Below are positions 1-64,000 of a stretch of DNA of 64,000 nt, piece after piece. The position numbers were made by a program, and so were the translations under genes. Within the stretch, counting starts at the first letter, position 1; each line of letters begins with the position of its first letter. The stretch lies in the IMG/VR virus record IMGVR_UViG_3300017747_004150; one strand, written 5' to 3'. The stretch is from an uncultured virus (IMG/VR IMGVR_UViG_3300017747_004150) (lineage: Duplodnaviria; Heunggongvirae; Uroviricota; Caudoviricetes). The notes under the pieces were generated by a model. The model worked only from the letters and a program-made list of their open reading frames with translations. It was not told the DNA's origin and made no database searches.

Positions 1-3000
1 ATCTACTCTGCTTTGCCCCCTGCTGGCTTGCTGGGTTGTTTCTCTGGTTCCCCAATCAAACAAAAATCCATTGGCATACCTCAGATTGAAGTGTGCCTTA
101 AATGGTGTGGCTGAAAGAAAAACAACTTTGGTGTTTTCTGCTGCCCTCTTTGCTCTTTCCTCAAGAGCGGGAAGGGCTTCTTTTTTCTTAGCTTCTACAT
201 CTATCAAGGTTTTTTCCAGCTTTTTCTGCTCTTCATCAAGTTGAGCATACTTCATATCCGTTGTGTCGTCAAGATTTTTGATTTTATCAATGGATCGAAT
301 TTCTTCGTTTAATGCCTTTGCTTTAATCCACAATGGATGCCGGGACGTTATTCTGGATAGTGCTGTGCTTGCGTTTTTATTTGAAAACTCATAGTGAGCA
401 CTTGTGGTGGAAGATGTTTCACCAGCCTTACTTTCCATAAGCCGGTGTGCCTCATCATACACGACCAAATCAAAATCTCTTTTTGCAAGTTCATCGTTTG
501 CCCGGAAGTTGGCATAGGTAGTAATGACCACTCCTTTGCCGCCTGTTTTTGTGTCAGAAAGTGGAGTTATGTTTAACCCAAGTGCTTTACCATCTTCTGC
601 CCAATCGGTTACTTTTGGTTGTGATGGAACCACAATCAAAATATTGTCTTTCCCCTCTTTGACGAATCGCTTAATAATTCCAAGCCCGGTAAAGGTTTTG
701 CCGGTACCCGTTCCATTGGTGAACAGCATTCCCTTACCCATCCCTCTTTCCGGTGTTTTGTGCTCTGGATCAAAAAATCTTTGTTCGGCTTTAAGCACAT
801 CCTCCTGCTGCTCTGGAAGGAGATATGGTAGTGTTGCCCGAATGTTTGCCAGGTCGCCTCGTTTGACCGGGATGCCCTCTGCTTTTTTCTGCTCAACCAG
901 TTTTAGCTTTTGCTTGTCTGCAAAGCTGCCTGATACTTGTTGAGTTGATTCATCAAAGTCTTTACCTCCATTGGCGTCAGTGCCGGTATTTCCCTTTGTG
1001 CCATCAACGCTGTTTCCTCTGCCGTCAAAAGTTCCGGCATTTGAGCCCTCATTCCTGGGTCCGGATTCTGATTCAGAAAGCTGCTGATTGCCTTGTTCTC
1101 CAATAGCAGGGGTAAAAATATTGAGACTGCTCTCCCGACTCTCGGACTGCTGGTTCTCTGTGTTACCTCCTCCCTGAGATCCATTTCCATTTTTTCCGCT
1201 TCCTGTTCGTTGGCCTTGAACATTTTCTTCATTAGCGGATGAAGTATTTTCTGCGACATTGCTATTGCGTTCGCCGTTTCCTGATCGATCAGATACATCT
1301 TCTTCTTGTTTTTGTAATTGAAACTTTCGTACTGTTTTGACGTCATCCATTTCATCAAGAACATTGTCCTCAACGCTTCGCATGTTTGACAGGTATGCTT
1401 CTTTGATTGCGTTTAACATCTGGTCGGAAAGCGTGCCCAGCCGATACTCAACGTCTGCCGCAATGTCCTCCAGCTTATACACTCCCTTTTGAATGTACTT
1501 GGCAACCGTTTTGGCAACCGCTGCAATGATGGCTGGATCTGCTGGATTTGAAAATGCTTTGCCGCCAATCAATTTATCTAGGTCGGCCCAATCTTTATCC
1601 AGTTCAGCATTCAGGTTTTTAAGCTTGTCTTTTACATCTGCTTTTCTGCGATCGCGCTTTTCGCCGCGGGACTCTTTCTCAGATGCTTCTGCTTTGTTTA
1701 AGCCCAACTCTTTCCTTAATGCCGCCTCTTGTTCTGGAGTCAAATTTTTTAATTTGTCCGCCAAGTTTTGTGCTTTGTTGTTCAGCAGCTTGTCCAACTC
1801 TTTTTGATCTCGATTGACATCAGCTTTTTCTGCCGCAATGTCCTCTTTATATCGATCAACTAATGAATCGTGTTCGTCTTGAACATCTTGCAATTCTCCT
1901 TTTAGATCTTCAATCTTTTGTTGCCTTTCTTCTTTTGAAAGGTTTTTATTGTCCCGTGCTGCAGCCATCTCGGTTTTAATCCGATCCTTTTCAGCCTTTA
2001 GGTTTCCTTCCTCGGTTTTGATTTCGTCCTGGAGATCCTGAATCTTTGAATTTGAAGCAGCAATATTATCCTCAAGAACCTTCTTCCTTGAGTCTTCCTT
2101 TTTTTCAGTATCCAACTCCAGCTGAGAGGTCTTTTTACCTTTCAGTTTTTCCAGTTGGTTTTCAGCTTTCTCCAACTCCCGTTTTGCAAGTTCAACCGCT
2201 GTTTCGGCTTCTTTTACCTTCCGGGTTAAATCCGGATTGCCCCTTTCAGCAACAATCCCCAATGGAGTTGCCTCGCCAAGAGGGATGTTCATGGTTTGCC
2301 CCAAATTTGCTTTTGCAGAAGCCAGCTTTTTTTCTGCATCGGCAACCACCGACTTCGCTTTTTTAACAATGTCTTCAGCGGCTTTCTGCTCCGGGCTTAC
2401 TTCAGACTTTTCTTCTGATTTTTCTTTTGCTCCATCAGCCGGTTTGCTGCTTTGATTTTCAACATCTCCCTGGCCTTCTGTTCCTTTGTCAAATTCTGCT
2501 TTTGCATTTTCGTATTCTTTTTTTTCTGTTTCACTTAAAGACTCAAACCAATTATCCCAATCAGATGCCTCCTTTTCAATTTCTTCATCTGATAATTCCA
2601 TGTTATCGATTTCATCGTATTCTGCTTCCAGCTTCATTGCTTCTGAAATTGAAAAAGCACCTGCAGGAATCCCCTTGCCGGGCCCGACTGAAAAAGTAAG
2701 TTCGTCAAGATCCCATAATCGATTTGCTTCTTTAATTACGGCTTTGGCCGACTCCGTATCGGTTTTACCGGCACGTATATCGGCCAGCCCTTTTGTCATT
2801 GTAGCTCTATCAATCTGGACATTTGGACGTGGACTCCAAATGTCTCCATTCCAATCAAGATTCCCAGAATCAATCAGCTTTTTTGCTTTGGTAATCTGAT
2901 CGTCGGTCGCTACAATTTCTGGTTCCCGTCGTGTTGCAATTCGTCTGATCGGTTTATTATTCTGATCAAACACCTGGATCTTACCTTTACCCTTTCGGCC

Positions 3001-6000
3001 AACACTATACCCAAGCTTTGATGCTGCTTTGGTAATGATGGAAAGTGCATCTCCTTTGCGATTTGATGCCGCTGCATTGTAGTCCTGAACCTTGTTGAGA
3101 AGGGAGTTGTGTGCATCCTTATTCTCAGTTCCGGCGTTTTCTGCGACTATGGGTTTCTGTGTTTGCAGATCAGTGGGGGTAAACGCTATTTGAGAATTAT
3201 CAAAAACCGCAACATAGGTTTGGTCTTTAATGTCATTTTCATCTACGTTTTTAAAGACAATGCCATCGTAACCTCTTTTCTTTAACTCTTTTCTAAACTT
3301 TTCCGAATCTTCTTTTGTCGCTTTATATGACGGGACTCCGGTAATTTCCTGAAACAGTCCCATATACTCTTTTTCAAAATTATCCCATTCAATATTAAGC
3401 GGGTTTTTTACAGTTAAGTTAGCTGCATACACCTGGCCTTTTTTGGGTGGTTCGTTTAAATTTTCTAAATAACTAGAAAATTTATCCGCACTAACCGGGT
3501 CAGTTGTAAACCAAGTTGCAAACGAATCCGCTCCGCGATGTTTAACTTTTTCTCCAAAATTCGTAATTCCTTTTGTTGGAGATCCGTGATAAAAAGTAAT
3601 TGGATTGTTTTTGTCATCCATTAATACTCCCTGTTTTTTTTGCTGTGCAATCAGGTCGCTTATCGGCTTGTCGTACCTATCGTAAATTTCCTTCCGCTTC
3701 GCCTTGTCATTCATGTCGGGCATTGCATCGTACTCCGCTTGTTCTTTCGCTCGTAGGTCAGTTATCTGATCGGCTAGTGAAGCTGGGGTGGGAGCGGCTT
3801 GTTGTGTTGATTTGTACACATTCCCGTTGTAATCCTTTATGGTTGTCTGTGGGTACTTATCAGCCAATTCTTGTGCAAATGGCGTTAGCCCAACATTGAG
3901 AATGACCTCAATTTCGGATGGGTCAACTTTGCCTTTCGAACCACCATCTATACTATTAGAAGCAATAAAGAATTTGCCAGTTGTCCAAGGGCCACCACCT
4001 TTAGCACCTATCTCCCCAAACCATCCCTCCATTTTGCCAGTAGACAAAATATTGTTTAAAACGTCAAGCGACCCCTCTTCATTCAGCCTTGTAGACCCGT
4101 GACCATATTTTTTATCAGTAAGGCGGTCAAGGCCATTCATCGTAATGCCTCCGGTCATATCGTAAATAGGATTGCCATCCATATCCAGAATCTTGCCTTC
4201 GTTCAGCAACCTAAATTGCTTGCCTATTATTTTGCCGACCTCAGTTTGCGGGCTTGATACTACCTCGGTAGCCCCTTGCTGTGCTGGTGCGTCGTACTTA
4301 GCGTTAATCTCATCAACCTGATTTCTTTGAGCAGCTTCTATTGTGGGCAAAAAATCTGATCCAATTAAATTTAACAAATTTGCCCTATGATTCCCATCAT
4401 TTATGATAATGGTGTCGTCTGGCATTATGCTAATCTCTATTGGGTCTTTTTTTACATAGTCTTGTATTTTTTGAACTAAATCTGGATTATTTTTTATGTA
4501 ATCAATTAAAGGTTTAACCTTTTCTCCATTAAACAAATCTTCGGGAATTCCTAAATTTAAATTAGTATTTATAAAATTTACTAGGTCTTTCAATTGGGTT
4601 GAAGTAAACCCTTGTGTTCCTATTGACCCATTCGGTCTTCTAACCTCTTCTATGGGGACATTTCTTACAACACTATCAAGTTCTTGTTTTCGTCGTTTCT
4701 CAATCTCCTCTACCTCCGCTTGCTGAGTTTGCTCCACTTGTGGTAATGGAACGGGAGTGGATTGTGCTTCGCTAGTGGCAGCGGCCCCACCTTCAGTAGA
4801 TGCGGGAACCACTCCGGCATCAGTAACAACATTTTCTGATCCTGTTGGACTGACCGCTCCTGCGTCCACATTAGGGCTGCCAGTTCCTGCGTTAGTGTTG
4901 TCATTGGTTTGCGGGAATGTAATGGTTGGCGTTGTAATTACTCTGTTTCCATTGGAATCGGTGTAAGCATTTTTCTTAAAGTCTTCAGTAAATTCTGCAT
5001 TACTATTAAACTCTCCATTTTTCTTTTTCTGAATAATTTGAAGCGCACTTGGATTGTCCTCCCACTCCCCTGTTTCTTCATTTAATATTTGAGGGATTAA
5101 TTCAAATGTTTCAGACCCACGGCTTGAAACTATTTTCTTCCCTATAATAGTTCTGGTTTCGGCTCCTTCGTGCTGAATAATGGTTCCTTCCGGCAATGAA
5201 TCGAGAAACTCAAATGCTTCTTGGCCCGTTACCTTTTGCCCTCTTTCGTTGAAAAAACTAAGCCTTTCTTGTGCTGATTCTTGCGTTTGTTGCGAAGCTT
5301 GCTGTGCTGTATTTGTTTGTTGAGCAACCGGTGCGGCCGGCGGAAGAGCCATCAACTCATATGATCCGGCTTTTCCAATTGCATCTGCACTGGTCAGTTC
5401 AGTAATCGATCCGTCTTGCTCTTGAACCACAAATATCCGGTAGCCATCATCAAAGAATTTGATGGCATCACGCGGGCTTTCCATTTTAACGCCCTCATTT
5501 TCCATCCGGGAAACTTCTTCATCACCTTCGCTAAATGAACTGCCCCAGCCTTCTTTGTCTTCCACAATGTCTGCATCGTCGGCCATTGCCTCTCTTTGTG
5601 CATTAACCGTTTCCATGATCTTCTCACGGTTCAAGTCAAACATCAGTTTGTAACGCTGACCAAAAGATGCTGGATCTTTTCCGTCCAAAACATCTTCCAC
5701 CATCCCGGCAAACCTTTCTTCTGACAACTGCTGATTGTTGTTCATGAAGTCCCGCATCTCGTCATCCGATATCTCTACCTCTTCAGATACTGGCTGGTTA
5801 ACCGGAGCCACTGGTTCTGTCACCGGTGCAGCTTCTGGTTTCGGCGGAGGCGCCGTACTTGTTCCTCTAAGATTGATAGGATTTTCAACATCTGGAGTTG
5901 CGTTTGTCATACCTCGGTTGCCAAGGTGTTGCTCAAGTGTTTTAAGCGTTTGATCCCGAAACTCGCTCTCTGGTTGTTCTTGAACATGCAAGTATGCGTC

Positions 6001-7848
6001 TTGCAAAACACTGGTTGACGGTAGTTTGATTTTGCTTATCTCGGCATCAAACTGTGCAGCAATGTCGTTTGCTTTTGCTGGGCTCTTGGCAATGGCTTCG
6101 ATCTTTTGCCTTTGCAAATCATTCCTGGCATCCAATGCTGATGCAATTACTACCGCATTAAACCCTTTGTCTCCAGCAGCTTTTTCTCCGGCACCACCTC
6201 TTGCCGTTAGCCGTATATAAGCATCAACCGGATTCTTTGCGGTTCTTACAATTTTGCCGGCGGCAATAAGTCCGCCAGCGCCAACAAAACCACCAACAAA
6301 ACTTTCCGCCAGCCTTTTTTGACCTTCATCTGATGTCACTGCTTCTGGAAGTTTTTCCACAAATCTTTCGACAGATCCCGATCCCGAAGCCTGTTCGCTG
6401 GCCATAGCTGTAAGTTCTTGTGCCGTTTCAATTGCACCTTCATGAGCGCCTTTTGCGGTAAGTCCTGTTACGGTGCCTATAAATCTACTCCATGCTTTAT
6501 TTCCTGTTTGCTTTATAACCCAATCCCGGACGGCCCTGTATCCGCCCTTTGACGCAATAGTGTTTCCTACGACCTTGGATCCAAACTTCTCCAGAACCGC
6601 CTGTATTCCTGCTGAAACAATAGGAATAAATTCTGCGTCATCACCAGCTTCAATTACCTGCTCTGGAGTTCTGTTTGTTTCTTTTGCTTTTTCTTTTACT
6701 CCATTTACATACCCATCTGCCAAAGTCTGAGCAAACATTGAGTATCCGCCAGTAAATGCAGCCGGTAGCATTGATGTTACTGCCTGACCAATACTGTACA
6801 GTGTTGCTTCCGGAAGTCGTTTGTATTCGCCGCTTTTAAACGCATCGATAAGACTTGTCTGAATGTTGTATTCTTTTAGATCGTTTTGGAACTTTTTATT
6901 GATCACCTCAAGTTCAGCACCAATTCTTTTTTTGACTTTTTGCTCGTTTTCTTCTGCTGCTTTTTTTCTGTCGCCAAAAGAAAACAGTGTTCGTTGTTTT
7001 GCCCCCAGGTATGCTTCGCCTAGTAAAATTTGATCATACGCATTGTTGGCTAATTTTCCGATGGCAGCAGGTAGGTCGGAAAACAACATTTTGTACCAAG
7101 GTCGATCTTCGTCTCTTTTTTGTTGGGCGCTTTGGTAAGCTAAACCTTGCTTTTCTTTTGGAATACCGGTTACCAAATCTCGCATTGCTTGATTTAATCC
7201 AGTTCCCTTATCCGACATCATTACCCCGGTCGACTGATACTGTCCGGTTGGATCTTCATTGACATTTCTTCCCTTGTCCTCAAATTCTTCTCCACCGGCT
7301 GTCATACCTTGAGGCATGTAAAATGGCTTGCCGTTTACCATTTCAGCTTTAAACTCTCCGGTCTGCGGCTCTCCGGTGAGTTCAATTCGTTGTGGGCCGG
7401 CATCTGCTTTTGGCGCCGGAACCTGTCCGCGTGTTTTCTCCTGTATGGCATCAAGAACAGTTTTGCGTTTGCCAAACTGATTGAATACACTTGGCTGTCC
7501 GAATTCTGGTCCTGTTGCCGCTGGGGTATCTGTTACTACTGGCTGCGGCTCTTCTTTTTGAACAGCTGCTTGTGGAATAGACTCTCCAGTCAAAAAGGTT
7601 TTTTGAAAAGTTTCAACATCATCCGGAAGCCCATCAACCATTTCAGATGCTCGTAGTTCAAATAAAACTCCGCTGGCTTGCGTCCTTCCGCGGCCAACAT
7701 ACTCTTTTAACTTTTCAGGAGTCCAAGATCCATACCGATCTGGCTGATATTCTTTTAGAATACCAAGAAGTTTTGCTGGACGGTCGTTGCCAGGAGCCTT
7801 GTCTTGTGACAATTCCAGTTGTTCTGCTTCAGGTAGGAAATCTGCCAT
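1..7848 (-). CDS. Giant polyvalent/virion-ejected protein (>2616 aa, runs off the window start): membrane-like N-terminal region, ParB-like domain, two ADP-ribosyltransferase-like domains, SF2 helicase
   Basis: Manually read frame from ATG at 7848 has no stop down to base 1. Motifs: GMLFTNGTGTGKT (Walker A, ~690-740), VVYDEAH (~445-465), VVFLSATPF (~100-126), FYHGSP...WFTT...KNPL...GYDGIVF...VFDNSQI (3185-3625), IINDGNHR (~4384-4407), EGAIETAQE and FVGGFVGAGG (6250-6450). Confidence 0.92.
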   Translation of the reverse strand, partial: MADFLPEAEQLELSQDKAPGNDRPAKLLGILKEYQPDRYGSWTPEKLKEYVGRGRTQASGVLFELRASEMVDGLPDDVETFQKTFLTGESIPQAAVQKEEPQPVVTDTPAATGPEFGQPSVFNQFGKRKTVLDAIQEKTRGQVPAPKADAGPQRIELTGEPQTGEFKAEMVNGKPFYMPQGMTAGGEEFEDKGRNVNEDPTGQYQSTGVMMSDKGTGLNQAMRDLVTGIPKEKQGLAYQSAQQKRDEDRPWYKMLFSDLPAAIGKLANNAYDQILLGEAYLGAKQRTLFSFGDRKKAAEENEQKVKKRIGAELEVINKKFQNDLKEYNIQTSLIDAFKSGEYKRLPEATLYSIGQAVTSMLPAAFTGGYSMFAQTLADGYVNGVKEKAKETNRTPEQVIEAGDDAEFIPIVSAGIQAVLEKFGSKVVGNTIASKGGYRAVRDWVIKQTGNKAWSRFIGTVTGLTAKGAHEGAIETAQELTAMASEQASGSGSVERFVEKLPEAVTSDEGQKRLAESFVGGFVGAGGLIAAGKIVRTAKNPVDAYIRLTARGGAGEKAAGDKGFNAVVIASALDARNDLQRQKIEAIAKSPAKANDIAAQFDAEISKIKLPSTSVLQDAYLHVQEQPESEFRDQTLKTLEQHLGNRGMTNATPDVENPINLRGTSTAPPPKPEAAPVTEPVAPVNQPVSEEVEISDDEMRDFMNNNQQLSEERFAGMVEDVLDGKDPASFGQRYKLMFDLNREKIMETVNAQREAMADDADIVEDKEGWGSSFSEGDEEVSRMENEGVKMESPRDAIKFFDDGYRIFVVQEQDGSITELTSADAIGKAGSYELMALPPAAPVAQQTNTAQQASQQTQESAQERLSFFNERGQKVTGQEAFEFLDSLPEGTIIQHEGAETRTIIGKKIVSSRGSETFELIPQILNEETGEWEDNPSALQIIQKKKNGEFNSNAEFTEDFKKNAYTDSNGNRVITTPTITFPQTNDNTNAGTGSPNVDAGAVSPTGSENVVTDAGVVPASTEGGAAATSEAQSTPVPLPQVEQTQQAEVEEIEKRRKQELDSVVRNVPIEEVRRPNGSIGTQGFTSTQLKDLVNFINTNLNLGIPEDLFNGEKVKPLIDYIKNNPDLVQKIQDYVKKDPIEISIMPDDTIIINDGNHRANLLNLIGSDFLPTIEAAQRNQVDEINAKYDAPAQQGATEVVSSPQTEVGKIIGKQFRLLNEGKILDMDGNPIYDMTGGITMNGLDRLTDKKYGHGSTRLNEEGSLDVLNNILSTGKMEGWFGEIGAKGGGPWTTGKFFIASNSIDGGSKGKVDPSEIEVILNVGLTPFAQELADKYPQTTIKDYNGNVYKSTQQAAPTPASLADQITDLRAKEQAEYDAMPDMNDKAKRKEIYDRYDKPISDLIAQQKKQGVLMDDKNNPITFYHGSPTKGITNFGEKVKHRGADSFATWFTTDPVSADKFSSYLENLNEPPKKGQVYAANLTVKNPLNIEWDNFEKEYMGLFQEITGVPSYKATKEDSEKFRKELKKRGYDGIVFKNVDENDIKDQTYVAVFDNSQIAFTPTDLQTQKPIVAENAGTENKDAHNSLLNKVQDYNAAASNRKGDALSIITKAASKLGYSVGRKGKGKIQVFDQNNKPIRRIATRREPEIVATDDQITKAKKLIDSGNLDWNGDIWSPRPNVQIDRATMTKGLADIRAGKTDTESAKAVIKEANRLWDLDELTFSVGPGKGIPAGAFSISEAMKLEAEYDEIDNMELSDEEIEKEASDWDNWFESLSETEKKEYENAKAEFDKGTEGQGDVENQSSKPADGAKEKSEEKSEVSPEQKAAEDIVKKAKSVVADAEKKLASAKANLGQTMNIPLGEATPLGIVAERGNPDLTRKVKEAETAVELAKRELEKAENQLEKLKGKKTSQLELDTEKKEDSRKKVLEDNIAASNSKIQDLQDEIKTEEGNLKAEKDRIKTEMAAARDNKNLSKEERQQKIEDLKGELQDVQDEHDSLVDRYKEDIAAEKADVNRDQKELDKLLNNKAQNLADKLKNLTPEQEAALRKELGLNKAEASEKESRGEKRDRRKADVKDKLKNLNAELDKDWADLDKLIGGKAFSNPADPAIIAAVAKTVAKYIQKGVYKLEDIAADVEYRLGTLSDQMLNAIKEAYLSNMRSVEDNVLDEMDDVKTVRKFQLQKQEEDVSDRSGNGERNSNVAENTSSANEENVQGQRTGSGKNGNGSQGGGNTENQQSESRESSLNIFTPAIGEQGNQQLSESESGPRNEGSNAGTFDGRGNSVDGTKGNTGTDANGGKDFDESTQQVSGSFADKQKLKLVEQKKAEGIPVKRGDLANIRATLPYLLPEQQEDVLKAEQRFFDPEHKTPERGMGKGMLFTNGTGTGKTFTGLGIIKRFVKEGKDNILIVVPSQPKVTDWAEDGKALGLNITPLSDTKTGGKGVVITTYANFRANDELAKRDFDLVVYDEAHRLMESKAGETSSTTSAHYEFSNKNASTALSRITSRHPLWIKAKALNEEIRSIDKIKNLDDTTDMKYAQLDEEQKKLEKTLIDVEAKKKEALPALEERAKRAAENTKVVFLSATPFKAHFNLRYANGFLFDWGTRETTQQASRGQSRVD
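903..1298 (-). CDS. Putative nested (overprinted) 131-aa gene in the +1 frame of the giant ORF
   Basis: ATG at 1298 follows an A-rich leader (AATTACAAAAACAAGAAGAAG-ATG). The product looks helical and globular, whereas the host frame here is a disordered G/S/N/E linker. Confidence 0.55.
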   Translation of the reverse strand: MYLIDQETANAIAMSQKILHPLMKKMFKANEQEAEKMEMDLREEVTQRTSSPRVGRAVSIFLPLLLENKAISSFLNQNPDPGMRAQMPELLTAEETALMAQREIPALTPMEVKTLMNQLNKYQAALQTSKS

Positions 7849-7856
7849 AGGTATTT

Positions 7857-9746
7857 TTAATAACGAGTTTTTCGTTTAGGAGTAGTATTTGTTGGCATTG
7901 GAGTCGGATTGCTTGGCACACTTCCAACAAATTGATCAAAATTAAGTTCTCTTTGTTTTTTGTTGAGTTCTTCAACCGTCTGCATAAATGTAGGATTGTA
8001 TTTCATAGCAGCGGCTCTTGCCGTCCCTGCCTGTGGAATTGCAACGTAAATTTTGCCTGATTTCCCCGGTCCTTTGAAAAACAAATTGAGAGCCTGGCTT
8101 GCTGGAGTGGTTCCTTCGGATGGCACAACTGGTATTCCATCTTCTGTTTTTCCTTGAAGTTCAGAAACGTCAAGTTCCATAAATCCTTCTGGTTTTACCC
8201 TTCCTGCAACAACAAAATCTGCTGCTTCGTTTACTGGAACATATTTTCCATTAGGCCCCAGTACAACTGGTTTATATCCTTTTTTCTTAGCAATTTCAAT
8301 TGCTTTATTTATTTTATCAGCATCAAACTGACCGCCTTCCATGAAGCCAGTGGCTTGGAATTCGGTTGGATCTGTTTTAATTCCTGTTTCTTTTGAAAAA
8401 AAATCTTTGGCTATATAATGTGGTCTGTTATCGCCAGGCTTCATCACCATCAAACCACCTCCTCGAATAATGTTTTCGCTGGTAACCCGGTAGGTTTGGC
8501 CAACGCCTTGCTTAATGCCTGGGTTTTTTACTTTTTGAAGTTTCCCATCTACCATTACCATGATCTCTGGAGATCCTACAACAATGCCAGCGGCGTCTTC
8601 CTTGGTAAACGTGCCAGCAAAAGAGTTCTGTTTGCTTTTTGTTCTTCCGTCTGCACCTATTCGATTTTCTGGTTCCTGAAAAGCAGTTTTAGCAGCCTGA
8701 CGTATTTCTCGCTCTTTGTCGGTTAAGCTTCTTGCCTGTACAAATTTCTTGATTTGCTTTTCATCCATATTGGTCATAGCCCAGGATTCCGGGCGACCCA
8801 TCTCTGGCTCAATAAAGTATTTGTATTCAAGTTCGTCATTGGCATTTTGTCTAGCCACAGGATCTGTTATTTGCAAATTACTTGCCAGGTCTGCTTCGTA
8901 GGCTTTTAAAATTGCCGCATCTTTTAACCTTTCTTCTTTTTGAACTTTATACAATTGAGCAGTTCTTGGATCTGTCATTTGATCGCGATAAACACGTTCA
9001 CCAGCAAATCGTACGTCATATCCGGTAACACGTCCATTTTTGTCTTTGATTGGAGTAATGTCTTGGTATGGACCAACTTCTACTGATTGAGAACTTGAAA
9101 ACAATCCAGTTGGATCATCGGTAAAAGACATTTTACGACTTCTACCTTTTGTCCCTTCCTTAAATGTGCCGTATATTCCCGGCCTGTTTAACGCATGATA
9201 CTCCTGCCTTGCAGCTTCTCCAATAGATTGAATATCATCTGCACCAAGCTGTCCATCTTTTTCAATCTTTTCAATTGACTTTTTAGTAATTAGCTGATCC
9301 AATACTGCTCTATCATAGGCTTTTGGATAGGTTCCTTCTGTTTGTGTCAGGTAGTCTTCAACAGCTTTGTTTGCATTTGCAAGAGACTGTCCAACTCCTT
9401 TTAATCTTCCAGCCTTTTCATATACAGTTGCTTTACTGTTACGCAGCTGACCCGACCGGTAAAGATCTCCCACTTCTTTTAAATGTGGTTCGACAAATTT
9501 TGTATTGTATGGGTTTTGAAAACGACCCGTATCAGCAACATCAATTTTGAGCGCATCGTTGGCTTCTTTTTCCGCCTGGGCTGCCGCCTTGGCTTTCATT
9601 GCAGCCTGTGTCCGCATGTCCTGGACATCCAGATTAATGTTCCGGTTTCTTTCTCTTTCTGCAAGCCTTGCCGAATTGCTGGGCCCAAGAATTACCGAAT
9701 CACCGGTGTTTGAAACGCCTCTTGTGTTAAAAACCGAACCCTCCAT
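7857..9746 (-). CDS. Putative internal virion/ejection protein (629 aa)
   Basis: Long ORF between ring-like genes and the giant protein; Ala/Gln-rich helical N-terminus. Confidence 0.6.
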   Translation of the reverse strand: MEGSVFNTRGVSNTGDSVILGPSNSARLAERERNRNINLDVQDMRTQAAMKAKAAAQAEKEANDALKIDVADTGRFQNPYNTKFVEPHLKEVGDLYRSGQLRNSKATVYEKAGRLKGVGQSLANANKAVEDYLTQTEGTYPKAYDRAVLDQLITKKSIEKIEKDGQLGADDIQSIGEAARQEYHALNRPGIYGTFKEGTKGRSRKMSFTDDPTGLFSSSQSVEVGPYQDITPIKDKNGRVTGYDVRFAGERVYRDQMTDPRTAQLYKVQKEERLKDAAILKAYEADLASNLQITDPVARQNANDELEYKYFIEPEMGRPESWAMTNMDEKQIKKFVQARSLTDKEREIRQAAKTAFQEPENRIGADGRTKSKQNSFAGTFTKEDAAGIVVGSPEIMVMVDGKLQKVKNPGIKQGVGQTYRVTSENIIRGGGLMVMKPGDNRPHYIAKDFFSKETGIKTDPTEFQATGFMEGGQFDADKINKAIEIAKKKGYKPVVLGPNGKYVPVNEAADFVVAGRVKPEGFMELDVSELQGKTEDGIPVVPSEGTTPASQALNLFFKGPGKSGKIYVAIPQAGTARAAAMKYNPTFMQTVEELNKKQRELNFDQFVGSVPSNPTPMPTNTTPKRKTRY

Positions 9747-10474
9747 TAGTACATCACTTGTTTAAAGATTGAAAAAATATCCTGGCCAGAAAGACTAACC
9801 CGGTCTCGCATCCGCCCAATTTCAACATCCAAAAGACCTTTGTACCCAGACGCATCTGATTTTCTACTTGGCGTGTGCATGGATACCCAAAACATTAGGT
9901 GCATTTCCAGTGCAGTTTGAAAAAACGGATGCACAATCAGACCGTTTGAAATATCCAAGCAATCCGAAATGTATTCCATATAAAAGTTTGGTAATTTGAT
10001 GTTGGCATCCAAGACAATAACCCGGTTGGCAAAATCAATTCGAAAAGTAGGAACCGGAGGGCTTGGTCGCAAATACCGGCCATAGAAATTTTTGTATGGG
10101 TAAGAGTCTGCCAGAATTACTTCGTCAACCCGCTGCTGCTCCGCCGGCGTGTTTACCCGTGGATTTATGGCCAGGTTCTCGTTTAATCCGTTTGATACAA
10201 CCTGAGTGCCGGACTCATATCCTATTTTCAGCCAGCCAGCCATGTCTGGTGGAAATGGAATTGTTTTGTTTGAAGTGTTTGCCAGGTCATTACGAAACAC
10301 CCGAATAGTTCGGTACGTGTCCATTTTGAGATCACGAAGAAAGCTTTCGGCGTATTGATACAGCCGATCTTCGTCGTCTTCCGGAAATAGCTTCATCATC
10401 CGCATAACGCCATCCACAATTTGCTGAAGCGTTCTGGATGTGCTGTGATTCAGTTTTTCGTCGAATTGCTGCAT
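9746..10474 (-). CDS. Putative tail ring/tubular protein (crAss-like)
   Basis: 242 aa; TIPFPPDMAGWLKIG and FYMEYISD segments; TAATG coupling; third of three similar-sized genes after the terminase. Confidence 0.55.
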   Translation of the reverse strand: MQQFDEKLNHSTSRTLQQIVDGVMRMMKLFPEDDEDRLYQYAESFLRDLKMDTYRTIRVFRNDLANTSNKTIPFPPDMAGWLKIGYESGTQVVSNGLNENLAINPRVNTPAEQQRVDEVILADSYPYKNFYGRYLRPSPPVPTFRIDFANRVIVLDANIKLPNFYMEYISDCLDISNGLIVHPFFQTALEMHLMFWVSMHTPSRKSDASGYKGLLDVEIGRMRDRVSLSGQDIFSIFKQVMY

Positions 10475-11103
10475 TACGTGGTAGTGTTATGATCTGAGAT
10501 GTAGTCTTTTGGAACTTCCATGCGATACTGTTTCAAAACTTCGGAAATTACAACATACTCCAAAGCCTTGTCAATATTTTCTCCGTTGATAATAACGAGA
10601 TAGACATTGATGTCTTTGATTACAGGTTTTATGTCGTCGCACTGGCCACAAATAATAAGTTCCTTTCCAATCCAATCGTGAAAGTATGCTGCACCAACTT
10701 TGCGAAAAAGACTGCCTTTTGATCTGTACTTCCCGCCTTTTGATAATGCCGGTATTCGTTGTTCTCTGCCCATTACGTCAGTGTACGTCACCCGGTCAAT
10801 GCCGCGGTTTTTGGGGATGTCCATTGGCATTTCCGGAAGAATGGCTTTCAATGAAAACGCATCTGGTTCGTAAACAATCAATGGTAGTTTGTAAAATGGA
10901 ACCAAGTATTTGCTTGGCGTAATCCATTCTGCAGTCAGCCGGTATTGATCAAACATTTCCCGTTTACCCCAATAGGTAGCTGCGTTTTGAACGGCTATTT
11001 CAATTTCCTGTTTTGAGGGAATCGAATCAACGCTAATTCCCGAAATGATTCTCCAAATCAATTCGGCTACCTTGCTGATTTTTATGGATGCTACTGATGC
11101 CAT
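10474..11103 (-). CDS. Putative tail ring/adaptor protein
   Basis: 209 aa; LPEMPMDIPKNRGI segment; position in structural operon. Confidence 0.5.
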   Translation of the reverse strand: MASVASIKISKVAELIWRIISGISVDSIPSKQEIEIAVQNAATYWGKREMFDQYRLTAEWITPSKYLVPFYKLPLIVYEPDAFSLKAILPEMPMDIPKNRGIDRVTYTDVMGREQRIPALSKGGKYRSKGSLFRKVGAAYFHDWIGKELIICGQCDDIKPVIKDINVYLVIINGENIDKALEYVVISEVLKQYRMEVPKDYISDHNTTT

Positions 11104-11107
11104 GGTA

Positions 11108-11818
11108 TTATCTGCTGGTTTGGCTCATTTGATTTGCAATTTGAACAAGCGATGGCTGGCTGGTTGTTACCCCAAAGTAACTCAAGATCATCCAAACCAG
11201 CGAATCATAAGCACGTTTTCCCCAAAGAGTGGGTGTTGTTTTTAATGGATCCGGATCGATTTTGCCTTTGTTTCCACTTAAAAAAGCTACGGCAATTTCT
11301 TTGTCACCGATCAAAACCTGGGCCGTAAGTGGAGTGCTTGAGTCCAATTGTGGATATATCCGCATGTTCATTTCCCCGGCACTTCTTCCGATGGGACACC
11401 CATCGCTTGGATATACAATTTCAGAATTAAGATAGTCTCTTTCCTGGCCGATTGGAATCTCTGTTATTTGAATTCCATTTCGAAACCATGCTTCCCACTT
11501 TACAACTTCATATCCAGCGGTGTTAAGAGCGCTCAAATCCGGTATTGCTAAATCTGTCAAAGGATCATAGGTAAAATTAATTTGCCTACGAAACATGTCA
11601 ATCATCATCCGGATGTCGGAAGTGATTTGACTGGCTGTTGCCGGGACTGGTCGGCCTGGAACATATTGGTGAATTGCACCACTTAAAAGATTGAGTAGCG
11701 CCTCTGATGCCACAATAAAATTGGTGGCCAACTCTTCTGGAGTTGCGTACTCATCCGTGTTGGTTCTGAGAAGGGATTGCACCCGATTCAAAACAATTGC
11801 AGTTCCGTTGACAGCCAT
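11108..11818 (-). CDS. Putative tail ring/head-tail adaptor protein
   Basis: ORF track 11108-11866; more likely start is MAVNG at 11818, which avoids overlap with the terminase; YATPEE motif near the N-terminus. Confidence 0.5.
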   Translation of the reverse strand: MAVNGTAIVLNRVQSLLRTNTDEYATPEELATNFIVASEALLNLLSGAIHQYVPGRPVPATASQITSDIRMMIDMFRRQINFTYDPLTDLAIPDLSALNTAGYEVVKWEAWFRNGIQITEIPIGQERDYLNSEIVYPSDGCPIGRSAGEMNMRIYPQLDSSTPLTAQVLIGDKEIAVAFLSGNKGKIDPDPLKTTPTLWGKRAYDSLVWMILSYFGVTTSQPSLVQIANQMSQTSR

Positions 11819-11850
11819 AATAATGCAAAGAAATACAATTTTGAACAATA

Positions 11851-14283
11851 TTATGCGGCATGCCAACTCTCCTCAAACTCAGCTTCTCCAGGTCTTTTTT
11901 CTCCTTGATACATTTGTTGATACAAAACGACCTCCATAAGCCTAAAACCGGGCACACAACTCATAGTTCTATCAAACTTTTTCCGGTGAGCAATGTTGAA
12001 AGCAAGCCAATCTTTTGCAGTTTCTTTATGTGGACATCGCTCCCATTCCTGATGAATTTCATAATTCCATCCTCTTAAATAGCTGGCGCGTCCGTTGACA
12101 AAAGCATATACTGCTTGCAAATAAACCGGTGCGTCCTCGTCCATTCGGAAGCCATACATCCCATCTCTGGATACCGATCTTTCTTCCGGAATATAAAACT
12201 CGTTTGCCGGCACCAAAAACTTTAACATTTTGTTTCGACGACAGAACTCGGTTAATCCGTCATGGTTGTTTTCGTGAGCAATTCGAACACCAAAGTAGAT
12301 TGCGGCATAAAGCATCTGTTTGTATGAATCGTCGATGTCCATTGGTCTGGCCCAATACGCACATGGCAGTGATGGTGATGGGTAAAAATCCGGTCGCTTT
12401 ACTCCAGGAATGCCGGAGTTGTACATGTTCTCCATTTCCCGAATATTAAAGAACTTCAGTACGTGGGCTGCTCCTTTGGATCCGTTCTTTTTGTCAATAA
12501 CAATCCCCTTTTGGTATGGGTCATACGTTATACAGCCCCAATCTATATTGAGCGGCTCCAATACTCCGTCATTGAATCGAACCCGGTTGGCGTCCCGATC
12601 CCAATCTTTGAAAAGCAGGTTTGTTTCCCATTCGCCAGATATTGGATCGTCTTCCCAAATGATTTTTGGATTGGCCATGTTTCGTTCATCAAGCAAAGCG
12701 AACCTGCCCTTACGCATGATGTTTGTGTTGTGCTGACTTCCCTCTAATGCAACCACCAGTTTTTGAACCTTGTCGGCATTAAAACCATTCTGCCCAGCTG
12801 GCTCAACAAACATGTCGGCTATGTGCCGAGGATGGGCCCGAAGAAAGTTGGTGTAGTTATCCCATTCTCCTTTTTTGGAAAGATCGTCCAGTCTGGTTTG
12901 AATGTAGGTTTTAGTTCCCATTGTAGGAAACAGGTCGCCCTTAGAAACCCTCCACTCGACAACTTTTTCATCTGCCGGATCCTCAATGATTGAATATCCC
13001 CATTTGTCGATAAAGTTTTCCAGCCCATCAAGAGCACTTTGGAAATAGAACCGAAGTCCGGACGTGGTGCTCTTTAATGTTGCGTTGTAGGTCTTTCTTC
13101 TGGACTGCTCTACCAGATCCCTGAACTGCCGCCCTTGCGTCATATCCTCCAATGTGGATGGTAGATATGCCTGACCTAATTTTGATGACCCACCGCCCAA
13201 TGTAAAGCAATACCTGAGGACTTTGTTCCAGGCATACGAAAGGTCGATTGGAAGTTTACCCGCTTCATCAAGCAGCATATATCCCAATCCCTTTCCGTTG
13301 TATCCCTGTTCGGTGGTTGACTTCCAGTTGATCAGTGAGTTGGTACCATGAATCTTTCCGGAAAGCGTGCTTCTGTATGTCAGCAACACTTTGCTTGAAT
13401 CAACAGGAATTGTGTCCGTATTTCGTAGCCAAAGCGGCAACCGGTTATATGGGCCTACAAAGTTTTGCGTAAACTCTTCCCTGGCTTTGTCCCCGGCATC
13501 CATCATGTATCCGGTATTCTTTTTCATTCCGGAACGAGCGGTCCAAAACTTCAACCAGAATCCTCTTTGGGATGCACCCATACGACGAAACTTTGGCTGT
13601 ACAATTCCAATTTCCAGCGCCGACAATTCCACATCCCGCCACATCATGTAGAACCGGCGGTCGGCATCCCGGTAGTCCTTATACCCGTCGTTGCTTGAAA
13701 TACCGATGTCCCAATAATTGAGTTCACCGTAATAGTGCGGAGTAGTCCATGTAAGAACTCCGCGATTGAAAAACCAATATCCTTCAATCCAGATTCGGTC
13801 ATACTCCCGGTTCACCCATTCTTCCTGACGCGCATCCAGGGTATAATCGGAAATCCTCTTTTGTGGGCCAACAAGTTTTTTATCGATAAAGTCCGGATCC
13901 ATGTATGCCGGTTCTTTGGTCCTCTCAAAAACCTGATCATCCAGTGGCCTCCCATATCCGGGCACTCTTGTAATATCTTTTGGGATTGGTGGAGTGCACA
14001 CTTCAAAAAAGTCCGCTTCCCCATCTTCAGCATCAATCAATTCGTAGATGCACCCGTTTTTTATCGTTTGTGTTTTGAGAAGAAGAAAGCCCAGGCCCGT
14101 GTCATAAAACATCGTTGGGTCCGGATTCTCGACCGCCAAATGATGTGATGTGTTCACATATACCGGCTGGCTTTGAATTTCAAGTGAACTGAGCAGCGGC
14201 TCTTTGGCTCTTGGTTTTGCAGAAGCTTTTTTGACCGCCTGGGGCTTTTCGGCTTTGGTCTTACCGGTTTTTATAATTGGCAT
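11851..14283 (-). CDS. terL: Terminase large subunit (crAss-like)
   Basis: 810 aa; KFRRMGAS Walker A variant, LLDEAGK Walker B, C-terminal nuclease motifs YDPY...GSKGAAH, HENN, FDRTMS. Confidence 0.9.
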   Translation of the reverse strand: MPIIKTGKTKAEKPQAVKKASAKPRAKEPLLSSLEIQSQPVYVNTSHHLAVENPDPTMFYDTGLGFLLLKTQTIKNGCIYELIDAEDGEADFFEVCTPPIPKDITRVPGYGRPLDDQVFERTKEPAYMDPDFIDKKLVGPQKRISDYTLDARQEEWVNREYDRIWIEGYWFFNRGVLTWTTPHYYGELNYWDIGISSNDGYKDYRDADRRFYMMWRDVELSALEIGIVQPKFRRMGASQRGFWLKFWTARSGMKKNTGYMMDAGDKAREEFTQNFVGPYNRLPLWLRNTDTIPVDSSKVLLTYRSTLSGKIHGTNSLINWKSTTEQGYNGKGLGYMLLDEAGKLPIDLSYAWNKVLRYCFTLGGGSSKLGQAYLPSTLEDMTQGRQFRDLVEQSRRKTYNATLKSTTSGLRFYFQSALDGLENFIDKWGYSIIEDPADEKVVEWRVSKGDLFPTMGTKTYIQTRLDDLSKKGEWDNYTNFLRAHPRHIADMFVEPAGQNGFNADKVQKLVVALEGSQHNTNIMRKGRFALLDERNMANPKIIWEDDPISGEWETNLLFKDWDRDANRVRFNDGVLEPLNIDWGCITYDPYQKGIVIDKKNGSKGAAHVLKFFNIREMENMYNSGIPGVKRPDFYPSPSLPCAYWARPMDIDDSYKQMLYAAIYFGVRIAHENNHDGLTEFCRRNKMLKFLVPANEFYIPEERSVSRDGMYGFRMDEDAPVYLQAVYAFVNGRASYLRGWNYEIHQEWERCPHKETAKDWLAFNIAHRKKFDRTMSCVPGFRLMEVVLYQQMYQGEKRPGEAEFEESWHAA

Positions 14284-14290
14284 AGTTTGC

Positions 14291-15943
14291 TCAGTAGGTA
14301 AAAGTCTTTCCTATTGGCATCACAACCGGCAGCCCGTTTACCAAAGGCGAAAACTCCGCCCTGGTATTAGCCGACAACATAAAATGCTCAACCCGGTTGT
14401 AGCTTCCTTTTTGGCAGGAAACCACACGCGTAACATCTCCAATTTCTTGAACAAGCGTTGTGTTCTTCCCATTGGTTTGTGATAGCCAGTCAACAAAACT
14501 ATGGTAAATTTCAGTTGGTTCAAATGTCACATCCCATTTACCTGGCCTTGCGTCGTACAGATCGATCATGTTTGAAATGATTAATTTTGAGCACCGCAGC
14601 ATCATCATTTGATAGGAAATGGCTGGCCACCGTCCTGGAAATACCGGGTAATCGATTATTACCACAAAGTCCTGATGCGGCAAATACAGGTGAAACGTCT
14701 CAATTACTTTTGGAAGGTTGTCCAGATCTTCGTCTGAGCACACCCGAAAAACACAACAGTCCCATGGTACCGACTTAATTTCATTGAGTCCATGCCGATA
14801 TGCGAAGTAGAAGAAGTTTTTGTCTATCGGCATTGGCATGCTCATAACCGGCATGGTGATGTCGGCGTCTTTGATGATTTTAAATATCTCCACTTGCAGT
14901 TCACAAAACTCATCCATGTCTATAATTGCCTTTTCCGGAAAGTACATAAACCGGTTGGCATATTGCAGTGCCGCCCGGTTGTTTTGTCGCATGATGTATC
15001 CTTCTGAGTTTCGAAAAACCCACTCTGAATCTATTGCAATTCCGTCGACCTGCCGATTGTACCGGAACTTTTTGTTGTTGCCATACCTGGCTACCAAATA
15101 CCGAATCAGCTTCAATCCAAACTCTTTGTTGGAAGCCTTTACTGCAATGTCCAAATTGGAGTCAAGTTGTGTCCGAATAATTCGGAGTTCGCTGTCAATA
15201 TCAAATGCTTCACCGTTGACTATTGTTGGCGCCAGTCGGATGAGTGATGGTGAATCCGGACTTTGCACCCAGCTATCCGTAATGAAAAAAAGTCTGTCAG
15301 GAAACAGACTCTTTTGAACAATTGCCAAATCTTTTCGGTTGAGCCGAAGTCCATCAGTTATTTGAAAGATGGTTTTGGGTTCCACATATTTTGGCACCCA
15401 CTCTTTGTTTGGCATTGACTGAACTCCTTTCCCGGTAGTCAGTAATTCCACTGGCGGCATAGCAGTGCCATCTTCTGCCAAAAACACCACCAGCTTGCCA
15501 GTTGCTTTCTCTGATCGACCGGACGCATCACAAAAGCTTTTGCCTTCCTCAATTGTAAATTTGTGCTGGAGATCGGAAAAATTGTTTCCAACCCACACCT
15601 GTATTGAGCCAAGTTTTTTAGAAAGACCATAGTTAACTCTGGAGATTGAGCACTGTTGCGACAACTCAACTACAATCATTCCGCTTTTTCCCAGGAAAGT
15701 ACATCCGGTTTCTGATTCTGTGTTTTCTGGCATTGACTCAAAGGAGTTGCAGTATTTGAAACAACTGGTTGGATCCCCAATCATACTGCTCCAAAATATC
15801 TGATCCGGATGCACAAACACTTTGTTGACCATCACTGAGGAAACCATTACATCTTCTTTGGCGCATGGCACATTGACTCCTCTGCGGTATGCACGAGTGA
15901 CCATGCCTCCTTTGCCAAGTTCCTGGATGAATGTTCTTGCCAT
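14291..15943 (-). CDS. Hypothetical protein (550 aa), possibly carbohydrate-binding plus glycosidase-like domains
   Basis: Long ORF; IVVELSQQCSISRV...IQVWVG resembles a discoidin-type beta-sandwich; function uncertain. Confidence 0.6.
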   Translation of the reverse strand: MARTFIQELGKGGMVTRAYRRGVNVPCAKEDVMVSSVMVNKVFVHPDQIFWSSMIGDPTSCFKYCNSFESMPENTESETGCTFLGKSGMIVVELSQQCSISRVNYGLSKKLGSIQVWVGNNFSDLQHKFTIEEGKSFCDASGRSEKATGKLVVFLAEDGTAMPPVELLTTGKGVQSMPNKEWVPKYVEPKTIFQITDGLRLNRKDLAIVQKSLFPDRLFFITDSWVQSPDSPSLIRLAPTIVNGEAFDIDSELRIIRTQLDSNLDIAVKASNKEFGLKLIRYLVARYGNNKKFRYNRQVDGIAIDSEWVFRNSEGYIMRQNNRAALQYANRFMYFPEKAIIDMDEFCELQVEIFKIIKDADITMPVMSMPMPIDKNFFYFAYRHGLNEIKSVPWDCCVFRVCSDEDLDNLPKVIETFHLYLPHQDFVVIIDYPVFPGRWPAISYQMMMLRCSKLIISNMIDLYDARPGKWDVTFEPTEIYHSFVDWLSQTNGKNTTLVQEIGDVTRVVSCQKGSYNRVEHFMLSANTRAEFSPLVNGLPVVMPIGKTFTY

Positions 15944-16668
15944 TACAGTTTGCCTTTTTCTTTTGCGCTTTGCCGGCGCTTAACCAAATCTTCCTGCGGT
16001 CCTTTGCTGGCAATTTTCACCATCTGCTCTTCGTTGGCTGCAAACAATTCCCATCGAAGCTTTTCCACCAGTTCCAAAAGTTCGGGAGCCTTGAGCGTCA
16101 TAGAAAGTCGACTCATTAATTTGGCTTCCCTTTTTTCAGTGTTGCCCCAAATGGTTTGGCCGGATTCCATAACAATTTGTTTCAGGTTTTCAATTGCTCC
16201 AAAATACATGGCTGTCTTTATCCCGAAATGAAAAATGGCATATTCGTATTGAAACCGCAAAACATCGTCAGTTCGAATCAGTCCAAAGTTTTCGTTTTTA
16301 ACGCCGTCGTCCCACAGATAATACTCTACCCCATCATACCGACTTTCGCACAATCTGTACGAAACCAGCTTCATTGGGCCTGGCTTATCGTCCTCATCAA
16401 ACGACTCTTCTTTTGATGGCTTTGTTGGTTGCTCAACCTTAACCTCAATCAATCCGAGTTTCAGATCTTGTAAAATGCCCATGAAAAGCGTCGTTGTCGA
16501 ATCGCTTTGGATTTTCTGATCACCCATGGAATAGAATTTCTCAAAAACCTGAATCCACAATTCTCGCTCTTGTTCCGATAATGCAGACTGCAAATAGGAT
16601 TTATGCTTCCGAAATCCCTGATAGGTGGAAATGGTTTTCCCTTGATAGAAATCACTGTTTAGGCTCAT
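15943..16668 (-). CDS. Hypothetical protein (241 aa), terminase small subunit candidate
   Basis: Helical, basic C-terminus; upstream of terL; function is a positional guess only. Confidence 0.55.
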   Translation of the reverse strand: MSLNSDFYQGKTISTYQGFRKHKSYLQSALSEQERELWIQVFEKFYSMGDQKIQSDSTTTLFMGILQDLKLGLIEVKVEQPTKPSKEESFDEDDKPGPMKLVSYRLCESRYDGVEYYLWDDGVKNENFGLIRTDDVLRFQYEYAIFHFGIKTAMYFGAIENLKQIVMESGQTIWGNTEKREAKLMSRLSMTLKAPELLELVEKLRWELFAANEEQMVKIASKGPQEDLVKRRQSAKEKGKL

Positions 16669-17347
16669 GCTTCAATTCAAAAATTACATAACTCAGTTCA
16701 ACCGCCCAATAGTTGTTTGGTGGCAATACGGATTCAATTCCTTTTCGCTTAAAATCTGCATGGTCAACCATTACCGGTACCGGGAGATTGCATACCAAAA
16801 ACTTGCCTTTGTTCTCGCCTTCTGAGATTACCTCATAAACCGAATAGTCGTTTCGTGGTTGATCCCAATCGTTGATTTGATACAGGTTGGAAAACATTTC
16901 ACCAGACAACCACTGTTCGTGAAGATCGGGCCGGTGAATAGTCAACTCAAACCCTGGCTTATACACATGGTCGCCGTTGTCTTTGTTTTCGCATTTTGGA
17001 TATCCATACACTTTCCCGTCGTGCTCGTAAGCCACCAGATTGTTTTTCAGGATGACATGCTTCTGACTGGCGTTGCCGATTTTGCGCTCGTCCTGCCATA
17101 CGTGAGAGTACATCAAAATATCACCGTAGACAACATCACCGGCGACGAGTGGACAAATATTTCCGTATTTGTCTACTGCAGGATTTTCTACCTCTACCAC
17201 GCCAACGCGGCAAAACTGATTGGCCAGAGATGCGTCTTCCGGAATAGATGCCTCCAGTTCAAGTGATTTGTACGAAAAAACCTCAATTTTTTTATTCTGC
17301 TTTCGCAGCTGAATAAATCTGGGTGCCAAATACCGGAAGTCGCTCAT
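16652..17347 (-). CDS. Hypothetical protein, possible GroES-like fold
   Basis: 231 aa; VGVV...LVAGDVVY...VILKNNLVA pattern. Confidence 0.5.
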   Translation of the reverse strand: MSDFRYLAPRFIQLRKQNKKIEVFSYKSLELEASIPEDASLANQFCRVGVVEVENPAVDKYGNICPLVAGDVVYGDILMYSHVWQDERKIGNASQKHVILKNNLVAYEHDGKVYGYPKCENKDNGDHVYKPGFELTIHRPDLHEQWLSGEMFSNLYQINDWDQPRNDYSVYEVISEGENKGKFLVCNLPVPVMVDHADFKRKGIESVLPPNNYWAVELSYVIFELKHEPKQ

Positions 17348-17350
17348 TGG

Positions 17351-18247
17351 TTATTTGGAAAGTTTTAGTTGAAGTAAATTATTAAATCCTTTTTGGTCCC
17401 GGAAAAGACCGCCGTTTGGTGTTGCTGGTATTACGTTTGGTGCTTCCGGACAAACTTCCAGGATTCGCGACGATCCCAGCCCTTCCGCAATTGCAAAGCA
17501 GCTGGACTGATTTCCGATGAAAAGTTTTGAGCCCTGAATGATTTTTGCCGCCTCAAGAAAGTCGTTGGTTTTAACATATTCTGCACGCGGCACCGCCTTT
17601 TGAAATTCTTTGTATTCATCCCGGACGCCCAGGAATACAACCGGAACATCATGGTCCTGAAGACTAGTGTATTTTATGTTGTGATTATTATACCGGGCTG
17701 TCCTGTTTACTACCACATAATCCATCGGATCCATGTTTTTACCTGTTACCAACCATGGTTCACCAATACAGGCTTGCAGTTCCGGGTAGTACATCATCAC
17801 CCACTGACGAATGTCTCCATATGGCATTCCTAATTCTTTGCTGATTTCCGGCTCCCGGATCATATCGATATTGTATTGCACCTGATGGCAGTCCCAGATT
17901 TCAAATCGCTCAATGTAGTCCTGCATCTCTAAAAGAGGCTTACACAGATTGAACATGTACTCATTGAACATGACATTTCCAATTGGATGATCGGCACCCC
18001 AATAAGTGCATGGCTCGTTGAGCAGTTGATACACAACGGCTCTTTTCCCGGTTATGCGTGTTGCTTGGCGAATTGCCGGCAAAGAATAAATAAGATCGCC
18101 AGCGTTTGCAGAATGACGAAAAAACACGTTTTTGGACGATTCCTGCACTGGTTGAATCTTTTCTTTGCGTGGTTGGTGAAGTACGATCGGAGTGTACTTT
18201 TCACGTTTTGACTTTTGTTCTGAAAAATTCATATAATTTTGAATCAA
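17351..18247 (-). CDS. GT-B glycosyltransferase (GT9/heptosyltransferase-like)
   Basis: AGDLIYSLPA at the N-terminus; AAKIIQGSKLFIGNQSSCFAIAEGLG at the C-terminus. Confidence 0.8.
   Translation of the reverse strand: MIQNYMNFSEQKSKREKYTPIVLHQPRKEKIQPVQESSKNVFFRHSANAGDLIYSLPAIRQATRITGKRAVVYQLLNEPCTYWGADHPIGNVMFNEYMFNLCKPLLEMQDYIERFEIWDCHQVQYNIDMIREPEISKELGMPYGDIRQWVMMYYPELQACIGEPWLVTGKNMDPMDYVVVNRTARYNNHNIKYTSLQDHDVPVVFLGVRDEYKEFQKAVPRAEYVKTNDFLEAAKIIQGSKLFIGNQSSCFAIAEGLGSSRILEVCPEAPNVIPATPNGGLFRDQKGFNNLLQLKLSK
18234..18241 (+). promoter_or_regulatory. Bacteroidota sigma-A -7 box (TAATTTTG) for the 82-aa gene
   Basis: Matches TAnnTTTG about 30 nt upstream of ATG 18273. Confidence 0.6.
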
Positions 18248-18272
18248 CTTATCTACTTAATTTTTTACGATT

Positions 18273-18521
18273 ATGGCTTTAAAAGCAATTACGGGGATCT
18301 ACGGGATCGCCGCTCCTGGGGGTACGGTCGCTACCCCTCAGTCTGTAAACCTGTCTGCCTATGTTGAGGCCGGTAATGTCGCTGCTCTTGAGAAATTCAC
18401 CGGTTATGCCGGAGGATACAATTGTACTGACGGATGCCGCATTCTGTTGACCAACGTCCCTGGACGTGTTGGTTACATTACCAATCTTTCGGTTGCTTCG
18501 GTGGTTTCCGCTTTGGCTTAA
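18273..18521 (+). CDS. Small beta-rich protein (82 aa), possible capsid decoration protein
   Basis: Lone plus-strand ORF with its own promoter and terminator; Ala/Gly/Val/Thr-rich. Confidence 0.75.
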   Translation: MALKAITGIYGIAAPGGTVATPQSVNLSAYVEAGNVAALEKFTGYAGGYNCTDGCRILLTNVPGRVGYITNLSVASVVSALA

Positions 18522-18541
18522 TCGTATCATGTTGGTTTTTC

Positions 18542-18573
18542 AAAAAGCCCGGCTCAAAAGGTCGGGTTTTTTT
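18542..18573 (+). terminator. Rho-independent terminator (probably bidirectional)
   Basis: AAAAAGCCCGGC-TCAAAAG-GTCGGGTTTTTTT between convergent genes. Confidence 0.8.
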
Positions 18574-18582
18574 ATGTGATGG

Positions 18583-18882
18583 TTATGTGATAATCCCAGG
18601 TCGCTCAATCCCTTTTACAATTCCTTCCGGCTTTTTTGTGTGCATCGACTCAATTGCTTCTTCAACTTTAAGTCTCAATAAATCCAAATCAGATTCGGTC
18701 ACCTGCTGAACACAAAGCATTTCAAACACTGGATCCAGATGTCTTTCTGAAAGAGGGATCAACAAAACATGGTAGTCGGAAAGTTTGGTTTCAAAGTTCT
18801 CCAGTGTTTTGCCATAGTTAAACTCTTTGGTCCCATAGATGCTTTTCGGCATCCGAATGATTATGATTGGTTTTGCTTCCAT
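18583..18882 (-). CDS. Hypothetical protein
   Basis: Likely start MEAKPII at 18882, directly after the upstream stop. Confidence 0.65.
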   Translation of the reverse strand: MEAKPIIIIRMPKSIYGTKEFNYGKTLENFETKLSDYHVLLIPLSERHLDPVFEMLCVQQVTESDLDLLRLKVEEAIESMHTKKPEGIVKGIERPGIIT

Positions 18883-18886
18883 TGGC

Positions 18887-19459
18887 TTACAATTTTTGTA
18901 TAACACATTCAATTTGATACTCTCCGATTGCGTGAGTTTCAACATCTGGCTTATGATGGCCCTCATCGCAAACTTTGGTCCAAAGAATAATGGCGTTTAT
19001 CCCAGACCTTTTGATCGCGTCCTCAACCGTGTGTTTTAGGCTGAAGGTATTTGGTGGCTCATATGAATCTGGCAACCACATGGTCCGATGATCAAGATTC
19101 CATCGAGAAGGAAGCTTGTTGCTGTCTTCATACAGTTCCCGGTGCGGAACAAATATTGCTACAATACCGCGTGGTTTGCAGATACGAAGCATGTTTGCAA
19201 TAGCTGTCAATGGGTCATCCAAATGCTCCAGGCAATGCGAGGACCAAACAACCTCTTGGGAGTTGTCTGGGAATATTTCCAATGTTGTTGCATCGCAATC
19301 GTTTTTGTCGTGTTGGAAAAAGTGCGGGTTAATGGTATCGGCTCCGTCAGCTGTATCAAACCGACCAACGCCAATATCAATACCTGTTTTGCCTTCAATC
19401 CATTTTAAGTATAATCCCTCCCGGATCCACCTCTGTTTTGTTTTTCTGGTTTCGCCCAT
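18887..19459 (-). CDS. Class I SAM-dependent methyltransferase
   Basis: GIDIGVG, VVWSSHCLEHL and CKPRG motifs; start MGETRK coupled by TAATG. Confidence 0.85.
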   Translation of the reverse strand: MGETRKTKQRWIREGLYLKWIEGKTGIDIGVGRFDTADGADTINPHFFQHDKNDCDATTLEIFPDNSQEVVWSSHCLEHLDDPLTAIANMLRICKPRGIVAIFVPHRELYEDSNKLPSRWNLDHRTMWLPDSYEPPNTFSLKHTVEDAIKRSGINAIILWTKVCDEGHHKPDVETHAIGEYQIECVIQKL

Positions 19460-20097
19460 TACTTTGTGTGAATTAAAAAAATCCCAATACCATTCCACCA
19501 CCGAACACTGCCTTCGCCCTCTTCAAATATTTCCCAGGACTTTACAATTTCATACTGATCTTTTACTTCTTCCAATCCAGCAAACGTGCCCTCTTTTACA
19601 GCATGGAAATCCGGATGAGAGAAGTCGTCAACAACAAAAATGAACTGGTCTGCCATCATTGGGAAAAAGTGAGTGACTGCCCGTTTGTGGTCTTCGAAGC
19701 TGTGGCCACCATCAAAAAGAAACAAGTCTGGCCACAATGGAATCTCGTACTTTTCAATTGCAAAACAGTCTTTGTTTGCGTATGAATAGTAGTCAAGATG
19801 ATTGAGGCAGTTTTTTTCAAATTCATCTTTTACCAATCCATCCGGATTAAACTCTGAAAAATTGTCGCATGCAAAATGTTTTATTTCATTGCCAAAACAA
19901 GTGCTTATCAGCGACGCGCCTTTCCAGCTTCCAACCTCAAAATATCTTGTAGATAAATTTCCCAGGTTGTTGTACAGGTGCCTAACCTTGGGGCTGCTCA
20001 TGCCTTCCAAAGCCAGGATTTCCGGAGTCAATTTTGATTGCTCATTGTGAGCATTTGCTATTGCTTGCTCAATTTCGGCAATATGTAGTCGTACCAT
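19459..20097 (-). CDS. Class I SAM-dependent methyltransferase (Methyltransf_24-like)
   Basis: YFEVGSWKGAS, LFDGGHS and VVDD motifs. Confidence 0.85.
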   Translation of the reverse strand: MVRLHIAEIEQAIANAHNEQSKLTPEILALEGMSSPKVRHLYNNLGNLSTRYFEVGSWKGASLISTCFGNEIKHFACDNFSEFNPDGLVKDEFEKNCLNHLDYYSYANKDCFAIEKYEIPLWPDLFLFDGGHSFEDHKRAVTHFFPMMADQFIFVVDDFSHPDFHAVKEGTFAGLEEVKDQYEIVKSWEIFEEGEGSVRWWNGIGIFLIHTK

Positions 20098-21392
20098 ATT
20101 TTGTTTGGTTTTGAATTTTCACTTTGCTTAACGCATGATAGATACCGTGAATACAGTTCTGCAGAATTTGATAGGGCGTTTTCTAATTGAGAAAACATTT
20201 TGCCTTGGACCATCATTACAGCCCCGGCAACGGACCAGTCAATCATGCGGACTATATCCGTTTTCATTATTGCCAATAAAGAGTTGACCGGCGCTTCGGC
20301 GTCGCGAAAGCACTTCACTCCATATCCCGGCATCGATACCGTAATTTTTGCTTGCGATTGCAAATTGTACATTTCCTGCTGAGACAGCCTATTCCAGTGT
20401 CCTCTGTGGAACATCGCTACTTTTTTGCCTGGGATGTGCTCGATATCGGAAGGATCAGTACATATTCCCCACTCATAGACTTGTGCAAAGCTGATGACCG
20501 ACGAAACAAAACTCATTCGTTGAGGATGGCTTTGACCAAAAATAAACAGGATCTCGATCGGCCTGGCATTGTACTCTTGTTCCGTATCAATCGTATCCCA
20601 GACAATGTGATTCACCCAATCAATTGGATAAATGTTTTTGTCCGGGTATTTTTCACGAGTGGTTTTGTGAAGTTCACGTTTAAAGTATGCCACAACCCGC
20701 TTTGCCAAAAACATAGAGCGCATCCACTCCGACAAATATTCGTATGGAACCAAAAGTTCGTTTTCTCCAAATTGAGTTCCTTGAATTGTGTTAATACCAA
20801 AAATGTGATCGTACAAGTCATTCACCCACCAGCCAAGTTCGTTGTAATCGAAGAATGCGATTGGCTTTTTTGACCTGTCTATTCTAGCTGCAAGTTCAGT
20901 GTTTAGAAAGTATTCTTTGCTATGAAATACTGGCACAATGAAAATGATATCGCATTCATCCAAAGACACCTGATCAAAGAATTTTTCGTACTGCTCCAAG
21001 AAAAAATGGTTGCGGCCAATTATATCATGTCCGTCAAGTGTGGTTAAAAATACTTTCAGCATTGGTATTTCTGTAAATGAAGAAGCCCCTTGTTCCGGAA
21101 CGGTTACGACGCTCTGGAGAAGGGGCTCTATCGAGGTTTGACCCTCAATGTCGGTGCTTGTCGTAACCAAGCGTGGGGCAAATGTATTGGGATATTGGAT
21201 AACTCCAAAAAACATTAGCTTTTGAATTGCGTCTTTGTACCCAGCCCGTTTGATGCCCGGCTCTTTTGGGTGCTCAATCAAAAATGTTTCGTAGTCAATT
21301 TTGGCGCCTTCTGTCAACCATTTTTCAACCAAATCCATTTTAGGGATCAGTACATCTTTTGAAACCTTTTTGTTGTTACCAGATTTCCTCAT
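20058..21392 (-). CDS. Putative glycosyltransferase
   Basis: 444 aa; YFKRE, FIFGQSHPQR and TVSMPGYGVKCFRDAE resemble a GT-B/exostosin-like C-terminus; lies in the glyco-modification cluster. Confidence 0.6.
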   Translation of the reverse strand: MRKSGNNKKVSKDVLIPKMDLVEKWLTEGAKIDYETFLIEHPKEPGIKRAGYKDAIQKLMFFGVIQYPNTFAPRLVTTSTDIEGQTSIEPLLQSVVTVPEQGASSFTEIPMLKVFLTTLDGHDIIGRNHFFLEQYEKFFDQVSLDECDIIFIVPVFHSKEYFLNTELAARIDRSKKPIAFFDYNELGWWVNDLYDHIFGINTIQGTQFGENELLVPYEYLSEWMRSMFLAKRVVAYFKRELHKTTREKYPDKNIYPIDWVNHIVWDTIDTEQEYNARPIEILFIFGQSHPQRMSFVSSVISFAQVYEWGICTDPSDIEHIPGKKVAMFHRGHWNRLSQQEMYNLQSQAKITVSMPGYGVKCFRDAEAPVNSLLAIMKTDIVRMIDWSVAGAVMMVQGKMFSQLENALSNSAELYSRYLSCVKQSENSKPNKIWYDYILPKLSKQ

Positions 21393-21813
21393 CTTCTGCT
21401 GCTGAAACGGTGATATCTGTTCTTGGTTTGTTGTCGTACTTTTTGGTTACCACCAGGTTGCAAATTCTGCTGTCGTCAATCCAATACACTTTGTTCATGG
21501 CATCCAAGATAAATTTGGCCAGGTTGTCGGTATCTGGTTTTACTGTGTGAAAAGTTGGCGCAGTGGGTTTTAATACGCCGGCGTTTTTCCCGGTGCCATA
21601 GTGATTGGTTGGCCGAGAAAAAAAGAAATTGATTTCGACTTTAAGCGGACGGTCCAGCGGTTCCAGTGGCGCGTTCTTTTGAACAATGGAAAGGAAGTCC
21701 TGTTTGTCGGCTTTTTGCGGATCATACGTGGCAATAAAATTACCGCGTTTTGCATGCCGGTGTCGCTTCTGTGCTTTTGGTTCTCCAAGAACCGTAACAT
21801 TGATTGTATTCAT
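21376..21813 (-). CDS. rusA: RusA-family Holliday junction resolvase
   Basis: GEPKAQKRHR and KPDTDNLAKFILDAMN...WIDDSRI. Confidence 0.92.
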   Translation of the reverse strand: MNTINVTVLGEPKAQKRHRHAKRGNFIATYDPQKADKQDFLSIVQKNAPLEPLDRPLKVEINFFFSRPTNHYGTGKNAGVLKPTAPTFHTVKPDTDNLAKFILDAMNKVYWIDDSRICNLVVTKKYDNKPRTDITVSAAEDEEIW

Positions 21814-21819
21814 GGTTTG

Positions 21820-22008
21820 CTATTTTCTTGATCTGATTCTATTCCGAGTGCAGTTTTCAAAACTAAAGCTGTAAACAGCACCATCTGTTTGAACAATGAC
21901 TGAATGGTCTGTGATCTCTTTTACCTTTCCGTCAATCCACTCTTCGTTGTCTGATGCTATTCGAACACGAACTTTGTCGTGCATCATAAATTTTGCTTTG
22001 TTTTCCAT
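21820..22008 (-). CDS. Small SH3/KOW-like hypothetical protein
   Basis: 62 aa filling the gap between ssb and rusA; DKVRV...GKVKEI pattern. Confidence 0.6.
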   Translation of the reverse strand: MENKAKFMMHDKVRVRIASDNEEWIDGKVKEITDHSVIVQTDGAVYSFSFENCTRNRIRSRK

Positions 22009-22011
22009 ACA

Positions 22012-22467
22012 TCAAAAAGGCAAGTCTTCGTCCTCTGTTAATGGATTCTTTCCAGAAAGAGTCCCGCCAGGATTGTGAAATGCCGCCATTTCTGGCCGGT
22101 TGTCACTGGCATAGCTGGTTTGCGGGGCAGCACTTCCAGAATCGGCATTCTTTGATTTGCTCAAAATCTTCAGGTACCGAACCGTTACATCTAAAATAGC
22201 CCGTGTTTCGCCATCGTTGGTTGTGTAAGTCCGGATCTCCGGATCACCCATAACGGTTACCATGTCTCCTTTTCTTGGGTGCATGTAATCGCTGATCTGC
22301 TGGCCAGTGTTGTACCATTGTTTGCAGTTGATCCAAGTTGTGATGGCATTGCCATTTGAATCTTTCTTTCCAGACCATTCGGCCACGGAAAATTCAAGAA
22401 CTTGTTTTCCATCGGTGCCTATTGATTTTAGGACACCATCCTTACCTACGTTTCCGGTTATTTGCAT
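22012..22467 (-). CDS. ssb: Single-stranded DNA-binding protein
   Basis: ITGNVGKD, TTWINC, KGDMVTVMG and acidic tail EDEDLPF. Confidence 0.93.
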   Translation of the reverse strand: MQITGNVGKDGVLKSIGTDGKQVLEFSVAEWSGKKDSNGNAITTWINCKQWYNTGQQISDYMHPRKGDMVTVMGDPEIRTYTTNDGETRAILDVTVRYLKILSKSKNADSGSAAPQTSYASDNRPEMAAFHNPGGTLSGKNPLTEDEDLPF

Positions 22468-22485
22468 TGTCTATTTTGATTTAAA

Positions 22486-23865
22486 TTAAAAAACATCTTC
22501 TGTCGGTGTTGCTTGAATTTCTATTGTTTCTCCGTAATAGTCCGAAAAACGCATAATTTGCTTTTGAAACTTAAAGGCAATTTCTCCTACTGATCCATGC
22601 CGGTTTTTGGCAAGGCTGCCAACCGCCAACCCATCAACAGGATACTCATCGTTTTCCACCAAAAACTTTCCTGTCAAGCCATAATATTCCGGACGCATCA
22701 GAAACAAAACCTGATCAGCATCCGATTCAATATTGCCGGACTCCCTCAAGTCAGACAGCTGGGGAATTTTATCTCCACGTTTTTCAACATCCCGGTTAAG
22801 AGATGCCAAACACACAACGGGTATGTTGAGTTCTTTGGCAATTGTTTTGAGCGTTGCCGACACCTCTCCCATTTCCTGATCCCTGCTGCCAAACTTTCCA
22901 TTTATTGGAGTCCCTGTTATTTTCTGCAGAAAGTCAACAAACAGGATTTGAATCCCATACTTTCGCTTCCAGATGTGGGCCTTTGTTCGAATCGATTGGC
23001 TTCGTACTGACGCTGGATCATCAATGTATATTGGCAGCCTGGCAATTTGCGACTCAAAGTGCGGCAATCTTTTAATATCATCTGGAGTTAGCGAATTGCT
23101 TTTTCGAAGTTTTATTGCCTCTACTCCTGAAAAATTTGAAATCATTCGTTGCGTTAATTGGGCTCCGCTCATTTCAATCGATATAACTCCCACCGATACT
23201 CCTCGTAATGCCAGGTCCATTAAAGTCGAAACCATCCAGCTGGTTTTTCCGGATCCTGGCCGACCACCAACAATCCAAAGATCGGATGGCACAAAACCGC
23301 CCGTAAACTCATCCAAAACTTTTGAACCTGTCGATATACCATTCATGCCGGACTCTTTCGCCAGCGCTCGATTCTGACGCTCTATTTGGATTCTTTGCTC
23401 CATGTTGATATCCGTAGATTTCATAGAGTTCGTCAAAATCCCGGAAATCTCTTTTTGGATGTATTCCGTCACTTCAAAAATGTCGTCCTGATCATTTATG
23501 CTTTTTTGAATTGAATCTGACAAAACCTGGTTTACCTGTATGCGGATGTACTTTTCCAGAAGATACCGGGAATGCATTTCTACGTGAGCGGTTGATGCAA
23601 TCTTTGTGGCCAGTTGAGCAACCGCTTTTGCTCCTCCTACTTTTTCAATGGTGCCATCCTTTTTCAAGGTTTGTACTATGGAGATTAAATCAACCTGTAC
23701 CATTGATGTGCTCATTTTGACAATTGTCGAATAGACAATTCGGTGAGCATTATCTGCAAAGCATTCTGCTGTGGGAAGAATGTCCATTACTACAATCCTG
23801 GCGTGGTTGTCAAGAATCATTGCGCCCAAAACTGCTCTTTCAATTTCTAGTGGATCGTTGTTCAT
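22486..23865 (-). CDS. dnaB: Replicative DNA helicase
   Basis: ERAVLGAM, GGRPGSGKT, SIEMS, VDFLQ, LSDLRESGNIESDAD and KNRHG. Confidence 0.96.
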   Translation of the reverse strand: MNNDPLEIERAVLGAMILDNHARIVVMDILPTAECFADNAHRIVYSTIVKMSTSMVQVDLISIVQTLKKDGTIEKVGGAKAVAQLATKIASTAHVEMHSRYLLEKYIRIQVNQVLSDSIQKSINDQDDIFEVTEYIQKEISGILTNSMKSTDINMEQRIQIERQNRALAKESGMNGISTGSKVLDEFTGGFVPSDLWIVGGRPGSGKTSWMVSTLMDLALRGVSVGVISIEMSGAQLTQRMISNFSGVEAIKLRKSNSLTPDDIKRLPHFESQIARLPIYIDDPASVRSQSIRTKAHIWKRKYGIQILFVDFLQKITGTPINGKFGSRDQEMGEVSATLKTIAKELNIPVVCLASLNRDVEKRGDKIPQLSDLRESGNIESDADQVLFLMRPEYYGLTGKFLVENDEYPVDGLAVGSLAKNRHGSVGEIAFKFQKQIMRFSDYYGETIEIQATPTEDVF

Positions 23866-24638
23866 GGTCTGCTTCTTGGATTTGGTGTTTGTGTATAGGT
23901 GCTCTTATCGTTTGATGGAAACAACGGAGTTAATTTTGGTGCAAAGAATCCATCATAGTTGTTTGACATGGCATCCTCGATAATCTGGGCTGCTACTTCT
24001 TTGTTGCCGGAAGAAAACCGATGTAGCTTCTTAATCATCATCTGAATGCTGTCATCATTTTTGTAAGGTTTTCCTTTGTCTTTTTTGTACTTCAACCACA
24101 TCTCTATTTGCTCTTGCAAACCCATGAAATTAAGCGGCTGTTTGTCCAAAATTTCTTTATTATTCTTTCTTACTTTCTCTTGTATATCTATATGTATATC
24201 TTGAGTATAAATTTTAGACTGTCCTAGTCTAAATTTTAGACTGTCACCGTCTAAATTTTGGACTGTCGTAGTATAAATTTTAGACGGTCCGTCTAACACT
24301 TCAAGTACCTTTTTTGAGATCATTTCCACGTCATTATTTTTGATGTAAATGCCAATTTCTTCTTGGCAAGAATCAAGGTCAAAAATGAACTGAGTTGGCT
24401 TAAGTCCGATGGCGGTACGTTCTAAAAATCCTTTTGTGATCAAAGTGTTGATCGCGTTAAAAACCGTTGCCCTGGAAAGATCCAGCCACTCTGCAATCCG
24501 ATCTTTTGACTTCACGCACTGATACCCATACTTTGGGTTTTGGCTCATTTGCTTTATGTCGCAAAGAACCGCCATTTCATTCAGGCTCAAACAAAGTGCC
24601 TTCCTGATAATGTGATTGGAAAGAGAAATTATGTCCAT
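23862..24638 (-). CDS. Phage replication initiator (HTH; lambda O-like arrangement)
   Basis: HTH IAEWLDLSRATVFNAINTLITKGFLE; internal iterons; C-terminal WLKYKK...AMSNNYDGFF; directly upstream of dnaB. Confidence 0.85.
   Translation of the reverse strand: MDIISLSNHIIRKALCLSLNEMAVLCDIKQMSQNPKYGYQCVKSKDRIAEWLDLSRATVFNAINTLITKGFLERTAIGLKPTQFIFDLDSCQEEIGIYIKNNDVEMISKKVLEVLDGPSKIYTTTVQNLDGDSLKFRLGQSKIYTQDIHIDIQEKVRKNNKEILDKQPLNFMGLQEQIEMWLKYKKDKGKPYKNDDSIQMMIKKLHRFSSGNKEVAAQIIEDAMSNNYDGFFAPKLTPLFPSNDKSTYTQTPNPRSRP
24205..24296. repeat. Four palindromic iterons with 22-bp period (likely replication origin)
   Basis: GT(A/C)TAAATTTT(A/G)GAC(T/G)GTC at 24205, 24227, 24249 and 24271, next to an AT-rich tract (~24150-24204). 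Confidence 0.85.
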
Positions 24639-24765
24639 GGTAAAAACGAAAAAGCCCGACGTCAGGAAGTAGGAGTTTCCATCAGTCAGGCTTTTAATGG
24701 TTTTGGTAAACCAGTTTCTTTTGATCGGCTCCTACCCCGATTGTCTATCGACAGGGGCAAATGTA
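24639..24765 (-). promoter_or_regulatory. Promoter (TACATTTG) and structured leader of the replication operon
   Basis: -7 box at 24758-24765; two hairpins with complementary loops GTAGGAG/CTCCTAC, the second ending in a U tract. Confidence 0.7.
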
Positions 24766-24795
24766 TAACAAGTTTGAATTTTTGTGTAACAGGTT

Positions 24796-26220
24796 TCAGA
24801 AATCTTCGTTGACTGGTGCCACTACTCCTTTGAGTCGCAGGATTTCGTCTTTGATGTATTGATTAACCCGGCCCCAGGAAATGTTCTCCAGGCACCAGTC
24901 CCAATAATATGGCGGCGCCTGGGAAATCAACTTCCCGTTGTATTTGCCAAAATTCCATCGCACCGGTTCTCCCGATTTTGGTATCACCACCTTTCTTAAC
25001 TTCCGTGCATCTTTCTTGCCAGCCTCCGTGGCCATGGTGTGTTTACCGATTTCATCCATGCGAACGCCGGATAAAAGCATGTTGTTTTCACCATAGAGTT
25101 TCCAGGTTATGCCCTCCATTTTAAATTGGATGTGCTCCAGTTTGCCAAATCGATCGACGTTTCCGGAGAAATCTACAACCAGACAATCTTTTTTTCTCGG
25201 AGAAATACGAGTTCCACGACCAAGCGCCTGATAGAACCAGGTGAATGACGCAGTGTTGCGGCCCATCACGATGCAATCGACATCCGGATGATCAAATCCT
25301 ACGGAAAGAACATTTACGTTAAACACGATGCGGATTCTGCCGCTTTTAAAGCGGGCAATCGTTGTGTCGCGATCCGAGACATCCATGTCGCCCCAGACTG
25401 CAGCGGATCCCGGAACCTTTGCAGAAAGATCTCTGGCCTCTGCAACAGAAGGTACAAACACCAAAATGCTTTTGCGATCGGTCAGCGTGTGCAACCGGTT
25501 TACAATCTTTTCACCAATCCGGTTTATGGCATACACGGCTTTCATGGACTCTTCCGTGTAATCCGCTTTTGTGGAATTGAACTTTAGCCGGCTTTGATCG
25601 ATTCTATGCTGCTCGTAGTGAAGCGTGCTCCACCATTTGTTGTCAACCATTTCTTTGACCTGACAAACGTGAATGACTTTTTGAAACAAATTGCCGTGCT
25701 TGCTTTTGGAAGTCAACATCACCAGCTTCGAATAATTGTCGCCTTGCATCCCAAAACTTTGAAGCTTGAGCGGAGTAGCAGTCAATCCGAGAATATGAGT
25801 AATGCCGGATTCCTGGAGAAATTTACCAAGCATGCTGTCGCCACCACGCGGATACCGGTCGCACTCATCCATAATGATGTTTGTGACCCCACGAAATTTA
25901 AAAATTTCACCAATGTTTTTGATGGATCCGATTGTGGCAAAGGTGACGTGGCCAATTTCTTTTGATCCAAATGATGCGGAATAGATTTTGGCCTGGCCGC
26001 CCTGTGAAACATACTTCTGGTAGTTCTGGGCCAAAAGTTCTTTTGATGGCTGAAGTACCAAAAACTTACCGGGAGTATTCCGGACTATTTCGGCGATGGC
26101 AATTGATTTACCAAAAGCAGTTGGCGCCACAATGATGGATGGCTTTGGATTTTGCATCCGGAAAAATCCCATGCCGGCCTTTACCGCTGGGATTTGGTTT
26201 GGTCGTAACTGAAAACTCAT
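24796..26220 (-). CDS. SF2 helicase (YejH/RadD-like)
   Basis: LRPNQ, APTAFGKS, DECD, GLTATP, LSVGFD and QALGRGTR; C-terminal FGKYNGK. Confidence 0.9.
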   Translation of the reverse strand: MSFQLRPNQIPAVKAGMGFFRMQNPKPSIIVAPTAFGKSIAIAEIVRNTPGKFLVLQPSKELLAQNYQKYVSQGGQAKIYSASFGSKEIGHVTFATIGSIKNIGEIFKFRGVTNIIMDECDRYPRGGDSMLGKFLQESGITHILGLTATPLKLQSFGMQGDNYSKLVMLTSKSKHGNLFQKVIHVCQVKEMVDNKWWSTLHYEQHRIDQSRLKFNSTKADYTEESMKAVYAINRIGEKIVNRLHTLTDRKSILVFVPSVAEARDLSAKVPGSAAVWGDMDVSDRDTTIARFKSGRIRIVFNVNVLSVGFDHPDVDCIVMGRNTASFTWFYQALGRGTRISPRKKDCLVVDFSGNVDRFGKLEHIQFKMEGITWKLYGENNMLLSGVRMDEIGKHTMATEAGKKDARKLRKVVIPKSGEPVRWNFGKYNGKLISQAPPYYWDWCLENISWGRVNQYIKDEILRLKGVVAPVNEDF

Positions 26221-26294
26221 GCCGTAAATAAACACGAGTTAACGAGAAATACCACTTTTATTCGATATACTGGCTATTTGGCAGGATTGGGCAT

Positions 26295-26320
26295 AAAAAA
26301 ACCGGAGATAAAATCCCCGG
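26295..26320 (-). terminator. Rho-independent terminator
   Basis: CCGGGGAT-TTT-ATCTCCGG followed by T7 on the minus strand. Confidence 0.7.
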
Positions 26321-26361
26321 CCTTTATTTCATTTTTCAACCCAATATAAGTTCTCAAAAAT

Positions 26362-26730
26362 CTAATCCAAGATCATCCAGTCTTCTGCAAGAATATCTGT
26401 TTGTGATGCCAACCAGCCATTGACAATTGAACCATCAGCTGTGTACATGCACAAATATGCTCCAAATTTAATTTTAAAAACTTCTCCGGAAGCTCCTACA
26501 TAATCGCTTTTGTACTTTGAATTCAAAAACAATTTCACTGAATCTGGCAAAGATTTTACATTTTCAATAACAACTTGTGCCGGGATTTCGTCGGCAGGTC
26601 TTTGAAAGACAAACATGTTTTTGCCATTCCATCCAGTCCGTGCCACACGGTTACCCTGTTTTGCGGCCTCAATTGCTTGTCCGAAAGTAAGGGCGTCGAT
26701 TGGTTGTTGTTTTGCTATTAATTCTGACAT
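26362..26730 (-). CDS. DUF2829 / Thoeris anti-defence Tad2-like protein
   Basis: [26 protein letters not shown]...[14 protein letters not shown] family signature. Confidence 0.85.
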
Positions 26731-26761
26731 ATCATTTTTGCCCGTAACGTAGGCTCCCGCT

Positions 26762-27157
26762 TTATATTGTTTTCAATCGTTCAAGTACATCGGCTGAAGT
26801 ATGCCCGTCAAATTTATACTTTGCTTTCTGAACTTCCGGAATGCGGAACAAATCCCAATCCTTTGCTTCGTAGTGGTAGCTGATCTGCCCAGACGGAAGA
26901 ATGGCTACCACAATAAACCACCCACCACCAAAGCAAAATTCCCCATTATTATGTCTCCAGGATTTGTGAACGTCGTGCCTGGCTCCTTGCATTAGGTGAG
27001 ATCCCATGGCATAATCTTTTGCCCACTCGTTAAACAACGCTGCATTAAGGCACTTTCTGGCTTCATACAATTCACCGAAAGTATGGTAGCCATCGCTGAT
27101 CAGATTCGTCTCCACTCCGGAATCTTTAATCTGCTGATTAATTTGTTCTGCTGTCAT
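26762..27157 (-). CDS. WDGH-like domain protein
   Basis: [11 protein letters not shown]...GWFIV...GQISYHY...[13 protein letters not shown]. Confidence 0.75.
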
Positions 27158-27212
27158 AGTCTTTGTTGGTTTCGGCTCGTCTGCGTCCCAGACCCCGATG
27201 GATGGTTGGTTT

Positions 27213-27350
27213 TCATTGTATCCATATTTTTTTAGCGACCTTGTATGCCGTCACGGGGTCAATCCTGAACATAAACGGGTCGTTCTTGCGATACTCCCAT
27301 CTGGCAAAGCAAAGCATGAAAAAGCAGCGTGTAAATCGTAGGTATTTCAT
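27213..27350 (-). CDS. Small hypothetical protein (45 aa)
   Basis: Read manually (MKYLRFTRC...KIWIQ); ATGA-coupled to the upstream gene. Confidence 0.5.
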   Translation of the reverse strand: MKYLRFTRCFFMLCFARWEYRKNDPFMFRIDPVTAYKVAKKIWIQ

Positions 27351-27565
27351 AGTTCGTAGCCCTTTAGTTCGTTGTAGCATTGAAGCATAGAAACTACATC
27401 CCCCTGCATAATCGCTTTTTCGGCAAGACTTATACTTCCCTTCATCATAGCTGCTGCAAATGTACCAGCACCCTCCAGCATAGGATCCTCATACTCTTTG
27501 ATGATCTCCCGTACTCTTTCGATTTCCTTTGGCAATGCGTCTGCCAGTGTGGTTATTTCGCTCAT
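27347..27565 (-). CDS. Hypothetical helical protein (72 aa)
   Basis: Compact ORF in a coupled gene chain (LADALPKEIERVRE...GDVVSML). Confidence 0.75.
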   Translation of the reverse strand: MSEITTLADALPKEIERVREIIKEYEDPMLEGAGTFAAAMMKGSISLAEKAIMQGDVVSMLQCYNELKGYEL

Positions 27566-27566
27566 T

Positions 27567-27776
27567 TCAATTCTCTTTTAAAAACTTCTCGGCACCATCA
27601 AGATCTTTTGTGTGATCGCTATAATGAAACTTTACCAGCTTGTCTTTCATGCTTTTGCCAGACAGCTTCTCTTCGCATGCTTGCTCAATAAACCGGGTAG
27701 CGTTTATGCCGGTTGCCTTTTTGTTCTCCCTGATTCGATCCAGAAGAGCAGTGTCAATTTTTACATTCTGTTTCAT
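27567..27776 (-). CDS. Ribbon-helix-helix DNA-binding protein
   Basis: NVKIDTALLDRIRE...ATGINATRFIEQACEEKL pattern. Confidence 0.65.
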   Translation of the reverse strand: MKQNVKIDTALLDRIRENKKATGINATRFIEQACEEKLSGKSMKDKLVKFHYSDHTKDLDGAEKFLKEN

Positions 27777-27859
27777 ACCCTAAATTAAATCAGAATCTAC
27801 TTGTTTGTGGTATTTTATTCGACAACTCTTCAAGATTTCCGTACAGTTCAATTAAAAAC

Positions 27860-27885
27860 AAAAAAGCCCCAGATAATTCTGAGGC
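27860..27885 (-). terminator. Rho-independent terminator
   Basis: GCCTCAGA-ATTA-TCTGGGGC followed by T6 on the minus strand. Confidence 0.75.
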
Positions 27886-27926
27886 GTTTCAACACATTAC
27901 GTAAAACCAAAATACAAAAAAAGTAA

Positions 27927-28262
27927 TTACAAAGACTCTTTGTCGGACACACGGCTGGTCGCCGATATGCTTTCTGCTAACCCAATTGGCTCAATCACCA
28001 CCAGGTTCAACGTCAATTTTATACCCTTTTCGTTTTGAATTTGAAGAACAACACTACCCGGCTTTAACCCGGTAATCTTTGCACTCTTTTTGTCTGAAGA
28101 CGGAACTATCCGCGATACATCGTCATTGTTGGAAAACCAATCAAGCCGTTTGTCCTGGTAGTCCGTCACCAACTCAATGGTTTTGCCAGCCGGAATATCA
28201 AGCTGGTTGAATTGAGCCCCGACCAATCGGAGCCCATTCCCTAAATTGATTTCTGCCAGCAT
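27927..28262 (-). CDS. Ig-like domain protein
   Basis: WFSNNDDVSRI...AKITGLKPGSVVL pattern. Confidence 0.65.
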   Translation of the reverse strand: MLAEINLGNGLRLVGAQFNQLDIPAGKTIELVTDYQDKRLDWFSNNDDVSRIVPSSDKKSAKITGLKPGSVVLQIQNEKGIKLTLNLVVIEPIGLAESISATSRVSDKESL

Positions 28263-28270
28263 GGTGTCGA

Positions 28271-28603
28271 TTATGCTTTATCGGTTACCACTGAGTTCAC
28301 TCCAATGCTCTGGGCTTCTGCAACACCAACAACACCGATCAGAGAAGCCTCCAGGAAGCGCTCTTCACCAGCATCAAGATCTGCGTCAGCAGTTACCTTT
28401 ACCTCGTAAGATCCGGCTGTGTTTGGAGTAATTTTGCAACTCAAGCCAGTTTCATCCGGAGTGATTGATACATCACCGGAAACAACAGACCATTGTGGAG
28501 CACCATCAACAGTGGCCGGAGCACCAGATTTGGTTGTGAATGAAAGATCAACCGTTTGTTCCTGATCAACGGTCATTGACTGCAATGCGATTGTTTGTGA
28601 CAT
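28271..28603 (-). CDS. Ig-like domain protein
   Basis: DGAPQWSVVSGDVSI...AGSYEVKVTADADL; TACCTTTG -7 box at 28624-28631. Confidence 0.7.
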   Translation of the reverse strand: MSQTIALQSMTVDQEQTVDLSFTTKSGAPATVDGAPQWSVVSGDVSITPDETGLSCKITPNTAGSYEVKVTADADLDAGEERFLEASLIGVVGVAEAQSIGVNSVVTDKA

Positions 28604-28675
28604 GTTTGTAAAAGATTAGGATCCAAAGGTATAAAAACCGAAACTATTTCATGTAAAGTTTTGGGAACATCTTTA

Positions 28676-29176
28676 TTACGCCGATAACAACCGCAGATTC
28701 ATTACATCAACTCCAGTAGAACTCAATTCGGCAATCAGACTATTGATCGCCCCAACGCCCTCCGTCTGCACACCGACCATGTCAAAGCACAACTTCCTGG
28801 TCGCAGCACGAGCACATTTCTGAGTCCCGGTTTCGTAGGCTTGCAGCAAATCCATTTCCATCTCCAGCAAATATTCCAAAACTCCCATCACATATGCCTT
28901 TGGCTCTTTGCCCTCTTTCAAATTAAAATCCACAGCCGGGACCATTGGCACATCCAGTTCAAAATTGAAGTTGTCAGCATACTCCTCCAAAAGAGTCCGG
29001 TGCTTCAATTCCTCCTTTGACTCCTGGCGAAAGAATTTTACAAACCCAGCCAGACCCATACGCAAAGAACATGTGGCTGCATAACGATACGCATTGGAAG
29101 CAAACAACTCGTCCTTTCCTCGGTCGTTAAGAAAATCCTCGTCAGATGAAAGCAGTTGAGATTCGTATTTTTTCAT
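28676..29176 (-). CDS. Ferritin-like protein
   Basis: ELFASNAY...GFVKFFRQESKEELKH ferroxidase-type helix motif and later QTE; TACATTTG -7 box at 29202-29209. Confidence 0.8.
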   Translation of the reverse strand: MKKYESQLLSSDEDFLNDRGKDELFASNAYRYAATCSLRMGLAGFVKFFRQESKEELKHRTLLEEYADNFNFELDVPMVPAVDFNLKEGKEPKAYVMGVLEYLLEMEMDLLQAYETGTQKCARAATRKLCFDMVGVQTEGVGAINSLIAELSSTGVDVMNLRLLSA

Positions 29177-29211
29177 GATATTAACTGGTTACTAGCCAAA
29201 GCAAATGTAAT

Positions 29212-29300
29212 AAAAAAAGCGACCTGGCAGTACCAAGTCGCTTTCACGGATGAAATATCAAGTGTATGAATTTGTAGAAACCGTTACAGTTCCCTGATCA
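29212..29300 (-). ncRNA. Candidate trans-acting antisense sRNA (~85 nt) complementary to early-gene start regions
   Basis: -7 box TAGATTTG (29306-29313); body contains UUCAUACACUUGAUA; ends in terminator AAAGCGACTTGG-TACTG-CCAGGTCGCTTTTTTT. Confidence 0.6.
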
Positions 29301-29310
29301 CAATACAAAT

Positions 29311-29592
29311 CTACAACTCTTTTACCGGTATTGCTATCCGGATGTACCCCGGCTTTCGTCGATGCACCCACTTACCAACGTGAGAAACACACATTTTCTC
29401 GATAAGATCCCCATTTAACCCCCGGTCAACAGCCTCCAACACCAGGTGTTTCACAAACTCATACTCCCGCTGGTCCACATCACAGTCCTTTGGCGCCTTC
29501 CAAAGTCTTTGGCAATACTTCAGCAATTCCCTGGAATCCTCATTCTTATCCAGCAAATCAAATTTTATCAGTTCCTCTCTCGATAGTGGCAT
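29311..29592 (-). CDS. Hypothetical protein (93 aa)
   Basis: ORF directly downstream of the PAPS-reductase-family gene. Confidence 0.7.
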   Translation of the reverse strand: MPLSREELIKFDLLDKNEDSRELLKYCQRLWKAPKDCDVDQREYEFVKHLVLEAVDRGLNGDLIEKMCVSHVGKWVHRRKPGYIRIAIPVKEL

Positions 29593-29594
29593 TT

Positions 29595-30602
29595 TTATTC
29601 ACAAATATTGTAAGCGCTCATGCATCTTGAATCTTCGTCCGCAATCTTCTCCTCAAAAATTACTCCCTGACGATCCAGTTCAGCAAAGTAATTATCCACG
29701 TCCTGCATAGTAATAATCCGGTCACCCTTATGCGATCGGGTATTTCCAACGCCTTTCTTCAGATAGTCCGGACGAAAAAACGTACTCTTCACTTCATTCT
29801 CCAACGCAATAATCTCCTTGATCCGTTCCGGAAAATGCTCACGTATCAGCTTAATTTCACCATGATTGCACAACACACACGGAAAACAACCCACCCTGGA
29901 AAACCCCAGGTAATACAACGGGTTTGGTTTTTGACCATTGGCCAGTATGTAATTCAACACTTCCGCCCCAGTCCAGGAAATTACCGGTCGCAAAATATCA
30001 TCTGCATATTGCTTTCTCCATTCCAGCACTTCCGCCTTCCGATACGTGTAAAACTTCTTGTCCTCTTTCCCTAATGCCAGACGTGCTTTTACTTGAGCCA
30101 TCTGAGCCCTTTCTGTATCACTCAACGCCCTCTTTGCCTCAATCGATTCCAATCTTGCCAATGTCATTGAATTGGATTTGTATGGCTCAAAGTAGTATTT
30201 GAAGAAAGTACACTCCCGGTTTGCACTGGCACGATCAAAACTCTCATCATTCCGAATCCCCTGAATAATAATCAGCGATTCCTTCTGATCAAGAATAAAA
30301 TCAACCATCGGCTTTGATTTTAACTCCTCCGTACAAAACCGGGCCATCCGACTTGGGAACCTTTTCTTTCTTTTAACCAGATCAACCATGCCATTTTCAT
30401 CCAGCTGACTTTTTGCATGCGTTACCTTCACGCCCATCTCACCGCAAACATCCGTGATGTGTTTGTAGGTAACCGGATTCTCCCAGCCCGTATCACAGAA
30501 CACAGCCTCGATCTTATTCAACGCCACACCCATTTCCTTCACAACCCAGATCAATGATGCCTGGCTGTCTTTGCCTCCACTAAACGCTACTACTATTTTC
30601 AT
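29595..30602 (-). CDS. PAPS reductase family protein
   Basis: FSGGKDS, CDTGWE, CTEELK, GIRNDES and SRVGCFPC. Confidence 0.9.
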   Translation of the reverse strand: MKIVVAFSGGKDSQASLIWVVKEMGVALNKIEAVFCDTGWENPVTYKHITDVCGEMGVKVTHAKSQLDENGMVDLVKRKKRFPSRMARFCTEELKSKPMVDFILDQKESLIIIQGIRNDESFDRASANRECTFFKYYFEPYKSNSMTLARLESIEAKRALSDTERAQMAQVKARLALGKEDKKFYTYRKAEVLEWRKQYADDILRPVISWTGAEVLNYILANGQKPNPLYYLGFSRVGCFPCVLCNHGEIKLIREHFPERIKEIIALENEVKSTFFRPDYLKKGVGNTRSHKGDRIITMQDVDNYFAELDRQGVIFEEKIADEDSRCMSAYNICE

Positions 30603-31060
30603 TTTTCTTCAAATTCAATTATTAAACTCCTTTGCTTTTTTGCCATCGGTACCCGCTCATTGGTACCACCCCTCCAAAAGATTTCTGAAGCAATAGTATA
30701 AGATCCACCGTCGCCAAACAACAACTTCAATTCCTTTAACCGGGCAATGCTTCTTGAAATCTGTGGCTGAGATAATTTTAGCTCCTCCGATATTTCCTTC
30801 CTTCTTCTGGCAGTCAACTCAATTTCACCCGTATTCAAAGCCGCCATCGCATTCAACTTGCCAAGCACCTTGTAATCGTCCGCATACTTAATTTCATAGT
30901 ACGGACCCATAAACTGAATGAACGTCATGAAAAACTGATCGGTCGTTTCAACCTTAATCGCAAACCGTTTGTCAATCACCTGGTGAATCACCTCACCCGT
31001 ATTGGAGTCAACTCCCTGCACAGTCGTTTCATGCTTTAAACGAATATTTTTACTACCCAT
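30599..31060 (-). CDS. RepL-like HTH protein
   Basis: VDSNTGEV N-terminal motif; HTH ISEELKLSQPQISRSIARLKE; YTIASEIFWRG; TAATTTTG -7 box at 31084-31091. Confidence 0.7.
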   Translation of the reverse strand: MGSKNIRLKHETTVQGVDSNTGEVIHQVIDKRFAIKVETTDQFFMTFIQFMGPYYEIKYADDYKVLGKLNAMAALNTGEIELTARRRKEISEELKLSQPQISRSIARLKELKLLFGDGGSYTIASEIFWRGGTNERVPMAKKQRSLIIEFEEK

Positions 31061-31126
31061 AAATTATTGATTTTTAACGTCAACAAAATTACAGAATCTG
31101 AACGAAATTGACAAGAGAAATCAATA

Positions 31127-31166
31127 CCATTGACGTATATGTCAAACCCATTGACGTATGTGTCAA
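31127..31166. repeat. Tandem palindromic operator/iteron pair, 21-bp period
   Basis: CCATTGACGTATATGTCAA (31127-31145) and CCATTGACGTATGTGTCAA (31148-31166). Confidence 0.85.
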
Positions 31167-32044
31167 GTTCATTGATTTTTGTAAACACTTAAATTAATGT
31201 AAATCACATACTTACAAAATAGGCCCTTCTTATCTGATTGTATATCTTTTTCACTTAGGTACCAACACCAATATTGACCTGGATTTAACCCTGGTTTTTG
31301 ACTCAAAAAAGACCCAGATCATCATCAAAATAAAAGACCTGGAAAGTAATCGAAAAGTAAAGGACAACAAGACTACATATGGGTTTGATTGCATGAAAGG
31401 ATACGGACGATTTTGATGTTGATTTGAAAGCAATGGACGATTCTGCTACCGGGCACGGCACGGCCCCCGGAGCCGCGGGCGGGTGGGCAAGCGAAAAGTG
31501 GCGAGTGGGGGGTCGGTTTTGCGGTGTGCGGGCGAAAGCATGGTCGTTCGGTCGGTCTGACTGTCGTCGACGCGGAAAGGGCAGGTCGGATTGACTCGAA
31601 CATGCGATCACATCCTGAAACCACCGAGGAAAGGGCAGTCGTTAGCCCGCGACGTTCTGATTTGTGCGGGCAGATGGTCATCAGGTCGGACACATTCGAA
31701 TGTCGACGCGTAGAAATCGGGGAAACTGGTGCAAAGTCTTGATCACTGGGGAAAAAATGAAGAGGGCAGGACAAAAGAGCGGAGCCGGTGTGCGAAAGGT
31801 AGCCGGAAACTTACGGACAAATTCAAACCGACATCGACCAGGCGAATTGATCTTCTTCAAAATCTGGATCTCAAAATCTGGTTGGTTTTTTCTGCTTTCT
31901 GTCTGTTTGGATTTTTTTCGAAGGCCAGTCAACCAAACCAAAACAAACCACATTCTCAACTTGATCAACTTATTAATCGCGGGTGCGTATGTGCGCGTAA
32001 GAAAGAATATTTTCTAACATTATAGGAATTATCAAAAGTTTATG

Positions 32045-32052
32045 TATGTTTG
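32045..32052 (+). promoter_or_regulatory. Early promoter -7 box TATGTTTG
   Basis: TAnnTTTG match at the start of the plus-strand gene block. Confidence 0.6.
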
Positions 32053-32115
32053 TCAGGTCGAAAGCGCGAAGGGATTTGCGGGAGTAGCGTTAACAATCTA
32101 ATTATCAAGTGTTTT

Positions 32116-32319
32116 ATGAAAAATCTATCAAATTTAGGGCTGTCTTACATGGGCTTTGGTGCCCTATTAATGTTCTTCGCGGGCTTCGCTGAGAACATGT
32201 TCGTGCTTGCTTCAGGCGGGTTATTTGTTTGCGTTGGTGGAGTGTTGCGGGTTATTGCATGGGAGTCTGTGCAGGACTCTAGCGAACAGGATTGGGAGTA
32301 TTTTTATTCATCCAACTAA
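32116..32319 (+). CDS. Small two-TM membrane protein
   Basis: ATG after the TATCAAGTGT motif; two hydrophobic segments. Confidence 0.7.
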   Translation: MKNLSNLGLSYMGFGALLMFFAGFAENMFVLASGGLFVCVGGVLRVIAWESVQDSSEQDWEYFYSSN

Positions 32320-32332
32320 ACCAGATACGGAA

Positions 32333-32476
32333 ATGGCAAAGCAAATCAACAGGGCAGAGACCGCTCAAGCACTTGCAAAGGCGATTGCATTTAAGCAATG
32401 CGGAAAGGATAAAGAAGCGGCGGAATGGGCTGCGAAATTGGTTCATTTGTTGGAGTGTGCGCAAATCCTGAAATAG
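32333..32476 (+). CDS. Small hypothetical protein (47 aa)
   Basis: MAKQINRAETAQALAKAIAFKQCGK..., helical. Confidence 0.65.
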   Translation: MAKQINRAETAQALAKAIAFKQCGKDKEAAEWAAKLVHLLECAQILK

Positions 32477-32477
32477 T

Positions 32478-32882
32478 ATGTTGACCAAAGTACAGAAATT
32501 AGAATTGGCCTTGGATGCTGCAAAGCGGGCAGAAAGGGGTTCACAAGTGACGGATGTTAAAATATTGCGTTCAATTGAAGCCGCGGGGTTTTGCGTGTTT
32601 GCAGAAGAAACGGGTAAGCCATACGGCTACACAAAAGGCACTGCTAACCACGTACAAAGTGTTTCAGACGGGGTTTTTCAGGTTGACGGAAATAGGTATT
32701 ACGGCCAAAAATTAGGTGGCTGGATGCGGATTTTTAAAATGCCAAAATCGGATGCTTGCAGCATGGTTTTACAGTTAATGGATAAAGATTTTGCCTATTT
32801 GGATGCTGTCCGCATTGCATTGGCATTGCATTCAGAGGAAACGGAATCGGGACTTTGTCAGGAATTGGAGCAATACATTTAA
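32478..32882 (+). CDS. Hypothetical early protein
   Basis: 134-aa ORF in a tight tandem array. Confidence 0.7.
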   Translation: MLTKVQKLELALDAAKRAERGSQVTDVKILRSIEAAGFCVFAEETGKPYGYTKGTANHVQSVSDGVFQVDGNRYYGQKLGGWMRIFKMPKSDACSMVLQLMDKDFAYLDAVRIALALHSEETESGLCQELEQYI

Positions 32883-32892
32883 GAAAAATATC

Positions 32893-33231
32893 ATGATCAA
32901 GATAACGCTACAAATTGACTCCATTGCACGTTTGTGCAATGGATTTGAACAGGCCAACGAAATGGCTGAAACGATTTTCAAAACCGGAAGATTCAGCGAT
33001 GTTTCTTACCATGTCCAGGACGGAAGCTTTACATGGTCCGGACGCATTGACCTGGAGCCCGCAAGTTTTCACAATACACACCGGGACCAGATCATTACGT
33101 GGCATTTGCGGACCATGTGCACAAACATTGCCAAATGTGATAAAGTTTGGATGTTTAAGCCCGGCATGATGAATGCGGCTAAAAATGACTGTATCGAAAT
33201 GCTTTCTATTCTTCCACCTTCAAAAAATTAA
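32893..33231 (+). CDS. Hypothetical early protein
   Basis: Likely start MIKITL at 32893. Confidence 0.7.
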   Translation: MIKITLQIDSIARLCNGFEQANEMAETIFKTGRFSDVSYHVQDGSFTWSGRIDLEPASFHNTHRDQIITWHLRTMCTNIAKCDKVWMFKPGMMNAAKNDCIEMLSILPPSKN

Positions 33232-33235
33232 CAAC

Positions 33236-33490
33236 ATGAAAAAGCTACTGGTTATCGCGGCACTTATCGGTCTATCATCCTGCACAAAGCAGGATGATAT
33301 TATCACTCCTAGTGTACTGGTCAGGGAGGTCGCAACAAGTCCAATTTACTACGCGGAAATCCTGCACAAAAACCTGTACAAAGTAGGCGATACTATTCGC
33401 ATTCAATACAATCAAATGCCGCGGCACGAAAAGGCATATCCAAGCAAACAACGGTATTTGTATACCACGGTCGTAATTATTAAAATCTAA
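33236..33490 (+). CDS. Lipoprotein
   Basis: MKKLLVIAALIGLSS-CTKQDD: lipobox followed by a K/D-rich segment. Confidence 0.75.
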   Translation: MKKLLVIAALIGLSSCTKQDDIITPSVLVREVATSPIYYAEILHKNLYKVGDTIRIQYNQMPRHEKAYPSKQRYLYTTVVIIKI

Positions 33491-33502
33491 CAAAAAACCA
33501 AT

Positions 33503-33712
33503 ATGGCAAGTAAAGAGAAAGACAAAGCCCTGTTTGTGGCATTTTACTACTTTGAAGTAGGGCATCCAAACGCTACCCTTTGGCAGACGTTTGACGACGT
33601 TTACAAAATGGCTGAGGAATTTGTGGAAACCTACGACATAAACGACGGGTGGGAAGATAGATCCTTTGAGGACTATATGGTTGAATTCATTAAAGCCCGC
33701 GTCGATTACTAA
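33503..33712 (+). CDS. Small acidic early protein
   Basis: 69 aa; start region AAAAACCAATATG. Confidence 0.7.
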   Translation: MASKEKDKALFVAFYYFEVGHPNATLWQTFDDVYKMAEEFVETYDINDGWEDRSFEDYMVEFIKARVDY

Positions 33713-33713
33713 A

Positions 33714-33760
33714 AACCCGAATGGTTCTTTGTTTCCGGTTCGATTCCGGAAACGGGTTCA
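33714..33760 (+). ncRNA. tRNA-like top-half element (T-loop hairpin plus acceptor-like stem)
   Basis: TTTCCGG-TTCGATT-CCGGAAA stacked on AACCCG/CGGGTT; no anticodon arm. Confidence 0.55.
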
Positions 33761-33796
33761 ATGGCAATATTGCCAGATTTATAAAATTCAAGTTAT

Positions 33797-34039
33797 ATGA
33801 ACAGACTAACATTAAAAGCACTTTTACTGGATACCATTACTTTCCTGAAATTTGGGCATCATACTGCACCAAACTGGAGAAACGCAAAGGTTGAACTTTG
33901 CACATTACTGGGGCAAAAATCCAATATTAGCGCGAAGCAATTACTTGCGGGCATTGGACTGGTTTATCGGGATAATGAAATTGAAGAAGAATTTTGGGCT
34001 GTTATTGACAAATTCGACGCGGCCAAATTTTTAGATTAA
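33797..34039 (+). CDS. Hypothetical early protein
   Basis: 80 aa; TCAAGT motif upstream. Confidence 0.7.
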   Translation: MNRLTLKALLLDTITFLKFGHHTAPNWRNAKVELCTLLGQKSNISAKQLLAGIGLVYRDNEIEEEFWAVIDKFDAAKFLD

Positions 34040-34061
34040 TCAACATCATTTTATCAAGTAT

Positions 34062-34691
34062 ATGAAAACAATTGAAATTAATGTCTATCAGTTCAGTGAA
34101 TTGTCAGACGAAGCCAAAGAAGTGGCAAGAGAATGGTACAGAAACACAAGTTTCGAAAATGGCTTTGCATGGTCCGGCGAAGCCTATGACAGCCTGAAAG
34201 CCTTTTGCAAAAGGTTTAATATTAAATACCGGAGTGCATGCTTTTCGCAATACTCTGAAGTGAATTACTCCCTTTCTGATATTGACGATACAATTTTGGA
34301 CCTATCCGGAAAAAAGCTTATTTCCTATTTATGGAATTATGACGATTTGATCATTCAGAGAAAAACCTACTGGTTTGTCCGAAAGCCAGACGGGACCAGA
34401 TACATGAATGCAATAGGCCAAAATTCTGGTAAGTACGTTTCGAAATGCCAATGGCAGCCCGCGGAATGTCCATTTACCGGAGTTTGTTTTGATGATGATT
34501 TGCTGCAACCTTTCCAAAACGCGGTTAGAAAAGGATACGTTGGAACTTTTGGCGATTTGCTTGAAGACTGTATTCAGGCATGGATTAAGTCCGCTAATGC
34601 AGACTGCAAAGGCCAGCTGTCAGACTCTTACATTGACGAACACTTAGAAATTAATAACTACGAATTTACTGAAGACGGAAAAAGATATTAA
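34062..34691 (+). CDS. Conserved phage early protein
   Basis: VYQFSELSDEAKEVAREW...NNYEFTEDG termini, familiar from small early phage proteins; function unknown. Confidence 0.75.
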   Translation: MKTIEINVYQFSELSDEAKEVAREWYRNTSFENGFAWSGEAYDSLKAFCKRFNIKYRSACFSQYSEVNYSLSDIDDTILDLSGKKLISYLWNYDDLIIQRKTYWFVRKPDGTRYMNAIGQNSGKYVSKCQWQPAECPFTGVCFDDDLLQPFQNAVRKGYVGTFGDLLEDCIQAWIKSANADCKGQLSDSYIDEHLEINNYEFTEDGKRY

Positions 34692-34692
34692 G

Positions 34693-34980
34693 ATGAAAAA
34701 AATGCTATTCACTTGCCTTTTGCTGATAGGATTTTCAGCCCAGGCACAACAAAAACCAAATGTAACAATTGACGCGAAGGGAAACTTTCGCGCAATTGCC
34801 AAACGCGATACGGCGATACAGACTGATAGATTTTTCATTGACTCAAAGGGGCAGTTATGCCCTGTTTGGAGATCCGGAAATGGAAAGCTATTTGCCATTC
34901 GAATTTCCAGAAAAACGGGTAACCCCTACAAGTTTTACCTGAAACCAAATACAGATCTTCACGATTGGGAAGGTAACTAA
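34693..34980 (+). CDS. Secreted protein
   Basis: Signal peptide MKKMLFTCLLLIGFSAQA followed by Gln (Bacteroidota Q-rule). Confidence 0.75.
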   Translation: MKKMLFTCLLLIGFSAQAQQKPNVTIDAKGNFRAIAKRDTAIQTDRFFIDSKGQLCPVWRSGNGKLFAIRISRKTGNPYKFYLKPNTDLHDWEGN

Positions 34981-34987
34981 AAACGGC

Positions 34988-35036
34988 TCCTGTTTCCGAA
35001 ATTGGTTAATCCGGCTCAGAACCGGAAACAGGACAA
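34988..35036 (+). ncRNA. tRNA-like top-half element
   Basis: 7-bp TCCTGTT/AACAGGA plus 5-bp TCCGG-CTCAGAA-CCGGA; T-loop is non-canonical. Confidence 0.45.
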
Positions 35037-35073
35037 TGCGATGATGCAGATTAATTTTTATCAAGTGTAATTT

Positions 35074-35475
35074 ATGATTGACATTAAAAAGGAAAAGCAG
35101 AAAATGGTGGACAAAATCCTGACGGACTGCCGCGTATTTTTCGCGTTCTCAAATTCTCAATTTGAGGAAGGAAAAAAAGAAACTCCACTGGAAGAAGGTG
35201 ACAAATACATTTCAATCGGTGCTGGTGGATACATGCCAAAATCTAAACTAGCTGAATTTGAAAAAGGATTCAAAGACATGAAAGCATGGTATAAAAAAAC
35301 CATTAAAGAAAACAAGGAAGCACGACGAGCTTTGATAGTTAAAGAATTGGCAAACCATGAAGCTTATTATACCTGCTGCATTGCAGATACATTGGTAGCA
35401 CTTGGAAAAGACTTCAAGCCAAAAGAAGTTTGGGCAGTATTCAATGCAGAAAGACAATTTCAAGAACTCTATTGA
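35074..35475 (+). CDS. Conserved hypothetical early protein
   Basis: FFAFSNSQFEEG...SIGAGGY...ELANHEAYYT. Confidence 0.75.
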   Translation: MIDIKKEKQKMVDKILTDCRVFFAFSNSQFEEGKKETPLEEGDKYISIGAGGYMPKSKLAEFEKGFKDMKAWYKKTIKENKEARRALIVKELANHEAYYTCCIADTLVALGKDFKPKEVWAVFNAERQFQELY

Positions 35476-35477
35476 TT

Positions 35478-35723
35478 ATGACATTATCAGAATATTTGAA
35501 TCCAGAACGACCAGTGGAACGCCTGGACAGTGGAGTAGTTAAGCTTCAGGAAAATGAAGTAACTGTATGGACAAACACGGCTGCAAAATGCCGTGTTGCT
35601 ACTATCAAACTTTTTGACAAACATTACCAATACCGTACCAGCACTTTGAACAGCAAGACTCTTTACGCGATTGACGAAAGAGGAAAACCTTACAAAGCAT
35701 CCGTTTTTAGCCTTGACTTTTAA
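35478..35723 (+). CDS. Hypothetical early protein
   Basis: Likely start MTLSEY at 35478. Confidence 0.65.
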   Translation: MTLSEYLNPERPVERLDSGVVKLQENEVTVWTNTAAKCRVATIKLFDKHYQYRTSTLNSKTLYAIDERGKPYKASVFSLDF

Positions 35724-35734
35724 CCAATACCATC

Positions 35735-35950
35735 ATGTTACCAATACATTTCGAACCATTACCGGACTACATCCTGCCACATATCAAAGTCAGACATTTG
35801 CAGGAAGCAAGGTTGACCATTTCCGCGGGGAACCTGATTCAGTTAATCGGGGCACGCCACAAGGACCGACCTATTAACCAGTTCGCCACTCAGCAACCAG
35901 TCCGTTGGTTTGCGGCCAAATTATTAGCCGAAACCCTTTGCCTTAATTAG
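35735..35950 (+). CDS. Hypothetical early protein
   Basis: 71-aa ORF in the array. Confidence 0.6.
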   Translation: MLPIHFEPLPDYILPHIKVRHLQEARLTISAGNLIQLIGARHKDRPINQFATQQPVRWFAAKLLAETLCLN

Positions 35951-35971
35951 TAATCCAATACAAGAAATTCT

Positions 35972-36208
35972 ATGAAAACGACATTATTCAGCTGGTATGC
36001 CGAAAATTATCCAAGTGATGATTTAGGTAGTGAAATACACAAAGTTTATACGTTTGAAAATTTGGATGCAGCCCTTAATAGTGGGCAAAATCCTTATCGC
36101 ATCATTGGCGTATCTGATAGCATAATCAGAGAACGTCTTTTCGAAAAACTTGCAGAGTTAAAGCAGGTGGAATATTCAGAAGTTTACAATAAATGGCTAT
36201 CAGCATGA
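35972..36208 (+). CDS. Hypothetical early protein
   Basis: 78 aa; DSIIRERLFEKLAE. Confidence 0.7.
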   Translation: MKTTLFSWYAENYPSDDLGSEIHKVYTFENLDAALNSGQNPYRIIGVSDSIIRERLFEKLAELKQVEYSEVYNKWLSA

Positions 36209-36555
36209 AAACAGAAATTTTAGAAAAATCAGAACCATCGCTTTGTGCGGTTTGTAGTTCACACGGCGTTTTGACAATCAATGCCATTACTGGGGAAGTT
36301 GTTTCGATTAATCTGGAAGAACCGGAAAGCGAAGAAGGAAAAGACCTTGCATCCATTGCAAGGTTTGACCTTGAAGAATGGAAGGGCAAATATCAGAAAT
36401 CAGAACTGCCGAAATCCATTGACATTTTAGACCTGGGCTACTGGTACGGAAACAATCCGGAGCAGTACGAAGAACCAGCACATGACTGGAGAATTGAAAC
36501 CGAAGAAATGCGGAAAGACGACAACGTGGGAACCTATAACCTTATCAATTTTTAA
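36205..36555 (+). CDS. Acidic hypothetical early protein
   Basis: ATGA coupling; DILDLGYW. Confidence 0.7.
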   Translation: MKTEILEKSEPSLCAVCSSHGVLTINAITGEVVSINLEEPESEEGKDLASIARFDLEEWKGKYQKSELPKSIDILDLGYWYGNNPEQYEEPAHDWRIETEEMRKDDNVGTYNLINF

Positions 36556-36558
36556 AAC

Positions 36559-37011
36559 ATGGAATATCTGTATATTGTTGATCCGGCCAATTTTACCGGA
36601 AACGTCCTGAATACAATGCCTTTTGTTGAAAAGGGCACCAGACACGGAATGGAACTTGTAAACCATACTTACGTCCATTACAATGAAGGATTGAGTTTTG
36701 CAGAATACAACAAGCAACACGGGGGCCGATTACTGGCCCTTACTTGGGATGAGTTCAACACTCAATTTTATTCGGCACACTTAAAAAACTTGTGCAAAGA
36801 GTTCAGGCCAATAACCAAGGAGGATTTTTGGGATGCACTGGAATGTTTGCCACCAAAAAGATGGACCAGATCCAGCGGTTCAGAGTTTTTCTTCATGGGA
36901 GAATGTTACACGGCTAATCTGTACAGCTGTTTTGTTCGAAAAGGAGAAAACTACTTTTCCGCACTCAGGCCAATAAACACACCGGACCATGAAATTTTTA
37001 ACCTAATCTGA
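36559..37011 (+). CDS. DUF1419-like protein
   Basis: ITKEDFWDALECLPPKRW...FFMGE. Confidence 0.65.
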   Translation: MEYLYIVDPANFTGNVLNTMPFVEKGTRHGMELVNHTYVHYNEGLSFAEYNKQHGGRLLALTWDEFNTQFYSAHLKNLCKEFRPITKEDFWDALECLPPKRWTRSSGSEFFFMGECYTANLYSCFVRKGENYFSALRPINTPDHEIFNLI

Positions 37012-37047
37012 ATACTTGGCGATTCATTAATTTTTAAAATCAAGTCT

Positions 37048-37212
37048 ATGAAAACATTTGAAATTTATTTTATCGACGAACGCGGCAGCAGAGTAACTGT
37101 AAAAGTTCAGGCATGCGATCAGAAAGAGGCCAGGAGAAACGCACGCACTCAAACGCATAGATTGAACATGCGAATGATTGGCGGCCCAACAGAAGCTTTT
37201 GAAACAGCTTAA
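37048..37212 (+). CDS. Small hypothetical protein (54 aa)
   Basis: Read manually (MKTFEIYFIDERG...); ATCAAGTCTATG start motif. Confidence 0.65.
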   Translation: MKTFEIYFIDERGSRVTVKVQACDQKEARRNARTQTHRLNMRMIGGPTEAFETA

Positions 37213-37216
37213 TCCA

Positions 37217-37384
37217 ATGAGGGGAAATCCAAGAAATAAAAATGGCCAGATACTTCAGGAAATGCTGAAGTCTGGCCATTGGTCTGGCAATGTTGGCAAG
37301 ATGACCGAAGGGAAAAAACTGGTAGCTGATACGCCAATATTTTCAGCACTGGAAGCAGAAAAACAATTATCAATTTTTAAGTAA
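37217..37384 (+). CDS. Small hypothetical protein
   Basis: Likely start MRGNPR at 37217. Confidence 0.55.
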   Translation: MRGNPRNKNGQILQEMLKSGHWSGNVGKMTEGKKLVADTPIFSALEAEKQLSIFK

Positions 37385-37391
37385 AACCAAT

Positions 37392-37670
37392 ATGTCAAAA
37401 TTCAAATTTAACATTCACAACGTGATGAAGGTCGCCGACCTTGATCCGGAATCTGTTTCTGCCGGACTGGTAAAACTGATCAAAGAAGAAGGTCTGGTTT
37501 ATGAAGATCATAAACTTAGAGAACACTTGTATGATGTCAATGACATCTTTGAAAAACTGGATTCGCAATACATTGAAAATGTATCTGACGAGGTGATAGA
37601 GGAGTTGCAGAGTCTGGTAAAGCTCCTGGGGAAAAAAGATTGTGCCTATATCCGTTTAGTTTTTGCATAA
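37392..37670 (+). CDS. Hypothetical early protein
   Basis: 92 aa; start region AAAACCAATATG. Confidence 0.7.
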   Translation: MSKFKFNIHNVMKVADLDPESVSAGLVKLIKEEGLVYEDHKLREHLYDVNDIFEKLDSQYIENVSDEVIEELQSLVKLLGKKDCAYIRLVFA

Positions 37671-37672
37671 CC

Positions 37673-38080
37673 ATGGCGAAGTATTCAATTATTTTGGTTG
37701 AGAGACACTCCGGTGGAGTTGTTTCTGGTCCTTGGGTTCAGGATGTAATAGGAACTCCGGCTGAAGCAGTAGCCGCAACACTTGCGACCTACAATGCAAA
37801 TGGCAAGAAAAACCACTATGCACTCATTCCACAGGTTACATCCATTAATTCTGCCCATGAATTGTTTCATGAAATAATTCATGAATTATGGCCAGAACCG
37901 TCAGCATTTGCCATAGACACTCCAAATCCAGAGTTGAAAAGGATGATGTCCACCGGGCTGGAGGCAATACACCACCTCAAAGAAGTTGTGGGAATGCTTG
38001 GTGCTGAATGGTATCAAGTAGATGAAGTAGCCGATGCCATAAAATTCATGAAAACCATTGATCCGGATTATACGCCATGA
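37673..38080 (+). CDS. Hypothetical early protein
   Basis: Likely start MAKYSI at 37673. Confidence 0.7.
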   Translation: MAKYSIILVERHSGGVVSGPWVQDVIGTPAEAVAATLATYNANGKKNHYALIPQVTSINSAHELFHEIIHELWPEPSAFAIDTPNPELKRMMSTGLEAIHHLKEVVGMLGAEWYQVDEVADAIKFMKTIDPDYTP

Positions 38081-38298
38081 GTTACATAAAGCATTGGGTC
38101 AATCTCTGGCCCACACCAGACAAACCGGTGACCATATGGAAACCGGAACGGGGCGTTCTCTGGCGCAATGAGTGGCATCCGTGCCACGATCACCTCAACG
38201 GATTGCAAGCGATCTGTGAGCGTTCCCTGCCTCCTGTTTGGGAAGGTCGGGCGAGATGGGAGCAGTATTTAGAAAAGTTAAACCAGTACATAAAATGA
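38077..38298 (+). CDS. Trp-rich hypothetical protein
   Basis: ATGA coupling on both sides. Confidence 0.65.
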   Translation: MSYIKHWVNLWPTPDKPVTIWKPERGVLWRNEWHPCHDHLNGLQAICERSLPPVWEGRARWEQYLEKLNQYIK

Positions 38299-38633
38299 GA
38301 AAAGAATCAGTCTATCACATCAGCAGCATTTTGTTGCTATCACAAGGTCCGCATGAATGCAGCGTGTCCATCAAAATTGAAAATCCGGAAGTAATTCAGG
38401 AATTGGTATATCTGTTTGGCGGGATGATCACCGCACATGAATCCAAAGAAAAAGACCAGGCGACTTGGATATTTTACTCCCAGACCGTTGGCAATTGCCG
38501 GATTACCGGAGTGATGAAAACATCTCTGAAAACCGTCATGCTTCAAAGAGATGTGTTTGCCGCGGAGTTTGCCTCTTTTGAACCGGAAACGACATTGCCA
38601 ATTATCGACAACCAATATTTCGGAAGGCCATGA
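38295..38633 (+). CDS. Hypothetical protein
   Basis: Start MRKESV, ATGA-coupled. Confidence 0.65.
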   Translation: MRKESVYHISSILLLSQGPHECSVSIKIENPEVIQELVYLFGGMITAHESKEKDQATWIFYSQTVGNCRITGVMKTSLKTVMLQRDVFAAEFASFEPETTLPIIDNQYFGRP

Positions 38634-38749
38634 AATCAAGCACCAAATTATCCGAACCACCAGACTGGCTTATGTGGGTCTGTCTGGCTCTTGTAATAAT
38701 CATTTTTTTCACCATCAAATACTTTTTTTATGGACAAACCAACAATTGA
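38630..38749 (+). CDS. Small single-TM peptide (39 aa)
   Basis: Read manually: MKSSTKLSEPPDWLMWVCLALVIIIFFTIKYFFYGQTNN. Confidence 0.5.
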   Translation: MKSSTKLSEPPDWLMWVCLALVIIIFFTIKYFFYGQTNN

Positions 38750-38924
38750 AGGGGCGGTCTACGGACTGACAATACTTCTCATGATCGGATTTTTGGGAGG
38801 GTCTGCCTACTTTAAATCCTGGGCTATGTTTTTAACCGGAGCAGTTCTGTTTGTAGTTACTCTGGTTTTTGCGCTCAGACAATCCGACAAACACAATGAT
38901 TCATCGAATATAAAATACCACTAA
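38730..38924 (+). CDS. Small two-TM membrane protein
   Basis: Two hydrophobic segments. Confidence 0.65.
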   Translation: MDKPTIEGAVYGLTILLMIGFLGGSAYFKSWAMFLTGAVLFVVTLVFALRQSDKHNDSSNIKYH

Positions 38925-38926
38925 CC

Positions 38927-39160
38927 ATGCCAATACCTAATTTCAGGCAAGTTTTCAGAGTCGCCCGATACTTGTCCTTTTTACTATTGTTTAATCTTTG
39001 CCTTTTGGCCGTGTTGTACTTTCTGTTTCTGGATCCAAAATCCGGAATGCAGCCAGTATGGACCACCGAGGCATTCATTATGGATCGTTTCATTTTGGCA
39101 ATTATGCTTGGGTTGTTTTCTTTCTTTTTCACATTCTTTTATTCCAATTGTAACGAATGA
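38927..39160 (+). CDS. Small two-TM membrane protein
   Basis: Two hydrophobic segments. Confidence 0.65.
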   Translation: MPIPNFRQVFRVARYLSFLLLFNLCLLAVLYFLFLDPKSGMQPVWTTEAFIMDRFILAIMLGLFSFFFTFFYSNCNE

Positions 39161-39447
39161 TCCGGATTTATACAGAGAGCACAATGCGGGAGTTCTACAT
39201 CAAAACGATGGATGAATTGCGTATGGCTGTTTCTGGAATAGATCAACAGGTGATCCGTCAACAAATGGGATGGAGAAAACGACGATGGAATCAATTTGTA
39301 AAAGGGGAGATTGATTTAACAATCAGAGCCGAAGAAGTTTACAGAATGCGAAGGATTCTTTATGAATTTAGAGCATTGAATACGCGTGTTAAATCCTCAA
39401 ACCATGCCAGATTGCATCCACGAATAAAACTTGAAGTAAAGAAATGA
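39157..39447 (+). CDS. Putative HTH-like regulator
   Basis: IRQQMGWRKRRWNQFVKGEIDLT resembles an Xre/Cro helix pair. Confidence 0.5.
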   Translation: MIRIYTESTMREFYIKTMDELRMAVSGIDQQVIRQQMGWRKRRWNQFVKGEIDLTIRAEEVYRMRRILYEFRALNTRVKSSNHARLHPRIKLEVKK

Positions 39448-39725
39448 AGATTTACAACGAAATGAAGGGAGAAGAAACTGCTCCAGTGGTAGCAGAAGTA
39501 CGAGCGCCAGATCAATACAGAGACTCAATCCGGCTGATGCCTGGGCACAAAATCTGGATGATAAATCTGGACACCAAAACTGTTACTGAAGCAGAATATG
39601 AAACAACAACCGCGGACATGCAAGGCAATGTCCGGAAGAAACTGGTTGTCCCGGCAAATTGCATCCCGGTGGCAGCTTTAAATATCAAGAATGCAATGAA
39701 GAAACTTGATCAAATGTATCGCTAA
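39444..39725 (+). CDS. Hypothetical protein
   Basis: PGHKIW...ALNIKNAMKK; ATGA-coupled. Confidence 0.7.
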   Translation: MKIYNEMKGEETAPVVAEVRAPDQYRDSIRLMPGHKIWMINLDTKTVTEAEYETTTADMQGNVRKKLVVPANCIPVAALNIKNAMKKLDQMYR

Positions 39726-39731
39726 GAATTT

Positions 39732-40646
39732 ATGAGTAATCAAAATCAAATGGCAGCAGTTCCAGAAGAGAAGTTGCTGCCCGTTTTACAAAGGCCGGAG
39801 GCTATTGCAAAACTGACCATGGCAATCATGCCAATGTATAAAGACGAAAAGGTGGCCTCCACGCGGGTCATGGCTGAAGTCATGGAGTTCAACCGGACTC
39901 TGCAACAGATTAAGCCAGAAGATTTGGCGCAAGTTCCACAACAGGAGATTTTCCGTGTCGGAGTCAGTTCGTTTGCTACGGGGTTGTCCTGGGCAGCAGA
40001 AGAACGCAACTTCTATTTGACCACCAGAAACGTGAAGGTTGGCCAGAATTGGGAGAAACGTCTGGAACTGACTATTTCCCACAACGGAGAACTATCTCTT
40101 CGACGGAGCCAGGGCATCATCAAAATGGTAGATGGCCCGCATTGCGTCTATGAAGGCGATCGCATTACCGGACTCAATCCGGCAAAGAATACCCTTGATC
40201 ACGAAAAGGCATTTCCATCCAATCCGAAAGCAAAGGTGATTGCGGTGTATTGCTTTGTGATCCTGCCTACTGGCGAGAAATTGCTCAGATTCTTTGATCA
40301 GTCAAACTTTGACCGATGGGCCGGATTCAGCCGGAAGCAGAACACTCCAAAGGACTCCAGTAAGGTAGAGGCAGGAAGAGATTACGCCAATGATCTGTAT
40401 CGGTCATACAACGGAGGAATTGATCCGGGTTTTGCGTCTGCCAAATGCGTGAAGCACGCCTGGGCTGGTTTGCCTAAGTGTAAGACTTTTGGATTGCCTA
40501 TTCAGGCAGATCCGGATGAGCCGATTGAGCAAGCTGTCTACCATCAAGAAGAGAATGATGGATATGCTCAAGAGGTTGATGCAAACACTCCGGCTACGGC
40601 AGAATCGCCAATACCAACTGTTGTTGCTGATAACGAAGACTTTTAA
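39732..40646 (+). CDS. recT: RecT-like single-strand annealing protein
   Basis: GLS...FYL...LTISHNGELSL...VYEGD...VIAVY...AKCVKHA pattern; acidic tail; near a PD-(D/E)XK nuclease. Confidence 0.7.
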   Translation: MSNQNQMAAVPEEKLLPVLQRPEAIAKLTMAIMPMYKDEKVASTRVMAEVMEFNRTLQQIKPEDLAQVPQQEIFRVGVSSFATGLSWAAEERNFYLTTRNVKVGQNWEKRLELTISHNGELSLRRSQGIIKMVDGPHCVYEGDRITGLNPAKNTLDHEKAFPSNPKAKVIAVYCFVILPTGEKLLRFFDQSNFDRWAGFSRKQNTPKDSSKVEAGRDYANDLYRSYNGGIDPGFASAKCVKHAWAGLPKCKTFGLPIQADPDEPIEQAVYHQEENDGYAQEVDANTPATAESPIPTVVADNEDF

Positions 40647-40676
40647 TTTTTAACAACCAATTTTCAAATCAAGTTT

Positions 40677-40976
40677 ATGCAAGTAGATTCAAGCATGTTC
40701 ACTGACGTTAGCTATAACGCAGAGAAAAACATCCTATCCGTTACATGGAAGGCATCCGGCAGGGTCACATACTATTACGATGTTCCGGCCGAATTGTGGG
40801 AGAAAGCCCAATCAGCGGAGTCCATTGGTAAGTTCTACAATGCCGAGATCAAAGGTCGGTATGATACGGACGAAACACGGGCCGCAGCGATGGCTCAGTC
40901 ACATGTCCATTCTGCCCCAGATTCAGGGCAGCAGCAAAAAAATAGTTCAAATTCAAACGACAACGACGTCTGGTAA
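40677..40976 (+). CDS. KTSC domain protein
   Basis: VDSSMFTDVSYN...YYYDVP...AESIGKFYNAEIKGRY. Confidence 0.85.
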   Translation: MQVDSSMFTDVSYNAEKNILSVTWKASGRVTYYYDVPAELWEKAQSAESIGKFYNAEIKGRYDTDETRAAAMAQSHVHSAPDSGQQQKNSSNSNDNDVW

Positions 40977-40979
40977 ACC

Positions 40980-42005
40980 ATGAGTACAGAAATTCAGAAA
41001 ATCAATGTAGACATTGACGCGGTAGCCGTCAAGTCTATTTATCTGGCCGCAGATGAGCGTGTCAGTAAGGCCAAAAAGCTTTGGGAGGATAAGTATTCTG
41101 TTATGGAATACACCGATGAATCTGGTGCCGCACTGGATACATACCAAGCAAAGATCAAAGTGGCTCAGAAGGAAATCAATGAGCAGCGATCACCGACCAC
41201 CCGGAGTCTGGCTCAGATCACAAAGGCATTCACCGATCTGGAAAATAGTTTGGATGCCATCGCCAAAAACGTGGATGAGAAGCGGAAGGATTACCGTCGA
41301 AAGGTTGCTGCCGAGCAGATGAAAAAACAGCAGGAAGCAGCAGCAGCAGCTGAAGCAACCCGCATCAAGGCTTTGTTCATTCCCAATGTCGAAGATGAAC
41401 TGGTGAACCTGAAGTATGACCTGAACGCCAGCTTCCTGAAGTCTGTGCAGGATGGAACATATCAGCCGGAAGAAAAACCATTCACTTTGTTTGGTCCGGC
41501 ATACGGCAATGTGTGCATCAAGGTCACCCGCAAAATCGGATGGACAGGCGAGAACAAAGAATTGGCCGATTTGATCCGTGACAAAAAGGATCAGTTGATA
41601 AAAGACTTTGATCGGGACGTCGCTGACTTCCGATCAAATGTTTTGAAGAACAAAGACAATGCGGAAGCATTGAAGAACATTGGCCGTGCTTTGGGTATTA
41701 CCTATCAGGAAGCCGCCGAGGCGATTGCCGAGCAGAAAGAGGAGGCTGAGATCCAAGCAGAGATCGAAGTCGCCCAGGCGGTCCAGATCGTGCAGGACAA
41801 TAGTCCGAAGATCCGGCAGGTAAAAGTCTGCAAGCCGAAGGACTACAAAGAAGCAATTGCTTTGTTCAACTACTATCTGGCGGTCGAAGCACCGTCGATG
41901 GATGATGTTCTCAAGATGATTTCCAAGGCCATGACGGTTGCCAACCGGATGGGTCTGAAGGGAGAAACGATTCAGGGAGTGACTTTTATTGATGATGTCA
42001 AATAA
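40980..42005 (+). CDS. Coiled-coil protein of the recombination module
   Basis: 341 aa helical; EQRSPTTR..., C-terminal IQGVTF. Confidence 0.7.
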   Translation: MSTEIQKINVDIDAVAVKSIYLAADERVSKAKKLWEDKYSVMEYTDESGAALDTYQAKIKVAQKEINEQRSPTTRSLAQITKAFTDLENSLDAIAKNVDEKRKDYRRKVAAEQMKKQQEAAAAAEATRIKALFIPNVEDELVNLKYDLNASFLKSVQDGTYQPEEKPFTLFGPAYGNVCIKVTRKIGWTGENKELADLIRDKKDQLIKDFDRDVADFRSNVLKNKDNAEALKNIGRALGITYQEAAEAIAEQKEEAEIQAEIEVAQAVQIVQDNSPKIRQVKVCKPKDYKEAIALFNYYLAVEAPSMDDVLKMISKAMTVANRMGLKGETIQGVTFIDDVK

Positions 42006-42654
42006 AGTTCGCGTTGTGGTTCCGGACGGGATCAGCATAAGGGATTACTACTTCAACCACGTTGTTGGAGTCAGTAATTCCCGCCTGTCCGGAATCCAAC
42101 GGTGGCTGGCCGGGAATACTGAATTTCAGTTTCCCGAACATGCTGCCCGGATGGGAAACTTGGTCGATGCCATTCTCACACAACCAGATCAAATTGACTT
42201 CAGCGCACCACGGGAAGAAGTTGTCCGAGCATTGAAAATGGCAAAGACGGCATCCACAAACCCACTGGTTCGAATCATGCTGGAAAAAGGAGATGGACAG
42301 GCCATATTCACAAGGGAGATCACCATTCGCATGAATGACTATCCCAAAGACATCCGATTCAAATCAATGTTGGACGTATGCCTTGAGAAACACCGCCTGG
42401 GAGGCGATTTGAAAACCACCGCGGCCACAACATACAAAGACTTTGTTGCGGCCATCCATCGGTTCAATTACTATCGTCAGGGCGCATTGTACATGGAGGT
42501 TGCTGATCTGGATACGTTTGTATTCATCGGACTTCCAAAAACACGGAACGATGTTTTCGTTCACATCATGACCAGAGACAGTGTTGAGTTCCAGAAAGCC
42601 TGGGAGGAAATTCATGCACTTGCTTGGTATGATGATTTAATGTTAGCAGCTTAA
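41989..42654 (+). CDS. PD-(D/E)XK exonuclease (RecE C-terminus/DUF3799-like)
   Basis: VSNSRL, MGNLVDAILT, KSMLD...DLKTT and YYRQGALY. Confidence 0.8.
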   Translation: MMMSNKVRVVVPDGISIRDYYFNHVVGVSNSRLSGIQRWLAGNTEFQFPEHAARMGNLVDAILTQPDQIDFSAPREEVVRALKMAKTASTNPLVRIMLEKGDGQAIFTREITIRMNDYPKDIRFKSMLDVCLEKHRLGGDLKTTAATTYKDFVAAIHRFNYYRQGALYMEVADLDTFVFIGLPKTRNDVFVHIMTRDSVEFQKAWEEIHALAWYDDLMLAA

Positions 42655-42704
42655 TTTTTTTTCAATTATGGCGGCACCGGGCCTATGGTGCATTTGTAAA
42701 CTTT

Positions 42705-43127
42705 ATGCCAGTTTTAATTTCGCAAGTAGAAAAGATTCGTCGCAACATTACCGAAGGCGAGCGTCACGATTTGAATCAGCAGGTGACCAAAGACTATCTG
42801 GAAGTGCAGTCGTTGCAAGCTTCAAAAAAGGAGGCATCCAAAGAGTGGGATGCAAAAATTACTCCGATCCAGAAAAGGTTGAACCAAAACTCTCGTATTT
42901 CCAAAGAAGGAGTTGTTGAAGAGGATCGTCAGGTGTTTTGTCTGTTTGATGTGTCCAAAGAAGAAGTCAAATTCTTTGAGGATGCAGAAGGCACCATTCC
43001 ATGCGGCAGCCGGCCAATGACGGAAGAAGAGGTTGAGAACCCAAATCTGTTTAGTTCTGATGGATCGGACGATGATCTGGAGGAGGAAGAAACCGACGAA
43101 GACGAGGATAAGGACGAGGAGATTTAA
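42705..43127 (+). CDS. Hypothetical protein with acidic tail
   Basis: Coiled N-terminus, SRPMTEEE motif, D/E-rich end. Confidence 0.75.
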   Translation: MPVLISQVEKIRRNITEGERHDLNQQVTKDYLEVQSLQASKKEASKEWDAKITPIQKRLNQNSRISKEGVVEEDRQVFCLFDVSKEEVKFFEDAEGTIPCGSRPMTEEEVENPNLFSSDGSDDDLEEEETDEDEDKDEEI

Positions 43128-43132
43128 GGGAA

Positions 43133-43180
43133 TGCGGGGTACGGTTAGGCGTATCGGGTTCGAATCCTGGCCCCGCAGCA
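43133..43180 (+). ncRNA. 48-nt tRNA-like RNA lacking the anticodon arm
   Basis: Acceptor TGCGGGG/CCCCGCA (7 bp), small arm TACG-GTTAGG-CGTA, T-arm TCGGG-TTCGAAT-CCTGG, 3' GCA. Confidence 0.7.
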
Positions 43181-43191
43181 AATTTTGGGTT

Positions 43192-43437
43192 ATGACACAT
43201 CAATATGAATTAAAAATATACAACGGACGGGTGAAGGTTTACGTAGATGGATACGTTATGTTCTCGTTCAACCAGATCGACTTTGCTGGATATTACGCTT
43301 ACAAGGACGATCATCTTTTATTCGGACTCGACATTTACCTGAACCGGGAAAAGGCCGGACCGATGGTAATGGAGATCTATTTTAAGACAAAGGAGAATTG
43401 GCTGGCTATTTTGAAGCTTTTGGACGAAAATTTATGA
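43192..43437 (+). CDS. Hypothetical protein
   Basis: Likely start MTHQYE at 43192. Confidence 0.7.
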   Translation: MTHQYELKIYNGRVKVYVDGYVMFSFNQIDFAGYYAYKDDHLLFGLDIYLNREKAGPMVMEIYFKTKENWLAILKLLDENL

Positions 43438-43673
43438 TTGACGAGATTATAGAACGGTACCCAGATTGCACTTTTCTTAAAGCAGATGGCTTTGATGAGG
43501 CAATTATTGGAGTTGATGAACAATCAATGAGATTGGTCTATTCAGTGGATAAATGCATTGAGATTCTTACAAGGGATATGAGCGAAGAGGATGCCATTGA
43601 GTTTTTCCAATTTAATGTATCCGGTTCGTATATGGGAGAGCAAACCCCTATTTGGTGTACAGACGATTTTTAA
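43434..43673 (+). CDS. Conserved acidic phage protein
   Basis: ADGFDEAIIG...EEDAIEFFQFNVSGSYMGEQTP. Confidence 0.75.
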   Translation: MIDEIIERYPDCTFLKADGFDEAIIGVDEQSMRLVYSVDKCIEILTRDMSEEDAIEFFQFNVSGSYMGEQTPIWCTDDF

Positions 43674-43676
43674 GCT

Positions 43677-43931
43677 ATGAAAGACAAGGAAAAAGAAAAT
43701 ATCTTGAATTTACGATTTGCCGAGCAGTTTACAGAATCTGAAGCTGTTGAGCATTTTGCATATATGACCAGCCAAACCAGGCTGAAGCATACAAATGAGG
43801 ACAACATCCAAAAGCAGTGGCGAATGAAACGCCTGGGAAGTTTGCTCAAAAGATTAGACCGACAAAGGTTTGATGAAATACAGCCAGGAACGGGGAACAT
43901 CAGCAGGATTTTTGAAGCGAGAGTGAAATGA
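43677..43931 (+). CDS. Hypothetical protein
   Basis: 84-aa ORF in the array. Confidence 0.65.
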   Translation: MKDKEKENILNLRFAEQFTESEAVEHFAYMTSQTRLKHTNEDNIQKQWRMKRLGSLLKRLDRQRFDEIQPGTGNISRIFEARVK

Positions 43932-44200
43932 AAACAGCACCATCTATCCATTATTTGCTTTGGTCTGAAACGGCATTTCCATTTGCACCAAACGATGCTA
44001 TAAAAAATCAGCTAATAGCAGCTTGTTCAAAATATGTTTATTGGGTAACAAGTCAAGTTGGTTTTGCTGTTTCATGCAAAATTGAAGATTTCAATATGGT
44101 GAAAAAGCAAGCATTGATTAGGACCGTAAAAGGAACTCAAACTGTTTGGGTAAACATAGATCAATTACATTGTAGTGAATCAGATGCAGACATTAGATAA
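43928..44200 (+). CDS. Hypothetical protein
   Basis: 90 aa; starts where the upstream gene ends. Confidence 0.6.
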   Translation: MKTAPSIHYLLWSETAFPFAPNDAIKNQLIAACSKYVYWVTSQVGFAVSCKIEDFNMVKKQALIRTVKGTQTVWVNIDQLHCSESDADIR

Positions 44201-44287
44201 CACCCACCATCGCCTCACGCCCCGTCTGGAACTCATCATTGACTCAGGGCGGGTTGATACTATGTATGTTTATAAAGTTGAAGGGAA

Positions 44288-44482
44288 ATGAGAGTCTATT
44301 TAAACCTTTCAAAGATTCATTTCAGCTGTGTTCATTGTGGTAAGAAGTATTCCGACCACAATGACAAATATTTGAATCGCTGCAATAAAAACAAAGACTT
44401 CTGCACCACTATCAAATGTGATTGCGGGAAACAATTCAGAATGAGTTACAACATCGAAGGACACGCAGTATCATGGTCATGA
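44288..44482 (+). CDS. Small zinc-finger protein
   Basis: CVHC...CDC. Confidence 0.65.
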   Translation: MRVYLNLSKIHFSCVHCGKKYSDHNDKYLNRCNKNKDFCTTIKCDCGKQFRMSYNIEGHAVSWS

Positions 44483-44772
44483 CACCACACCCCGACACCG
44501 ACATTTGTAATAATTGTTCAGACATACAGGCGGGTAGTTTTTATCATGGAATGACTTGTCCAAAATGTTTGAGGCCATTCCGAGTAATTAATCCACACCC
44601 CGACACCGAACGCTTCCGGTATGAGATAGAGGCTAAGACGGAGTTTGACAAATATAGGGAAGAAACAAGATGGCCTAATGGAGTCAGACAAGCTAATCTG
44701 TGTTTTAATACGTTTTATTCCAACTCCAACGGCAAGGAAATAGCATCATTCAATTTAAAAGCATGGAAATGA
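44479..44772 (+). CDS. Small protein with CxxC...CxxC insert
   Basis: Start MTPHPDT; CNNC...CPKC lies between 17-bp direct repeats. Confidence 0.6.
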   Translation: MTPHPDTDICNNCSDIQAGSFYHGMTCPKCLRPFRVINPHPDTERFRYEIEAKTEFDKYREETRWPNGVRQANLCFNTFYSNSNGKEIASFNLKAWK

Positions 44773-44924
44773 CGAACAAACAAAAAGCGCATAAGCATTG
44801 GAACAATATGACTAGATGTGAAAAACGGGCATACAAACGATGGCTACGAAAATACGATCTTTGGGATGGTGCTGAAGTAATTGAAAGATTGCAAAAGGTA
44901 AGACTTTTAACAATAGACCAATGA
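44769..44924 (+). CDS. Small basic protein (51 aa)
   Basis: Read manually (MTNKQKAHKHW...); ATGA-coupled at both ends. Confidence 0.55.
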   Translation: MTNKQKAHKHWNNMTRCEKRAYKRWLRKYDLWDGAEVIERLQKVRLLTIDQ

Positions 44925-45175
44925 CACCAAATGAAGAAAAAGCAATAGCGTTATATCAGCAATTTATTGCTGAAAAAGGATGCAGCCCAATGTTGTTTGA
45001 ATTCGCCGCCTTCTGTCTGGACAAGAGGGAGGAGGAATTCAAACACGAACAAGGCCGCCTTGAAGCAATCATTAATTACACAAGCAATCCAGAGCGAATG
45101 GTCCTAACGGAGTTTGTTGCTGAATTGACGGGCATTGAAGTCAAAGAAATTGTCAGGGAATATAAGAAGTATTAG
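44921..45175 (+). CDS. Hypothetical protein
   Basis: 84-aa ORF. Confidence 0.7.
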   Translation: MTPNEEKAIALYQQFIAEKGCSPMLFEFAAFCLDKREEEFKHEQGRLEAIINYTSNPERMVLTEFVAELTGIEVKEIVREYKKY

Positions 45176-45177
45176 AA

Positions 45178-45492
45178 ATGAAACGAACAGAAAACGCAAC
45201 AATATTCAAAACTCCGGTAATTGATATTCGCACCGGTGAACGGTCTGGAATGGCAAAGCATTATGTTTGGGCCGAAGAACATGAGAATGGGGAAATGGTA
45301 TTGTTGGTCCGGAAGTTAACAGTCAGCAAAGCTGAATACAACATTAAATACAGTAGGGTGATTGGTAAAATTGGGCTTAAAATTGAATATTTAGCTTTTA
45401 AGTTTGACACTTTATTTACATATGCCAATGTTGCCGCACAAGCTAGAATTCAGTTCGAAACCTTAAACGCCTCGAAAGGGGAAGAAAAATGA
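45178..45492 (+). CDS. Hypothetical protein
   Basis: 104-aa ORF. Confidence 0.7.
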   Translation: MKRTENATIFKTPVIDIRTGERSGMAKHYVWAEEHENGEMVLLVRKLTVSKAEYNIKYSRVIGKIGLKIEYLAFKFDTLFTYANVAAQARIQFETLNASKGEEK

Positions 45493-45731
45493 CACAGAAA
45501 CAGACCGCAGTAGAATGGTTTTCAATAGAAGTATTTAATCAAATTGAATTAATGAAATCCAATTACATTAGCAATGAAGAATTTAGGAATGGGCTTTTAA
45601 AAAAAAGAGACAAAGCCCTCGCAATGGAGAAGGAACAGATAGTTGAGGCTTATAAATCAGATAAGTATCCGTGTTCAAATGAAGACGCAGAGCAATACTA
45701 CGAAGATACATTTCAGGGAGTGGATGACTAA
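45489..45731 (+). CDS. Conserved small phage protein
   Basis: KQTAVEW...AMEKEQIVEAY...AEQYYEDTF, a pattern I recognise from flavobacterial phages. Confidence 0.75.
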   Translation: MTQKQTAVEWFSIEVFNQIELMKSNYISNEEFRNGLLKKRDKALAMEKEQIVEAYKSDKYPCSNEDAEQYYEDTFQGVDD

Positions 45732-45781
45732 GACTACCCCAATAGAATGAAAGCATTGACGGCTCGGAAAGACGGGCAAAT

Positions 45782-45864
45782 GGTCAGGTGGCTGAATCGG
45801 AATAAGGTTGCCTCCCGCTGATGACGGGATAGAGTATGTACAGGTTCGAATCCTGTCCTGACTG
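45782..45864 (+). tRNA. Degenerate tRNA, anticodon GAT (Ile-like)
   Basis: Acceptor GGTCAGG/CCTGACT, anticodon arm TCCCG-CTGATGA-CGGGA, T-arm ACAGG-TTCGAAT-CCTGT; D region and spacing irregular; no encoded CCA. Confidence 0.6.
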
Positions 45865-45867
45865 CAA

Positions 45868-46257
45868 ATGGAAAGTAAAAGTAAAATAATAGCAATGGAA
45901 AACAATTTAATAAGTAGGGACAGGTTTTTACGGATAGGACCTGCCAGAACTCAGTTAGTGCTCGACGCACTTAGAAAGTTGGAGAACTGCTCAAATGCAG
46001 CAAACTACCATTACACAGAAGTAGAGGTGGAGCAGATCTTTGCAGCCATTACCGATATGGTCGATGAAGTCAAAAAATCATTTCAATTGACGCACAAGCC
46101 CAAAAAAGATAAGTTTGTACTCGTGCCGGATGAGGCTGCCGCAGAAGTAGGTGCTTTTAACAAAGAAATAAAAGAGGAGATTGTCATGCAGTTCTCAACT
46201 ACGGCAATACAAGTTTCCGATAAAAGGCGAAGAGGAAGACCAAGAAAAGCAGCTTAA
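45868..46257 (+). CDS. Hypothetical protein with C-terminal AT-hook-like motif
   Basis: RFLRIGPARTQLVLDALRKLENCSN...Y; ends RRRGRPRKAA. Confidence 0.75.
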   Translation: MESKSKIIAMENNLISRDRFLRIGPARTQLVLDALRKLENCSNAANYHYTEVEVEQIFAAITDMVDEVKKSFQLTHKPKKDKFVLVPDEAAAEVGAFNKEIKEEIVMQFSTTAIQVSDKRRRGRPRKAA

Positions 46258-46297
46258 TACTATTTGAACAACTTTTAAATTTGGTGTATAAAAATCG

Positions 46298-46329
46298 AAA
46301 GGCCCAGGGTTTTGTCCTGGGCTTTTTTT
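46298..46329. terminator. Terminator between converging early and late blocks
   Basis: AAAGGCCCAGG-GTTTTGT-CCTGGGCTTTTTTT. Confidence 0.8.
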
Positions 46330-46522
46330 ATTCACCTGGCTGACCGGGTTTAATCCGGAAGATCTTTAAAAGAATCGTTTGCAATGTGGCGGTCAATCCT
46401 CCGACAACCAATCCTGGAGCGTTGTCGTCTGCTGAAATATATCCTGCCTTTTTAAGATACCCAATTCCTATCATCGCTCCGGCAGCCAACACTGTTATTA
46501 TGATCAGCGCCAGAAACTCCAT
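46328..46522 (-). CDS. Small two-TM protein (holin candidate)
   Basis: Start MEFLAL; two hydrophobic segments; directly after the endolysin candidate. Confidence 0.6.
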   Translation of the reverse strand: MEFLALIIITVLAAGAMIGIGYLKKAGYISADDNAPGLVVGGLTATLQTILLKIFRIKPGQPGE

Positions 46523-46567
46523 GAAGTTCTTGTGGTTGTATTTGGGTAGCCACCAAGGACGCATGAC

Positions 46568-47134
46568 CTACACCAGTTGTCGTTCCGTTATCAGGGCAAA
46601 GTCAAATGATTTCAGCATGGATTTGTCGGCAGCTGCCAATAGTTTTTCCATTGATGCCCACCGTTGAATCACTATACAGCCCTTACTCCAGTTGTCCACG
46701 TCGGCTGGAGTAAATCCATCACGGGTTGAGTGAAGGTTGGTTCCAATTATTCCGGAAAAGATTGTGGTCGGGTCGAATTGCTTCCCGTCCTTCATGCGGT
46801 AATACTGAGCCGGTTTAATCTGCTTCAAGCATGGATGATCCTTTTTCCCCTTGTGAAACCCGAAAGCGTATAGTCCTTTGTAGAATCCGGCTTTCATGGT
46901 TGCCGTCCCTTCTGGGATAGCACTTCCGTGTTTTTGAAAGCCGGGATCCGTCGTACCATTGTAAGCTGCAAATTCCCATCCGCCTTCCGGCTTCTTCAAT
47001 GCCCAGAACACAAGGTCGTCCCATTCATTTGTGAATTGTTCAGACGCACGAACGGCACCGACGTTAAATACCGGGTTCCACGGATATTCAAGGGCTTTGT
47101 ATGCCGCTTGCAGGGATTCCAGGGTTAGGATCAT
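46568..47134 (-). CDS. Endolysin candidate, L,D-transpeptidase-like
   Basis: TTDPG...GTNLHST...NWSKGCIV His/Cys motif; flanked by membrane and lipoprotein genes. Confidence 0.7.
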   Translation of the reverse strand: MILTLESLQAAYKALEYPWNPVFNVGAVRASEQFTNEWDDLVFWALKKPEGGWEFAAYNGTTDPGFQKHGSAIPEGTATMKAGFYKGLYAFGFHKGKKDHPCLKQIKPAQYYRMKDGKQFDPTTIFSGIIGTNLHSTRDGFTPADVDNWSKGCIVIQRWASMEKLLAAADKSMLKSFDFALITERQLV

Positions 47135-47442
47135 TGCTTAAACGTCGGAATACCCAAAAGCCCCTTCCCGAACGCACCTGCTTTGCCCCAGAAATCCCGT
47201 TTAAAAGCACGACGCTGAACCAGACTGTCAAGAACAGCCGTTTTGTCCTTCATGTGCATTACCACTGTTTCAAGCGAATCCCTTTTCCGGTCCCCGTCCA
47301 TAATTTTCTGTTCCAACAGGGAGATGGATTGCCGGTGAATGGAATCGCTGATCTGAATTTGCAATTGCAGGTCGACATTGTTGGGCTCGTCCGGTCCACA
47401 GGAAAACAAAACCAGAAATAGAAAAAAAATGTACGTTTTCAT
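47131..47442 (-). CDS. Lipoprotein, spanin candidate
   Basis: MKTYIFFLFLVLFS-C lipobox followed by a coiled coil. Confidence 0.6.
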   Translation of the reverse strand: MKTYIFFLFLVLFSCGPDEPNNVDLQLQIQISDSIHRQSISLLEQKIMDGDRKRDSLETVVMHMKDKTAVLDSLVQRRAFKRDFWGKAGAFGKGLLGIPTFKQ

Positions 47443-47454
47443 ATAAGTGAATTT

Positions 47455-47781
47455 TTATTTAATACCATTCCGTTTTTTGTATTCTTCAGTCCCCTCCTCT
47501 GGCTCTTTCTTTCTCCAGTCACGGGCGCGTTTAACAAGTGTCATTGACACCATGACAAAGTTCATTACCAGTATCGACCCGGATAATACTTTGGCCACCA
47601 CCGACCAGGATTGCGAAAAGAAAGTAAGCCAGACTCCCAGGTCGTGTAAAATAGAACTAAGCCAAAGAAAGGCACAAGACCATCCAACCAACAAGGTATC
47701 TCTTTTTACGGGACAAAAGAAATGATTGTGGTAATAGGACGGAGCCACAGAGATGTGGTGAAGAAATGTTCTGATGCCCAT
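47455..47781 (-). CDS. Membrane protein (holin candidate)
   Basis: Two hydrophobic segments and a charged C-terminal tail. Confidence 0.6.
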   Translation of the reverse strand: MGIRTFLHHISVAPSYYHNHFFCPVKRDTLLVGWSCAFLWLSSILHDLGVWLTFFSQSWSVVAKVLSGSILVMNFVMVSMTLVKRARDWRKKEPEEGTEEYKKRNGIK

Positions 47782-47786
47782 TTGGT

Positions 47787-48200
47787 TTACTCAAAATTTA
47801 AAGCCTTCCAAGTTGTTTTAGTCCAAGGCTCAATTCCTAACAGCCAGCCGATCACTCGTTCTTCTGTCAATTTGGTGCCACGGAATTCAGAGTTGCCACG
47901 TATCCGTTCCCAGATCTTTATGTACTCTTCATCCGTATGGTTAACCGGACGGATATCGGCTTTCTCCCCAATATTCTCGGAACGCCACTGGTGCAATTCC
48001 ATTGTCACCGACCACTTACCGGTCCATGGATCTCGCTGCATTACACATGCAACAGGACGAATCAGGTTGGGAACAGGCGACGCCATGTGACATTTGATGG
48101 CTACAGATTTCATTGGTGATCGAAAACGCTTCCAAAACCAATTGGTTTCCGGGACGTAGTACACCGTCAGCATGGCAAATGTTTGTTGGATTGTGCTCAT
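47787..48200 (-). CDS. Hypothetical protein
   Basis: Likely start MSTIQQ, ATGA-coupled. Confidence 0.6.
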   Translation of the reverse strand: MSTIQQTFAMLTVYYVPETNWFWKRFRSPMKSVAIKCHMASPVPNLIRPVACVMQRDPWTGKWSVTMELHQWRSENIGEKADIRPVNHTDEEYIKIWERIRGNSEFRGTKLTEERVIGWLLGIEPWTKTTWKALNFE

Positions 48201-48634
48201 GACGGATCGTTGTGGTAAAATGGTTCCAGATGTTCTTTTACGTCCTCCCACGCAATAAATGGGTGAGATTTTTCGTCAATAATCTTTAAAAGTTCCTGGT
48301 AGGACAGAGATTGGTTGTAATCGACCTCCACCACTTCATTGTTCAATTCTTTTACCGCTTTGCGGAATGCTCTTTCGTTTTCTTCATTGAACTGGTAGCC
48401 ACCATCAGCAGTTAAAATCTTTGCCCTTGTCTTTTCGTCCCGGATGCAATACTTTAATCGAAGATCTTCCAGTTTTTCGTTGTAGTCTTCAAAAGCACTG
48501 GTAAGTATTTTTTTTAGCAACCTGTTTTGCATAACTACTGGCACTGGATTAATGGCTGCATCGTAAAGTTTCTGCAGGACACCGATCTGTCCCTGGAACT
48601 CCAAAAGTTGTTTGTAGGTTTTATCTGTCTTCAT
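48197..48634 (-). CDS. Helical protein, possible tail-fibre chaperone
   Basis: 145 aa; located downstream of the tail fibre gene. Confidence 0.6.
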   Translation of the reverse strand: MKTDKTYKQLLEFQGQIGVLQKLYDAAINPVPVVMQNRLLKKILTSAFEDYNEKLEDLRLKYCIRDEKTRAKILTADGGYQFNEENERAFRKAVKELNNEVVEVDYNQSLSYQELLKIIDEKSHPFIAWEDVKEHLEPFYHNDPS

Positions 48635-48714
48635 AAACAGTCTTTAAAGCCGAAATATACACACATCTATCTAAACTAGGCAAATGGGGTTCCCAAATCC
48701 GTTTTCTTTGCAAT

Positions 48715-49407
48715 ATGAAAAAAATTCTTATTGTAATTGCCTTCTTGCTGACGGGGTCGGTAGAGGCGCAACGGGTTCTGGTTGCCGGAACATCTATTGA
48801 CTATGGCCTAAAAGCCACACACCCCGATTCTGGATGGGTCCCAAGGGTTGCATTGGCACTTGGTTGGCAGGTAGTAAACAAGGCGCTTCCGAACGCCACA
48901 TATCTGGATAGCACGAACTACAAGCTAATTCCACAATTGCGAAGCCAGAAAGGTCAGCATTTTGACATTATCATTCTTGGTGGTCCGACAAACGATGCAC
49001 AACCGCCCTACAAGGGAGGGAACAAAGTTAGAAGGGCATATAAGAGAGTTTTGGATTCTGTCAATCTATGGTGGCCCAATGCAACCATTATTCACATGAC
49101 ACCCATTCCAAGCCGTCATCCAATTGTTCCGCAGATAACCCTTGATACCCTCATAACTCCAATGGTCATAGCCAATCGGGAAGGGAATCTAATCTGCAAT
49201 TTCGCACAACTGCCGCCTTTCATTCTAAGCATAGACCGACTGCACCCAAACGATCAGGGATACCGATACATGGCAAATGCCTTTATTCAATGGTGGACAC
49301 AAGGACGGGATAACGACTTCATCAAAGTACCTGCCGGACCGATTCAACACTATCAAGAGTTCAACATTGGTGGATGTCGCTTCTGGAAGGCGATTAGGCG
49401 AGAATAA
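48715..49407 (+). CDS. Secreted SGNH/GDSL hydrolase
   Basis: Signal peptide ending VEA-Q; GTSI (block I), GPTND (block III), DRLHPN (block V). Confidence 0.85.
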   Translation: MKKILIVIAFLLTGSVEAQRVLVAGTSIDYGLKATHPDSGWVPRVALALGWQVVNKALPNATYLDSTNYKLIPQLRSQKGQHFDIIILGGPTNDAQPPYKGGNKVRRAYKRVLDSVNLWWPNATIIHMTPIPSRHPIVPQITLDTLITPMVIANREGNLICNFAQLPPFILSIDRLHPNDQGYRYMANAFIQWWTQGRDNDFIKVPAGPIQHYQEFNIGGCRFWKAIRRE

Positions 49408-49415
49408 TTGCTTTC

Positions 49416-52352
49416 CTATGCCCTAGCCAGAAGCTTGTAGGTTGTTCCATTAATTACCATTGTTACCGTTGTATCGCTTATAACCGTTTCCGTGGTTACT
49501 GTTTGGGTCAACCTAATATTACCATCAAATTGAGAAACTCCACCTTGAACCCATAAAGCATATGAATTAGTAAGGGTAGCGTTAGTCCCTGCGACTGGCG
49601 CACCGGATATTGCGAACGTAGCGGCATTGGTAATCGTAGATGCACCAACAAATGAATAGGTAGGGGCGGTTATAAGGAACTCTCTTTGCGTACCGATTGC
49701 CCCCGTAGACCATTGCCTACCAGTGCTAGTCCAACTAAATGATGAAATCTCTGTGGTTGAACTTTGACCAGTATTTAATGGTCCTGTAAAAGCAAACCCT
49801 TTTATGGCTCCTGACGCTTGAACAACAGGCGTAAGCGTTAGTTGTCCATTACCCACTAATTGCATCACCGAACTCGCCCCACCATACCATTGAAAGCTAT
49901 AAGCCGCAGAGTTATTTTGTAGGGTAAACCAAAAGCTAAACGTATCTAAGCCTATTGCAAAATCATTGGCACTTCCCGATGCGAATGTATTAGATAATAC
50001 AATTTTTGTTCCGAGCGACCTAGCACCAGTTATTGTTGGAGCAGCAGCACCTGCGGCCCCAAAATTTATCCATCGCATTGTGGCTCCCGTAAAGCTAATA
50101 GCAGCGGAAGCGGTACTTCCTGCCCCCGACAGAATAATAGCCCCACCAGATGCTAAACTAAAAGTTGTAGACCCTGAAAAGGTTTTTGCTCCTGCCCAAG
50201 TTTGTGTTCCCGTACTGACCATGCCGGGAGTTGTGGCATCCGCAGGACCAAATGTTATAGTGGTTCCTGTAATGTTCGCACCGTTTGTCTGGGCCGATCC
50301 AGAGAATGTCCCTACCGTTGTCACTCCGCCGCCACCACCACCGCCAGCACCAAGGCTAACCCATGCACCGTTGATGTATGCCTGTAATGCGTTTGCGCTT
50401 GAATTATAAACCAAATCACCGTTTGCTGGAGAAGAAGGCTGCCCAGCTAGTGTTCCGACATTTATACCTGCATTGGTAGCGTTAGGCGCAAAAGTTTGTT
50501 TAACACCTGCCGTCCAACTATTTGCCAGTCCAACATATGCCACTGTTCCACCACTACCGAAGGCAATAGAACTAGCGTCTGTGCCAGTAAAGGTTAGAGT
50601 GTTGGATGCTGTCAGCGTTTTACCGTCAGCAATAGTGAGGGTACTTCCTGTTGCCGGAGCCGTAAAAGCCACTTTGTTGATCGAGGTAGCTGATGCCACC
50701 CCAAGAACAGGCGTGGTTAGCGTAACGAAAGTTCCGTTGGTCGTAGCCCCAGTAATACCACCGAAAGCCCCCGCGTTGTTGTATTGTAGCTGCGTATCTG
50801 ACCCGCCCGGAGAACCACCGGCTCCGGTAGCAGTGAGTTCCCCTGTAATAGAAAGATTAAGTCCGGTTCCAATAATAATTTCCTGCATCGGCCCGTCACC
50901 GGCAGACCACCGCCCCACAAGTGTGGTGGCAGTAATGTTCTGCATCTTAGCGAAGGTTACGGCCTCATCAGAAATCAATAAAGACCCCGTGTTGTCAATT
51001 GTAGCGTCACCGTACATAGCCACACCCACCGCAGCGTTGGCGGCGTTACCCACGTAAATGTATGTATCGGTTAATCCTGTCCCTAGTTTATTGGCAAGGG
51101 CCGCCGTAAGGCCCGTCACCTGGGCAATATCTATGGCCGGAATATCTCCAGCCGAAAGCAGTTCCCACGAAGGATTGCCGGACGATACCGACCGAAGGAA
51201 TCTGTTTGTTGCTGTTGCGTTCGGTGCCAGTTTTGTTGTAACTCCTGCCACTCCACCATAAATCATCTGACCTGGCCCATCCATTGGGTTTACAAGCCCT
51301 GGGCTCCAAGTAGCAACTCCTCCAGTGTATAGAATTGTGTCACCATTGGTTGCCCCGGTAGTATCCAAATAGTCTGTCATTGGAACGGCTGCACTGATTG
51401 CAGTACCATTTCCTTTTAGAATCCCGGTAACAGAAGTTCTCAGTGTTACTGTCGAAACTCCTGCAGAAGTTACAGAAGATCCAGCAAAGCCATTTGCAGA
51501 AGCAATTGCAACCGAATTAACCGTACCTCCACCAGCAAAAGGCACCCAGGATCTTACTCCTGCCGTTGTGCTTGACAAAACATAGCCATTAACAGCTGGG
51601 AGTCCAAGATAGTTTTCCCTGTTGCTGATTTGTGCTTGCAGCTTACCGAGCGCACCAATCCATGTATCAGTATTGGCAAGTATGGCATTTGCTCCAATTG
51701 TGTACCCGGTAATTGGGTTTGCTGCCTGGATGTATCGATTGTCAAATAAAGTATCTCCGGCAGAAACTCCATACCCAGCCAATGTTGTCGGAACGGATCC
51801 TAAATTAGAGAACAACACTTGGCGCATGGTTTTATCCCAAGCGTAGAATTGTCCGGAACTACCAGTATTTATGGATGCTTGCTTTCCGGAAAACAAAGAG
51901 TTTAAAGAAGCGTTTGCTAATGGATCTCCACCAATGTCAGAAAAGTCCTGGGTTATACTCAGCTGATTAAGCTTTTGAACTTGCGCCAGTGTCAGGTGGA
52001 AAAACTCATCAAGAATTGAACTGCCACCCTGTTTTCCAGTGGTCTGGTCATTGTGTGATACTACTACCGTAGATGCGGCAACATAAGAAACTGGCAGGGC
52101 ATACGTCAACGAAGCCGGCACGTTATTAAGATCCAGGTTGTTCACCAGAACCGTCAATGCGTTTGCCTGTTGCTCCTCAGATAAAGCTGAATCCGAAGAT
52201 TGCTGTTGCATGTAATTGCAAGTCAGCAATTCAAATCCAATATCTAAATCGGTGGTTTGAGAATCAACATCAAAAACAAAATCGTCCGCCAAAGACGACA
52301 TTGCTGAAATTGATTTGCTCAGAAACTCAATTTTATTATCAATGTATGCCAT
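49416..52352 (-). CDS. Tail fibre protein
   Basis: 978 aa; Gly/Ala/Thr-rich with fibre-type motifs (PTTLAGYG, GILKGNGTAISAA, GGSDTQLQYNNAG); ends INGTTYKLLA. Confidence 0.85.
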   Translation of the reverse strand: MAYIDNKIEFLSKSISAMSSLADDFVFDVDSQTTDLDIGFELLTCNYMQQQSSDSALSEEQQANALTVLVNNLDLNNVPASLTYALPVSYVAASTVVVSHNDQTTGKQGGSSILDEFFHLTLAQVQKLNQLSITQDFSDIGGDPLANASLNSLFSGKQASINTGSSGQFYAWDKTMRQVLFSNLGSVPTTLAGYGVSAGDTLFDNRYIQAANPITGYTIGANAILANTDTWIGALGKLQAQISNRENYLGLPAVNGYVLSSTTAGVRSWVPFAGGGTVNSVAIASANGFAGSSVTSAGVSTVTLRTSVTGILKGNGTAISAAVPMTDYLDTTGATNGDTILYTGGVATWSPGLVNPMDGPGQMIYGGVAGVTTKLAPNATATNRFLRSVSSGNPSWELLSAGDIPAIDIAQVTGLTAALANKLGTGLTDTYIYVGNAANAAVGVAMYGDATIDNTGSLLISDEAVTFAKMQNITATTLVGRWSAGDGPMQEIIIGTGLNLSITGELTATGAGGSPGGSDTQLQYNNAGAFGGITGATTNGTFVTLTTPVLGVASATSINKVAFTAPATGSTLTIADGKTLTASNTLTFTGTDASSIAFGSGGTVAYVGLANSWTAGVKQTFAPNATNAGINVGTLAGQPSSPANGDLVYNSSANALQAYINGAWVSLGAGGGGGGGVTTVGTFSGSAQTNGANITGTTITFGPADATTPGMVSTGTQTWAGAKTFSGSTTFSLASGGAIILSGAGSTASAAISFTGATMRWINFGAAGAAAPTITGARSLGTKIVLSNTFASGSANDFAIGLDTFSFWFTLQNNSAAYSFQWYGGASSVMQLVGNGQLTLTPVVQASGAIKGFAFTGPLNTGQSSTTEISSFSWTSTGRQWSTGAIGTQREFLITAPTYSFVGASTITNAATFAISGAPVAGTNATLTNSYALWVQGGVSQFDGNIRLTQTVTTETVISDTTVTMVINGTTYKLLARA

Positions 52353-52365
52353 GGAGTTTTTGAAT

Positions 52366-53172
52366 TTAACAGCCGCAATCTTTTTTAACTTGTTCCAAAT
52401 AGGTCACCCAGGTAGTATATGATACCACTGCATTAATGAACGCAAAATCCCGCAGGTTAGATACAAACGAAACCTCCAACATTTGAGCCTTGAGAAACGG
52501 CAAAAACTCACACTTCTCGTGAATGGTGTCGTCATTGTATTTCCGAAGCAACGAAACCATTCTGGAAAGCGCAATGCAATAGATCCCAATACCAGGACAA
52601 CTTCCACCATACCATCCTGCCGTTGATGCATAGATGTATGGCAGATTTTGTTCCTCATAATTTGTGAGAACCGTATTTTCCGGAACCGCTATCAAATAAA
52701 TTTCATTTACTCCTTCCGGTATCCCAGTAACAGTAATCTCATAAGGAATTAATTGAGGATCCTGCTCAAAAGCAAATGTCCAGAATGATCCGGTAGCATC
52801 ATAATTAATCCAGCCTACATACAAATCGACCTCCGACCTTTTTGGTCTGTTTGGGTCAAACCCGGCGCTTTCTGGATTATATCCCCAGGTGTTTGTTGTG
52901 CCATTGTAATCGCCGGTACTATCGACTACTACCACTGAACTACATGCCGTATCAACAGTTGAGATGGTTGGCTTTAAAACAAGAAGCCCGTTAAGGGGTG
53001 GTGGATTAATTATGCCAGTCGTAGTGTTTTTGCCGGAAGTAAAAACATTCAACGGAGGAAGCGTCTGAGCCCCTCCGGTTATATTTGAGCCAACGGAAAC
53101 AACATTTATCAGCGGCAGTGTGCTTGCTCCCGCTGTTGCCGACGCACCGGTAAGAAGACCTGCTATTGCCAT
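52366..53172 (-). CDS. Putative tail hub/fibre attachment protein
   Basis: DSTGDYN...GY motif; C-terminal DCGC; three N-terminal (L/P)P(L/P)(I/L)N repeats. Confidence 0.55.
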   Translation of the reverse strand: MAIAGLLTGASATAGASTLPLINVVSVGSNITGGAQTLPPLNVFTSGKNTTTGIINPPPLNGLLVLKPTISTVDTACSSVVVVDSTGDYNGTTNTWGYNPESAGFDPNRPKRSEVDLYVGWINYDATGSFWTFAFEQDPQLIPYEITVTGIPEGVNEIYLIAVPENTVLTNYEEQNLPYIYASTAGWYGGSCPGIGIYCIALSRMVSLLRKYNDDTIHEKCEFLPFLKAQMLEVSFVSNLRDFAFINAVVSYTTWVTYLEQVKKDCGC

Positions 53173-53174
53173 GA

Positions 53175-53984
53175 TTAAAAATATCCGTAAGAAGCGACCT
53201 GGCTGTAATAAATTGATGGAATGTTCTGATACACCTCGTAATACTCAAGCGTATCGGAAAACAAGATATTGAATCTTGTGTTGGAAGTCAAAAGCGTGTC
53301 CTGGCTCCCAAATGGATTCAACAGGTACCAAACATACAGTGGAAACTGATTTGTATTGGCAAATGCCGTACCTGCGGTTCCGGGAGCAAAAGTTGTTGTT
53401 CTTGTGACCTGGCACTGAATAACATTTGCAGATCCAGGGTTTGAGTTTGGATCGTTTGTTTCCGAAAACTGAGTCAGATTGATGATTGACGTGTCGCAAT
53501 AAATAGTAGGATCTCCACTGTTTGGAGTTCTGAATGCCCGCAAATAAGGAAGCTTGCGAGTATTTGAATTTGATCCAGCCCCAATCAATGTTTTAATTCG
53601 AACATAAATGTTTTGATTCTGCCGGATTTTGCCGCGTGAGAAAGCATAAGCCAATGCCGTTACTGTGTTTGCTGCACCAGCAACCAAAGTAATTGTACTT
53701 GCAGCGACAGCTTCTACCGTTCCAACAAGAATCCACTCAACGCCATCATACGCTGCCATAACATCTCCAACCTGTGCATTGGCTGTAAAGTCTGGTCCCG
53801 AATCTTTTGTGACCGTGTCATTCCCAGATGTTGCCGTTGCAGTACCTGCCACTTCAACGTATGATCCGATAATGTCGGACTGAGCGGGCTCGGTGTTGTT
53901 TGTCAGGTTTCCGGTAGCCCTGGCGATTGCGGCAACTGCTTCTGTTGGTTGCCAAAAGGTAATTTCAAAAGTATCAGATGCCAT
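53175..53984 (-). CDS. Putative virion structural protein
   Basis: 269 aa; Thr/Ala-rich beta-type sequence in the structural block. Confidence 0.6.
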   Translation of the reverse strand: MASDTFEITFWQPTEAVAAIARATGNLTNNTEPAQSDIIGSYVEVAGTATATSGNDTVTKDSGPDFTANAQVGDVMAAYDGVEWILVGTVEAVAASTITLVAGAANTVTALAYAFSRGKIRQNQNIYVRIKTLIGAGSNSNTRKLPYLRAFRTPNSGDPTIYCDTSIINLTQFSETNDPNSNPGSANVIQCQVTRTTTFAPGTAGTAFANTNQFPLYVWYLLNPFGSQDTLLTSNTRFNILFSDTLEYYEVYQNIPSIYYSQVASYGYF

Positions 53985-53998
53985 TGTTATAAGCGTTA

Positions 53999-54796
53999 TT
54001 AGTTGTTGTGCAAATCTATAAGTTTTTCGACTTTAGAAATATAGTTATTTCTCAGTGACTGAATCTGTTTAAGCATAGACTTCAGTTGCCATGTGTGCCG
54101 CATTGGTGGGTTTTCAATTGGAAATTCCGGCATAACAAAGTCCGGATGTATCCCTCTGTTTTTGCAGATGTCCATTATCAGCGACTGTTCGGCAAAAACC
54201 ATCATGCCGTAATTCGAATAATTGTCAGATGGCTGTGCCGGATTGTGCTCCATAAAAAATTTGGCTTCCTGCAGATATTCGTCCCGGATGCTTTCATCCA
54301 AAAAACAAACCAAGCACATATTCAGCCCTTCAAAAGTATTCCGCTCACGCATCCACGGTTGCCGAGTGTATCCTTCTGGATAAACCAGGTTCTCCAATTC
54401 TCCTTTGGCGTCATCAAAGTGAGCCGTTAAGATCCGGGTGTTTGGCTTAATGTAGTTGGCTACCGCATCGTTTAGCGAAGCATCGATGTCAATAAATGTG
54501 GTGCCGCATGGATATTGGTTGTATGCGTAAATTTTGATGGCAGCCCAAAACACTATTTGGTTGACCGATTCCGGAACTTCTACTATTTTGTATTCATCAT
54601 AAAGTTCGATCAAACCGGTTTCAATCGCGTAATCCAGAAAATACCGGTTGCAGACCAGAAACATTTTGGCGTTATGCTTTCGCCACTCCAATACTGAAAG
54701 TCGTAGTGTTATGATCTCAAAATCAAACAAGGATTGCCCCGGCTTACGAAAGCCGTAAATGTGGCATCCGTTCCCTACAAATTGCTGGATGTCCAT
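53999..54796 (-). CDS. GT-A-like protein (DUF6734-like)
   Basis: FWAAIKIYAY...FIDID DxD motif, AEQ and a C-terminal His. Confidence 0.6.
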   Translation of the reverse strand: MDIQQFVGNGCHIYGFRKPGQSLFDFEIITLRLSVLEWRKHNAKMFLVCNRYFLDYAIETGLIELYDEYKIVEVPESVNQIVFWAAIKIYAYNQYPCGTTFIDIDASLNDAVANYIKPNTRILTAHFDDAKGELENLVYPEGYTRQPWMRERNTFEGLNMCLVCFLDESIRDEYLQEAKFFMEHNPAQPSDNYSNYGMMVFAEQSLIMDICKNRGIHPDFVMPEFPIENPPMRHTWQLKSMLKQIQSLRNNYISKVEKLIDLHNN

Positions 54797-54987
54797 GCGA
54801 GAAGTGTTTCTAACCTTACGGTGTCCAATGAAATATTTTGACAGTAGTTTGCTTCCTGGACAATAAAAAACCTTCTACGAAATTGCTCGTTGCCCATCAA
54901 GCGGGAGTTCGCTTTAGAGACATCACTTTGCAGTGCCCGATCTGTTATCGTCTGCAATCGTTTCTGTGCTTCGCTTAAAGTATCCAT
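54775..54987 (-). CDS. Small hypothetical protein
   Basis: Likely start MDTLSE at 54987. Confidence 0.6.
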   Translation of the reverse strand: MDTLSEAQKRLQTITDRALQSDVSKANSRLMGNEQFRRRFFIVQEANYCQNISLDTVRLETLLAWTSSNL

Positions 54988-55001
54988 GAAGCAAAGAAAA
55001 C

Positions 55002-55028
55002 AAAAAAGCCCCACATTTCTGTGAGGCT
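55002..55028 (-). terminator. Rho-independent terminator
   Basis: AGCCTCAC-AGAAAT-GTGGGGCT followed by a T run. Confidence 0.75.
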
Positions 55029-55050
55029 CTTAATATCAGGTGATCACCAA

Positions 55051-56043
55051 TTAAATAGCTTCCACATCACCGGCAATCTTCTTTTTCTCCGTCTCGATTA
55101 TTTTCAGGAGATACTGCTTGGATAGATTACCTGCTTCTGAAGCAAGGAATTCTTCCAAAATCCGGTGCTGGCGCTCTGCCGTATCACCTTCCTTGTAGTT
55201 GACAATCCCTTTGTTCTTGTCTTTTTTCGGGAAGATCCAGCCTCTTTCCCCAGGACTGTTTTCCAACAACCCAAGATTTTGAGCGTCTGCAATAGCCAGC
55301 TTCAACCGGTTTACATCAAGCTGGTCAATACATTTCATTACCCGATCTGCATTGTTTTCAAGGAACGGCTGGATGTAGGCAACCAGATATGGCGTAGCCT
55401 TGTTTCCGGAGTATGGTGCGTTGGCATCCAATGAACGGGCCAGATCGTAGAGAAGTTCTGGTACCTCTTTGATTGCTTTGTACGCATCCAGAACTCTTTC
55501 TCTTTTCTGAATCTTTTCGTACTGAGCCAAAATTGCAGCATCGTCATCCCGGCGACGGAACATGAATGTTTCTCCGTGTGGAGGCTTTAACCCCAAACAG
55601 TTGTTTTCATTGTATGGGTTCATCATCATGGCGATGAACAAAAGCTTGTGCTCGGTATTCTTTTTGTGAAGAACCACCTGGGCTCCGCTGTTGCCGTCAA
55701 ACGTAGCACGTATTGGAATTGGTCCATTGCCATCCGAACTGGTGAAGGCACATATTTTATACGGGTGCCCTGTTTCCGGATCCTGAATGGTATAGCTGGC
55801 CGAAAACGGGAATATCCCAACGGTTTGCACAAATCGGACCTGTTCGCCTTCTGCTTTCTGATCACTTCCAGACCGGGCTCTTTGGTTTACCCACATGTGA
55901 GGGCACAACTCAAATATTTCCTGGTCCTTCATTTCCGGAACCCTGGCAAACAAATGATCGCAATCATTATACGGTTCCTGATCTTTCACTTTGTAGGGCT
56001 TCAGTCCTACAATTTTTGTTTCTGGTTTAGTAGTTGCTGTCAT
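55051..56043 (-). CDS. Capsid-adjacent protein of unknown function
   Basis: 330 aa directly downstream of the major capsid gene. Confidence 0.7.
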   Translation of the reverse strand: MTATTKPETKIVGLKPYKVKDQEPYNDCDHLFARVPEMKDQEIFELCPHMWVNQRARSGSDQKAEGEQVRFVQTVGIFPFSASYTIQDPETGHPYKICAFTSSDGNGPIPIRATFDGNSGAQVVLHKKNTEHKLLFIAMMMNPYNENNCLGLKPPHGETFMFRRRDDDAAILAQYEKIQKRERVLDAYKAIKEVPELLYDLARSLDANAPYSGNKATPYLVAYIQPFLENNADRVMKCIDQLDVNRLKLAIADAQNLGLLENSPGERGWIFPKKDKNKGIVNYKEGDTAERQHRILEEFLASEAGNLSKQYLLKIIETEKKKIAGDVEAI

Positions 56044-56069
56044 AAAATTTAAGTTTAATTCAAAACAAC

Positions 56070-56091
56070 AAAAGCGGCTCCGAAGAACCGC
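56070..56091 (-). terminator. Rho-independent terminator after the capsid gene
   Basis: GCGGTTC-TTCG-GAGCCGC-TTTT. Confidence 0.75.
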
Positions 56092-56122
56092 CCTTGTTCG
56101 ATAAGATTCTACAATAGACCGA

Positions 56123-57595
56123 TTAAGCAGCCCATTTGAAGAACATTGACTTCTGAGGGTTGGTCATCTGAAATCCGAATGTTTCAGTGATCGTCTCTTT
56201 TGAAGCCTCGTATCCGATGATGTCAGAACCCCGGAAGATCTCGTTCCTTGTTGCCTGAGATCCGTCACCGTTTCTCTGGATCAACTGGAAGATACCAATT
56301 TGAGGTTTGTCTGAATCAACACCAAAGGTTTCCATGTTGGCCTTATCTCCACCACGACCCATGTTGGTTGTCCAACAAGTTTTCTCGTAGTAAGACGCAT
56401 TCAATCCGGAACCGTTGGCAACTGTGTTCATCAACTCTGGGTGACCGTACTCAAGAACCGGTTTCATGTGGTGAGTAAAACCAATCTGGCCATCAACGAT
56501 AGTACCAAATCCAAGTTTTACAGCACGCTTTGAAGCATCGGCTCCACCATCACCTCCAAACGTATCATAACGAGCGTTGGTCAATGTTGCGGTACCTTGG
56601 TAATCCAAAAGCTTGCCAGTGGCAATCTTAAATTCCATACCCACAAAGTGAGTAAGTTCATTACCCATACCAACACTTCTGGCATAACGAGCAACTTCGT
56701 TCAACCAGTCCTTCACTTTTTCAGTGGTAGACAGATCCAAAAGAAGGTTGTTATATCCAAAGGCAGCTGTCTGAGCAATACCACCAACAGTTCTTTGACG
56801 ACCATTGTAGCTGGATCCGTCAGCAATCATAATCTGGATAGATTTCTGAATTTCGTGACGAACGTAAGTATCCAATTTGGCAATCAGATCTTCGAAGAAT
56901 TTACCCTGAACCGCATACTGCTTAATTACGGAGTTGGCCAGCATTGAGATCTCAGGACGAGAAGTCATCATGTACTGGAAGAACATGTCGTAACGAGCAT
57001 CTGTCTGGCTCTCGCCTTCAGGAAACGTATCTTTTTCTTTCGACACGTTTGCGTGGAATGCAAAGAAGTCTCCGTTTACCAAAGTTGCTACAACAGCACT
57101 GCTTTCAAACTGAACAGACAAAGTGTGTGCCGGCTTTGATCCACCGGTTGATGGCTTGCTCACCGAAATGATTTGGCCAGATACCGCGTTACGACCGCAG
57201 AAAACATACTGCTTTTCCAGACCTGGAGAAACCCATGTTGGTGATGCCGTAGTTCCAATGTTCTGCACATAGGCAGGATCAATTGTCAAAGTTACCAGGC
57301 CATCTGTTGGAGAACCAATGTTGGACATGGCTGCTTTCCGGAAACGGGAATGTCTCTGGAAGAATGTATGCTTAACGGTATTCGTATTACGAGTACGACC
57401 GGTTTGCATATAAAACGTGGAAAGAGACTGTGCAAAGTAATTGCCGTCTTCAATTTCCTGTACTGCCTCCATTGCAACGTCTCGTCTTGTAACGAAGTCG
57501 TCAATGATTTGCTGGAAGACTTCGGTCTGGTTCCCACTGGTGAATGCCCAGGGCCCCTTGGTGCCGTAAATCTGCTGATCTGTTCCTGCTGACAT
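56123..57595 (-). CDS. Major capsid protein (crAss-like)
   Basis: 490 aa; portal-scaffold-capsid order; own terminator; C-terminal TETFGFQMTNP. Confidence 0.75.
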   Translation of the reverse strand: MSAGTDQQIYGTKGPWAFTSGNQTEVFQQIIDDFVTRRDVAMEAVQEIEDGNYFAQSLSTFYMQTGRTRNTNTVKHTFFQRHSRFRKAAMSNIGSPTDGLVTLTIDPAYVQNIGTTASPTWVSPGLEKQYVFCGRNAVSGQIISVSKPSTGGSKPAHTLSVQFESSAVVATLVNGDFFAFHANVSKEKDTFPEGESQTDARYDMFFQYMMTSRPEISMLANSVIKQYAVQGKFFEDLIAKLDTYVRHEIQKSIQIMIADGSSYNGRQRTVGGIAQTAAFGYNNLLLDLSTTEKVKDWLNEVARYARSVGMGNELTHFVGMEFKIATGKLLDYQGTATLTNARYDTFGGDGGADASKRAVKLGFGTIVDGQIGFTHHMKPVLEYGHPELMNTVANGSGLNASYYEKTCWTTNMGRGGDKANMETFGVDSDKPQIGIFQLIQRNGDGSQATRNEIFRGSDIIGYEASKETITETFGFQMTNPQKSMFFKWAA

Positions 57596-57653
57596 GATTG
57601 TCTTTTTTTAAAGAGTGAGTAGTAATTTGTATGGACGATGGATTCTTTTGCCG

Positions 57654-58901
57654 TTATCCTTTTTTGAGCGCACTGTAAAAATTGTTCTTGCCAGCTTCAA
57701 TTTCTGCTTGTCGTTGCTCTTCCGGAGTAAGTTGACGATTGGCAGCGTCAGTTCTTTTCCCGGAGATGCCCAAAGCGGCCTTTAGGTCATCAAGACTTTT
57801 ACCGGATCCTTCCGCCAATCCATCTGTGTAGCGGCTTTCACCTACCTTGCCAGCATGCTTCTGAAGCAACAAGGGAAGAGCGTGCTCCAATAACTCAAGT
57901 CGCAAAGCGGCATCCATATTGAATCTAGTCTTGTTATCGCTCCCGGCGACCAAATATTTCGATTCAAGATACTTCTTTGGATCTTCAGCTATCTGTTCAG
58001 CAATTTGAGCAAATCCCGGTACTTCATTCACCAGAATTTCCACAAGTTCCGCGTTTTCCCCGTCACCTAACTTCACCCCAAACCGATCAAAAGATTTGGC
58101 CGCCTGTGCCAAATTGGTCTTTTCCTCGTCTGAAAGTGCATAGGATTGAATACCCCCTGGGTCTGCTTCTCCACTTGCCTCCAACAATGAAGGGGCCAGG
58201 CTTTTGAAATACTCAGACAATTCAGCCCTCTTGCTCCCGGCAATACTCTGAATCTTTTGTCCGTAGTAACTCTCTGGCTCATGTCCAAGTCCTTCCTCGT
58301 CGTCAAGATCTAATACTAAATTGGGATCTCCCAATTGTTGTTTCAATTCAATAAGAAACCCTTCCCTTTGAGCCTGTGCGCTCATGTCCGGGTTGTTTTT
58401 TACAAAAGCCTGGTAGAGCAAATCCTGAATAGGAAGCGCATCTACATCTACGTTTGCCAGGCTTGCAATATGGAATGCGTCTGGTCCATACATTTTGTAC
58501 AACCCATGAATCTGTTCAGCCTCTTTGAACATGGATTGTTTTTGGTTGTATTCATCAACCTGGGCCAAAAGCTGATCGATTTCTTCAATGCTTTTAAACT
58601 TGCCATTTGTAGCCGCCTCAACTGCATTGGGCTCTGGTGGTTGTTGTTGCGCTGCTGCAGCTTGCTGTTCGGCCATTGCTGCGGCCTCCGGGTCTGCTGC
58701 GGCCTGTTCGGCCATAGCTGCTTGTTCAGCCATAGCTGCGGCTTCCGGATCAGCTGCAGCCTGTTGCCCTCCCGCTTGTTGGGCAGCCATAGCGGCTGCC
58801 GCCTCCGGGTCTGCGGCGGCTTGCTCTGCCATAGCCTGTTCTTCCGCTGTTTTTGCAGCAACTTCTTCCTGAACTCCTTTCAAATAATCCTGCATTCCCA
58901 T
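57654..58901 (-). CDS. Scaffolding-like protein
   Basis: Acidic and helical; between portal and capsid; N-terminal AAMAEQAAADPE repeats. Confidence 0.65.
   Translation of the reverse strand: MGMQDYLKGVQEEVAAKTAEEQAMAEQAAADPEAAAAMAAQQAGGQQAAADPEAAAMAEQAAMAEQAAADPEAAAMAEQQAAAAQQQPPEPNAVEAATNGKFKSIEEIDQLLAQVDEYNQKQSMFKEAEQIHGLYKMYGPDAFHIASLANVDVDALPIQDLLYQAFVKNNPDMSAQAQREGFLIELKQQLGDPNLVLDLDDEEGLGHEPESYYGQKIQSIAGSKRAELSEYFKSLAPSLLEASGEADPGGIQSYALSDEEKTNLAQAAKSFDRFGVKLGDGENAELVEILVNEVPGFAQIAEQIAEDPKKYLESKYLVAGSDNKTRFNMDAALRLELLEHALPLLLQKHAGKVGESRYTDGLAEGSGKSLDDLKAALGISGKRTDAANRQLTPEEQRQAEIEAGKNNFYSALKKG
58640..58850 (-). repeat. In-frame tandem repeats encoding (A)AMAEQAAADPEAA
   Basis: Three ADPEAAA units and several MAEQ units with synonymous divergence. 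Confidence 0.85.
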
Positions 58902-58908
58902 GGTCTTA

Positions 58909-61263
58909 TTATTTTTTGTTTTTGGCTGTTTCTTGTTTTGGTTGTAGCAAAGAAACTACTTTTTTGGCAATTGTATCCATCTGGTCGTCTTCAAGGCGCA
59001 TTATGGTAATTTGGTTCTCCAAATCCATCTCCTTACCCATAGCAACTGCTTCGTTCTTTTTGGTTTGCACCGCCAGTGCTGCCTGGCCTTTAATGGTTTC
59101 TTTGCTTTGATCAACCGCTATTTTGCTTTGAGTTGTTGCCTCAATAGAAGCTTGAGCCTGTTCCATGTTTTTCTCCATGTTGTAGTCAGCCTCCTTTTGC
59201 GCTTGTGCCGTTGCTCTGCTTTCAGCAATCTTAAACATAAGCGTTGCATCCTTAACGTCTTCAGCGTTTTCTACATCAAGTGCCGTACTCATTTTCAACC
59301 AGCCACCATCAAGGGCCCGATCGATAAACTGATACAATCGCTCCCATCTTTCTTTGGTTGCCATTGCCCGGACGTGAATGCCATAAATGTGTTCCCAGGT
59401 TTCAGCAGGATTGATCTCATAGTTCTTACCCTTATAAGATCCCTTCTTGCCATTGTATTTTCCGTGGATAACAATCACCCGAACAAGTCTTTCGTAGATA
59501 TTCTGAATGCCGTCGTAGAACGGTTTCATTGATACTCTGGCCTGATCGATAACCAAATCAGAAACGCCTTTGCCAGTCCGGGTGCCCGGCAAAACTCCAT
59601 TCATCTGTGGAGGAACAGCCATAAACTCCCGGAGCATGTTGATCAGCAAAGCAATCTGATCAAAGGTTTCTCTAATCTTCCGAAGTTCCTCTGTATTCTC
59701 AACGGTGATGGGTGCGTCCTTGTTTGTGTTGTGCATCCCAGCATAGTTCTTACTGTCGTAAACAGCCATGCCGTCCACAATGAAGTTTTTGGCAACATCA
59801 AACCCGGTAACCACGTTACTACCTGCACCGATAACCATTCCAGCAAATCCCTGCTTATCCACTTTGACGATCGGCATTAAAATTCGCTTTGTCATTCGGT
59901 GAGCCTTAACCCACAGCTGCTGTATCTCATTGATAAAATCAATCGCCTTGTCAACTGGTGCTACGTTTTTTCCATCAAATGCCGCCGGACGCATTCCTAT
60001 TACACCGCTCTCGGCGTTTTCGTGATCGGCATTTGGATCTGCCTCATCAATCGGGCCGCCCATGGATAACCGGGAACCATCCGAATCCCATTGATACATT
60101 TCTTTGGTACCAATAATCCACTTGGTTGTTTCCCACCTGGTGATGGCAATTTCTTTGATTACAGAACTGCCGGTTTTGTTTTTACCGATGAATGTTCTAA
60201 TGCGACCATCTTTACAAACCCTTCTCTCAAAAGTGATCATGTCGGTCTTTTTCTCCACCAAGTGAAGAACGGCGACAACTCTTTCAGCCTCCAGTAACGG
60301 ATACATACCCGCCCGGAAAACGCCATTGCTGGTTCCTTTTGCCAGTACCAGGTTGTTGTATTTATTGAAAAAATCGATGTAGCTGGTAGCAACTCCCTCT
60401 ACGGAGTTCCAGTCCTCAATCTGATCCTGCGCTTCAATTTTTAACTGAGGCAAAGGCACCATCAATATTTCAGCCTCCATGGTTGAATCAGAACCGTCCT
60501 GCTGACGATTATACGAACTGATTCGAAAGTATGGGTTGCTTACTCGCACCTGATTGGTTTTTGCCATCGAGTCAAACCACATGTTGCCATATCCAAAAAG
60601 AAGCATGTTAAGCCTCAACATTGGCAGCATGCTTTCTTTAAAATTTATTCGAAGCAAATAGTCTTTGACATACCGTTGCATATTGGCTTCTTCTGCCATT
60701 GGCCGGTCAATCAAATACTTTTCCAGTTCAAAATCATCGATTGGAAGTTCATCTTCAGTGATGCCATTCTGATCCAACAGTGTTTGGTAAAGTATCCCAA
60801 ACTTTTTTGTGATCATGGCAATCTCCAGGTTTTCCCGAAGCTGGTTCCGCATGTTGTTGGCTTTGTCGTCAAGCCGGTAAATATCAACATCAAAATCCTG
60901 CTCGGCCATGTTACCAAGCATGGTTACAATGACGTGGTTGAGAACCTTAATGTTATCGACCTCAAGAGAGTCTGTATCAAATGGGTCTTTTGCCTTGTTT
61001 GTAACAGTGCGCTCCCATTTGGTAAGGTATTGCTGTGGATCCTGCTGGGCCAAAAAGTAAATAACGGCCCGGTTCATTTTGAGATAATCCCACTGGCCAT
61101 TCTGGTAAAACAACCGGTACCTCTGATAGACCAGTTGAGCATCTGCAAGAAGCTTTGCTTTCCGCTTATCGACTGCCGTCTTGCGGATTTCCATTGCAGC
61201 CTTGTCAACGCTTTTGCTGTCTGGGCTCAAGACTTCCAGTTCGAGGTTTGGGTTGTTTTCCAT
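58909..61263 (-). CDS. Portal protein (crAss-like)
   Basis: 784 aa; size, position and C-terminal Gln/Ala-rich coiled coil fit this portal type. Confidence 0.75.
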   Translation of the reverse strand: MENNPNLELEVLSPDSKSVDKAAMEIRKTAVDKRKAKLLADAQLVYQRYRLFYQNGQWDYLKMNRAVIYFLAQQDPQQYLTKWERTVTNKAKDPFDTDSLEVDNIKVLNHVIVTMLGNMAEQDFDVDIYRLDDKANNMRNQLRENLEIAMITKKFGILYQTLLDQNGITEDELPIDDFELEKYLIDRPMAEEANMQRYVKDYLLRINFKESMLPMLRLNMLLFGYGNMWFDSMAKTNQVRVSNPYFRISSYNRQQDGSDSTMEAEILMVPLPQLKIEAQDQIEDWNSVEGVATSYIDFFNKYNNLVLAKGTSNGVFRAGMYPLLEAERVVAVLHLVEKKTDMITFERRVCKDGRIRTFIGKNKTGSSVIKEIAITRWETTKWIIGTKEMYQWDSDGSRLSMGGPIDEADPNADHENAESGVIGMRPAAFDGKNVAPVDKAIDFINEIQQLWVKAHRMTKRILMPIVKVDKQGFAGMVIGAGSNVVTGFDVAKNFIVDGMAVYDSKNYAGMHNTNKDAPITVENTEELRKIRETFDQIALLINMLREFMAVPPQMNGVLPGTRTGKGVSDLVIDQARVSMKPFYDGIQNIYERLVRVIVIHGKYNGKKGSYKGKNYEINPAETWEHIYGIHVRAMATKERWERLYQFIDRALDGGWLKMSTALDVENAEDVKDATLMFKIAESRATAQAQKEADYNMEKNMEQAQASIEATTQSKIAVDQSKETIKGQAALAVQTKKNEAVAMGKEMDLENQITIMRLEDDQMDTIAKKVVSLLQPKQETAKNKK

Positions 61264-61264
61264 A

Positions 61265-62089
61265 TTATATTCCAGCGGTTAATGCTCCTGTTGCTCCAGC
61301 CTCCAAAACTCCAGTTCCTTGTCGAATCATATCGCCACGGACTGTTGATTTCTGTTTTTCAATCTCGTTCTTTACGTTTTGACGAATATCTCCGATTTTC
61401 ATGTTCAGTGAATCCCGGTATCGCTTTCTTTCTGATTGCGTTCTCTGACCTTCGGCGCCCATCTGATTAAACGCATTGTTTTTATTGCGCTGAACATTCA
61501 TTGCTGTCTTAATAACCTGATCGGGAGACGTTGCTGCCACAGAAGCATCTTGAAAAGCCGTGTTACCGGCTGCATTGATGTCGCTTATTCTTTGACCACG
61601 ATCGGATACACTGGCTGATGCGGCCGCCTGTCCTGCTGTACCCGCTGCGTCTCTTAATTCTTGCGAGACGTATTCATCCGGATTTGCACGATTAAGACTA
61701 TTTAGTGTTCTGACGTTGTTAATTAAGGCAGCCGTATTACCAATAACAGCCGGAGCAGCAGATACAATTCCAGCAACTTTATATGAATTTCTTGCCGCCT
61801 TTAAATTGCTAAGTTCATTTTTTAAATCAAGTTCTTTTGCCGGATCAGCATTTGGATCTGCTTTCAAAGCGCTAAGTGCGCTGGTTAATTGATTCCTTTT
61901 GTTTCGATAGCGAAACCCGGAAGATGCCGGAGGAACTCCTCCGCCAAAGTATGAACCAAACTGGCCGCTACCAAACATGTTTCCGTAACCACCCATGCCG
62001 CCACCCATAGGCATCGGCACAAACTTTCCGTCTACCATAAAGCCCATTTGCCCTGCTGGCGGATCTTCGGTATTATCTATTAATGCCAT
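61265..62089 (-). CDS. Putative internal virion/ejection protein
   Basis: Gly/Ala/Gln/Asn-rich helical protein (274 aa). Confidence 0.55.
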   Translation of the reverse strand: MALIDNTEDPPAGQMGFMVDGKFVPMPMGGGMGGYGNMFGSGQFGSYFGGGVPPASSGFRYRNKRNQLTSALSALKADPNADPAKELDLKNELSNLKAARNSYKVAGIVSAAPAVIGNTAALINNVRTLNSLNRANPDEYVSQELRDAAGTAGQAAASASVSDRGQRISDINAAGNTAFQDASVAATSPDQVIKTAMNVQRNKNNAFNQMGAEGQRTQSERKRYRDSLNMKIGDIRQNVKNEIEKQKSTVRGDMIRQGTGVLEAGATGALTAGI

Positions 62090-62126
62090 AGTGATACTTT
62101 TTGCAAATGTGAATATTTTTTTGCTT

Positions 62127-64000
62127 TTATTTTGCTAGTCCCGGATTGAATCCTACTTCCAAAGATACTAAGTCTTTTGGATTTGAGTCGACATCAAAGA
62201 TCTCAACGATTGCCCAGGCCCCATTAATTATATCTCCGCTTTCAGATCCGCCGGCAGAATTAACATCGCGTGTGATTGCCGATTCTGAATACTCCATACG
62301 ATTCACAAAATCTGTCGGTTGCATTACCGCTTGTCGGCCATTTGGGTTGGTGACTTTAACGCCCCAGACTTTCCCTTGAGTTGAATAATACCGGACTGCT
62401 GAATAGTTTTTCAATGTCTTCACTGCTGGATTACAAACTACGGTCAGACTGCTGTTGAAGTCTTCACCGTTAATTGTTGTAGAATTCGGATCAAACTCAT
62501 AGAGTTCTCCATCAAAAAAGGCGTATGTTTTCTTTGCTCCGGCAGGTGATGACAAGAACGCAAACATTTCTGTTTGGTTATTGATTCCATACGTTCTTCT
62601 GCCCTGATAGATGCCGTTGTCATCAATCTTGTATGCAAGACCATAACCTTTTCCGGAAACCAATATCTCCATGCGAAGAGGATCAAAACCAATCACTGCA
62701 TCATCCGGGACGTTATCCATGTGAGAAATGAAATCTTTTTGCTCAGAAACCGCGTCCTGGCCGTTGCGTGAAACCTGCACCAAAACCCTATTTACTGGAT
62801 CGATGTAATAGGAAACGCCTTTTGTGGTAATGATGACCTGGCCAATAGTCTGTGGTCCATACGGAAGGTTTTGTGTATTGGTTGTTCCAAACACTTTAGT
62901 CGATACAGCCAGAATACCAATACCATCAGTACCGGTTTGCTGAACCTTTCCAATCATTACGCCCTCGACACCCTGTTCGCAATGGATGTAAAGATTTTCT
63001 CCCAGGTTTGCAGATATAGACTGATTGATGATATCCACAATGTTGCCGATGGTACCGTCGACCAGCTTCCGGTTGTCAACATTAAAAGCAAACAAGTTGT
63101 TGATTTTTGTTCCTTCCAGATATTGCTCACCGTGCTGATAAGTCCTGGACTGAAGAAGTAGTTGTGGCTGATCGTTAATTGCAGTTGCTGATCCGATATC
63201 TGAATTCCAGTTTTCATTGAAAATTCCATTCAAATTCATAGACGCCCAAAAGCCCTGCCAGCTTACTTGTCCAATTTGAGTGTATAAGCCATTAAAGCGA
63301 TTGCCATAAACTTGTCTATTTTCTCCAGACATTGTTTTATCATCCCCGCAGCCATAGCAATCTCCATAATATCTTTTTACTACTCTTGCATTCCATTCCA
63401 CAGGAGTCCATGTAATTTGAGGGATAATATTCCAGTCGGATGATTTAACCTTGTTTTTTGAGTACAGTGCTACGTCGCAAATTTGATGGAGATACTGGCC
63501 TAAGTTTGGAACTTGATTGTCAACATCCACGCCAGACCAAAACCCAGCATTATAATATTGATTGCCAGTAGATGTAAAGCTTTGTTTCGATATTAAGATG
63601 TTGCCGAGTTGATCTGTTATTTTAAATTCAACATCAAAAGCAAGGCTTGCTTGATAATTAAACCCCGTTGTCGCTCTTGCAAAAAGACGGCCAACTTGCT
63701 TGACGTAATAGTTTTGCTCAGTTGAAAAGTTTATTGGCTCTCCAGACGCAAATTCAAAACCAATACCATAAAAAGACATTTTAATACTACTTCTCTCAAC
63801 CTGTTCCCCTCCTCTATTGTCCAGAAAAACATAAAAATTACCAGACGCATCCCGATAGATAAAAAAAGGACGAATCTGTGTACGGATAAAAAAAGAATAA
63901 TCTCTGTGTGATTTGGTTGCCAATCCAACACTTGCCACCTGCGTCGACAAGTCTGTTGCTCCCGGAGTAATTTCTATTGTTGGTGGAAAGTTTATGTCTC
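62127..64000 (-). CDS. Tail stabilisation/muzzle-like protein (partial; start beyond the window)
   Basis: Frame stays open from 63950 to the window end; EGTKINNLFAFN, YYIDPVN and VIGFDP beta-propeller-type motifs. Confidence 0.65.
   Translation of the reverse strand, partial: DINFPPTIEITPGATDLSTQVASVGLATKSHRDYSFFIRTQIRPFFIYRDASGNFYVFLDNRGGEQVERSSIKMSFYGIGFEFASGEPINFSTEQNYYVKQVGRLFARATTGFNYQASLAFDVEFKITDQLGNILISKQSFTSTGNQYYNAGFWSGVDVDNQVPNLGQYLHQICDVALYSKNKVKSSDWNIIPQITWTPVEWNARVVKRYYGDCYGCGDDKTMSGENRQVYGNRFNGLYTQIGQVSWQGFWASMNLNGIFNENWNSDIGSATAINDQPQLLLQSRTYQHGEQYLEGTKINNLFAFNVDNRKLVDGTIGNIVDIINQSISANLGENLYIHCEQGVEGVMIGKVQQTGTDGIGILAVSTKVFGTTNTQNLPYGPQTIGQVIITTKGVSYYIDPVNRVLVQVSRNGQDAVSEQKDFISHMDNVPDDAVIGFDPLRMEILVSGKGYGLAYKIDDNGIYQGRRTYGINNQTEMFAFLSSPAGAKKTYAFFDGELYEFDPNSTTINGEDFNSSLTVVCNPAVKTLKNYSAVRYYSTQGKVWGVKVTNPNGRQAVMQPTDFVNRMEYSESAITRDVNSAGGSESGDIINGAWAIVEIFDVDSNPKDLVSLEVGFNPGLAK

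Follow-up and report, generated by a model that had tools for sequence, protein, structure and literature searches.

The stretch of DNA analysed here (64,000 nucleotides, IMG/VR record IMGVR_UViG_3300017747_004150; hereafter the window) is a phage genome, with matches to a terminase large subunit, a DnaB-like helicase and virion proteins. In it a small open reading frame (ORF) lies wholly inside a giant gene, which raises the questions of whether this ORF is a gene at all, which of the two overlapping frames is under selection, and what the small product might do. The features concerned are as follows.

903..1298, minus strand: nested +1-frame gene of 131 aa, unnamed all-helical family (ORF, conservation, selection, AlphaFold model)
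1..7848, minus strand: giant polyvalent/DarB-like gene of at least 2616 aa, running past the window edge (ORF and domain matches)
903..1299, minus strand: main-frame linker, G/S/A/D/R/E-rich (also G/S/N-rich), with no detectable amino-acid constraint (omega, alignment)
430..771, minus strand: first lobe of the SF2 helicase (Pfam ResIII/DEAD matches; Walker A TNGTGTGKT at 694-720)
3187..3618, minus strand: ART-PolyVal domain (PF18760) within the giant gene product (59.4 bits; cut-off 31.2)

The earlier note on this DNA had placed a 131-aa gene inside the giant protein just before its helicase, and the layout bears this out. The minus-strand ORF runs from 1298 to 903 (131 codons; product MYLIDQETANAIAMSQKILHPLMKKMF...IFLPLLLENKAISSFL) in the +1 frame relative to the open-ended giant ORF (7848 to 1), and the helicase leader of the giant frame begins directly past its stop. 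Across the nested ORF the main frame reads DVSDRSGNGERNS...SGKNGNGSQGGGNT, the low-complexity linker that had been described. The nested frame is stop-free from 1412 (169 codons) and offers two upstream in-frame candidate starts, TTG at 1373 and ATG at 1364; relatives share the start at 1298 and not the upstream candidates. Judged from the window sequence by itself, the ORF exceeds chance only modestly, and its length alone is not remarkable. When the linker was recoded synonymously, 337 of 5000 recodings left the +1 frame stop-free (mean 2.0 stops), and when the whole giant gene was recoded in the same way, some +1 ATG ORF of at least 131 aa appeared in 102 of 1000 cases. Relatives of the locus were therefore decisive: the nested ORF is accepted as a real gene because of its conservation, its selection and its start signals in them.

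The host gene belongs with the polyvalent/DarB-like giants, having at least 2616 aa, ART-PolyVal and ResIII domains above the Pfam cut-offs, and a match of its product to PHROG 10691 (E 6e-82). Its relatives have, after the helicase, an N6-adenine methylase-type domain with EPSAG and NPPF motifs. Any methylase domain of the window's giant protein would lie beyond the window edge, and the related locus L021, which is 64% identical over the helicase part of the window, has the methylase domain. At L021 the nested gene occupies 2590-2976, and the core of about 870 aa starts at 2988. The L021 core was predicted as helicase plus methylase with a pLDDT of 89.8, and its nearest structures were CSB/SNF2 motors and the Type ISP enzyme LlaBIII. 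Towards their N termini the giant proteins vary (InPase, ddrB-ParB, ART-PolyVal), while the nested gene and the helicase remain paired.

Conservation was examined with the helicase part or its motifs as queries and not with the nested sequence. All five viral loci found through the helicase part of the window carry a +1 ORF in the same place, starting MYLIDQ. Among 50,697 phage records the helicase query matched eight, representing six phages of Vibrio, Ruegeria, Klebsiella, Pseudomonas and Serratia, and a query with the nested protein significantly matched the same eight; a ninth match of the latter, to a Bacillus head-fibre gene, was disregarded (E 0.5). In the six phage records examined there is no separate feature for the nested gene, and the match falls inside the annotated giant CDS; the annotations examined omit the family because its gene is contained entirely in another. 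A scan with helicase motifs gave 111 confirmed loci, and among the 80 of them listed, 38 scored above 150 bits on the helicase profile; 37 of these 38 carried a +1 ORF of the family, as against none of the 42 weaker, more distant helicases. It should be pointed out that the 38-locus set includes near-duplicates and a few loci already met, and that the helicase profile was built from carriers. No operon with a non-overlapping small gene followed by the helicase was present among the 38.

Altogether, an ATG-started family ORF is nested in the +1 frame of an unbroken helicase ORF at 111 of 116 family loci, where, as in the window, the smaller ORF lies wholly within the larger on the same strand, in a shifted frame, and both are open. 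The 78 non-identical nested loci have ORFs of 119-161 aa. A profile search of 1.84 billion representatives returned 421 protein clusters (50% identity) at E of at most 0.001 and 146 at 1e-10, mostly of 120-140 aa and beginning at profile position 1, which adds a widespread unnamed protein family. In a sample of 401 genomes from one betaproteobacterial order there were three carriers, two of them known beforehand.

In a midpoint-rooted helicase tree without outgroup, the nested gene spans the sampled helicase subfamily. One member, L094 (about 2900-5500), is a stand-alone helicase of the same subfamily without linker or nested gene, on a long branch inside this tree; the nested gene was not found elsewhere in its record, which is 27% complete. 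This absence is possibly a secondary loss.

The two frames were then compared for constraint. Of 3003 pairs of loci, which are not independent of one another, 96% had a nested protein better conserved than the main-frame peptide, and in 94% the third nested codon position varied more than the second, which is the wobble position of the main frame. In 20 disjoint pairs the overlap-aware omega was 0.34 (CI 0.26-0.42) for the nested frame and 1.36 (1.12-1.61) for the main frame of the linker. We read the latter value as no detectable constraint, inflated by the stronger constraint on the second nested position, and not as positive selection. The nested product is thus conserved and under purifying selection, as expected of the true dual-coding region that had been proposed, and the homologous linkers, in which the earlier note had suggested looking for +1 stops or a lack of conservation, contain no +1 stops.

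These data bear directly on the view that there is no gene here and that the ORF is a by-product of a conserved main-frame linker. The 337 stop-free recodings of the window linker are in keeping with such a view, as are 32 other +1 ATG ORFs of at least 119 aa found in 219,549 codons of these giant genes. However, the 32 are scattered and R/S/P-rich by eye, and the better conserved frame, the one with the low omega and the most variable third codon position, is the nested one. We consider a mere by-product scarcely credible, and the comparisons among relatives indicate that the region almost certainly holds a real gene hidden within a gene.

The term "overprinted", which the earlier note had applied to the small gene, calls for caution. 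The overlap itself is real, and the direction that the term implies is questionable: the nested frame is constrained and the linker is not detectably so, and at loci with a broken main frame (L010, L075; see below) the small gene is still there. De novo overprinting would lead one to expect the less constrained and more narrowly distributed frame inside, and the measured constraint runs the opposite way. The small gene is the constrained frame, and "overprinted" may be the wrong way round. The locus offers a clear example from nature of two genes that overlap at length on one strand with the constraint on the inner frame, and the overlap is kept in phages of very different hosts.

A gene of this kind also needs a start signal of its own, and the nested gene has one: a Shine-Dalgarno (SD) motif outside the clade of the window and leader adenines within it. 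The leader in the window is as follows.

1299..1311, minus strand: A-rich leader without SD, with A at -3, -6, -12 and -13 (leader comparison, PMC6847099)

Outside the group of the window, which was defined by an N-terminal motif, an SD motif precedes 38 of 59 nested starts (4.6 expected), and within it one of 19 (2.0 expected), the expected counts being taken from other +1 ATGs of the same genes. Twenty-two SD-poor loci, hand-picked after the SD table had been seen and then checked on an independent helicase tree, formed one clade (22/22; FastTree support 0.908). A partial IQ-TREE tree without supports likewise recovered the 22-member clade and grouped L094 with L093. In the SD-poor clade, A stands at -3, -6, -12 and -13 in 21, 18, 21 and 22 of the 22 loci, where 8.6, 7.9, 8.9 and 7.4 were expected, and the nested start of the window has all four. 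The A-rich-leader ATG that had been noticed is the one at 1298, the start kept in relatives. Adenines at these leader positions promote initiation in Flavobacterium johnsoniae, as described in part of PMC6847099. An SD motif was present at one of the 39 window gene starts examined (one of the 39 mis-oriented). With the window genes lacking SD motifs as well, and the nested leader showing adenines of the Bacteroidota type, we infer that the host of this phage is a member of the Bacteroidota. Across phages of different hosts, the nested gene has been re-tuned to SD or non-SD initiation.

The product had been expected to be a folded helical protein, and the structure prediction agrees. AlphaFold2, run with 123 sequences, gave a model of eight helices with a pLDDT of 96.8 and a pTM of 0.89. 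Residues P63, L64, E67, A70, P88, E89 and E95 are conserved in at least 90% of the family. In Pfam, PHROGs, NCBIfam and PADLOC, no family was matched by more than two of the 123 members, and the best E value in a sequence search of the PDB was 0.15. With the model as query, Foldseek returned nothing at E of at most 0.001, and a VIA structure search gave no clear fold match (best Z 4.5, rmsd 4.4, 72 aligned). The predicted fold is possibly new. Members carry a mildly negative net charge (median -4.5, range -17 to +8), unlike DNA mimics of the Ocr/ArdA type, and a DNA-mimic reading was dropped on this ground. An Rz1-type o-spanin was likewise rejected, as the alignment columns show no conserved Cys or signal-like N-terminus and the host gene is a helicase-bearing giant. 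Some members are fused to other domains: P0014 to HTH_3, P0027 to Fib_succ_major, and P0128 in frame to a stretch that resembles the helicase leader by eye.

What the small protein does can be approached from its neighbours. In the mechanism that we propose, ribosomes would initiate internally on the same late mRNA, so that the small protein is made beside the giant virion protein. It would then be a dedicated chaperone or inhibitor that binds the helicase-methylase core, and the bound core would be kept soluble and inactive in the producing cell until packaging and injection into the next host. The main frame at the nested gene would serve only as an unstructured tether and would thus tolerate whatever the small gene dictates. 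This tether probably came about through read-through of the giant ORF into a small gene that already lay beside it. This partner role is suggested because the nested gene tracks the helicase-methylase core while everything upstream varies. It is in keeping with the prophages described below, whose helicase retains the nested gene after being split from the giant gene, with the lack of the nested gene in the 42 more distant helicases, and with the in-frame P0128 fusion; the helicase L094 and the orphan copies speak against it. Since physical overlap alone enforces co-occurrence, such linkage is weak evidence for partnership; and in an MI-APC analysis of the nested protein against the core (67 paired rows, effective 46), the top pairs were scattered, with z of at most 5.5 and no cluster. 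An inhibitor or chaperone, as the earlier note had suggested for the adjacent helicase, is still the hypothesis that we place first; we give a dedicated partner of the core a chance that falls somewhat short of even.

The +1 ORF might instead serve mainly to control translation of the giant mRNA or to recode it, through ribosome traffic, frameshift or re-initiation, with the peptide secondary. The ORF does end near the helicase start in most loci, yet between its stop and the helicase there are anything from about 3 to 465 bases, and this variation led us to drop a conserved frameshift or coupling at that stop. The residues conserved in at least 90% of members, the confident predicted fold and the retained orphan copies all speak against such a role, which we consider very improbable.

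Copies in which the arrangement has come apart bear on both role and origin. In Acinetobacter-type prophages the helicase is in a separate 1283-codon frame, split from the giant gene, and the nested gene lies inside the helicase ORF. In the copies of this type (L080, L102, L110-L114, L116, L125), in which helicase and methylase are split off together, the nested protein is divergent and has lost the PLLxE motif. At L010 the nested ORF is intact while the former main frame has nine stops, and at L006 and L012 the main frame breaks off in or just past the linker. L075, on a 103-kb Burkholderiales contig, is an orphan at 6001-6393 that has a GGAG leader of its own and is not followed by a helicase. 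No helicase of the cognate type was found in its genome, and for genome G002 the sole helicase match was an unrelated one of 29 bits. The L075 orphan is preceded by a 517-aa ORF without assignment and stands tail-to-tail with a type III restriction-like Res/Mod pair at 6457-10737 (motif label by eye).

Such copies would equally well fit a small protein with a job of its own, anti-defence or host-directed, whose position is historical, an operon neighbour having been swallowed by read-through. Orphans that stay intact as the main frame decays, the L075 copy with its own leader beside the Res/Mod-like pair, the absence of a cognate helicase from orphan genomes, and the HTH and Fib_succ_major fusions are all in line with an independent function. 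On the other hand, none of the cultured phages in the 50,697 phage records was found to have the family away from this helicase subfamily, its charge is not that of an Ocr/ArdA-type mimic, and no PADLOC family matched more than one of the 123 members. We judge an independent job to be unlikely.

The host gene resembles several known DarB-like giants: Parlo gp81, Skulduggery gp28, the ZX1 'PLxRFG protein', members of PHROG 10691/5143, P1 DarB and the Bcep22-type DarB. They share an SF2 helicase, an adenine methylase-type domain and variable polyvalent domains, and in annotated phages the gene follows virion genes. The helicase precedes the methylase in the subfamily of the window, and the order is reversed in P1, BcepIL02 and PEp14. 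Polyvalent proteins were reportedly the subject of a study by Iyer et al. in 2017, and Bcep22 is said to have been studied by Gill et al. in 2011. According to passages in PMC9024508 and PMC9144972, P1 DarB is packaged, injected and anti-restriction, and the JC1 DarB-like protein is virion-associated. For the subfamily of the window, packaging, injection and an anti-restriction function are putative.

The small protein might, alternatively, be an accessory for loading the whole giant protein into the capsid or for its ejection, an analogue and not a homologue of Ulx or DdrB, perhaps co-packaged. P1 DarB requires accessory proteins, and Ulx (17 kDa) 'aids DarB localization' (as worded in PMC9024508), while in Lessieviruses, according to the JC1 paper (PMC9144972), DdrA, DdrB, Hdf and Ulx have no known homologues. 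Ulx is of similar size (146 aa), adjoins darB and is, like the nested protein, tied to a DarB-type enzyme; the genes for Ulx, DdrA, DdrB and Hdf are separate and non-overlapping, unlike the nested gene. Homology to Ulx was rejected at the sensitivity of the comparison (hhalign probability 0.1, E 0.61), and this lack of similarity counts against the accessory reading. Two further giant genes likewise hide a small ORF before the enzyme core, which favours it.

L166:21296-21616, Lessievirus BcepIL02 gp70 (FJ937737): unannotated 107-aa +1 ORF with SD leader, about 300 codons before the methylase NPPF
L167:6779-7093, Erwinia phage PEp14 gp27 (JN585957): unannotated 105-aa +1 ORF with SD leader, about 300 codons before the methylase NPPF

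These ORFs share with the nested gene the +1 frame, an SD leader and a linker site upstream of the enzyme core, in giants that are methylase-first. At the sensitivity of the comparisons they were rejected as homologues of the nested family (HMM E 1.6 or worse, hhalign probability 0.1-0.2), and no comparable SD-led +1 ORF in P1 darB passed the filter. PEp14 gp27 has a further 76-aa +1 ORF at main codon 821. Against an accessory for the whole giant protein, the nested gene stays with the helicase once this is split from the virion-part gene, and a packaging factor would be useless to chromosomal orphans. Such an accessory seems to us rather unlikely. Returning to the partner of the core, one may combine the strands: the giants would have been assembled by read-through of an older partner gene, now embedded, translated separately and acting as inhibitor or chaperone, its fold possibly new; in other DarB-like lineages small genes without relation to it would have come to lie in the same place; and bacterial orphans would possibly neutralise the injected enzyme. 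Taken as a whole this is doubtful. If it were true, the linker would be a standard hiding place of the missing Dar accessory factors, and the nested protein is a testable candidate for those noted as missing from DarB-like podoviruses in part of PMC9144972.

As for precedent, lambda Rz/Rz1 is an embedded same-strand gene pair, and Rz1 inside Rz is also annotated in PEp14. There too, a small gene lies wholly within a larger one on the same strand, in a shifted frame and with its own initiation signal, and the two products act together. In contrast to Rz/Rz1, the host gene here encodes an enzyme-bearing protein of 3000-5000 aa, conservation lies with the inner frame, the predicted product is a soluble helical domain and no lipoprotein, and orphan copies exist. 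Rz1-in-Rz is described as an embedded class in a section of PMC9144972. Among the papers listed by our literature searches, which were read mainly where openly accessible, none describes a gene nested in giants of this kind, and the body text of the Parlo announcement (PMC6606913) mentions none in the DarB homologue. The nested gene apparently represents a new protein family within a new version of a known embedded-gene arrangement, with its function inferred. Linker deletions or domain swaps in these giant genes would unwittingly delete a second gene. Skulduggery on P. fluorescens SBW25 and Ruegeria phage 45A6 are cultured, tractable carriers.

Several minor observations concern the surroundings of the nested gene. 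A helical main-frame domain (about 1390-1555 of the window, minus strand; consensus in relatives by eye G..KF.DF...M....G..I.PYLK..Y) precedes the linker in many loci and sits after it in L054, L069 and L071. In P0102 and P0128 this domain is fused in frame to the nested family, and these fusions have no Pfam match. L006:1345-2253 is a mini-gene consisting only of this domain, the linker and the helicase leader. Among ten long window genes, the other +1 and +2 ATG ORFs of at least 40 aa are all of at most 90 aa, and none has all four leader adenines. One +1 ORF of 64 aa (4710-4904, minus strand) lies beneath another linker-like stretch of the giant protein (NDNTNAGTGSPNVDAG...) and has one of the four adenines only. 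Elsewhere in the window, a PAPS-reductase-like gene is located at 29595-30602 on the minus strand (phrog_424, E 3e-48).

Follow-up and report, generated by a model that had tools for sequence, protein, structure and literature searches.

A phage mRNA 3′ tail that mirrors three translation starts may shut down all three by RNA pairing

The locus and its genomic setting

The window analysed here is the whole 64,000-nt stretch of record IMGVR_UViG_3300017747_004150, which represents most of the genome of an uncultured freshwater phage of Bacteroidota. A scan of 62 window proteins identified a large terminase, DnaB, SSB, RusA and a RecT-like protein. No integrase was found among these 62 proteins; the record of the 82-aa protein described below lists a 71,678-base contig, about 8 kb of which lie outside the window. 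The terminase is 20-26% identical to terminases of Flavobacterium, Cellulophaga, Tenacibaculum and Maribacter phages, and TAnnTTTG elements precede transcription units in the window, in agreement with the Bacteroidetes -7 consensus as given in an excerpt of PMC6847099. Based on these terminase relatives and promoter elements, we infer that the host belongs to the Bacteroidota. The early arm appears to lie at 32-46 kb, where small genes on the plus strand follow one another behind a TAnnTTTG-type promoter; this timing is read from the gene layout.

The gene of interest (18273..18521, +) encodes a protein of 82 aa and is inverted relative to its neighbours. It belongs to a small family of seven members (81-88 aa), in which the six relatives share 43-95% identity and the MALK start and the length are kept. 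The family alignment yields a β-rich model at pLDDT 84, and a codon model scores the plus gene at +14.8 versus -4.0 for the opposite, minus-strand frame. Given the six conserved relatives, the model and the codon preference, the plus-strand gene is real; the same three observations rule out that it is a mere shadow of a minus-strand gene. Pfam, PHROG and NCBIfam returned no significant family for this protein or for the two target proteins introduced below, and fold searches with the 82-aa model returned nothing at E ≤ 0.001 or Z ≥ 5. The leads below significance were an FlbD-like viral protein (E 0.07) and RemA (Z 4.6, rmsd 2.5, 56 residues).

A Bacteroidota -7 promoter element, TAATTTTG, lies at 18234..18241 (+), 39 nt upstream of the ATG, and would place the transcript start near 18248. 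As the preliminary description had stated, the stop at 18521 is followed by a terminator: an intrinsic hairpin is predicted at 18542..18573 (+), with a folding energy of -16.4 kcal/mol on the plus strand versus -7.5 on the minus strand and a z-score of -2.54 (3 of 200 shuffles). A simple terminator scan did not list this hairpin. The predicted mRNA is thus monocistronic and about 326 nt long (~18248 to 18573). No TAnnTTTG promoter was found inside 18273-18521 (+), so a separate 3′ piece could arise only by processing.

The homologous locus was searched for in several collections. In IMG/VR, no homologous DNA was retrieved with the 82-aa protein, its alignment, an exact 25-nt UTR pattern, the terminase alone or the 293-aa neighbour, and the gene is present in none of the 12 IMG/VR relatives examined. 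Nor was a homologous locus found in JGI metagenomes, in GTDB genomes queried with the terminase alignment, or among GenBank phages queried with the 82-aa, 293-aa, both target and the probable capsid proteins. P0003 and a terminase homologue each list a longest contig of 14,165 bases, a hint of linkage and no more. Among the matches listed for two DNA sequencing runs, one contig spans 18281-18869 with no differences and no joints, which is uninformative on UTR variation or on a flipped form of the gene; no RNA run was among those listed for the locus.

The gene lies within a block of methyltransferase-like and unknown genes (17351-21392, −), which is missing between the same neighbours in the related phage G001.

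Complementarity of the UTR seed to two start regions

Between the stop and the terminator lies a 13-nt seed, CATGTTGGTTTTT (18528..18540, +), which the preliminary description had presented as antisense to two start regions. The letters are as claimed: the seed pairs over 13 bp with AAAAACCAATATG (33493..33505, +) at the start of a 69-aa ORF without family (33503-33712), and over 12 bp with AAAACCAATATG (37383..37394, +) at the start of a 92-aa ORF without a named family (37392-37670), with one G-U pair each and with both AUGs covered. The underlying motif, AAACCAA.ATG, has three copies in the window, namely the two target starts and the inverted copy in the UTR of the 82-aa gene. Among 86 starts of the window, only two pairs share an upstream-only run of at least 12 nt (33503/37392 and 37048/40677), and each of these pairs has an antisense copy ahead of a terminator.

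How unusual this match appears depends on the measure. For runs that are unbroken, cover the AUG and include at most one G-U pair, the thresholds, set post hoc, were lengths of at least 13 and at least 12 against 88 curated starts. Of 5000 approximate dinucleotide shuffles each, the 20-nt UTR gave 31 that reach these lengths, the 24-nt UTR 15 and the 52-nt UTR 8. As the window contains about a dozen comparable stretches ahead of terminators, the corrected chance of such a match is a few percent. Within the window, none of 891 CAT sites in sense-coding DNA and 10 of 1242 in antisense DNA reach the level of the seed, and by inspection five of these ten are echoes of a neighbouring true start. 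Matches of at least 13 occur once in all non-coding DNA, three times in sense-coding and 22 times in antisense-to-coding DNA, and the non-coding count is near chance.

By unrestricted duplex energy, on the other hand, the two targets rank third and sixth when the 24-nt UTR is compared with the 88 starts, its best partner being a gene on the minus strand at 20097. Of 300 dinucleotide shuffles, 63 equalled the best energy and 86 the second-best. Pairing of similar strength in composition-matched shuffles, named beforehand as an argument against the seed, is therefore common when strength means duplex energy and rare when it means run length (15-31 of 5000). In short, the match is ordinary by plain duplex energy and unusual as an AUG-covering run.

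Once the cost of opening the target is added, the two starts named at the outset are the best 2 of 88 for a 17-nt seed (37392 at -12.6 and 33503 at -12.4 kcal/mol), with energies close to those of the best targets of the 29.2-kb element described below (-13.5 to -11.8). The match is also specific to this phage: in 17 other Bacteroidota phages, the longest run at any of 1368 starts is 11, so none attains the 12 and 13 bp of the two home targets. Within those 17 phages, the idea of a start motif common to Bacteroidota in general can be rejected. The complementarity is real and fairly specific.

The 3′ UTR of a 111-aa gene (27886..27926, −) likewise has the 37392 start as its best target, through a looser complement with 10 bp perfect. 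This UTR ranks 9th of 15 in the own-versus-foreign test and is not specific against foreign starts.

The tail is also predicted to close over its own start

A second module, absent from the preliminary description, directly precedes the seed. When the whole predicted mRNA is folded, the start region of the gene itself (leader, AUG and first codons; 18266..18286, +) forms the 5′ arm of a 17-bp helix with the last codons, the stop and the first five UTR bases (18510..18526, +; 8 bp perfect), with pair probabilities of 0.86-1.0, which buries the gene's own start. The self duplex, at -16.8 kcal/mol, is the second of 87 self pairs, and among 7482 non-self start/end pairs 17 reach this energy. Closure is kept in 49 of 60 synonymous gene shuffles versus only 1 of 60 UTR shuffles.

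The seed starts one base past this helix and costs about 2 kcal/mol to open. In cofolding, the self helix stays intact while the seed binds either target (-12.7 and -12.4). Self-closing is not a general property of terminator-followed genes, as 4 of 92 such genes from 18 phages fall in the top 5%, versus 4.6 expected.

Analogous lone genes in relatives

Nine IMG/VR relatives carry a lone gene of 80-82 aa beside the terminase, rich in small residues (MALLK family; L033:6015-6310 in G002, with homologues in G004-G010 and G012). Homology between this family and that of the window's 82-aa protein was not detected (probability 0.2%), and the comparison is hence one of analogous layout. A single-sequence model of the MALLK protein was unusable (pLDDT 43).

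The layout is closely similar. TAnnTTTG lies 32-38 nt before the ATG in eight of the nine genes, and a hairpin follows the stop in all nine. The mRNA closes on its own start in seven of nine, with a probability of 0.66-0.82; the two genes without the start motif are also without the complement. Of the alignment cells of the 9-bp helix, 80% are paired, versus 18-36% when it is slid. One clear compensatory change, A-U to G-C in G009, supports it; only this one is counted, since a second two-sided change sits in an otherwise unpaired row. The CAU of these UTRs pairs with the AUG of the same gene and is found 10-23 nt past the stop, close to the position of the CAU in the window's seed. Towards other starts, nothing beyond 9 bp was found for the MALLK UTR elements, except for the start of a shadow ORF in G009, so this locus provides no precedent for a seed acting in trans. 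Pairing with the own start is the better-supported role for such a tail.

A possible class of terminator-proximal anti-start tails

Whether such tails are more widespread was assessed in 15 phages, namely the window, nine IMG/VR relatives and five GenBank records (the fragmentary G003, G008 and G010 were left out), using 100 non-coding stretches before predicted terminators. Starts of opposite-strand genes were excluded and set sizes were equalised. In two runs, 22 and 23 of the 100 stretches gave the top rank among the 15 to the starts of their own phage, versus 9 for reversed, 10 for complemented and 8 for sense controls (Fisher p 0.002 for antisense against the reversed and complemented controls); without the window, the counts are 21 versus 8 of 89. 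These numbers rely on crude gene and terminator calls made with our own script, false ones included, and on relatives that are not independent. A test anchored on the AUG gave only about a twofold difference (13 of 4243 own matches, the two of the window included, versus 93 of 56429 foreign ones). An earlier own-versus-foreign test with unequal set sizes (15 and 17 of 67, 6.7 expected) is superseded by these counts.

The preliminary description had argued for function at the RNA level from the fact that both of its motifs are antisense in their own direction of transcription. That argument holds for the class, in which antisense exceeds sense (23 versus 8 of 100), and does not carry for this locus alone. 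In the orthologous units of G002 and G012, a one-base insertion is mirrored in the orthologous early start.

The other antisense motif of the window lies in a promoter-to-terminator unit at 29211..29302 (−), the 29.2-kb element, and complements the remaining shared start motif, ATCAAGT. The core of the element pairs best with four ATCAAGT starts, and its third-best energy is reached by 1 of 300 shuffles. Behind the homologue of the upstream gene, G001 has an antisense tract that matches this phage's own, different motif over 14 of 14 positions. The 29.2-kb element is better supported than the tail of the 82-aa gene. IMG/VR also contains 24 matches to its 16-nt core, all lacking the context, which were dropped as chance.

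Strong complements of own starts (12-16 nt) close to terminators were seen in G011 (+32115), G005 (+65424), G004 (-25717) and W04 (-74755), a set that includes a cultured phage; in Tenacibaculum phage Gundel_1, they measure 14, 14 and 12 nt near 74755 (−). The window itself has a leader of about 110 nt (24653-24765, −), running from a TACATTTG promoter to the replication-initiator gene. It contains a terminator-like hairpin, and one of its tracts could pair with the starts at 40980, 38295 and 32333, to which it is complementary.

Proposed mechanism and alternative explanations

In sequence, the locus has a promoter of the host type, the gene, the two complementary tracts side by side and a terminator on the plus strand. 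We propose that the tail is a dual anti-start element that combines self-damping in cis with repression of two early genes in trans, probably as the whole mRNA, and we consider this proposal about equally apt to be right or wrong. The tract at 18510-18526 is predicted to fold back on the own leader and AUG, whereby the finished mRNA would damp its own translation. With this first tract folded onto the leader, the second (18528-18540) would be left between the self helix and the terminator, available for pairing in trans. The seed could then block initiation at two small, probably early genes by pairing with their AUG and the A-rich leader before it. As excerpted, PMC9976891 reports that Bacteroidota ribosomes use upstream adenines and not a Shine-Dalgarno sequence, which would make the A-rich leader and AUG the region to block. 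The proposal presumes that the RNA is made, that it acts either as the whole mRNA or as a cut 3′ piece, and that its effect is repression. The tail might thereby help to switch off early genes jointly with the 29.2-kb element, which would cover the other shared start motif.

For the idea, raised in the preliminary description, that the UTR is a second class of 3′-UTR-derived regulator, the phage-specific pairing and the top two ranks among 88 starts with opening cost speak in favour. The ordinary duplex energy speaks against, and the cis role has the better support.

In a more ambitious form of the proposal, the two arms would be a coupled switch: the full mRNA closes over its own start, the same helix presents a 13-nt toehold that silences two early genes, and the tail is one member of a set of anti-start tails that address groups of genes by private start motifs. 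The trans arm has only two targets in one genome, and we put this form forward tentatively, as rather improbable.

It is also possible, if on balance doubtful, that only the cis arm works, as self-damping of the icaR type. The 13-mer would then be a relic, either the complement of an own start that once had the form AAAAACCAAYAUG or what is left of an inversion between 8-bp repeats, or it would be due to chance. The UTR CAU of the MALLK genes, which targets their own AUG from nearly the position of the seed's CAU, would fit such a cis-only tail, and so would the unremarkable energies in the shuffles if the match were chance. The relic and chance versions both have to contend with the absence of any match among the 1368 foreign starts. 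A relic start, too, would seldom suit the 33503/37392 pair, as no real start among the 86 has upstream-only runs of (13, 12) against two others. An inversion would account for an 8-bp inverted repeat that flanks the gene exactly, the longest among 87 genes, and for the gene's orientation against its neighbours; however, neither the promoter and U-rich leader nor the plus-biased terminator is enclosed by the repeats, and all three fit the orientation that the gene has now.

Alternatively, the seed may be a true minus-strand start on a read-through message. Its CAT is the ATG of an in-register 83-codon shadow ORF (18279..18530, −), whose translation would keep the stretch of transcript that separates the 127-aa and 293-aa genes occupied by ribosomes. 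This ORF tiles a gap in a run of minus-strand genes and has an A at -3 and -6; the terminator hairpin is weak on that strand (-7.5 kcal/mol), and starts are often found behind a terminator in these phages. An open frame of 83 codons is expected in roughly 2-8% of cases, calculated as one in three for the register times 0.07-0.23 for codon use; open frames were seen in 14.5% of 80-codon windows and at 4 of 69 gene ends. The codon score (-4.0, versus +14.8 for the plus gene) argues against translation of the shadow frame, and a chance shadow of 74 codons also occurs at the analogous gene of G009, one of seven such genes with a UTR CAT. The minus frame has no PHROG, but neither has the plus frame. 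This explanation also leaves the self-closing arm unexplained, and we regard it as improbable.

Equally improbable is that the seed functions mainly against host mRNAs with similar A-rich starts, which would suit the pairing of Bacteroidota sRNAs near start codons (PMC11697453, excerpt) but not a match that is phage-specific among phage starts, or that a protein binds the motif as DNA. For such a protein site, the weak resemblance of the 82-aa model to DNA-binding RemA has a Z below 8 and is not significant, and a site of this kind would not require the strand specificity that the family signal shows.

Relation to known systems

The following comparisons refer to excerpts of the cited papers. 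In Staphylococcus aureus, the icaR mRNA folds its 3′ UTR onto the region of the same molecule where ribosomes land and so blocks initiation; the helix is a possible RNase III substrate (PMC3868564). The phage mRNA resembles it in that its 3′ end pairs, here in silico only, with its own ribosome-landing region. Whereas the excerpt describes a long 3′ UTR with an anti-Shine-Dalgarno motif, the phage UTR comprises 20 nt plus a terminator, its arm is partly coding, its target is a leader without Shine-Dalgarno sequence together with the AUG, and a second tract for other genes adjoins it.

The sRNAs FopS and GibS of Bacteroides thetaiotaomicron, a member of the same phylum, use short seeds near the start codons of several mRNAs to impede translation (PMC11697453). 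The predicted mode of pairing of the phage tail is alike. According to the excerpt, however, these are stand-alone host sRNAs acting on host genes, with FopS present in 14 copies, whereas the phage has a single tract within an mRNA and phage genes as predicted targets.

The C4 antisense RNA of phage P1 represses icd/ant in its own operon and keeps lysogeny (PMC8198154). Both cases involve a phage RNA that is antisense to the phage's own genes; unlike C4 as described there, the tail would act on targets 15-19 kb away, in a genome with no integrase among the scanned proteins. Rfam includes a C4 model, and this covariance model had no match in the window at the Rfam gathering score. To our knowledge, Bacteroidota are without Hfq. 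CisR of Vibrio cholerae, which needs Hfq, is a host-encoded, 3′-UTR-derived sRNA that represses a phage mRNA (PMC13250501); MalH is likewise host-encoded and 3′-UTR-derived (PMC8081044). As in these cases, the seed lies in an mRNA 3′ end upstream of a shared, here predicted, terminator, but CisR and MalH are, in the excerpts, host-encoded and demonstrated as separate RNAs, while the phage tail is known from sequence alone. PreS of phage lambda is described as targeting host genes (10.1101/2024.10.31.621285, excerpt).

By analogy, the tail would act like icaR in cis and like FopS/GibS or P1 C4 in trans, yet it lacks defining features of each. Among open-licence papers and bioRxiv preprints on phage antisense and 3′-UTR regulation, we found no such dual tail. 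If true, control of the own message and of other genes within 31 consecutive bases would join two known mechanisms. The shutoff of early genes has been little described in phages of Bacteroidota, hosts without Shine-Dalgarno initiation. Should the tails prove functional, private start motifs would be the addresses and mRNA 3′ ends the regulators. The locus would add a variant to its general class, of which it is not the first sighting, with a trans arm that is predicted from one genome.

Other features of the window

Several further features were noted. A ferritin-like gene with its own promoter directly follows the terminator of the 29.2-kb element, and a PAPS-reductase-like gene was also seen (28676-29176, − and 29595-30602, −). 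An open frame of more than 2600 codons (1-7848, −) runs off the window and has what we take to be helicase-like motifs near its far end. Within the replication-initiator gene lie four 22-nt tandem repeats (24205-24311), which presumably resemble the iterons of lambdoid origins. Scans with Rfam and ARAGORN found only a tRNA-Ile (45782-45865). The segment at 43130-43185 (+) resembles its 3′ half (repeat D11) and, with no call by either ARAGORN or Rfam, may be a degenerate tRNA.

What the first reader, a model, noticed from the sequence alone, without database searches (positions are those of the whole stretch)
29212..29313. Candidate phage sRNA antisense to a motif shared by six early-gene start regions
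Seen: a ~85-nt intergenic unit on the minus strand runs from a TAnnTTTG box (TAGATTTG, 29306-29313) to a GC-rich terminator (29212-29244). Its middle reads TATCAAGTGTATGAA on the plus strand (29256-29270) and leads only to a 3-codon ORF. The same motif overlies or just precedes starts of plus-strand early genes: 34052 (14/15), 37039 (13/14), 40668 (11/12), 35059 (11/11), 32103 (10/10) and 33788 (TCAAGT...TATGAA). ACGG/CCGT flanks could display the antisense stretch as a loop. Inference: one trans-acting sRNA, transcribed from the opposite genome arm, silences a set of early genes by covering their initiation sites. I know of no description of this in Bacteroidota phages.
Basis: partly seen in the sequence, partly recalled or inferred. 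Interest (0 to 1): 0.9.

Follow-up and report, generated by a model that had tools for sequence, protein, structure and literature searches.

The report
Possible anti-leader RNA in phage
A short non-coding spacer in an uncultured freshwater phage carries, on the opposite strand, the best copy of a motif that sits just before the start codons of several of the phage's small genes, so its RNA might switch those genes off, but nothing yet shows that it does.

Summary
Spacer 29177-29310 lies between two minus-strand genes of a novel phage, probably of a Bacteroidota host. It holds a strong minus-strand terminator (29245-29215), a TAGATTTG box on the upstream stop codon, and TATCAAGTGTATGAA (29256-29270).

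That 15-mer belongs to a leader motif, (T/A)ATCAAGT 2-7 nt before ATG. TCAAGT lies within 16 nt of the ATG in 6 of 11 plus-strand genes that follow a gap, and in 0 of 31 packed genes. In a matrix built from five other copies it is the best site in the window; 0 of 100 simulated windows reached its score. The spacer's transcribed strand therefore carries the complement of the leader consensus, 11 nt before the terminator and mostly unpaired.

- The promoter box is weak (G at -10, GC-rich upstream), so a 3'-UTR tail is as likely as a separate sRNA.
- Predicted duplexes are modest (-13.7 to -15.2 kcal/mol for four targets, two weaker).
- 24 non-start sites score better.
- No relative carries the locus or the motif.

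My odds: antisense regulator 0.35, inert relic 0.30, DNA-level or plus-strand element 0.20.

The parts
29306..29313 (-). TAGATTTG, a -7-like box (TAnnTTTG) overlapping the TAG stop of the 93-aa ORF. It is a doubtful promoter.
   Evidence: Sequence. Listed among the 8 intergenic boxes. It has G at -10 and a GC-rich upstream context.
29277..29295 (-). Weak 5' hairpin (8 pairs, several of them G-U).
   Evidence: Predicted. The 56-nt 5' part has z = 0.10, no better than shuffles.
29256..29270 (-). Anti-leader stretch. The minus-strand RNA reads UUCAUACACUUGAUA, the complement of the plus-arm leader consensus plus AUG.
   Evidence: Top matrix site of the window, 22.6 bits, reached by 0 of 100 simulated windows. 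Opening energy 2.7 kcal/mol.
29208..29245 (-). Intrinsic terminator: a 13-14-pair stem, 3-nt loop and a run of seven U.
   Evidence: top of the list. z = -5.24 for 29212-29270. The hairpin is weaker on the plus strand.
29202..29209 (-). TACATTTG box, 26 nt before the ATG of the ferritin-like gene. It is that gene's own promoter candidate.
29311..29592 (-). 93-aa ORF of unknown family, the last gene of the HTH / PAPS-reductase-like operon. Its 3' UTR is the spacer.
   Evidence: No PHROG or Pfam hit.
28676..29176 (-). Ferritin-like gene downstream of the terminator.
   Evidence: Pfam PF00210, E = 3.7e-8. The homologue in relative G001 sits elsewhere and abuts its upstream gene.
32103..32117 (+). 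Leader motif copy before gene 32116-32319, the first plus-arm gene.
   Evidence: Duplex -15.2 kcal/mol.
33788..33802 (+). Partial leader copy (TCAAGTTATATGAAC) before gene 33797-34039.
   Evidence: Not among the 16 best duplexes.
34052..34066 (+). Leader motif copy before gene 34062-34691 (phrog_10310).
   Evidence: The start is confirmed by the profile alignment from residue 2. Duplex -14.5 kcal/mol.
35059..35073 (+). Leader motif copy before gene 35074-35475 (DUF7659).
   Evidence: Duplex -14.2 kcal/mol.
37038..37052 (+). Leader motif copy before gene 37048-37212.
   Evidence: Duplex -13.7 kcal/mol.
40667..40681 (+). Leader motif copy before gene 40677-40976 (KTSC domain).
   Evidence: Not among the 16 best duplexes.
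32045..32052 (+). TATGTTTG box, 64 nt before the first plus-arm gene. It is the candidate promoter of the plus arm.
31084..31091 (-). TAATTTTG box, 24 nt before the HTH gene. It is the candidate promoter of the operon that ends at the terminator.

Best explanation
The spacer is the 3' end of the leftward operon: an HTH protein, a PAPS-reductase-like protein and a 93-aa ORF, probably driven from the box at 31091. It may additionally be a small transcript of its own from the weak box at 29313. In either case the RNA that ends at terminator 29245-29215 carries UUCAUACACUUGAUA in an unpaired stretch 11 nt before the terminator stem. That sequence is the complement of the leader-plus-AUG consensus of the rightward arm.

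I propose that this tail, intact or processed, pairs with the start regions of the plus-arm genes that must initiate on their own. The clearest candidates are 32116, 34062, 35074 and 37048; 40677 and 33797 pair more weakly. Pairing would block ribosome loading, and through translational coupling it would lower expression of the tightly packed genes behind each target.

Shown: the sequence anatomy, motif membership and in-silico pairing enrichment. Inferred: that the RNA accumulates, that it pairs in vivo, the direction of the effect, and that the plus arm is 'early'.
For: - The 29256 copy is the best match in the window to a matrix built from five other leader copies (22.6 bits against 17.9-21.4 for the training sites). 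None of 100 simulated windows reached that score.
- It is the only high-scoring copy outside the plus arm, and it lies where the minus strand is the transcribed one.
- The terminator is strong and strand-specific.
- The anti-leader stretch is mostly unpaired and costs 2.7 kcal/mol to open.
- The linker pairs at -13.5 kcal/mol or better with 5 of 29 plus-arm start regions, against 0.71 +/- 0.78 in dinucleotide shuffles; 0 of 300 shuffles reach 5.
- The motif marks genes that initiate independently: 6 of 11 gap-preceded plus genes against 0 of 31 packed ones, Fisher p = 8.8e-5 on my own hand-made gene model.
- Three target starts are confirmed by family alignments that begin at residues 2-12.
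- An indel polymorphism (a G inserted behind 29246 in about half the depth of run X1) fits a non-coding spacer and spares both the seed and the stem.
Against: - No relative carries the locus or the motif. The closest syntenic contig, G001, has neither, so there is no conservation or covariation evidence.
- The promoter box is atypical: G at -10, and 47% A+T upstream.
- A similar box also sits between stop codon and terminator at 46276, which shows that such boxes occur in 3' UTRs without implying an sRNA.
- Duplex energies are modest, and the best energy is not exceptional: 197 of 300 shuffles reach an equal or lower minimum.
- Over all 87 start regions the enrichment is weak: 6 reach -13.5 kcal/mol against 2.95 in shuffles, and 18 of 300 shuffles reach 6.
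- A whole-window scan lists 24 non-self sites at -17.8 to -23.3 kcal/mol, none of them at a start codon.
- Two of the six named targets pair poorly, and one good scorer (34693) lacks the motif.
- The 5' part of the unit has no structure beyond chance.
Confidence: 0.35

Rival explanations
1. Inert relic. The spacer is simply a 3' UTR plus terminator. The 15-mer is an orphan copy of the leader cassette, left by recombination at a module junction (the mobile ferritin-like gene), and has no function on either strand.
For: - Repeated leader or regulatory cassettes are common in the small-gene arms of this phage group. MW202828.1 carries GTGTCGTTAACGACAC before 7 of 13 starts examined, and two of those leaders are identical over about 40 nt.
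- The ferritin-like gene sits at a different place in relative G001 and lacks the spacer there, so this junction is recombinant.
- Terminators 40-65 nt after a stop codon are normal here: 27885-27866 follows the stop at 27927.
- No conservation can be shown.
Against: - A decaying relic would not be expected to be the best consensus match in the window.
- There is no flanking homology to any leader.
- The genome is 93% coding on my gene model, so idle sequence is scarce. Fifteen bases is, however, very little sequence.
Confidence: 0.3
2. DNA-level or plus-strand element. The motif is a binding site for a phage regulator, or part of a phage-specific promoter, and the 29256 copy does the same job as the others. 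For example, it could start or block transcription running antisense into the leftward operon.
For: - A related copy, AATTATCAAAAGTTT (32027-32041), lies directly upstream of the plus-arm box at 32045 (13/15 to 32100-32114).
- TTATCAA is enriched before plus-arm starts, 5 against 0.14 expected.
- The reverse complement of five of the seven sites I compared by eye (32103 and 33788 do not fit) reads TAnnCTTG, one mismatch from the -7 consensus (my reading of the sequences).
- Two HTH proteins are encoded nearby, at 30599-31060 and 23862-24638.
Against: - No second conserved block lies at a fixed distance. The upstream AT-rich runs largely reflect stop codons of the preceding genes.
- Spacing to the ATG varies from 2 to 7 nt, as for a translation signal.
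- No plus-strand ORF or plus-strand -7 box lies near 29256; the nearest plus-strand boxes are at 28429 and 32045.
- The motif is not palindromic.
Confidence: 0.2
3. The leader motif is recognised by a protein: a RegA-like translational repressor or a RegB-like nuclease. Shut-off of these genes would then be protein-mediated, and the inverted copy in the spacer would be incidental.
For: - T4 RegA represses about 30 mRNAs through A+U-rich sites that overlap the AUG.
- T4 RegB cuts a motif in early start regions.
- Both statements come from passages of PMC3014915. The logic of a shared tag on many start regions is the same.
Against: - No RegA, RNA-binding or nuclease family of that kind was found in the 84 window proteins scanned with Pfam.
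- None was found in the 54 proteins scanned with PHROGs.
- Most proteins here have no family, so this is weak evidence.
- This reading does not explain the consensus-quality inverted copy.
Confidence: 0.1

Closest known systems
3'-UTR-derived base-pairing sRNAs that share the parent mRNA's terminator (CpxQ/SdhX type in enterobacteria; recalled, apart from the GlnA 3'-UTR example seen as a listing and abstract start, PMC9731577)
   Same: The seed lies just upstream of the operon's own terminator hairpin, and no strong promoter of its own is needed. The proposed action is pairing in trans with start regions.
   Different: The carrier here is a phage and the host is probably a Bacteroidota, a phylum I recall as lacking Hfq. 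The targets would be the phage's own genes, sharing one leader motif. Processing and accumulation are unknown.
c4 antisense RNA of phages P1/P7
   Same: A phage RNA that represses phage genes. Passages of PMC8198154 say that full repression of ant needs the C4 antisense RNA; that it does so by pairing at the ribosome-binding region is my recollection.
   Different: c4 acts within its own immI operon on one mRNA of a temperate phage. Here six scattered targets lie on the other arm. No Rfam family, C4 included, reached its gathering score in the window or came near it in the spacer.
T4 RegA translational repressor and its operators
   Same: One regulator and many early mRNAs, with recognition of an unstructured A+U-rich tag that overlaps or just precedes the AUG (passages of PMC3014915).
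   Different: RegA is a protein, whereas here the regulator would be an RNA. No RegA homologue was found.
P22 sar, lambda OOP and aQ antisense RNAs
   Same: Small phage RNAs that block expression of phage genes by base pairing (section 2 of the review PMC12197685).
   Different: Those RNAs are cis-encoded, fully complementary and have a single target. This one would be trans-encoded, with a short seed and several targets.

Membership tests
Trans-encoded base-pairing sRNA (independent gene) | Own promoter directly upstream | tested here: inconclusive
   TAGATTTG fits TAnnTTTG. However, it has G at -10, which is virtually absent in F. johnsoniae promoters (passages of PMC6847099). Its upstream context has the lowest A+T of the 8 intergenic boxes.
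Trans-encoded base-pairing sRNA (independent gene) | Intrinsic terminator at the 3' end | tested here: met
   Stem of 13-14 pairs plus seven U on the minus strand.
Trans-encoded base-pairing sRNA (independent gene) | Accessible seed complementary to target start regions beyond chance | tested here: met
   5 of 29 plus-arm start regions reach -13.5 kcal/mol or better, against 0.71 in shuffles; 0 of 300 shuffles reach 5. Opening energy is 2.7 kcal/mol. However, 24 non-start sites score better.
Trans-encoded base-pairing sRNA (independent gene) | Discrete small transcript accumulates | not testable with these tools
   This needs strand-specific RNA data from infected cells, which I could not obtain here.
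Trans-encoded base-pairing sRNA (independent gene) | Seed conserved or covarying with its targets in relatives | tested here: inconclusive
   No relative with the locus was found in the phage records, IMG/VR, metagenome contigs or genome contigs. Distant relative G001 lacks both motif and spacer.
3'-UTR-derived sRNA | Shares the terminator of the upstream mRNA, with the seed next to that terminator | tested here: met
   The stop is at 29311, the seed at 29270-29256 and the stem from 29245. There is no other terminator in between.
3'-UTR-derived sRNA | Released by processing, or from an internal promoter | not testable with these tools
   This needs 5'-end mapping.
C4 antisense RNA family (P1/P7/P4) | Match to the Rfam covariance model | tested here: not met
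   The only window hit at gathering score is a tRNA. The permissive scan of 29100-29400 lists five hits, all at 12-20 bits and far below their gathering scores, and none is C4.
RegA-type operator set | A RegA-like RNA-binding repressor is encoded | tested here: not met
   No such family was found among 84 proteins scanned with Pfam or 54 scanned with PHROGs. Many proteins remain without a family.
Bacteroidota-host phage | No Shine-Dalgarno sequences, host-type -7 boxes before genes, and relatives on Bacteroidota hosts | tested here: met
   - Gene upstream regions lack GGAG-type motifs.
- Eight TAnnTTTG boxes are intergenic, four of them 21-26 nt before an ATG.
- Of 87 terminase hits, 86 are Flavobacterium, Cellulophaga, Tenacibaculum or Maribacter phages, at about 25% identity.
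- Five of 6 genome loci with the PAPS-reductase-like gene are Bacteroidota.
- The host itself is unknown.

The most novel reading that the evidence does not exclude
Phages of hosts that lack Shine-Dalgarno sequences tag their independently initiated small genes with a private leader motif. They then carry one 'anti-leader' RNA, here the tail of the regulator operon on the opposite arm, that acts as a global translational off-switch for that gene class. This would be an RNA counterpart of T4 RegA. Eight unverified notes from this scan describe the same anatomy in other, unrelated phages, two of them of Bacteroidota type. If those hold up, this would be a recurrent and so far undescribed class.
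Probability: 0.25. Interest if true: 0.8.

Novelty: new variant of a known kind. Interest (0 to 1): 0.45.

Why it matters
If real, one short RNA would time the expression of a whole block of phage genes by masking a shared start-region tag. That would be a new way for a virus to run its early-to-middle switch, in a host phylum where translation starts without Shine-Dalgarno pairing. Little appears to be in print on phage RNA regulators in that phylum:
- the 2025 review of phage sRNAs does not contain the words Bacteroid, Flavobacter or crAss (term search);
- none of the 15 listed of the 17 papers matching 'phage-encoded', 'small RNA', 'Bacteroid' and 'antisense' describes such a case (titles and abstract starts only).

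It would also give a simple sequence rule for finding such regulators: look for an inverted copy of the phage's own leader consensus next to a terminator. If it is a relic, the useful result is the leader motif itself, which marks the plus-arm genes that initiate on their own.

Tried and rejected
- **RNA evidence.** No RNA holder was listed for 26500-36400. Two DNA runs were laid, kept as contigs only, so they give no strand, start or level information.
- **Relatives.**
  - blastn of 27000-33000 against the phage records gave no match.
  - IMG/VR scans with the ferritin-like protein and the terminase found nothing.
  - PAPS-reductase-like homologues reach at most 55% identity (47% over the full length) across 7 viral, 53 metagenome and 6 genome loci. 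Neighbour synteny was checked for the 60 viral and metagenome loci only: a few carry a DnaB-type helicase or HTH_36 homologue, and none carries the genes flanking the spacer.
  - DnaB relatives at 64-65% (7 loci) share almost nothing else.
  - Homologues of target gene 34062 are 25-34% identical. Six of the nine have GGAG-type (Shine-Dalgarno-like) leaders and none has the ATCAAGT motif.
- **Motif in other loci.** ATCAAGTNTATGAA occurs in 0 of the 7 loci held at that time.
- **Whole genome.** None is held for this window.
- **Known RNA families.** Rfam gave nothing at gathering score apart from a tRNA, and nothing near it in the spacer.
- **Full-length duplex folding.** Folding the 90-nt RNA against start regions gave artefacts: long loops, with the terminator and U-tail pairing. 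I discarded it and used the 31-nt linker instead.
- **ACGG/CCGU loop display.** It is not the predicted fold, and the inserted G behind 29246 in run X1 falls in that flank.
- **Sigma-70-type promoter scan.** It is uninformative here: 33 sites found against 36 expected.
- **My first automatic gene chain** was poor. I replaced it with a hand-curated list.
- **Earlier notes of this scan.** There are none for this genome or this sequence.

Full report
**What the window is.**
- The 64-kb window is a phage with no close relative in any collection I could search.
- Its terminase matches 87 phage records at about 25% identity. Eighty-six of them are Flavobacterium, Cellulophaga, Tenacibaculum or Maribacter phages.
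- Genes show no Shine-Dalgarno motif. Host-type TAnnTTTG boxes lie 21-26 nt before several start codons.
- Five of 6 genome loci that hold a homologue of its PAPS-reductase-like gene are Bacteroidota. A Bacteroidota host is therefore a reasonable inference, but it is not shown.
- The one run that holds most of the stretch is labelled a freshwater metagenome and may be the source sample itself.
- Genes run leftward from about 31060 and rightward from 32116. The leftward arm holds an HTH protein, a PAPS-reductase-like protein, a 93-aa ORF, a ferritin-like protein, a Tad2-like protein, helicases, SSB, RusA, terminase and a polyvalent protein of more than 2600 aa. The rightward arm holds about 40 mostly small genes of unknown function, plus RecT-like and exonuclease genes.
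- Calling the rightward arm 'early' is an inference from this layout.

**The observation.**
- The spacer 29177-29310 lies between the 93-aa ORF (29311-29592) and the ferritin-like gene (28676-29176), both on the minus strand.
- It contains a minus-strand hairpin of 13-14 pairs followed by seven U, which heads the 22 terminator-like sites listed for 24-43 kb; that count is itself no more than shuffles give (mean 20.0). The 59-nt stretch 29212-29270 has z = -5.24.
- Three of the pairs are G-U, so the hairpin is weaker on the plus strand. This fits an RNA-level role on the minus strand.
- Directly after the U-run comes TACATTTG (29209-29202), 26 nt before the ferritin ATG. That gene therefore has its own promoter candidate.

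**The motif family.**
- ATCAAGT occurs 11 times on the plus strand and 3 times on the minus strand. Six plus copies lie in 32.1-40.7 kb, and five of them sit 2-7 nt before the ATG of genes 32116, 34062, 35074, 37048 and 40677. A shorter TCAAGT precedes 33797.
- In regions upstream of plus-arm starts, TCAAGT is seen 6 times against 0.35 expected and ATCAAGT 5 times against 0.14. Neither appears among the k-mers enriched before minus-strand genes.
- On my hand-curated gene list, 6 of 11 plus genes that follow a gap of 20 nt or more (or are first) carry TCAAGT within 16 nt of the ATG, against 0 of 31 tightly packed genes (Fisher p = 8.8e-5).
- The variable 2-7 nt spacing, and the position where homologues in other phages carry GGAG-type leaders (6 of the 9 examined), suggest a translation-start signal for genes that cannot rely on coupling. 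That is inference.

**Is the spacer copy more than chance?**
- A single 14/15 match is not. blastn-short gives E = 1.5, and other parts of the spacer find equally good random partners.
- The family test is clear, however. A matrix built from five leader copies, without 29256, ranks 29256 first in the whole window on both strands, at 22.6 bits against 17.9-21.4 for the training sites. None of 100 simulated windows reached that score.
- The spacer therefore holds a true, consensus-quality copy in the opposite transcriptional context.

**Pairing tests.**
- In the predicted fold of the 96-nt minus-strand RNA, the complement of the motif lies between a weak 5' hairpin and the terminator and is mostly unpaired. 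Forcing all 15 nt open costs 2.7 kcal/mol.
- I folded the 31-nt linker against 87 start regions. Five of the 29 plus-arm regions between 32 and 41 kb reach -13.5 kcal/mol or better. Shuffled linkers give 0.71 +/- 0.78, and 0 of 300 reach 5.
- The evidence against is of similar weight:
  - Over all 87 start regions the count is 6 against 2.95, and 18 of 300 shuffles reach 6.
  - The best energy is ordinary; 197 of 300 shuffles do as well.
  - One of the five scorers (34693) has no motif.
  - 40677 and 33797 are not among the 16 best.
  - A scan of both strands of the window lists 24 non-self sites at -17.8 to -23.3 kcal/mol, none at a start codon.
- The signal is therefore the shared motif, not an unusually strong duplex.

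**Promoter or 3' UTR?**
- TAnnTTTG occurs 53 times in the window, about what chance gives. Eight copies are intergenic although only 6.6% of the sequence is, and at least seven of those face a gene on their own strand.
- The box at 29313 is the poorest of the eight. It has G at -10, which passages of PMC6847099 report as virtually absent among 241 F. johnsoniae promoters, with the start 4-5 nt after the box. Its upstream 40 nt are 47% A+T, against 53-80% for the others.
- A comparable box at 46276 also lies between a stop codon and the plus-arm terminator.
- The 56-nt 5' part is not structured beyond chance (z = 0.10).
- I therefore regard a 3'-UTR tail of the HTH / PAPS-reductase-like / 93-aa operon as at least as likely as a separate sRNA gene. 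The proposed pairing does not depend on which it is.

**Relatives.**
- None of the searches found the locus.
- The best syntenic relative is a 69-kb IMG/VR contig (G001): terminase 28-30%, DnaB 64%, ferritin-like 36% and HTH 34% identity. It has the same two-arm layout and a similar noncoding region of about 1 kb between the arms.
- Its small-gene leaders are A-rich without ATCAAGT, and its ferritin-like gene abuts the preceding gene with no spacer.
- A more distant freshwater podophage, MW202828.1, shows a different repeated cassette, the hairpin GTGTCGTTAACGACAC, before 7 of 13 small-gene starts.
- Private repeated leaders are thus a habit of this group. Conservation or covariation of the anti-leader could not be tested.

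**Explanations.**
- *Antisense tail or sRNA (0.35).* This is the only reading that explains why the best consensus copy sits inverted, unpaired and next to a terminator in a transcribed spacer.
- *Inert relic at a recombinant junction (0.30).* It needs no new mechanism and fits the mobility of the ferritin-like gene. It does not explain the consensus quality of the copy.
- *DNA-level or plus-strand element (0.20).* It is supported by a related copy next to the plus-arm promoter box and by the resemblance of the motif's reverse complement to TAnnCTTG. It is weakened by the variable spacing to the ATG and the lack of a second conserved block.
- *Protein recogniser of the leader, RegA- or RegB-like (0.10).* This remains possible, but no such family was found in the 84 proteins scanned with Pfam or the 54 scanned with PHROGs.

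**Comparison with what is known.**
- The proposed mechanism works like a 3'-UTR-derived base-pairing sRNA, and like the P1/P7 c4 RNA in that a phage RNA represses phage genes (passages of PMC8198154).
- Its logic is that of T4 RegA: one regulator and a shared tag over many start codons (passages of PMC3014915).
- It is not a member of any Rfam family.
- The phage sRNAs covered in section 2 of the 2025 review are lambda OOP, aQ and PreS, P22 sar, 24B_1, VpdS and the PAK_P4 antisense RNAs. They are either cis-antisense to one gene or act on host genes.
- A term search of the same review found no occurrence of Bacteroid, Flavobacter or crAss.
- My full-text search for 'phage-encoded', 'small RNA', 'Bacteroid' and 'antisense' matched 17 papers. 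None of the 15 listed describes such a case, judging by titles and abstract starts only.

**Earlier notes of this scan.** Eight unverified AI notes describe the same anatomy in other phages. Two concern Bacteroidota-type phages, and one of those claims a conserved 3'-UTR element. I did not test any of them. They are leads, not support, and they may reflect what the first-stage reader tends to look for.

**Verdict.** The sequence observation is real and statistically sound, and the idea is attractive, but it rests on one genome with no expression or conservation evidence. I score interest at 0.45. If the idea were confirmed, it would be a new variant of a known kind.

Noticed in passing
window 31121-31180: Two tandem 21-nt repeats (TCAAnnCCATTGACGTATrTG) and a partial third, with a palindromic core TTGACGTATATGTCAA. 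They lie just upstream of the leftward promoter box at 31091 and are probably operators for one of the HTH proteins.
   Followed up: partly
window 31200-32040; L073 (G001 61,100-62,100): About 1 kb of non-coding DNA lies between the two arms, with a GC-rich repeat-bearing core (31440-31700). The distant relative G001 has a similar gap of about 1 kb, filled with C-rich and then purine-rich low-complexity sequence. This could be an origin or a structured RNA; I did not examine it.
   Followed up: partly
window 32027-32041: AATTATCAAAAGTTT matches the first leader (32100-32114) at 13/15 and sits directly before the plus-arm box TATGTTTG (32045). TTATCAA may be a motif in its own right: it also occurs as TTATCAATTTTTAA before 36559 and 37392.
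   Followed up: partly
window 38012-38026: An internal motif copy (TATCAAGTAGATGAA, 16.2 bits) lies inside gene 37673-38080 and is followed by a two-codon mini-ORF, ATG AAG TAG. The spacer copy likewise leads to a three-codon mini-ORF.
   Followed up: no
window 46276-46330: A TAAATTTG box and then a strong hairpin with a T-run follow the last plus-arm gene. The tRNA-Ile(GAT) gene lies at 45782-45865, just upstream.
   Followed up: partly
window 1-7848 (minus): A giant open-ended ORF of more than 2616 aa has an ADP-ribosyltransferase (ART-PolyVal) domain and an SNF2/ResIII helicase domain. It is a 'polyvalent protein' of the kind carried by some phages and conjugative elements.
   Followed up: no
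window 26362-26730 and 26762-27157 (minus): A Tad2-like (Thoeris anti-defence) domain protein lies next to a WDGH-domain protein.
   Followed up: no
window 29246: In run X1 one contig, about half the depth (15.9 of 30.1), has a G inserted behind 29246. This is a strain polymorphism between the terminator and the anti-leader stretch.
   Followed up: no
L061 (MW202828.1) 44530-49900: The hairpin cassette GTGTCGTTAACGACAC recurs 15-45 nt before 7 of 13 small-gene starts. Two of the leaders are identical over about 40 nt. It may be a repeated promoter or regulatory hairpin.
   Followed up: partly
window 34062 and 37048: Both genes start ATGAAAACAwTTGAAATT (MKT[I/F]EI). The 54-aa ORF may be a truncated paralogue of the 209-aa phrog_10310 gene, whose homologues in other phages keep the same N-terminus.
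   Followed up: partly
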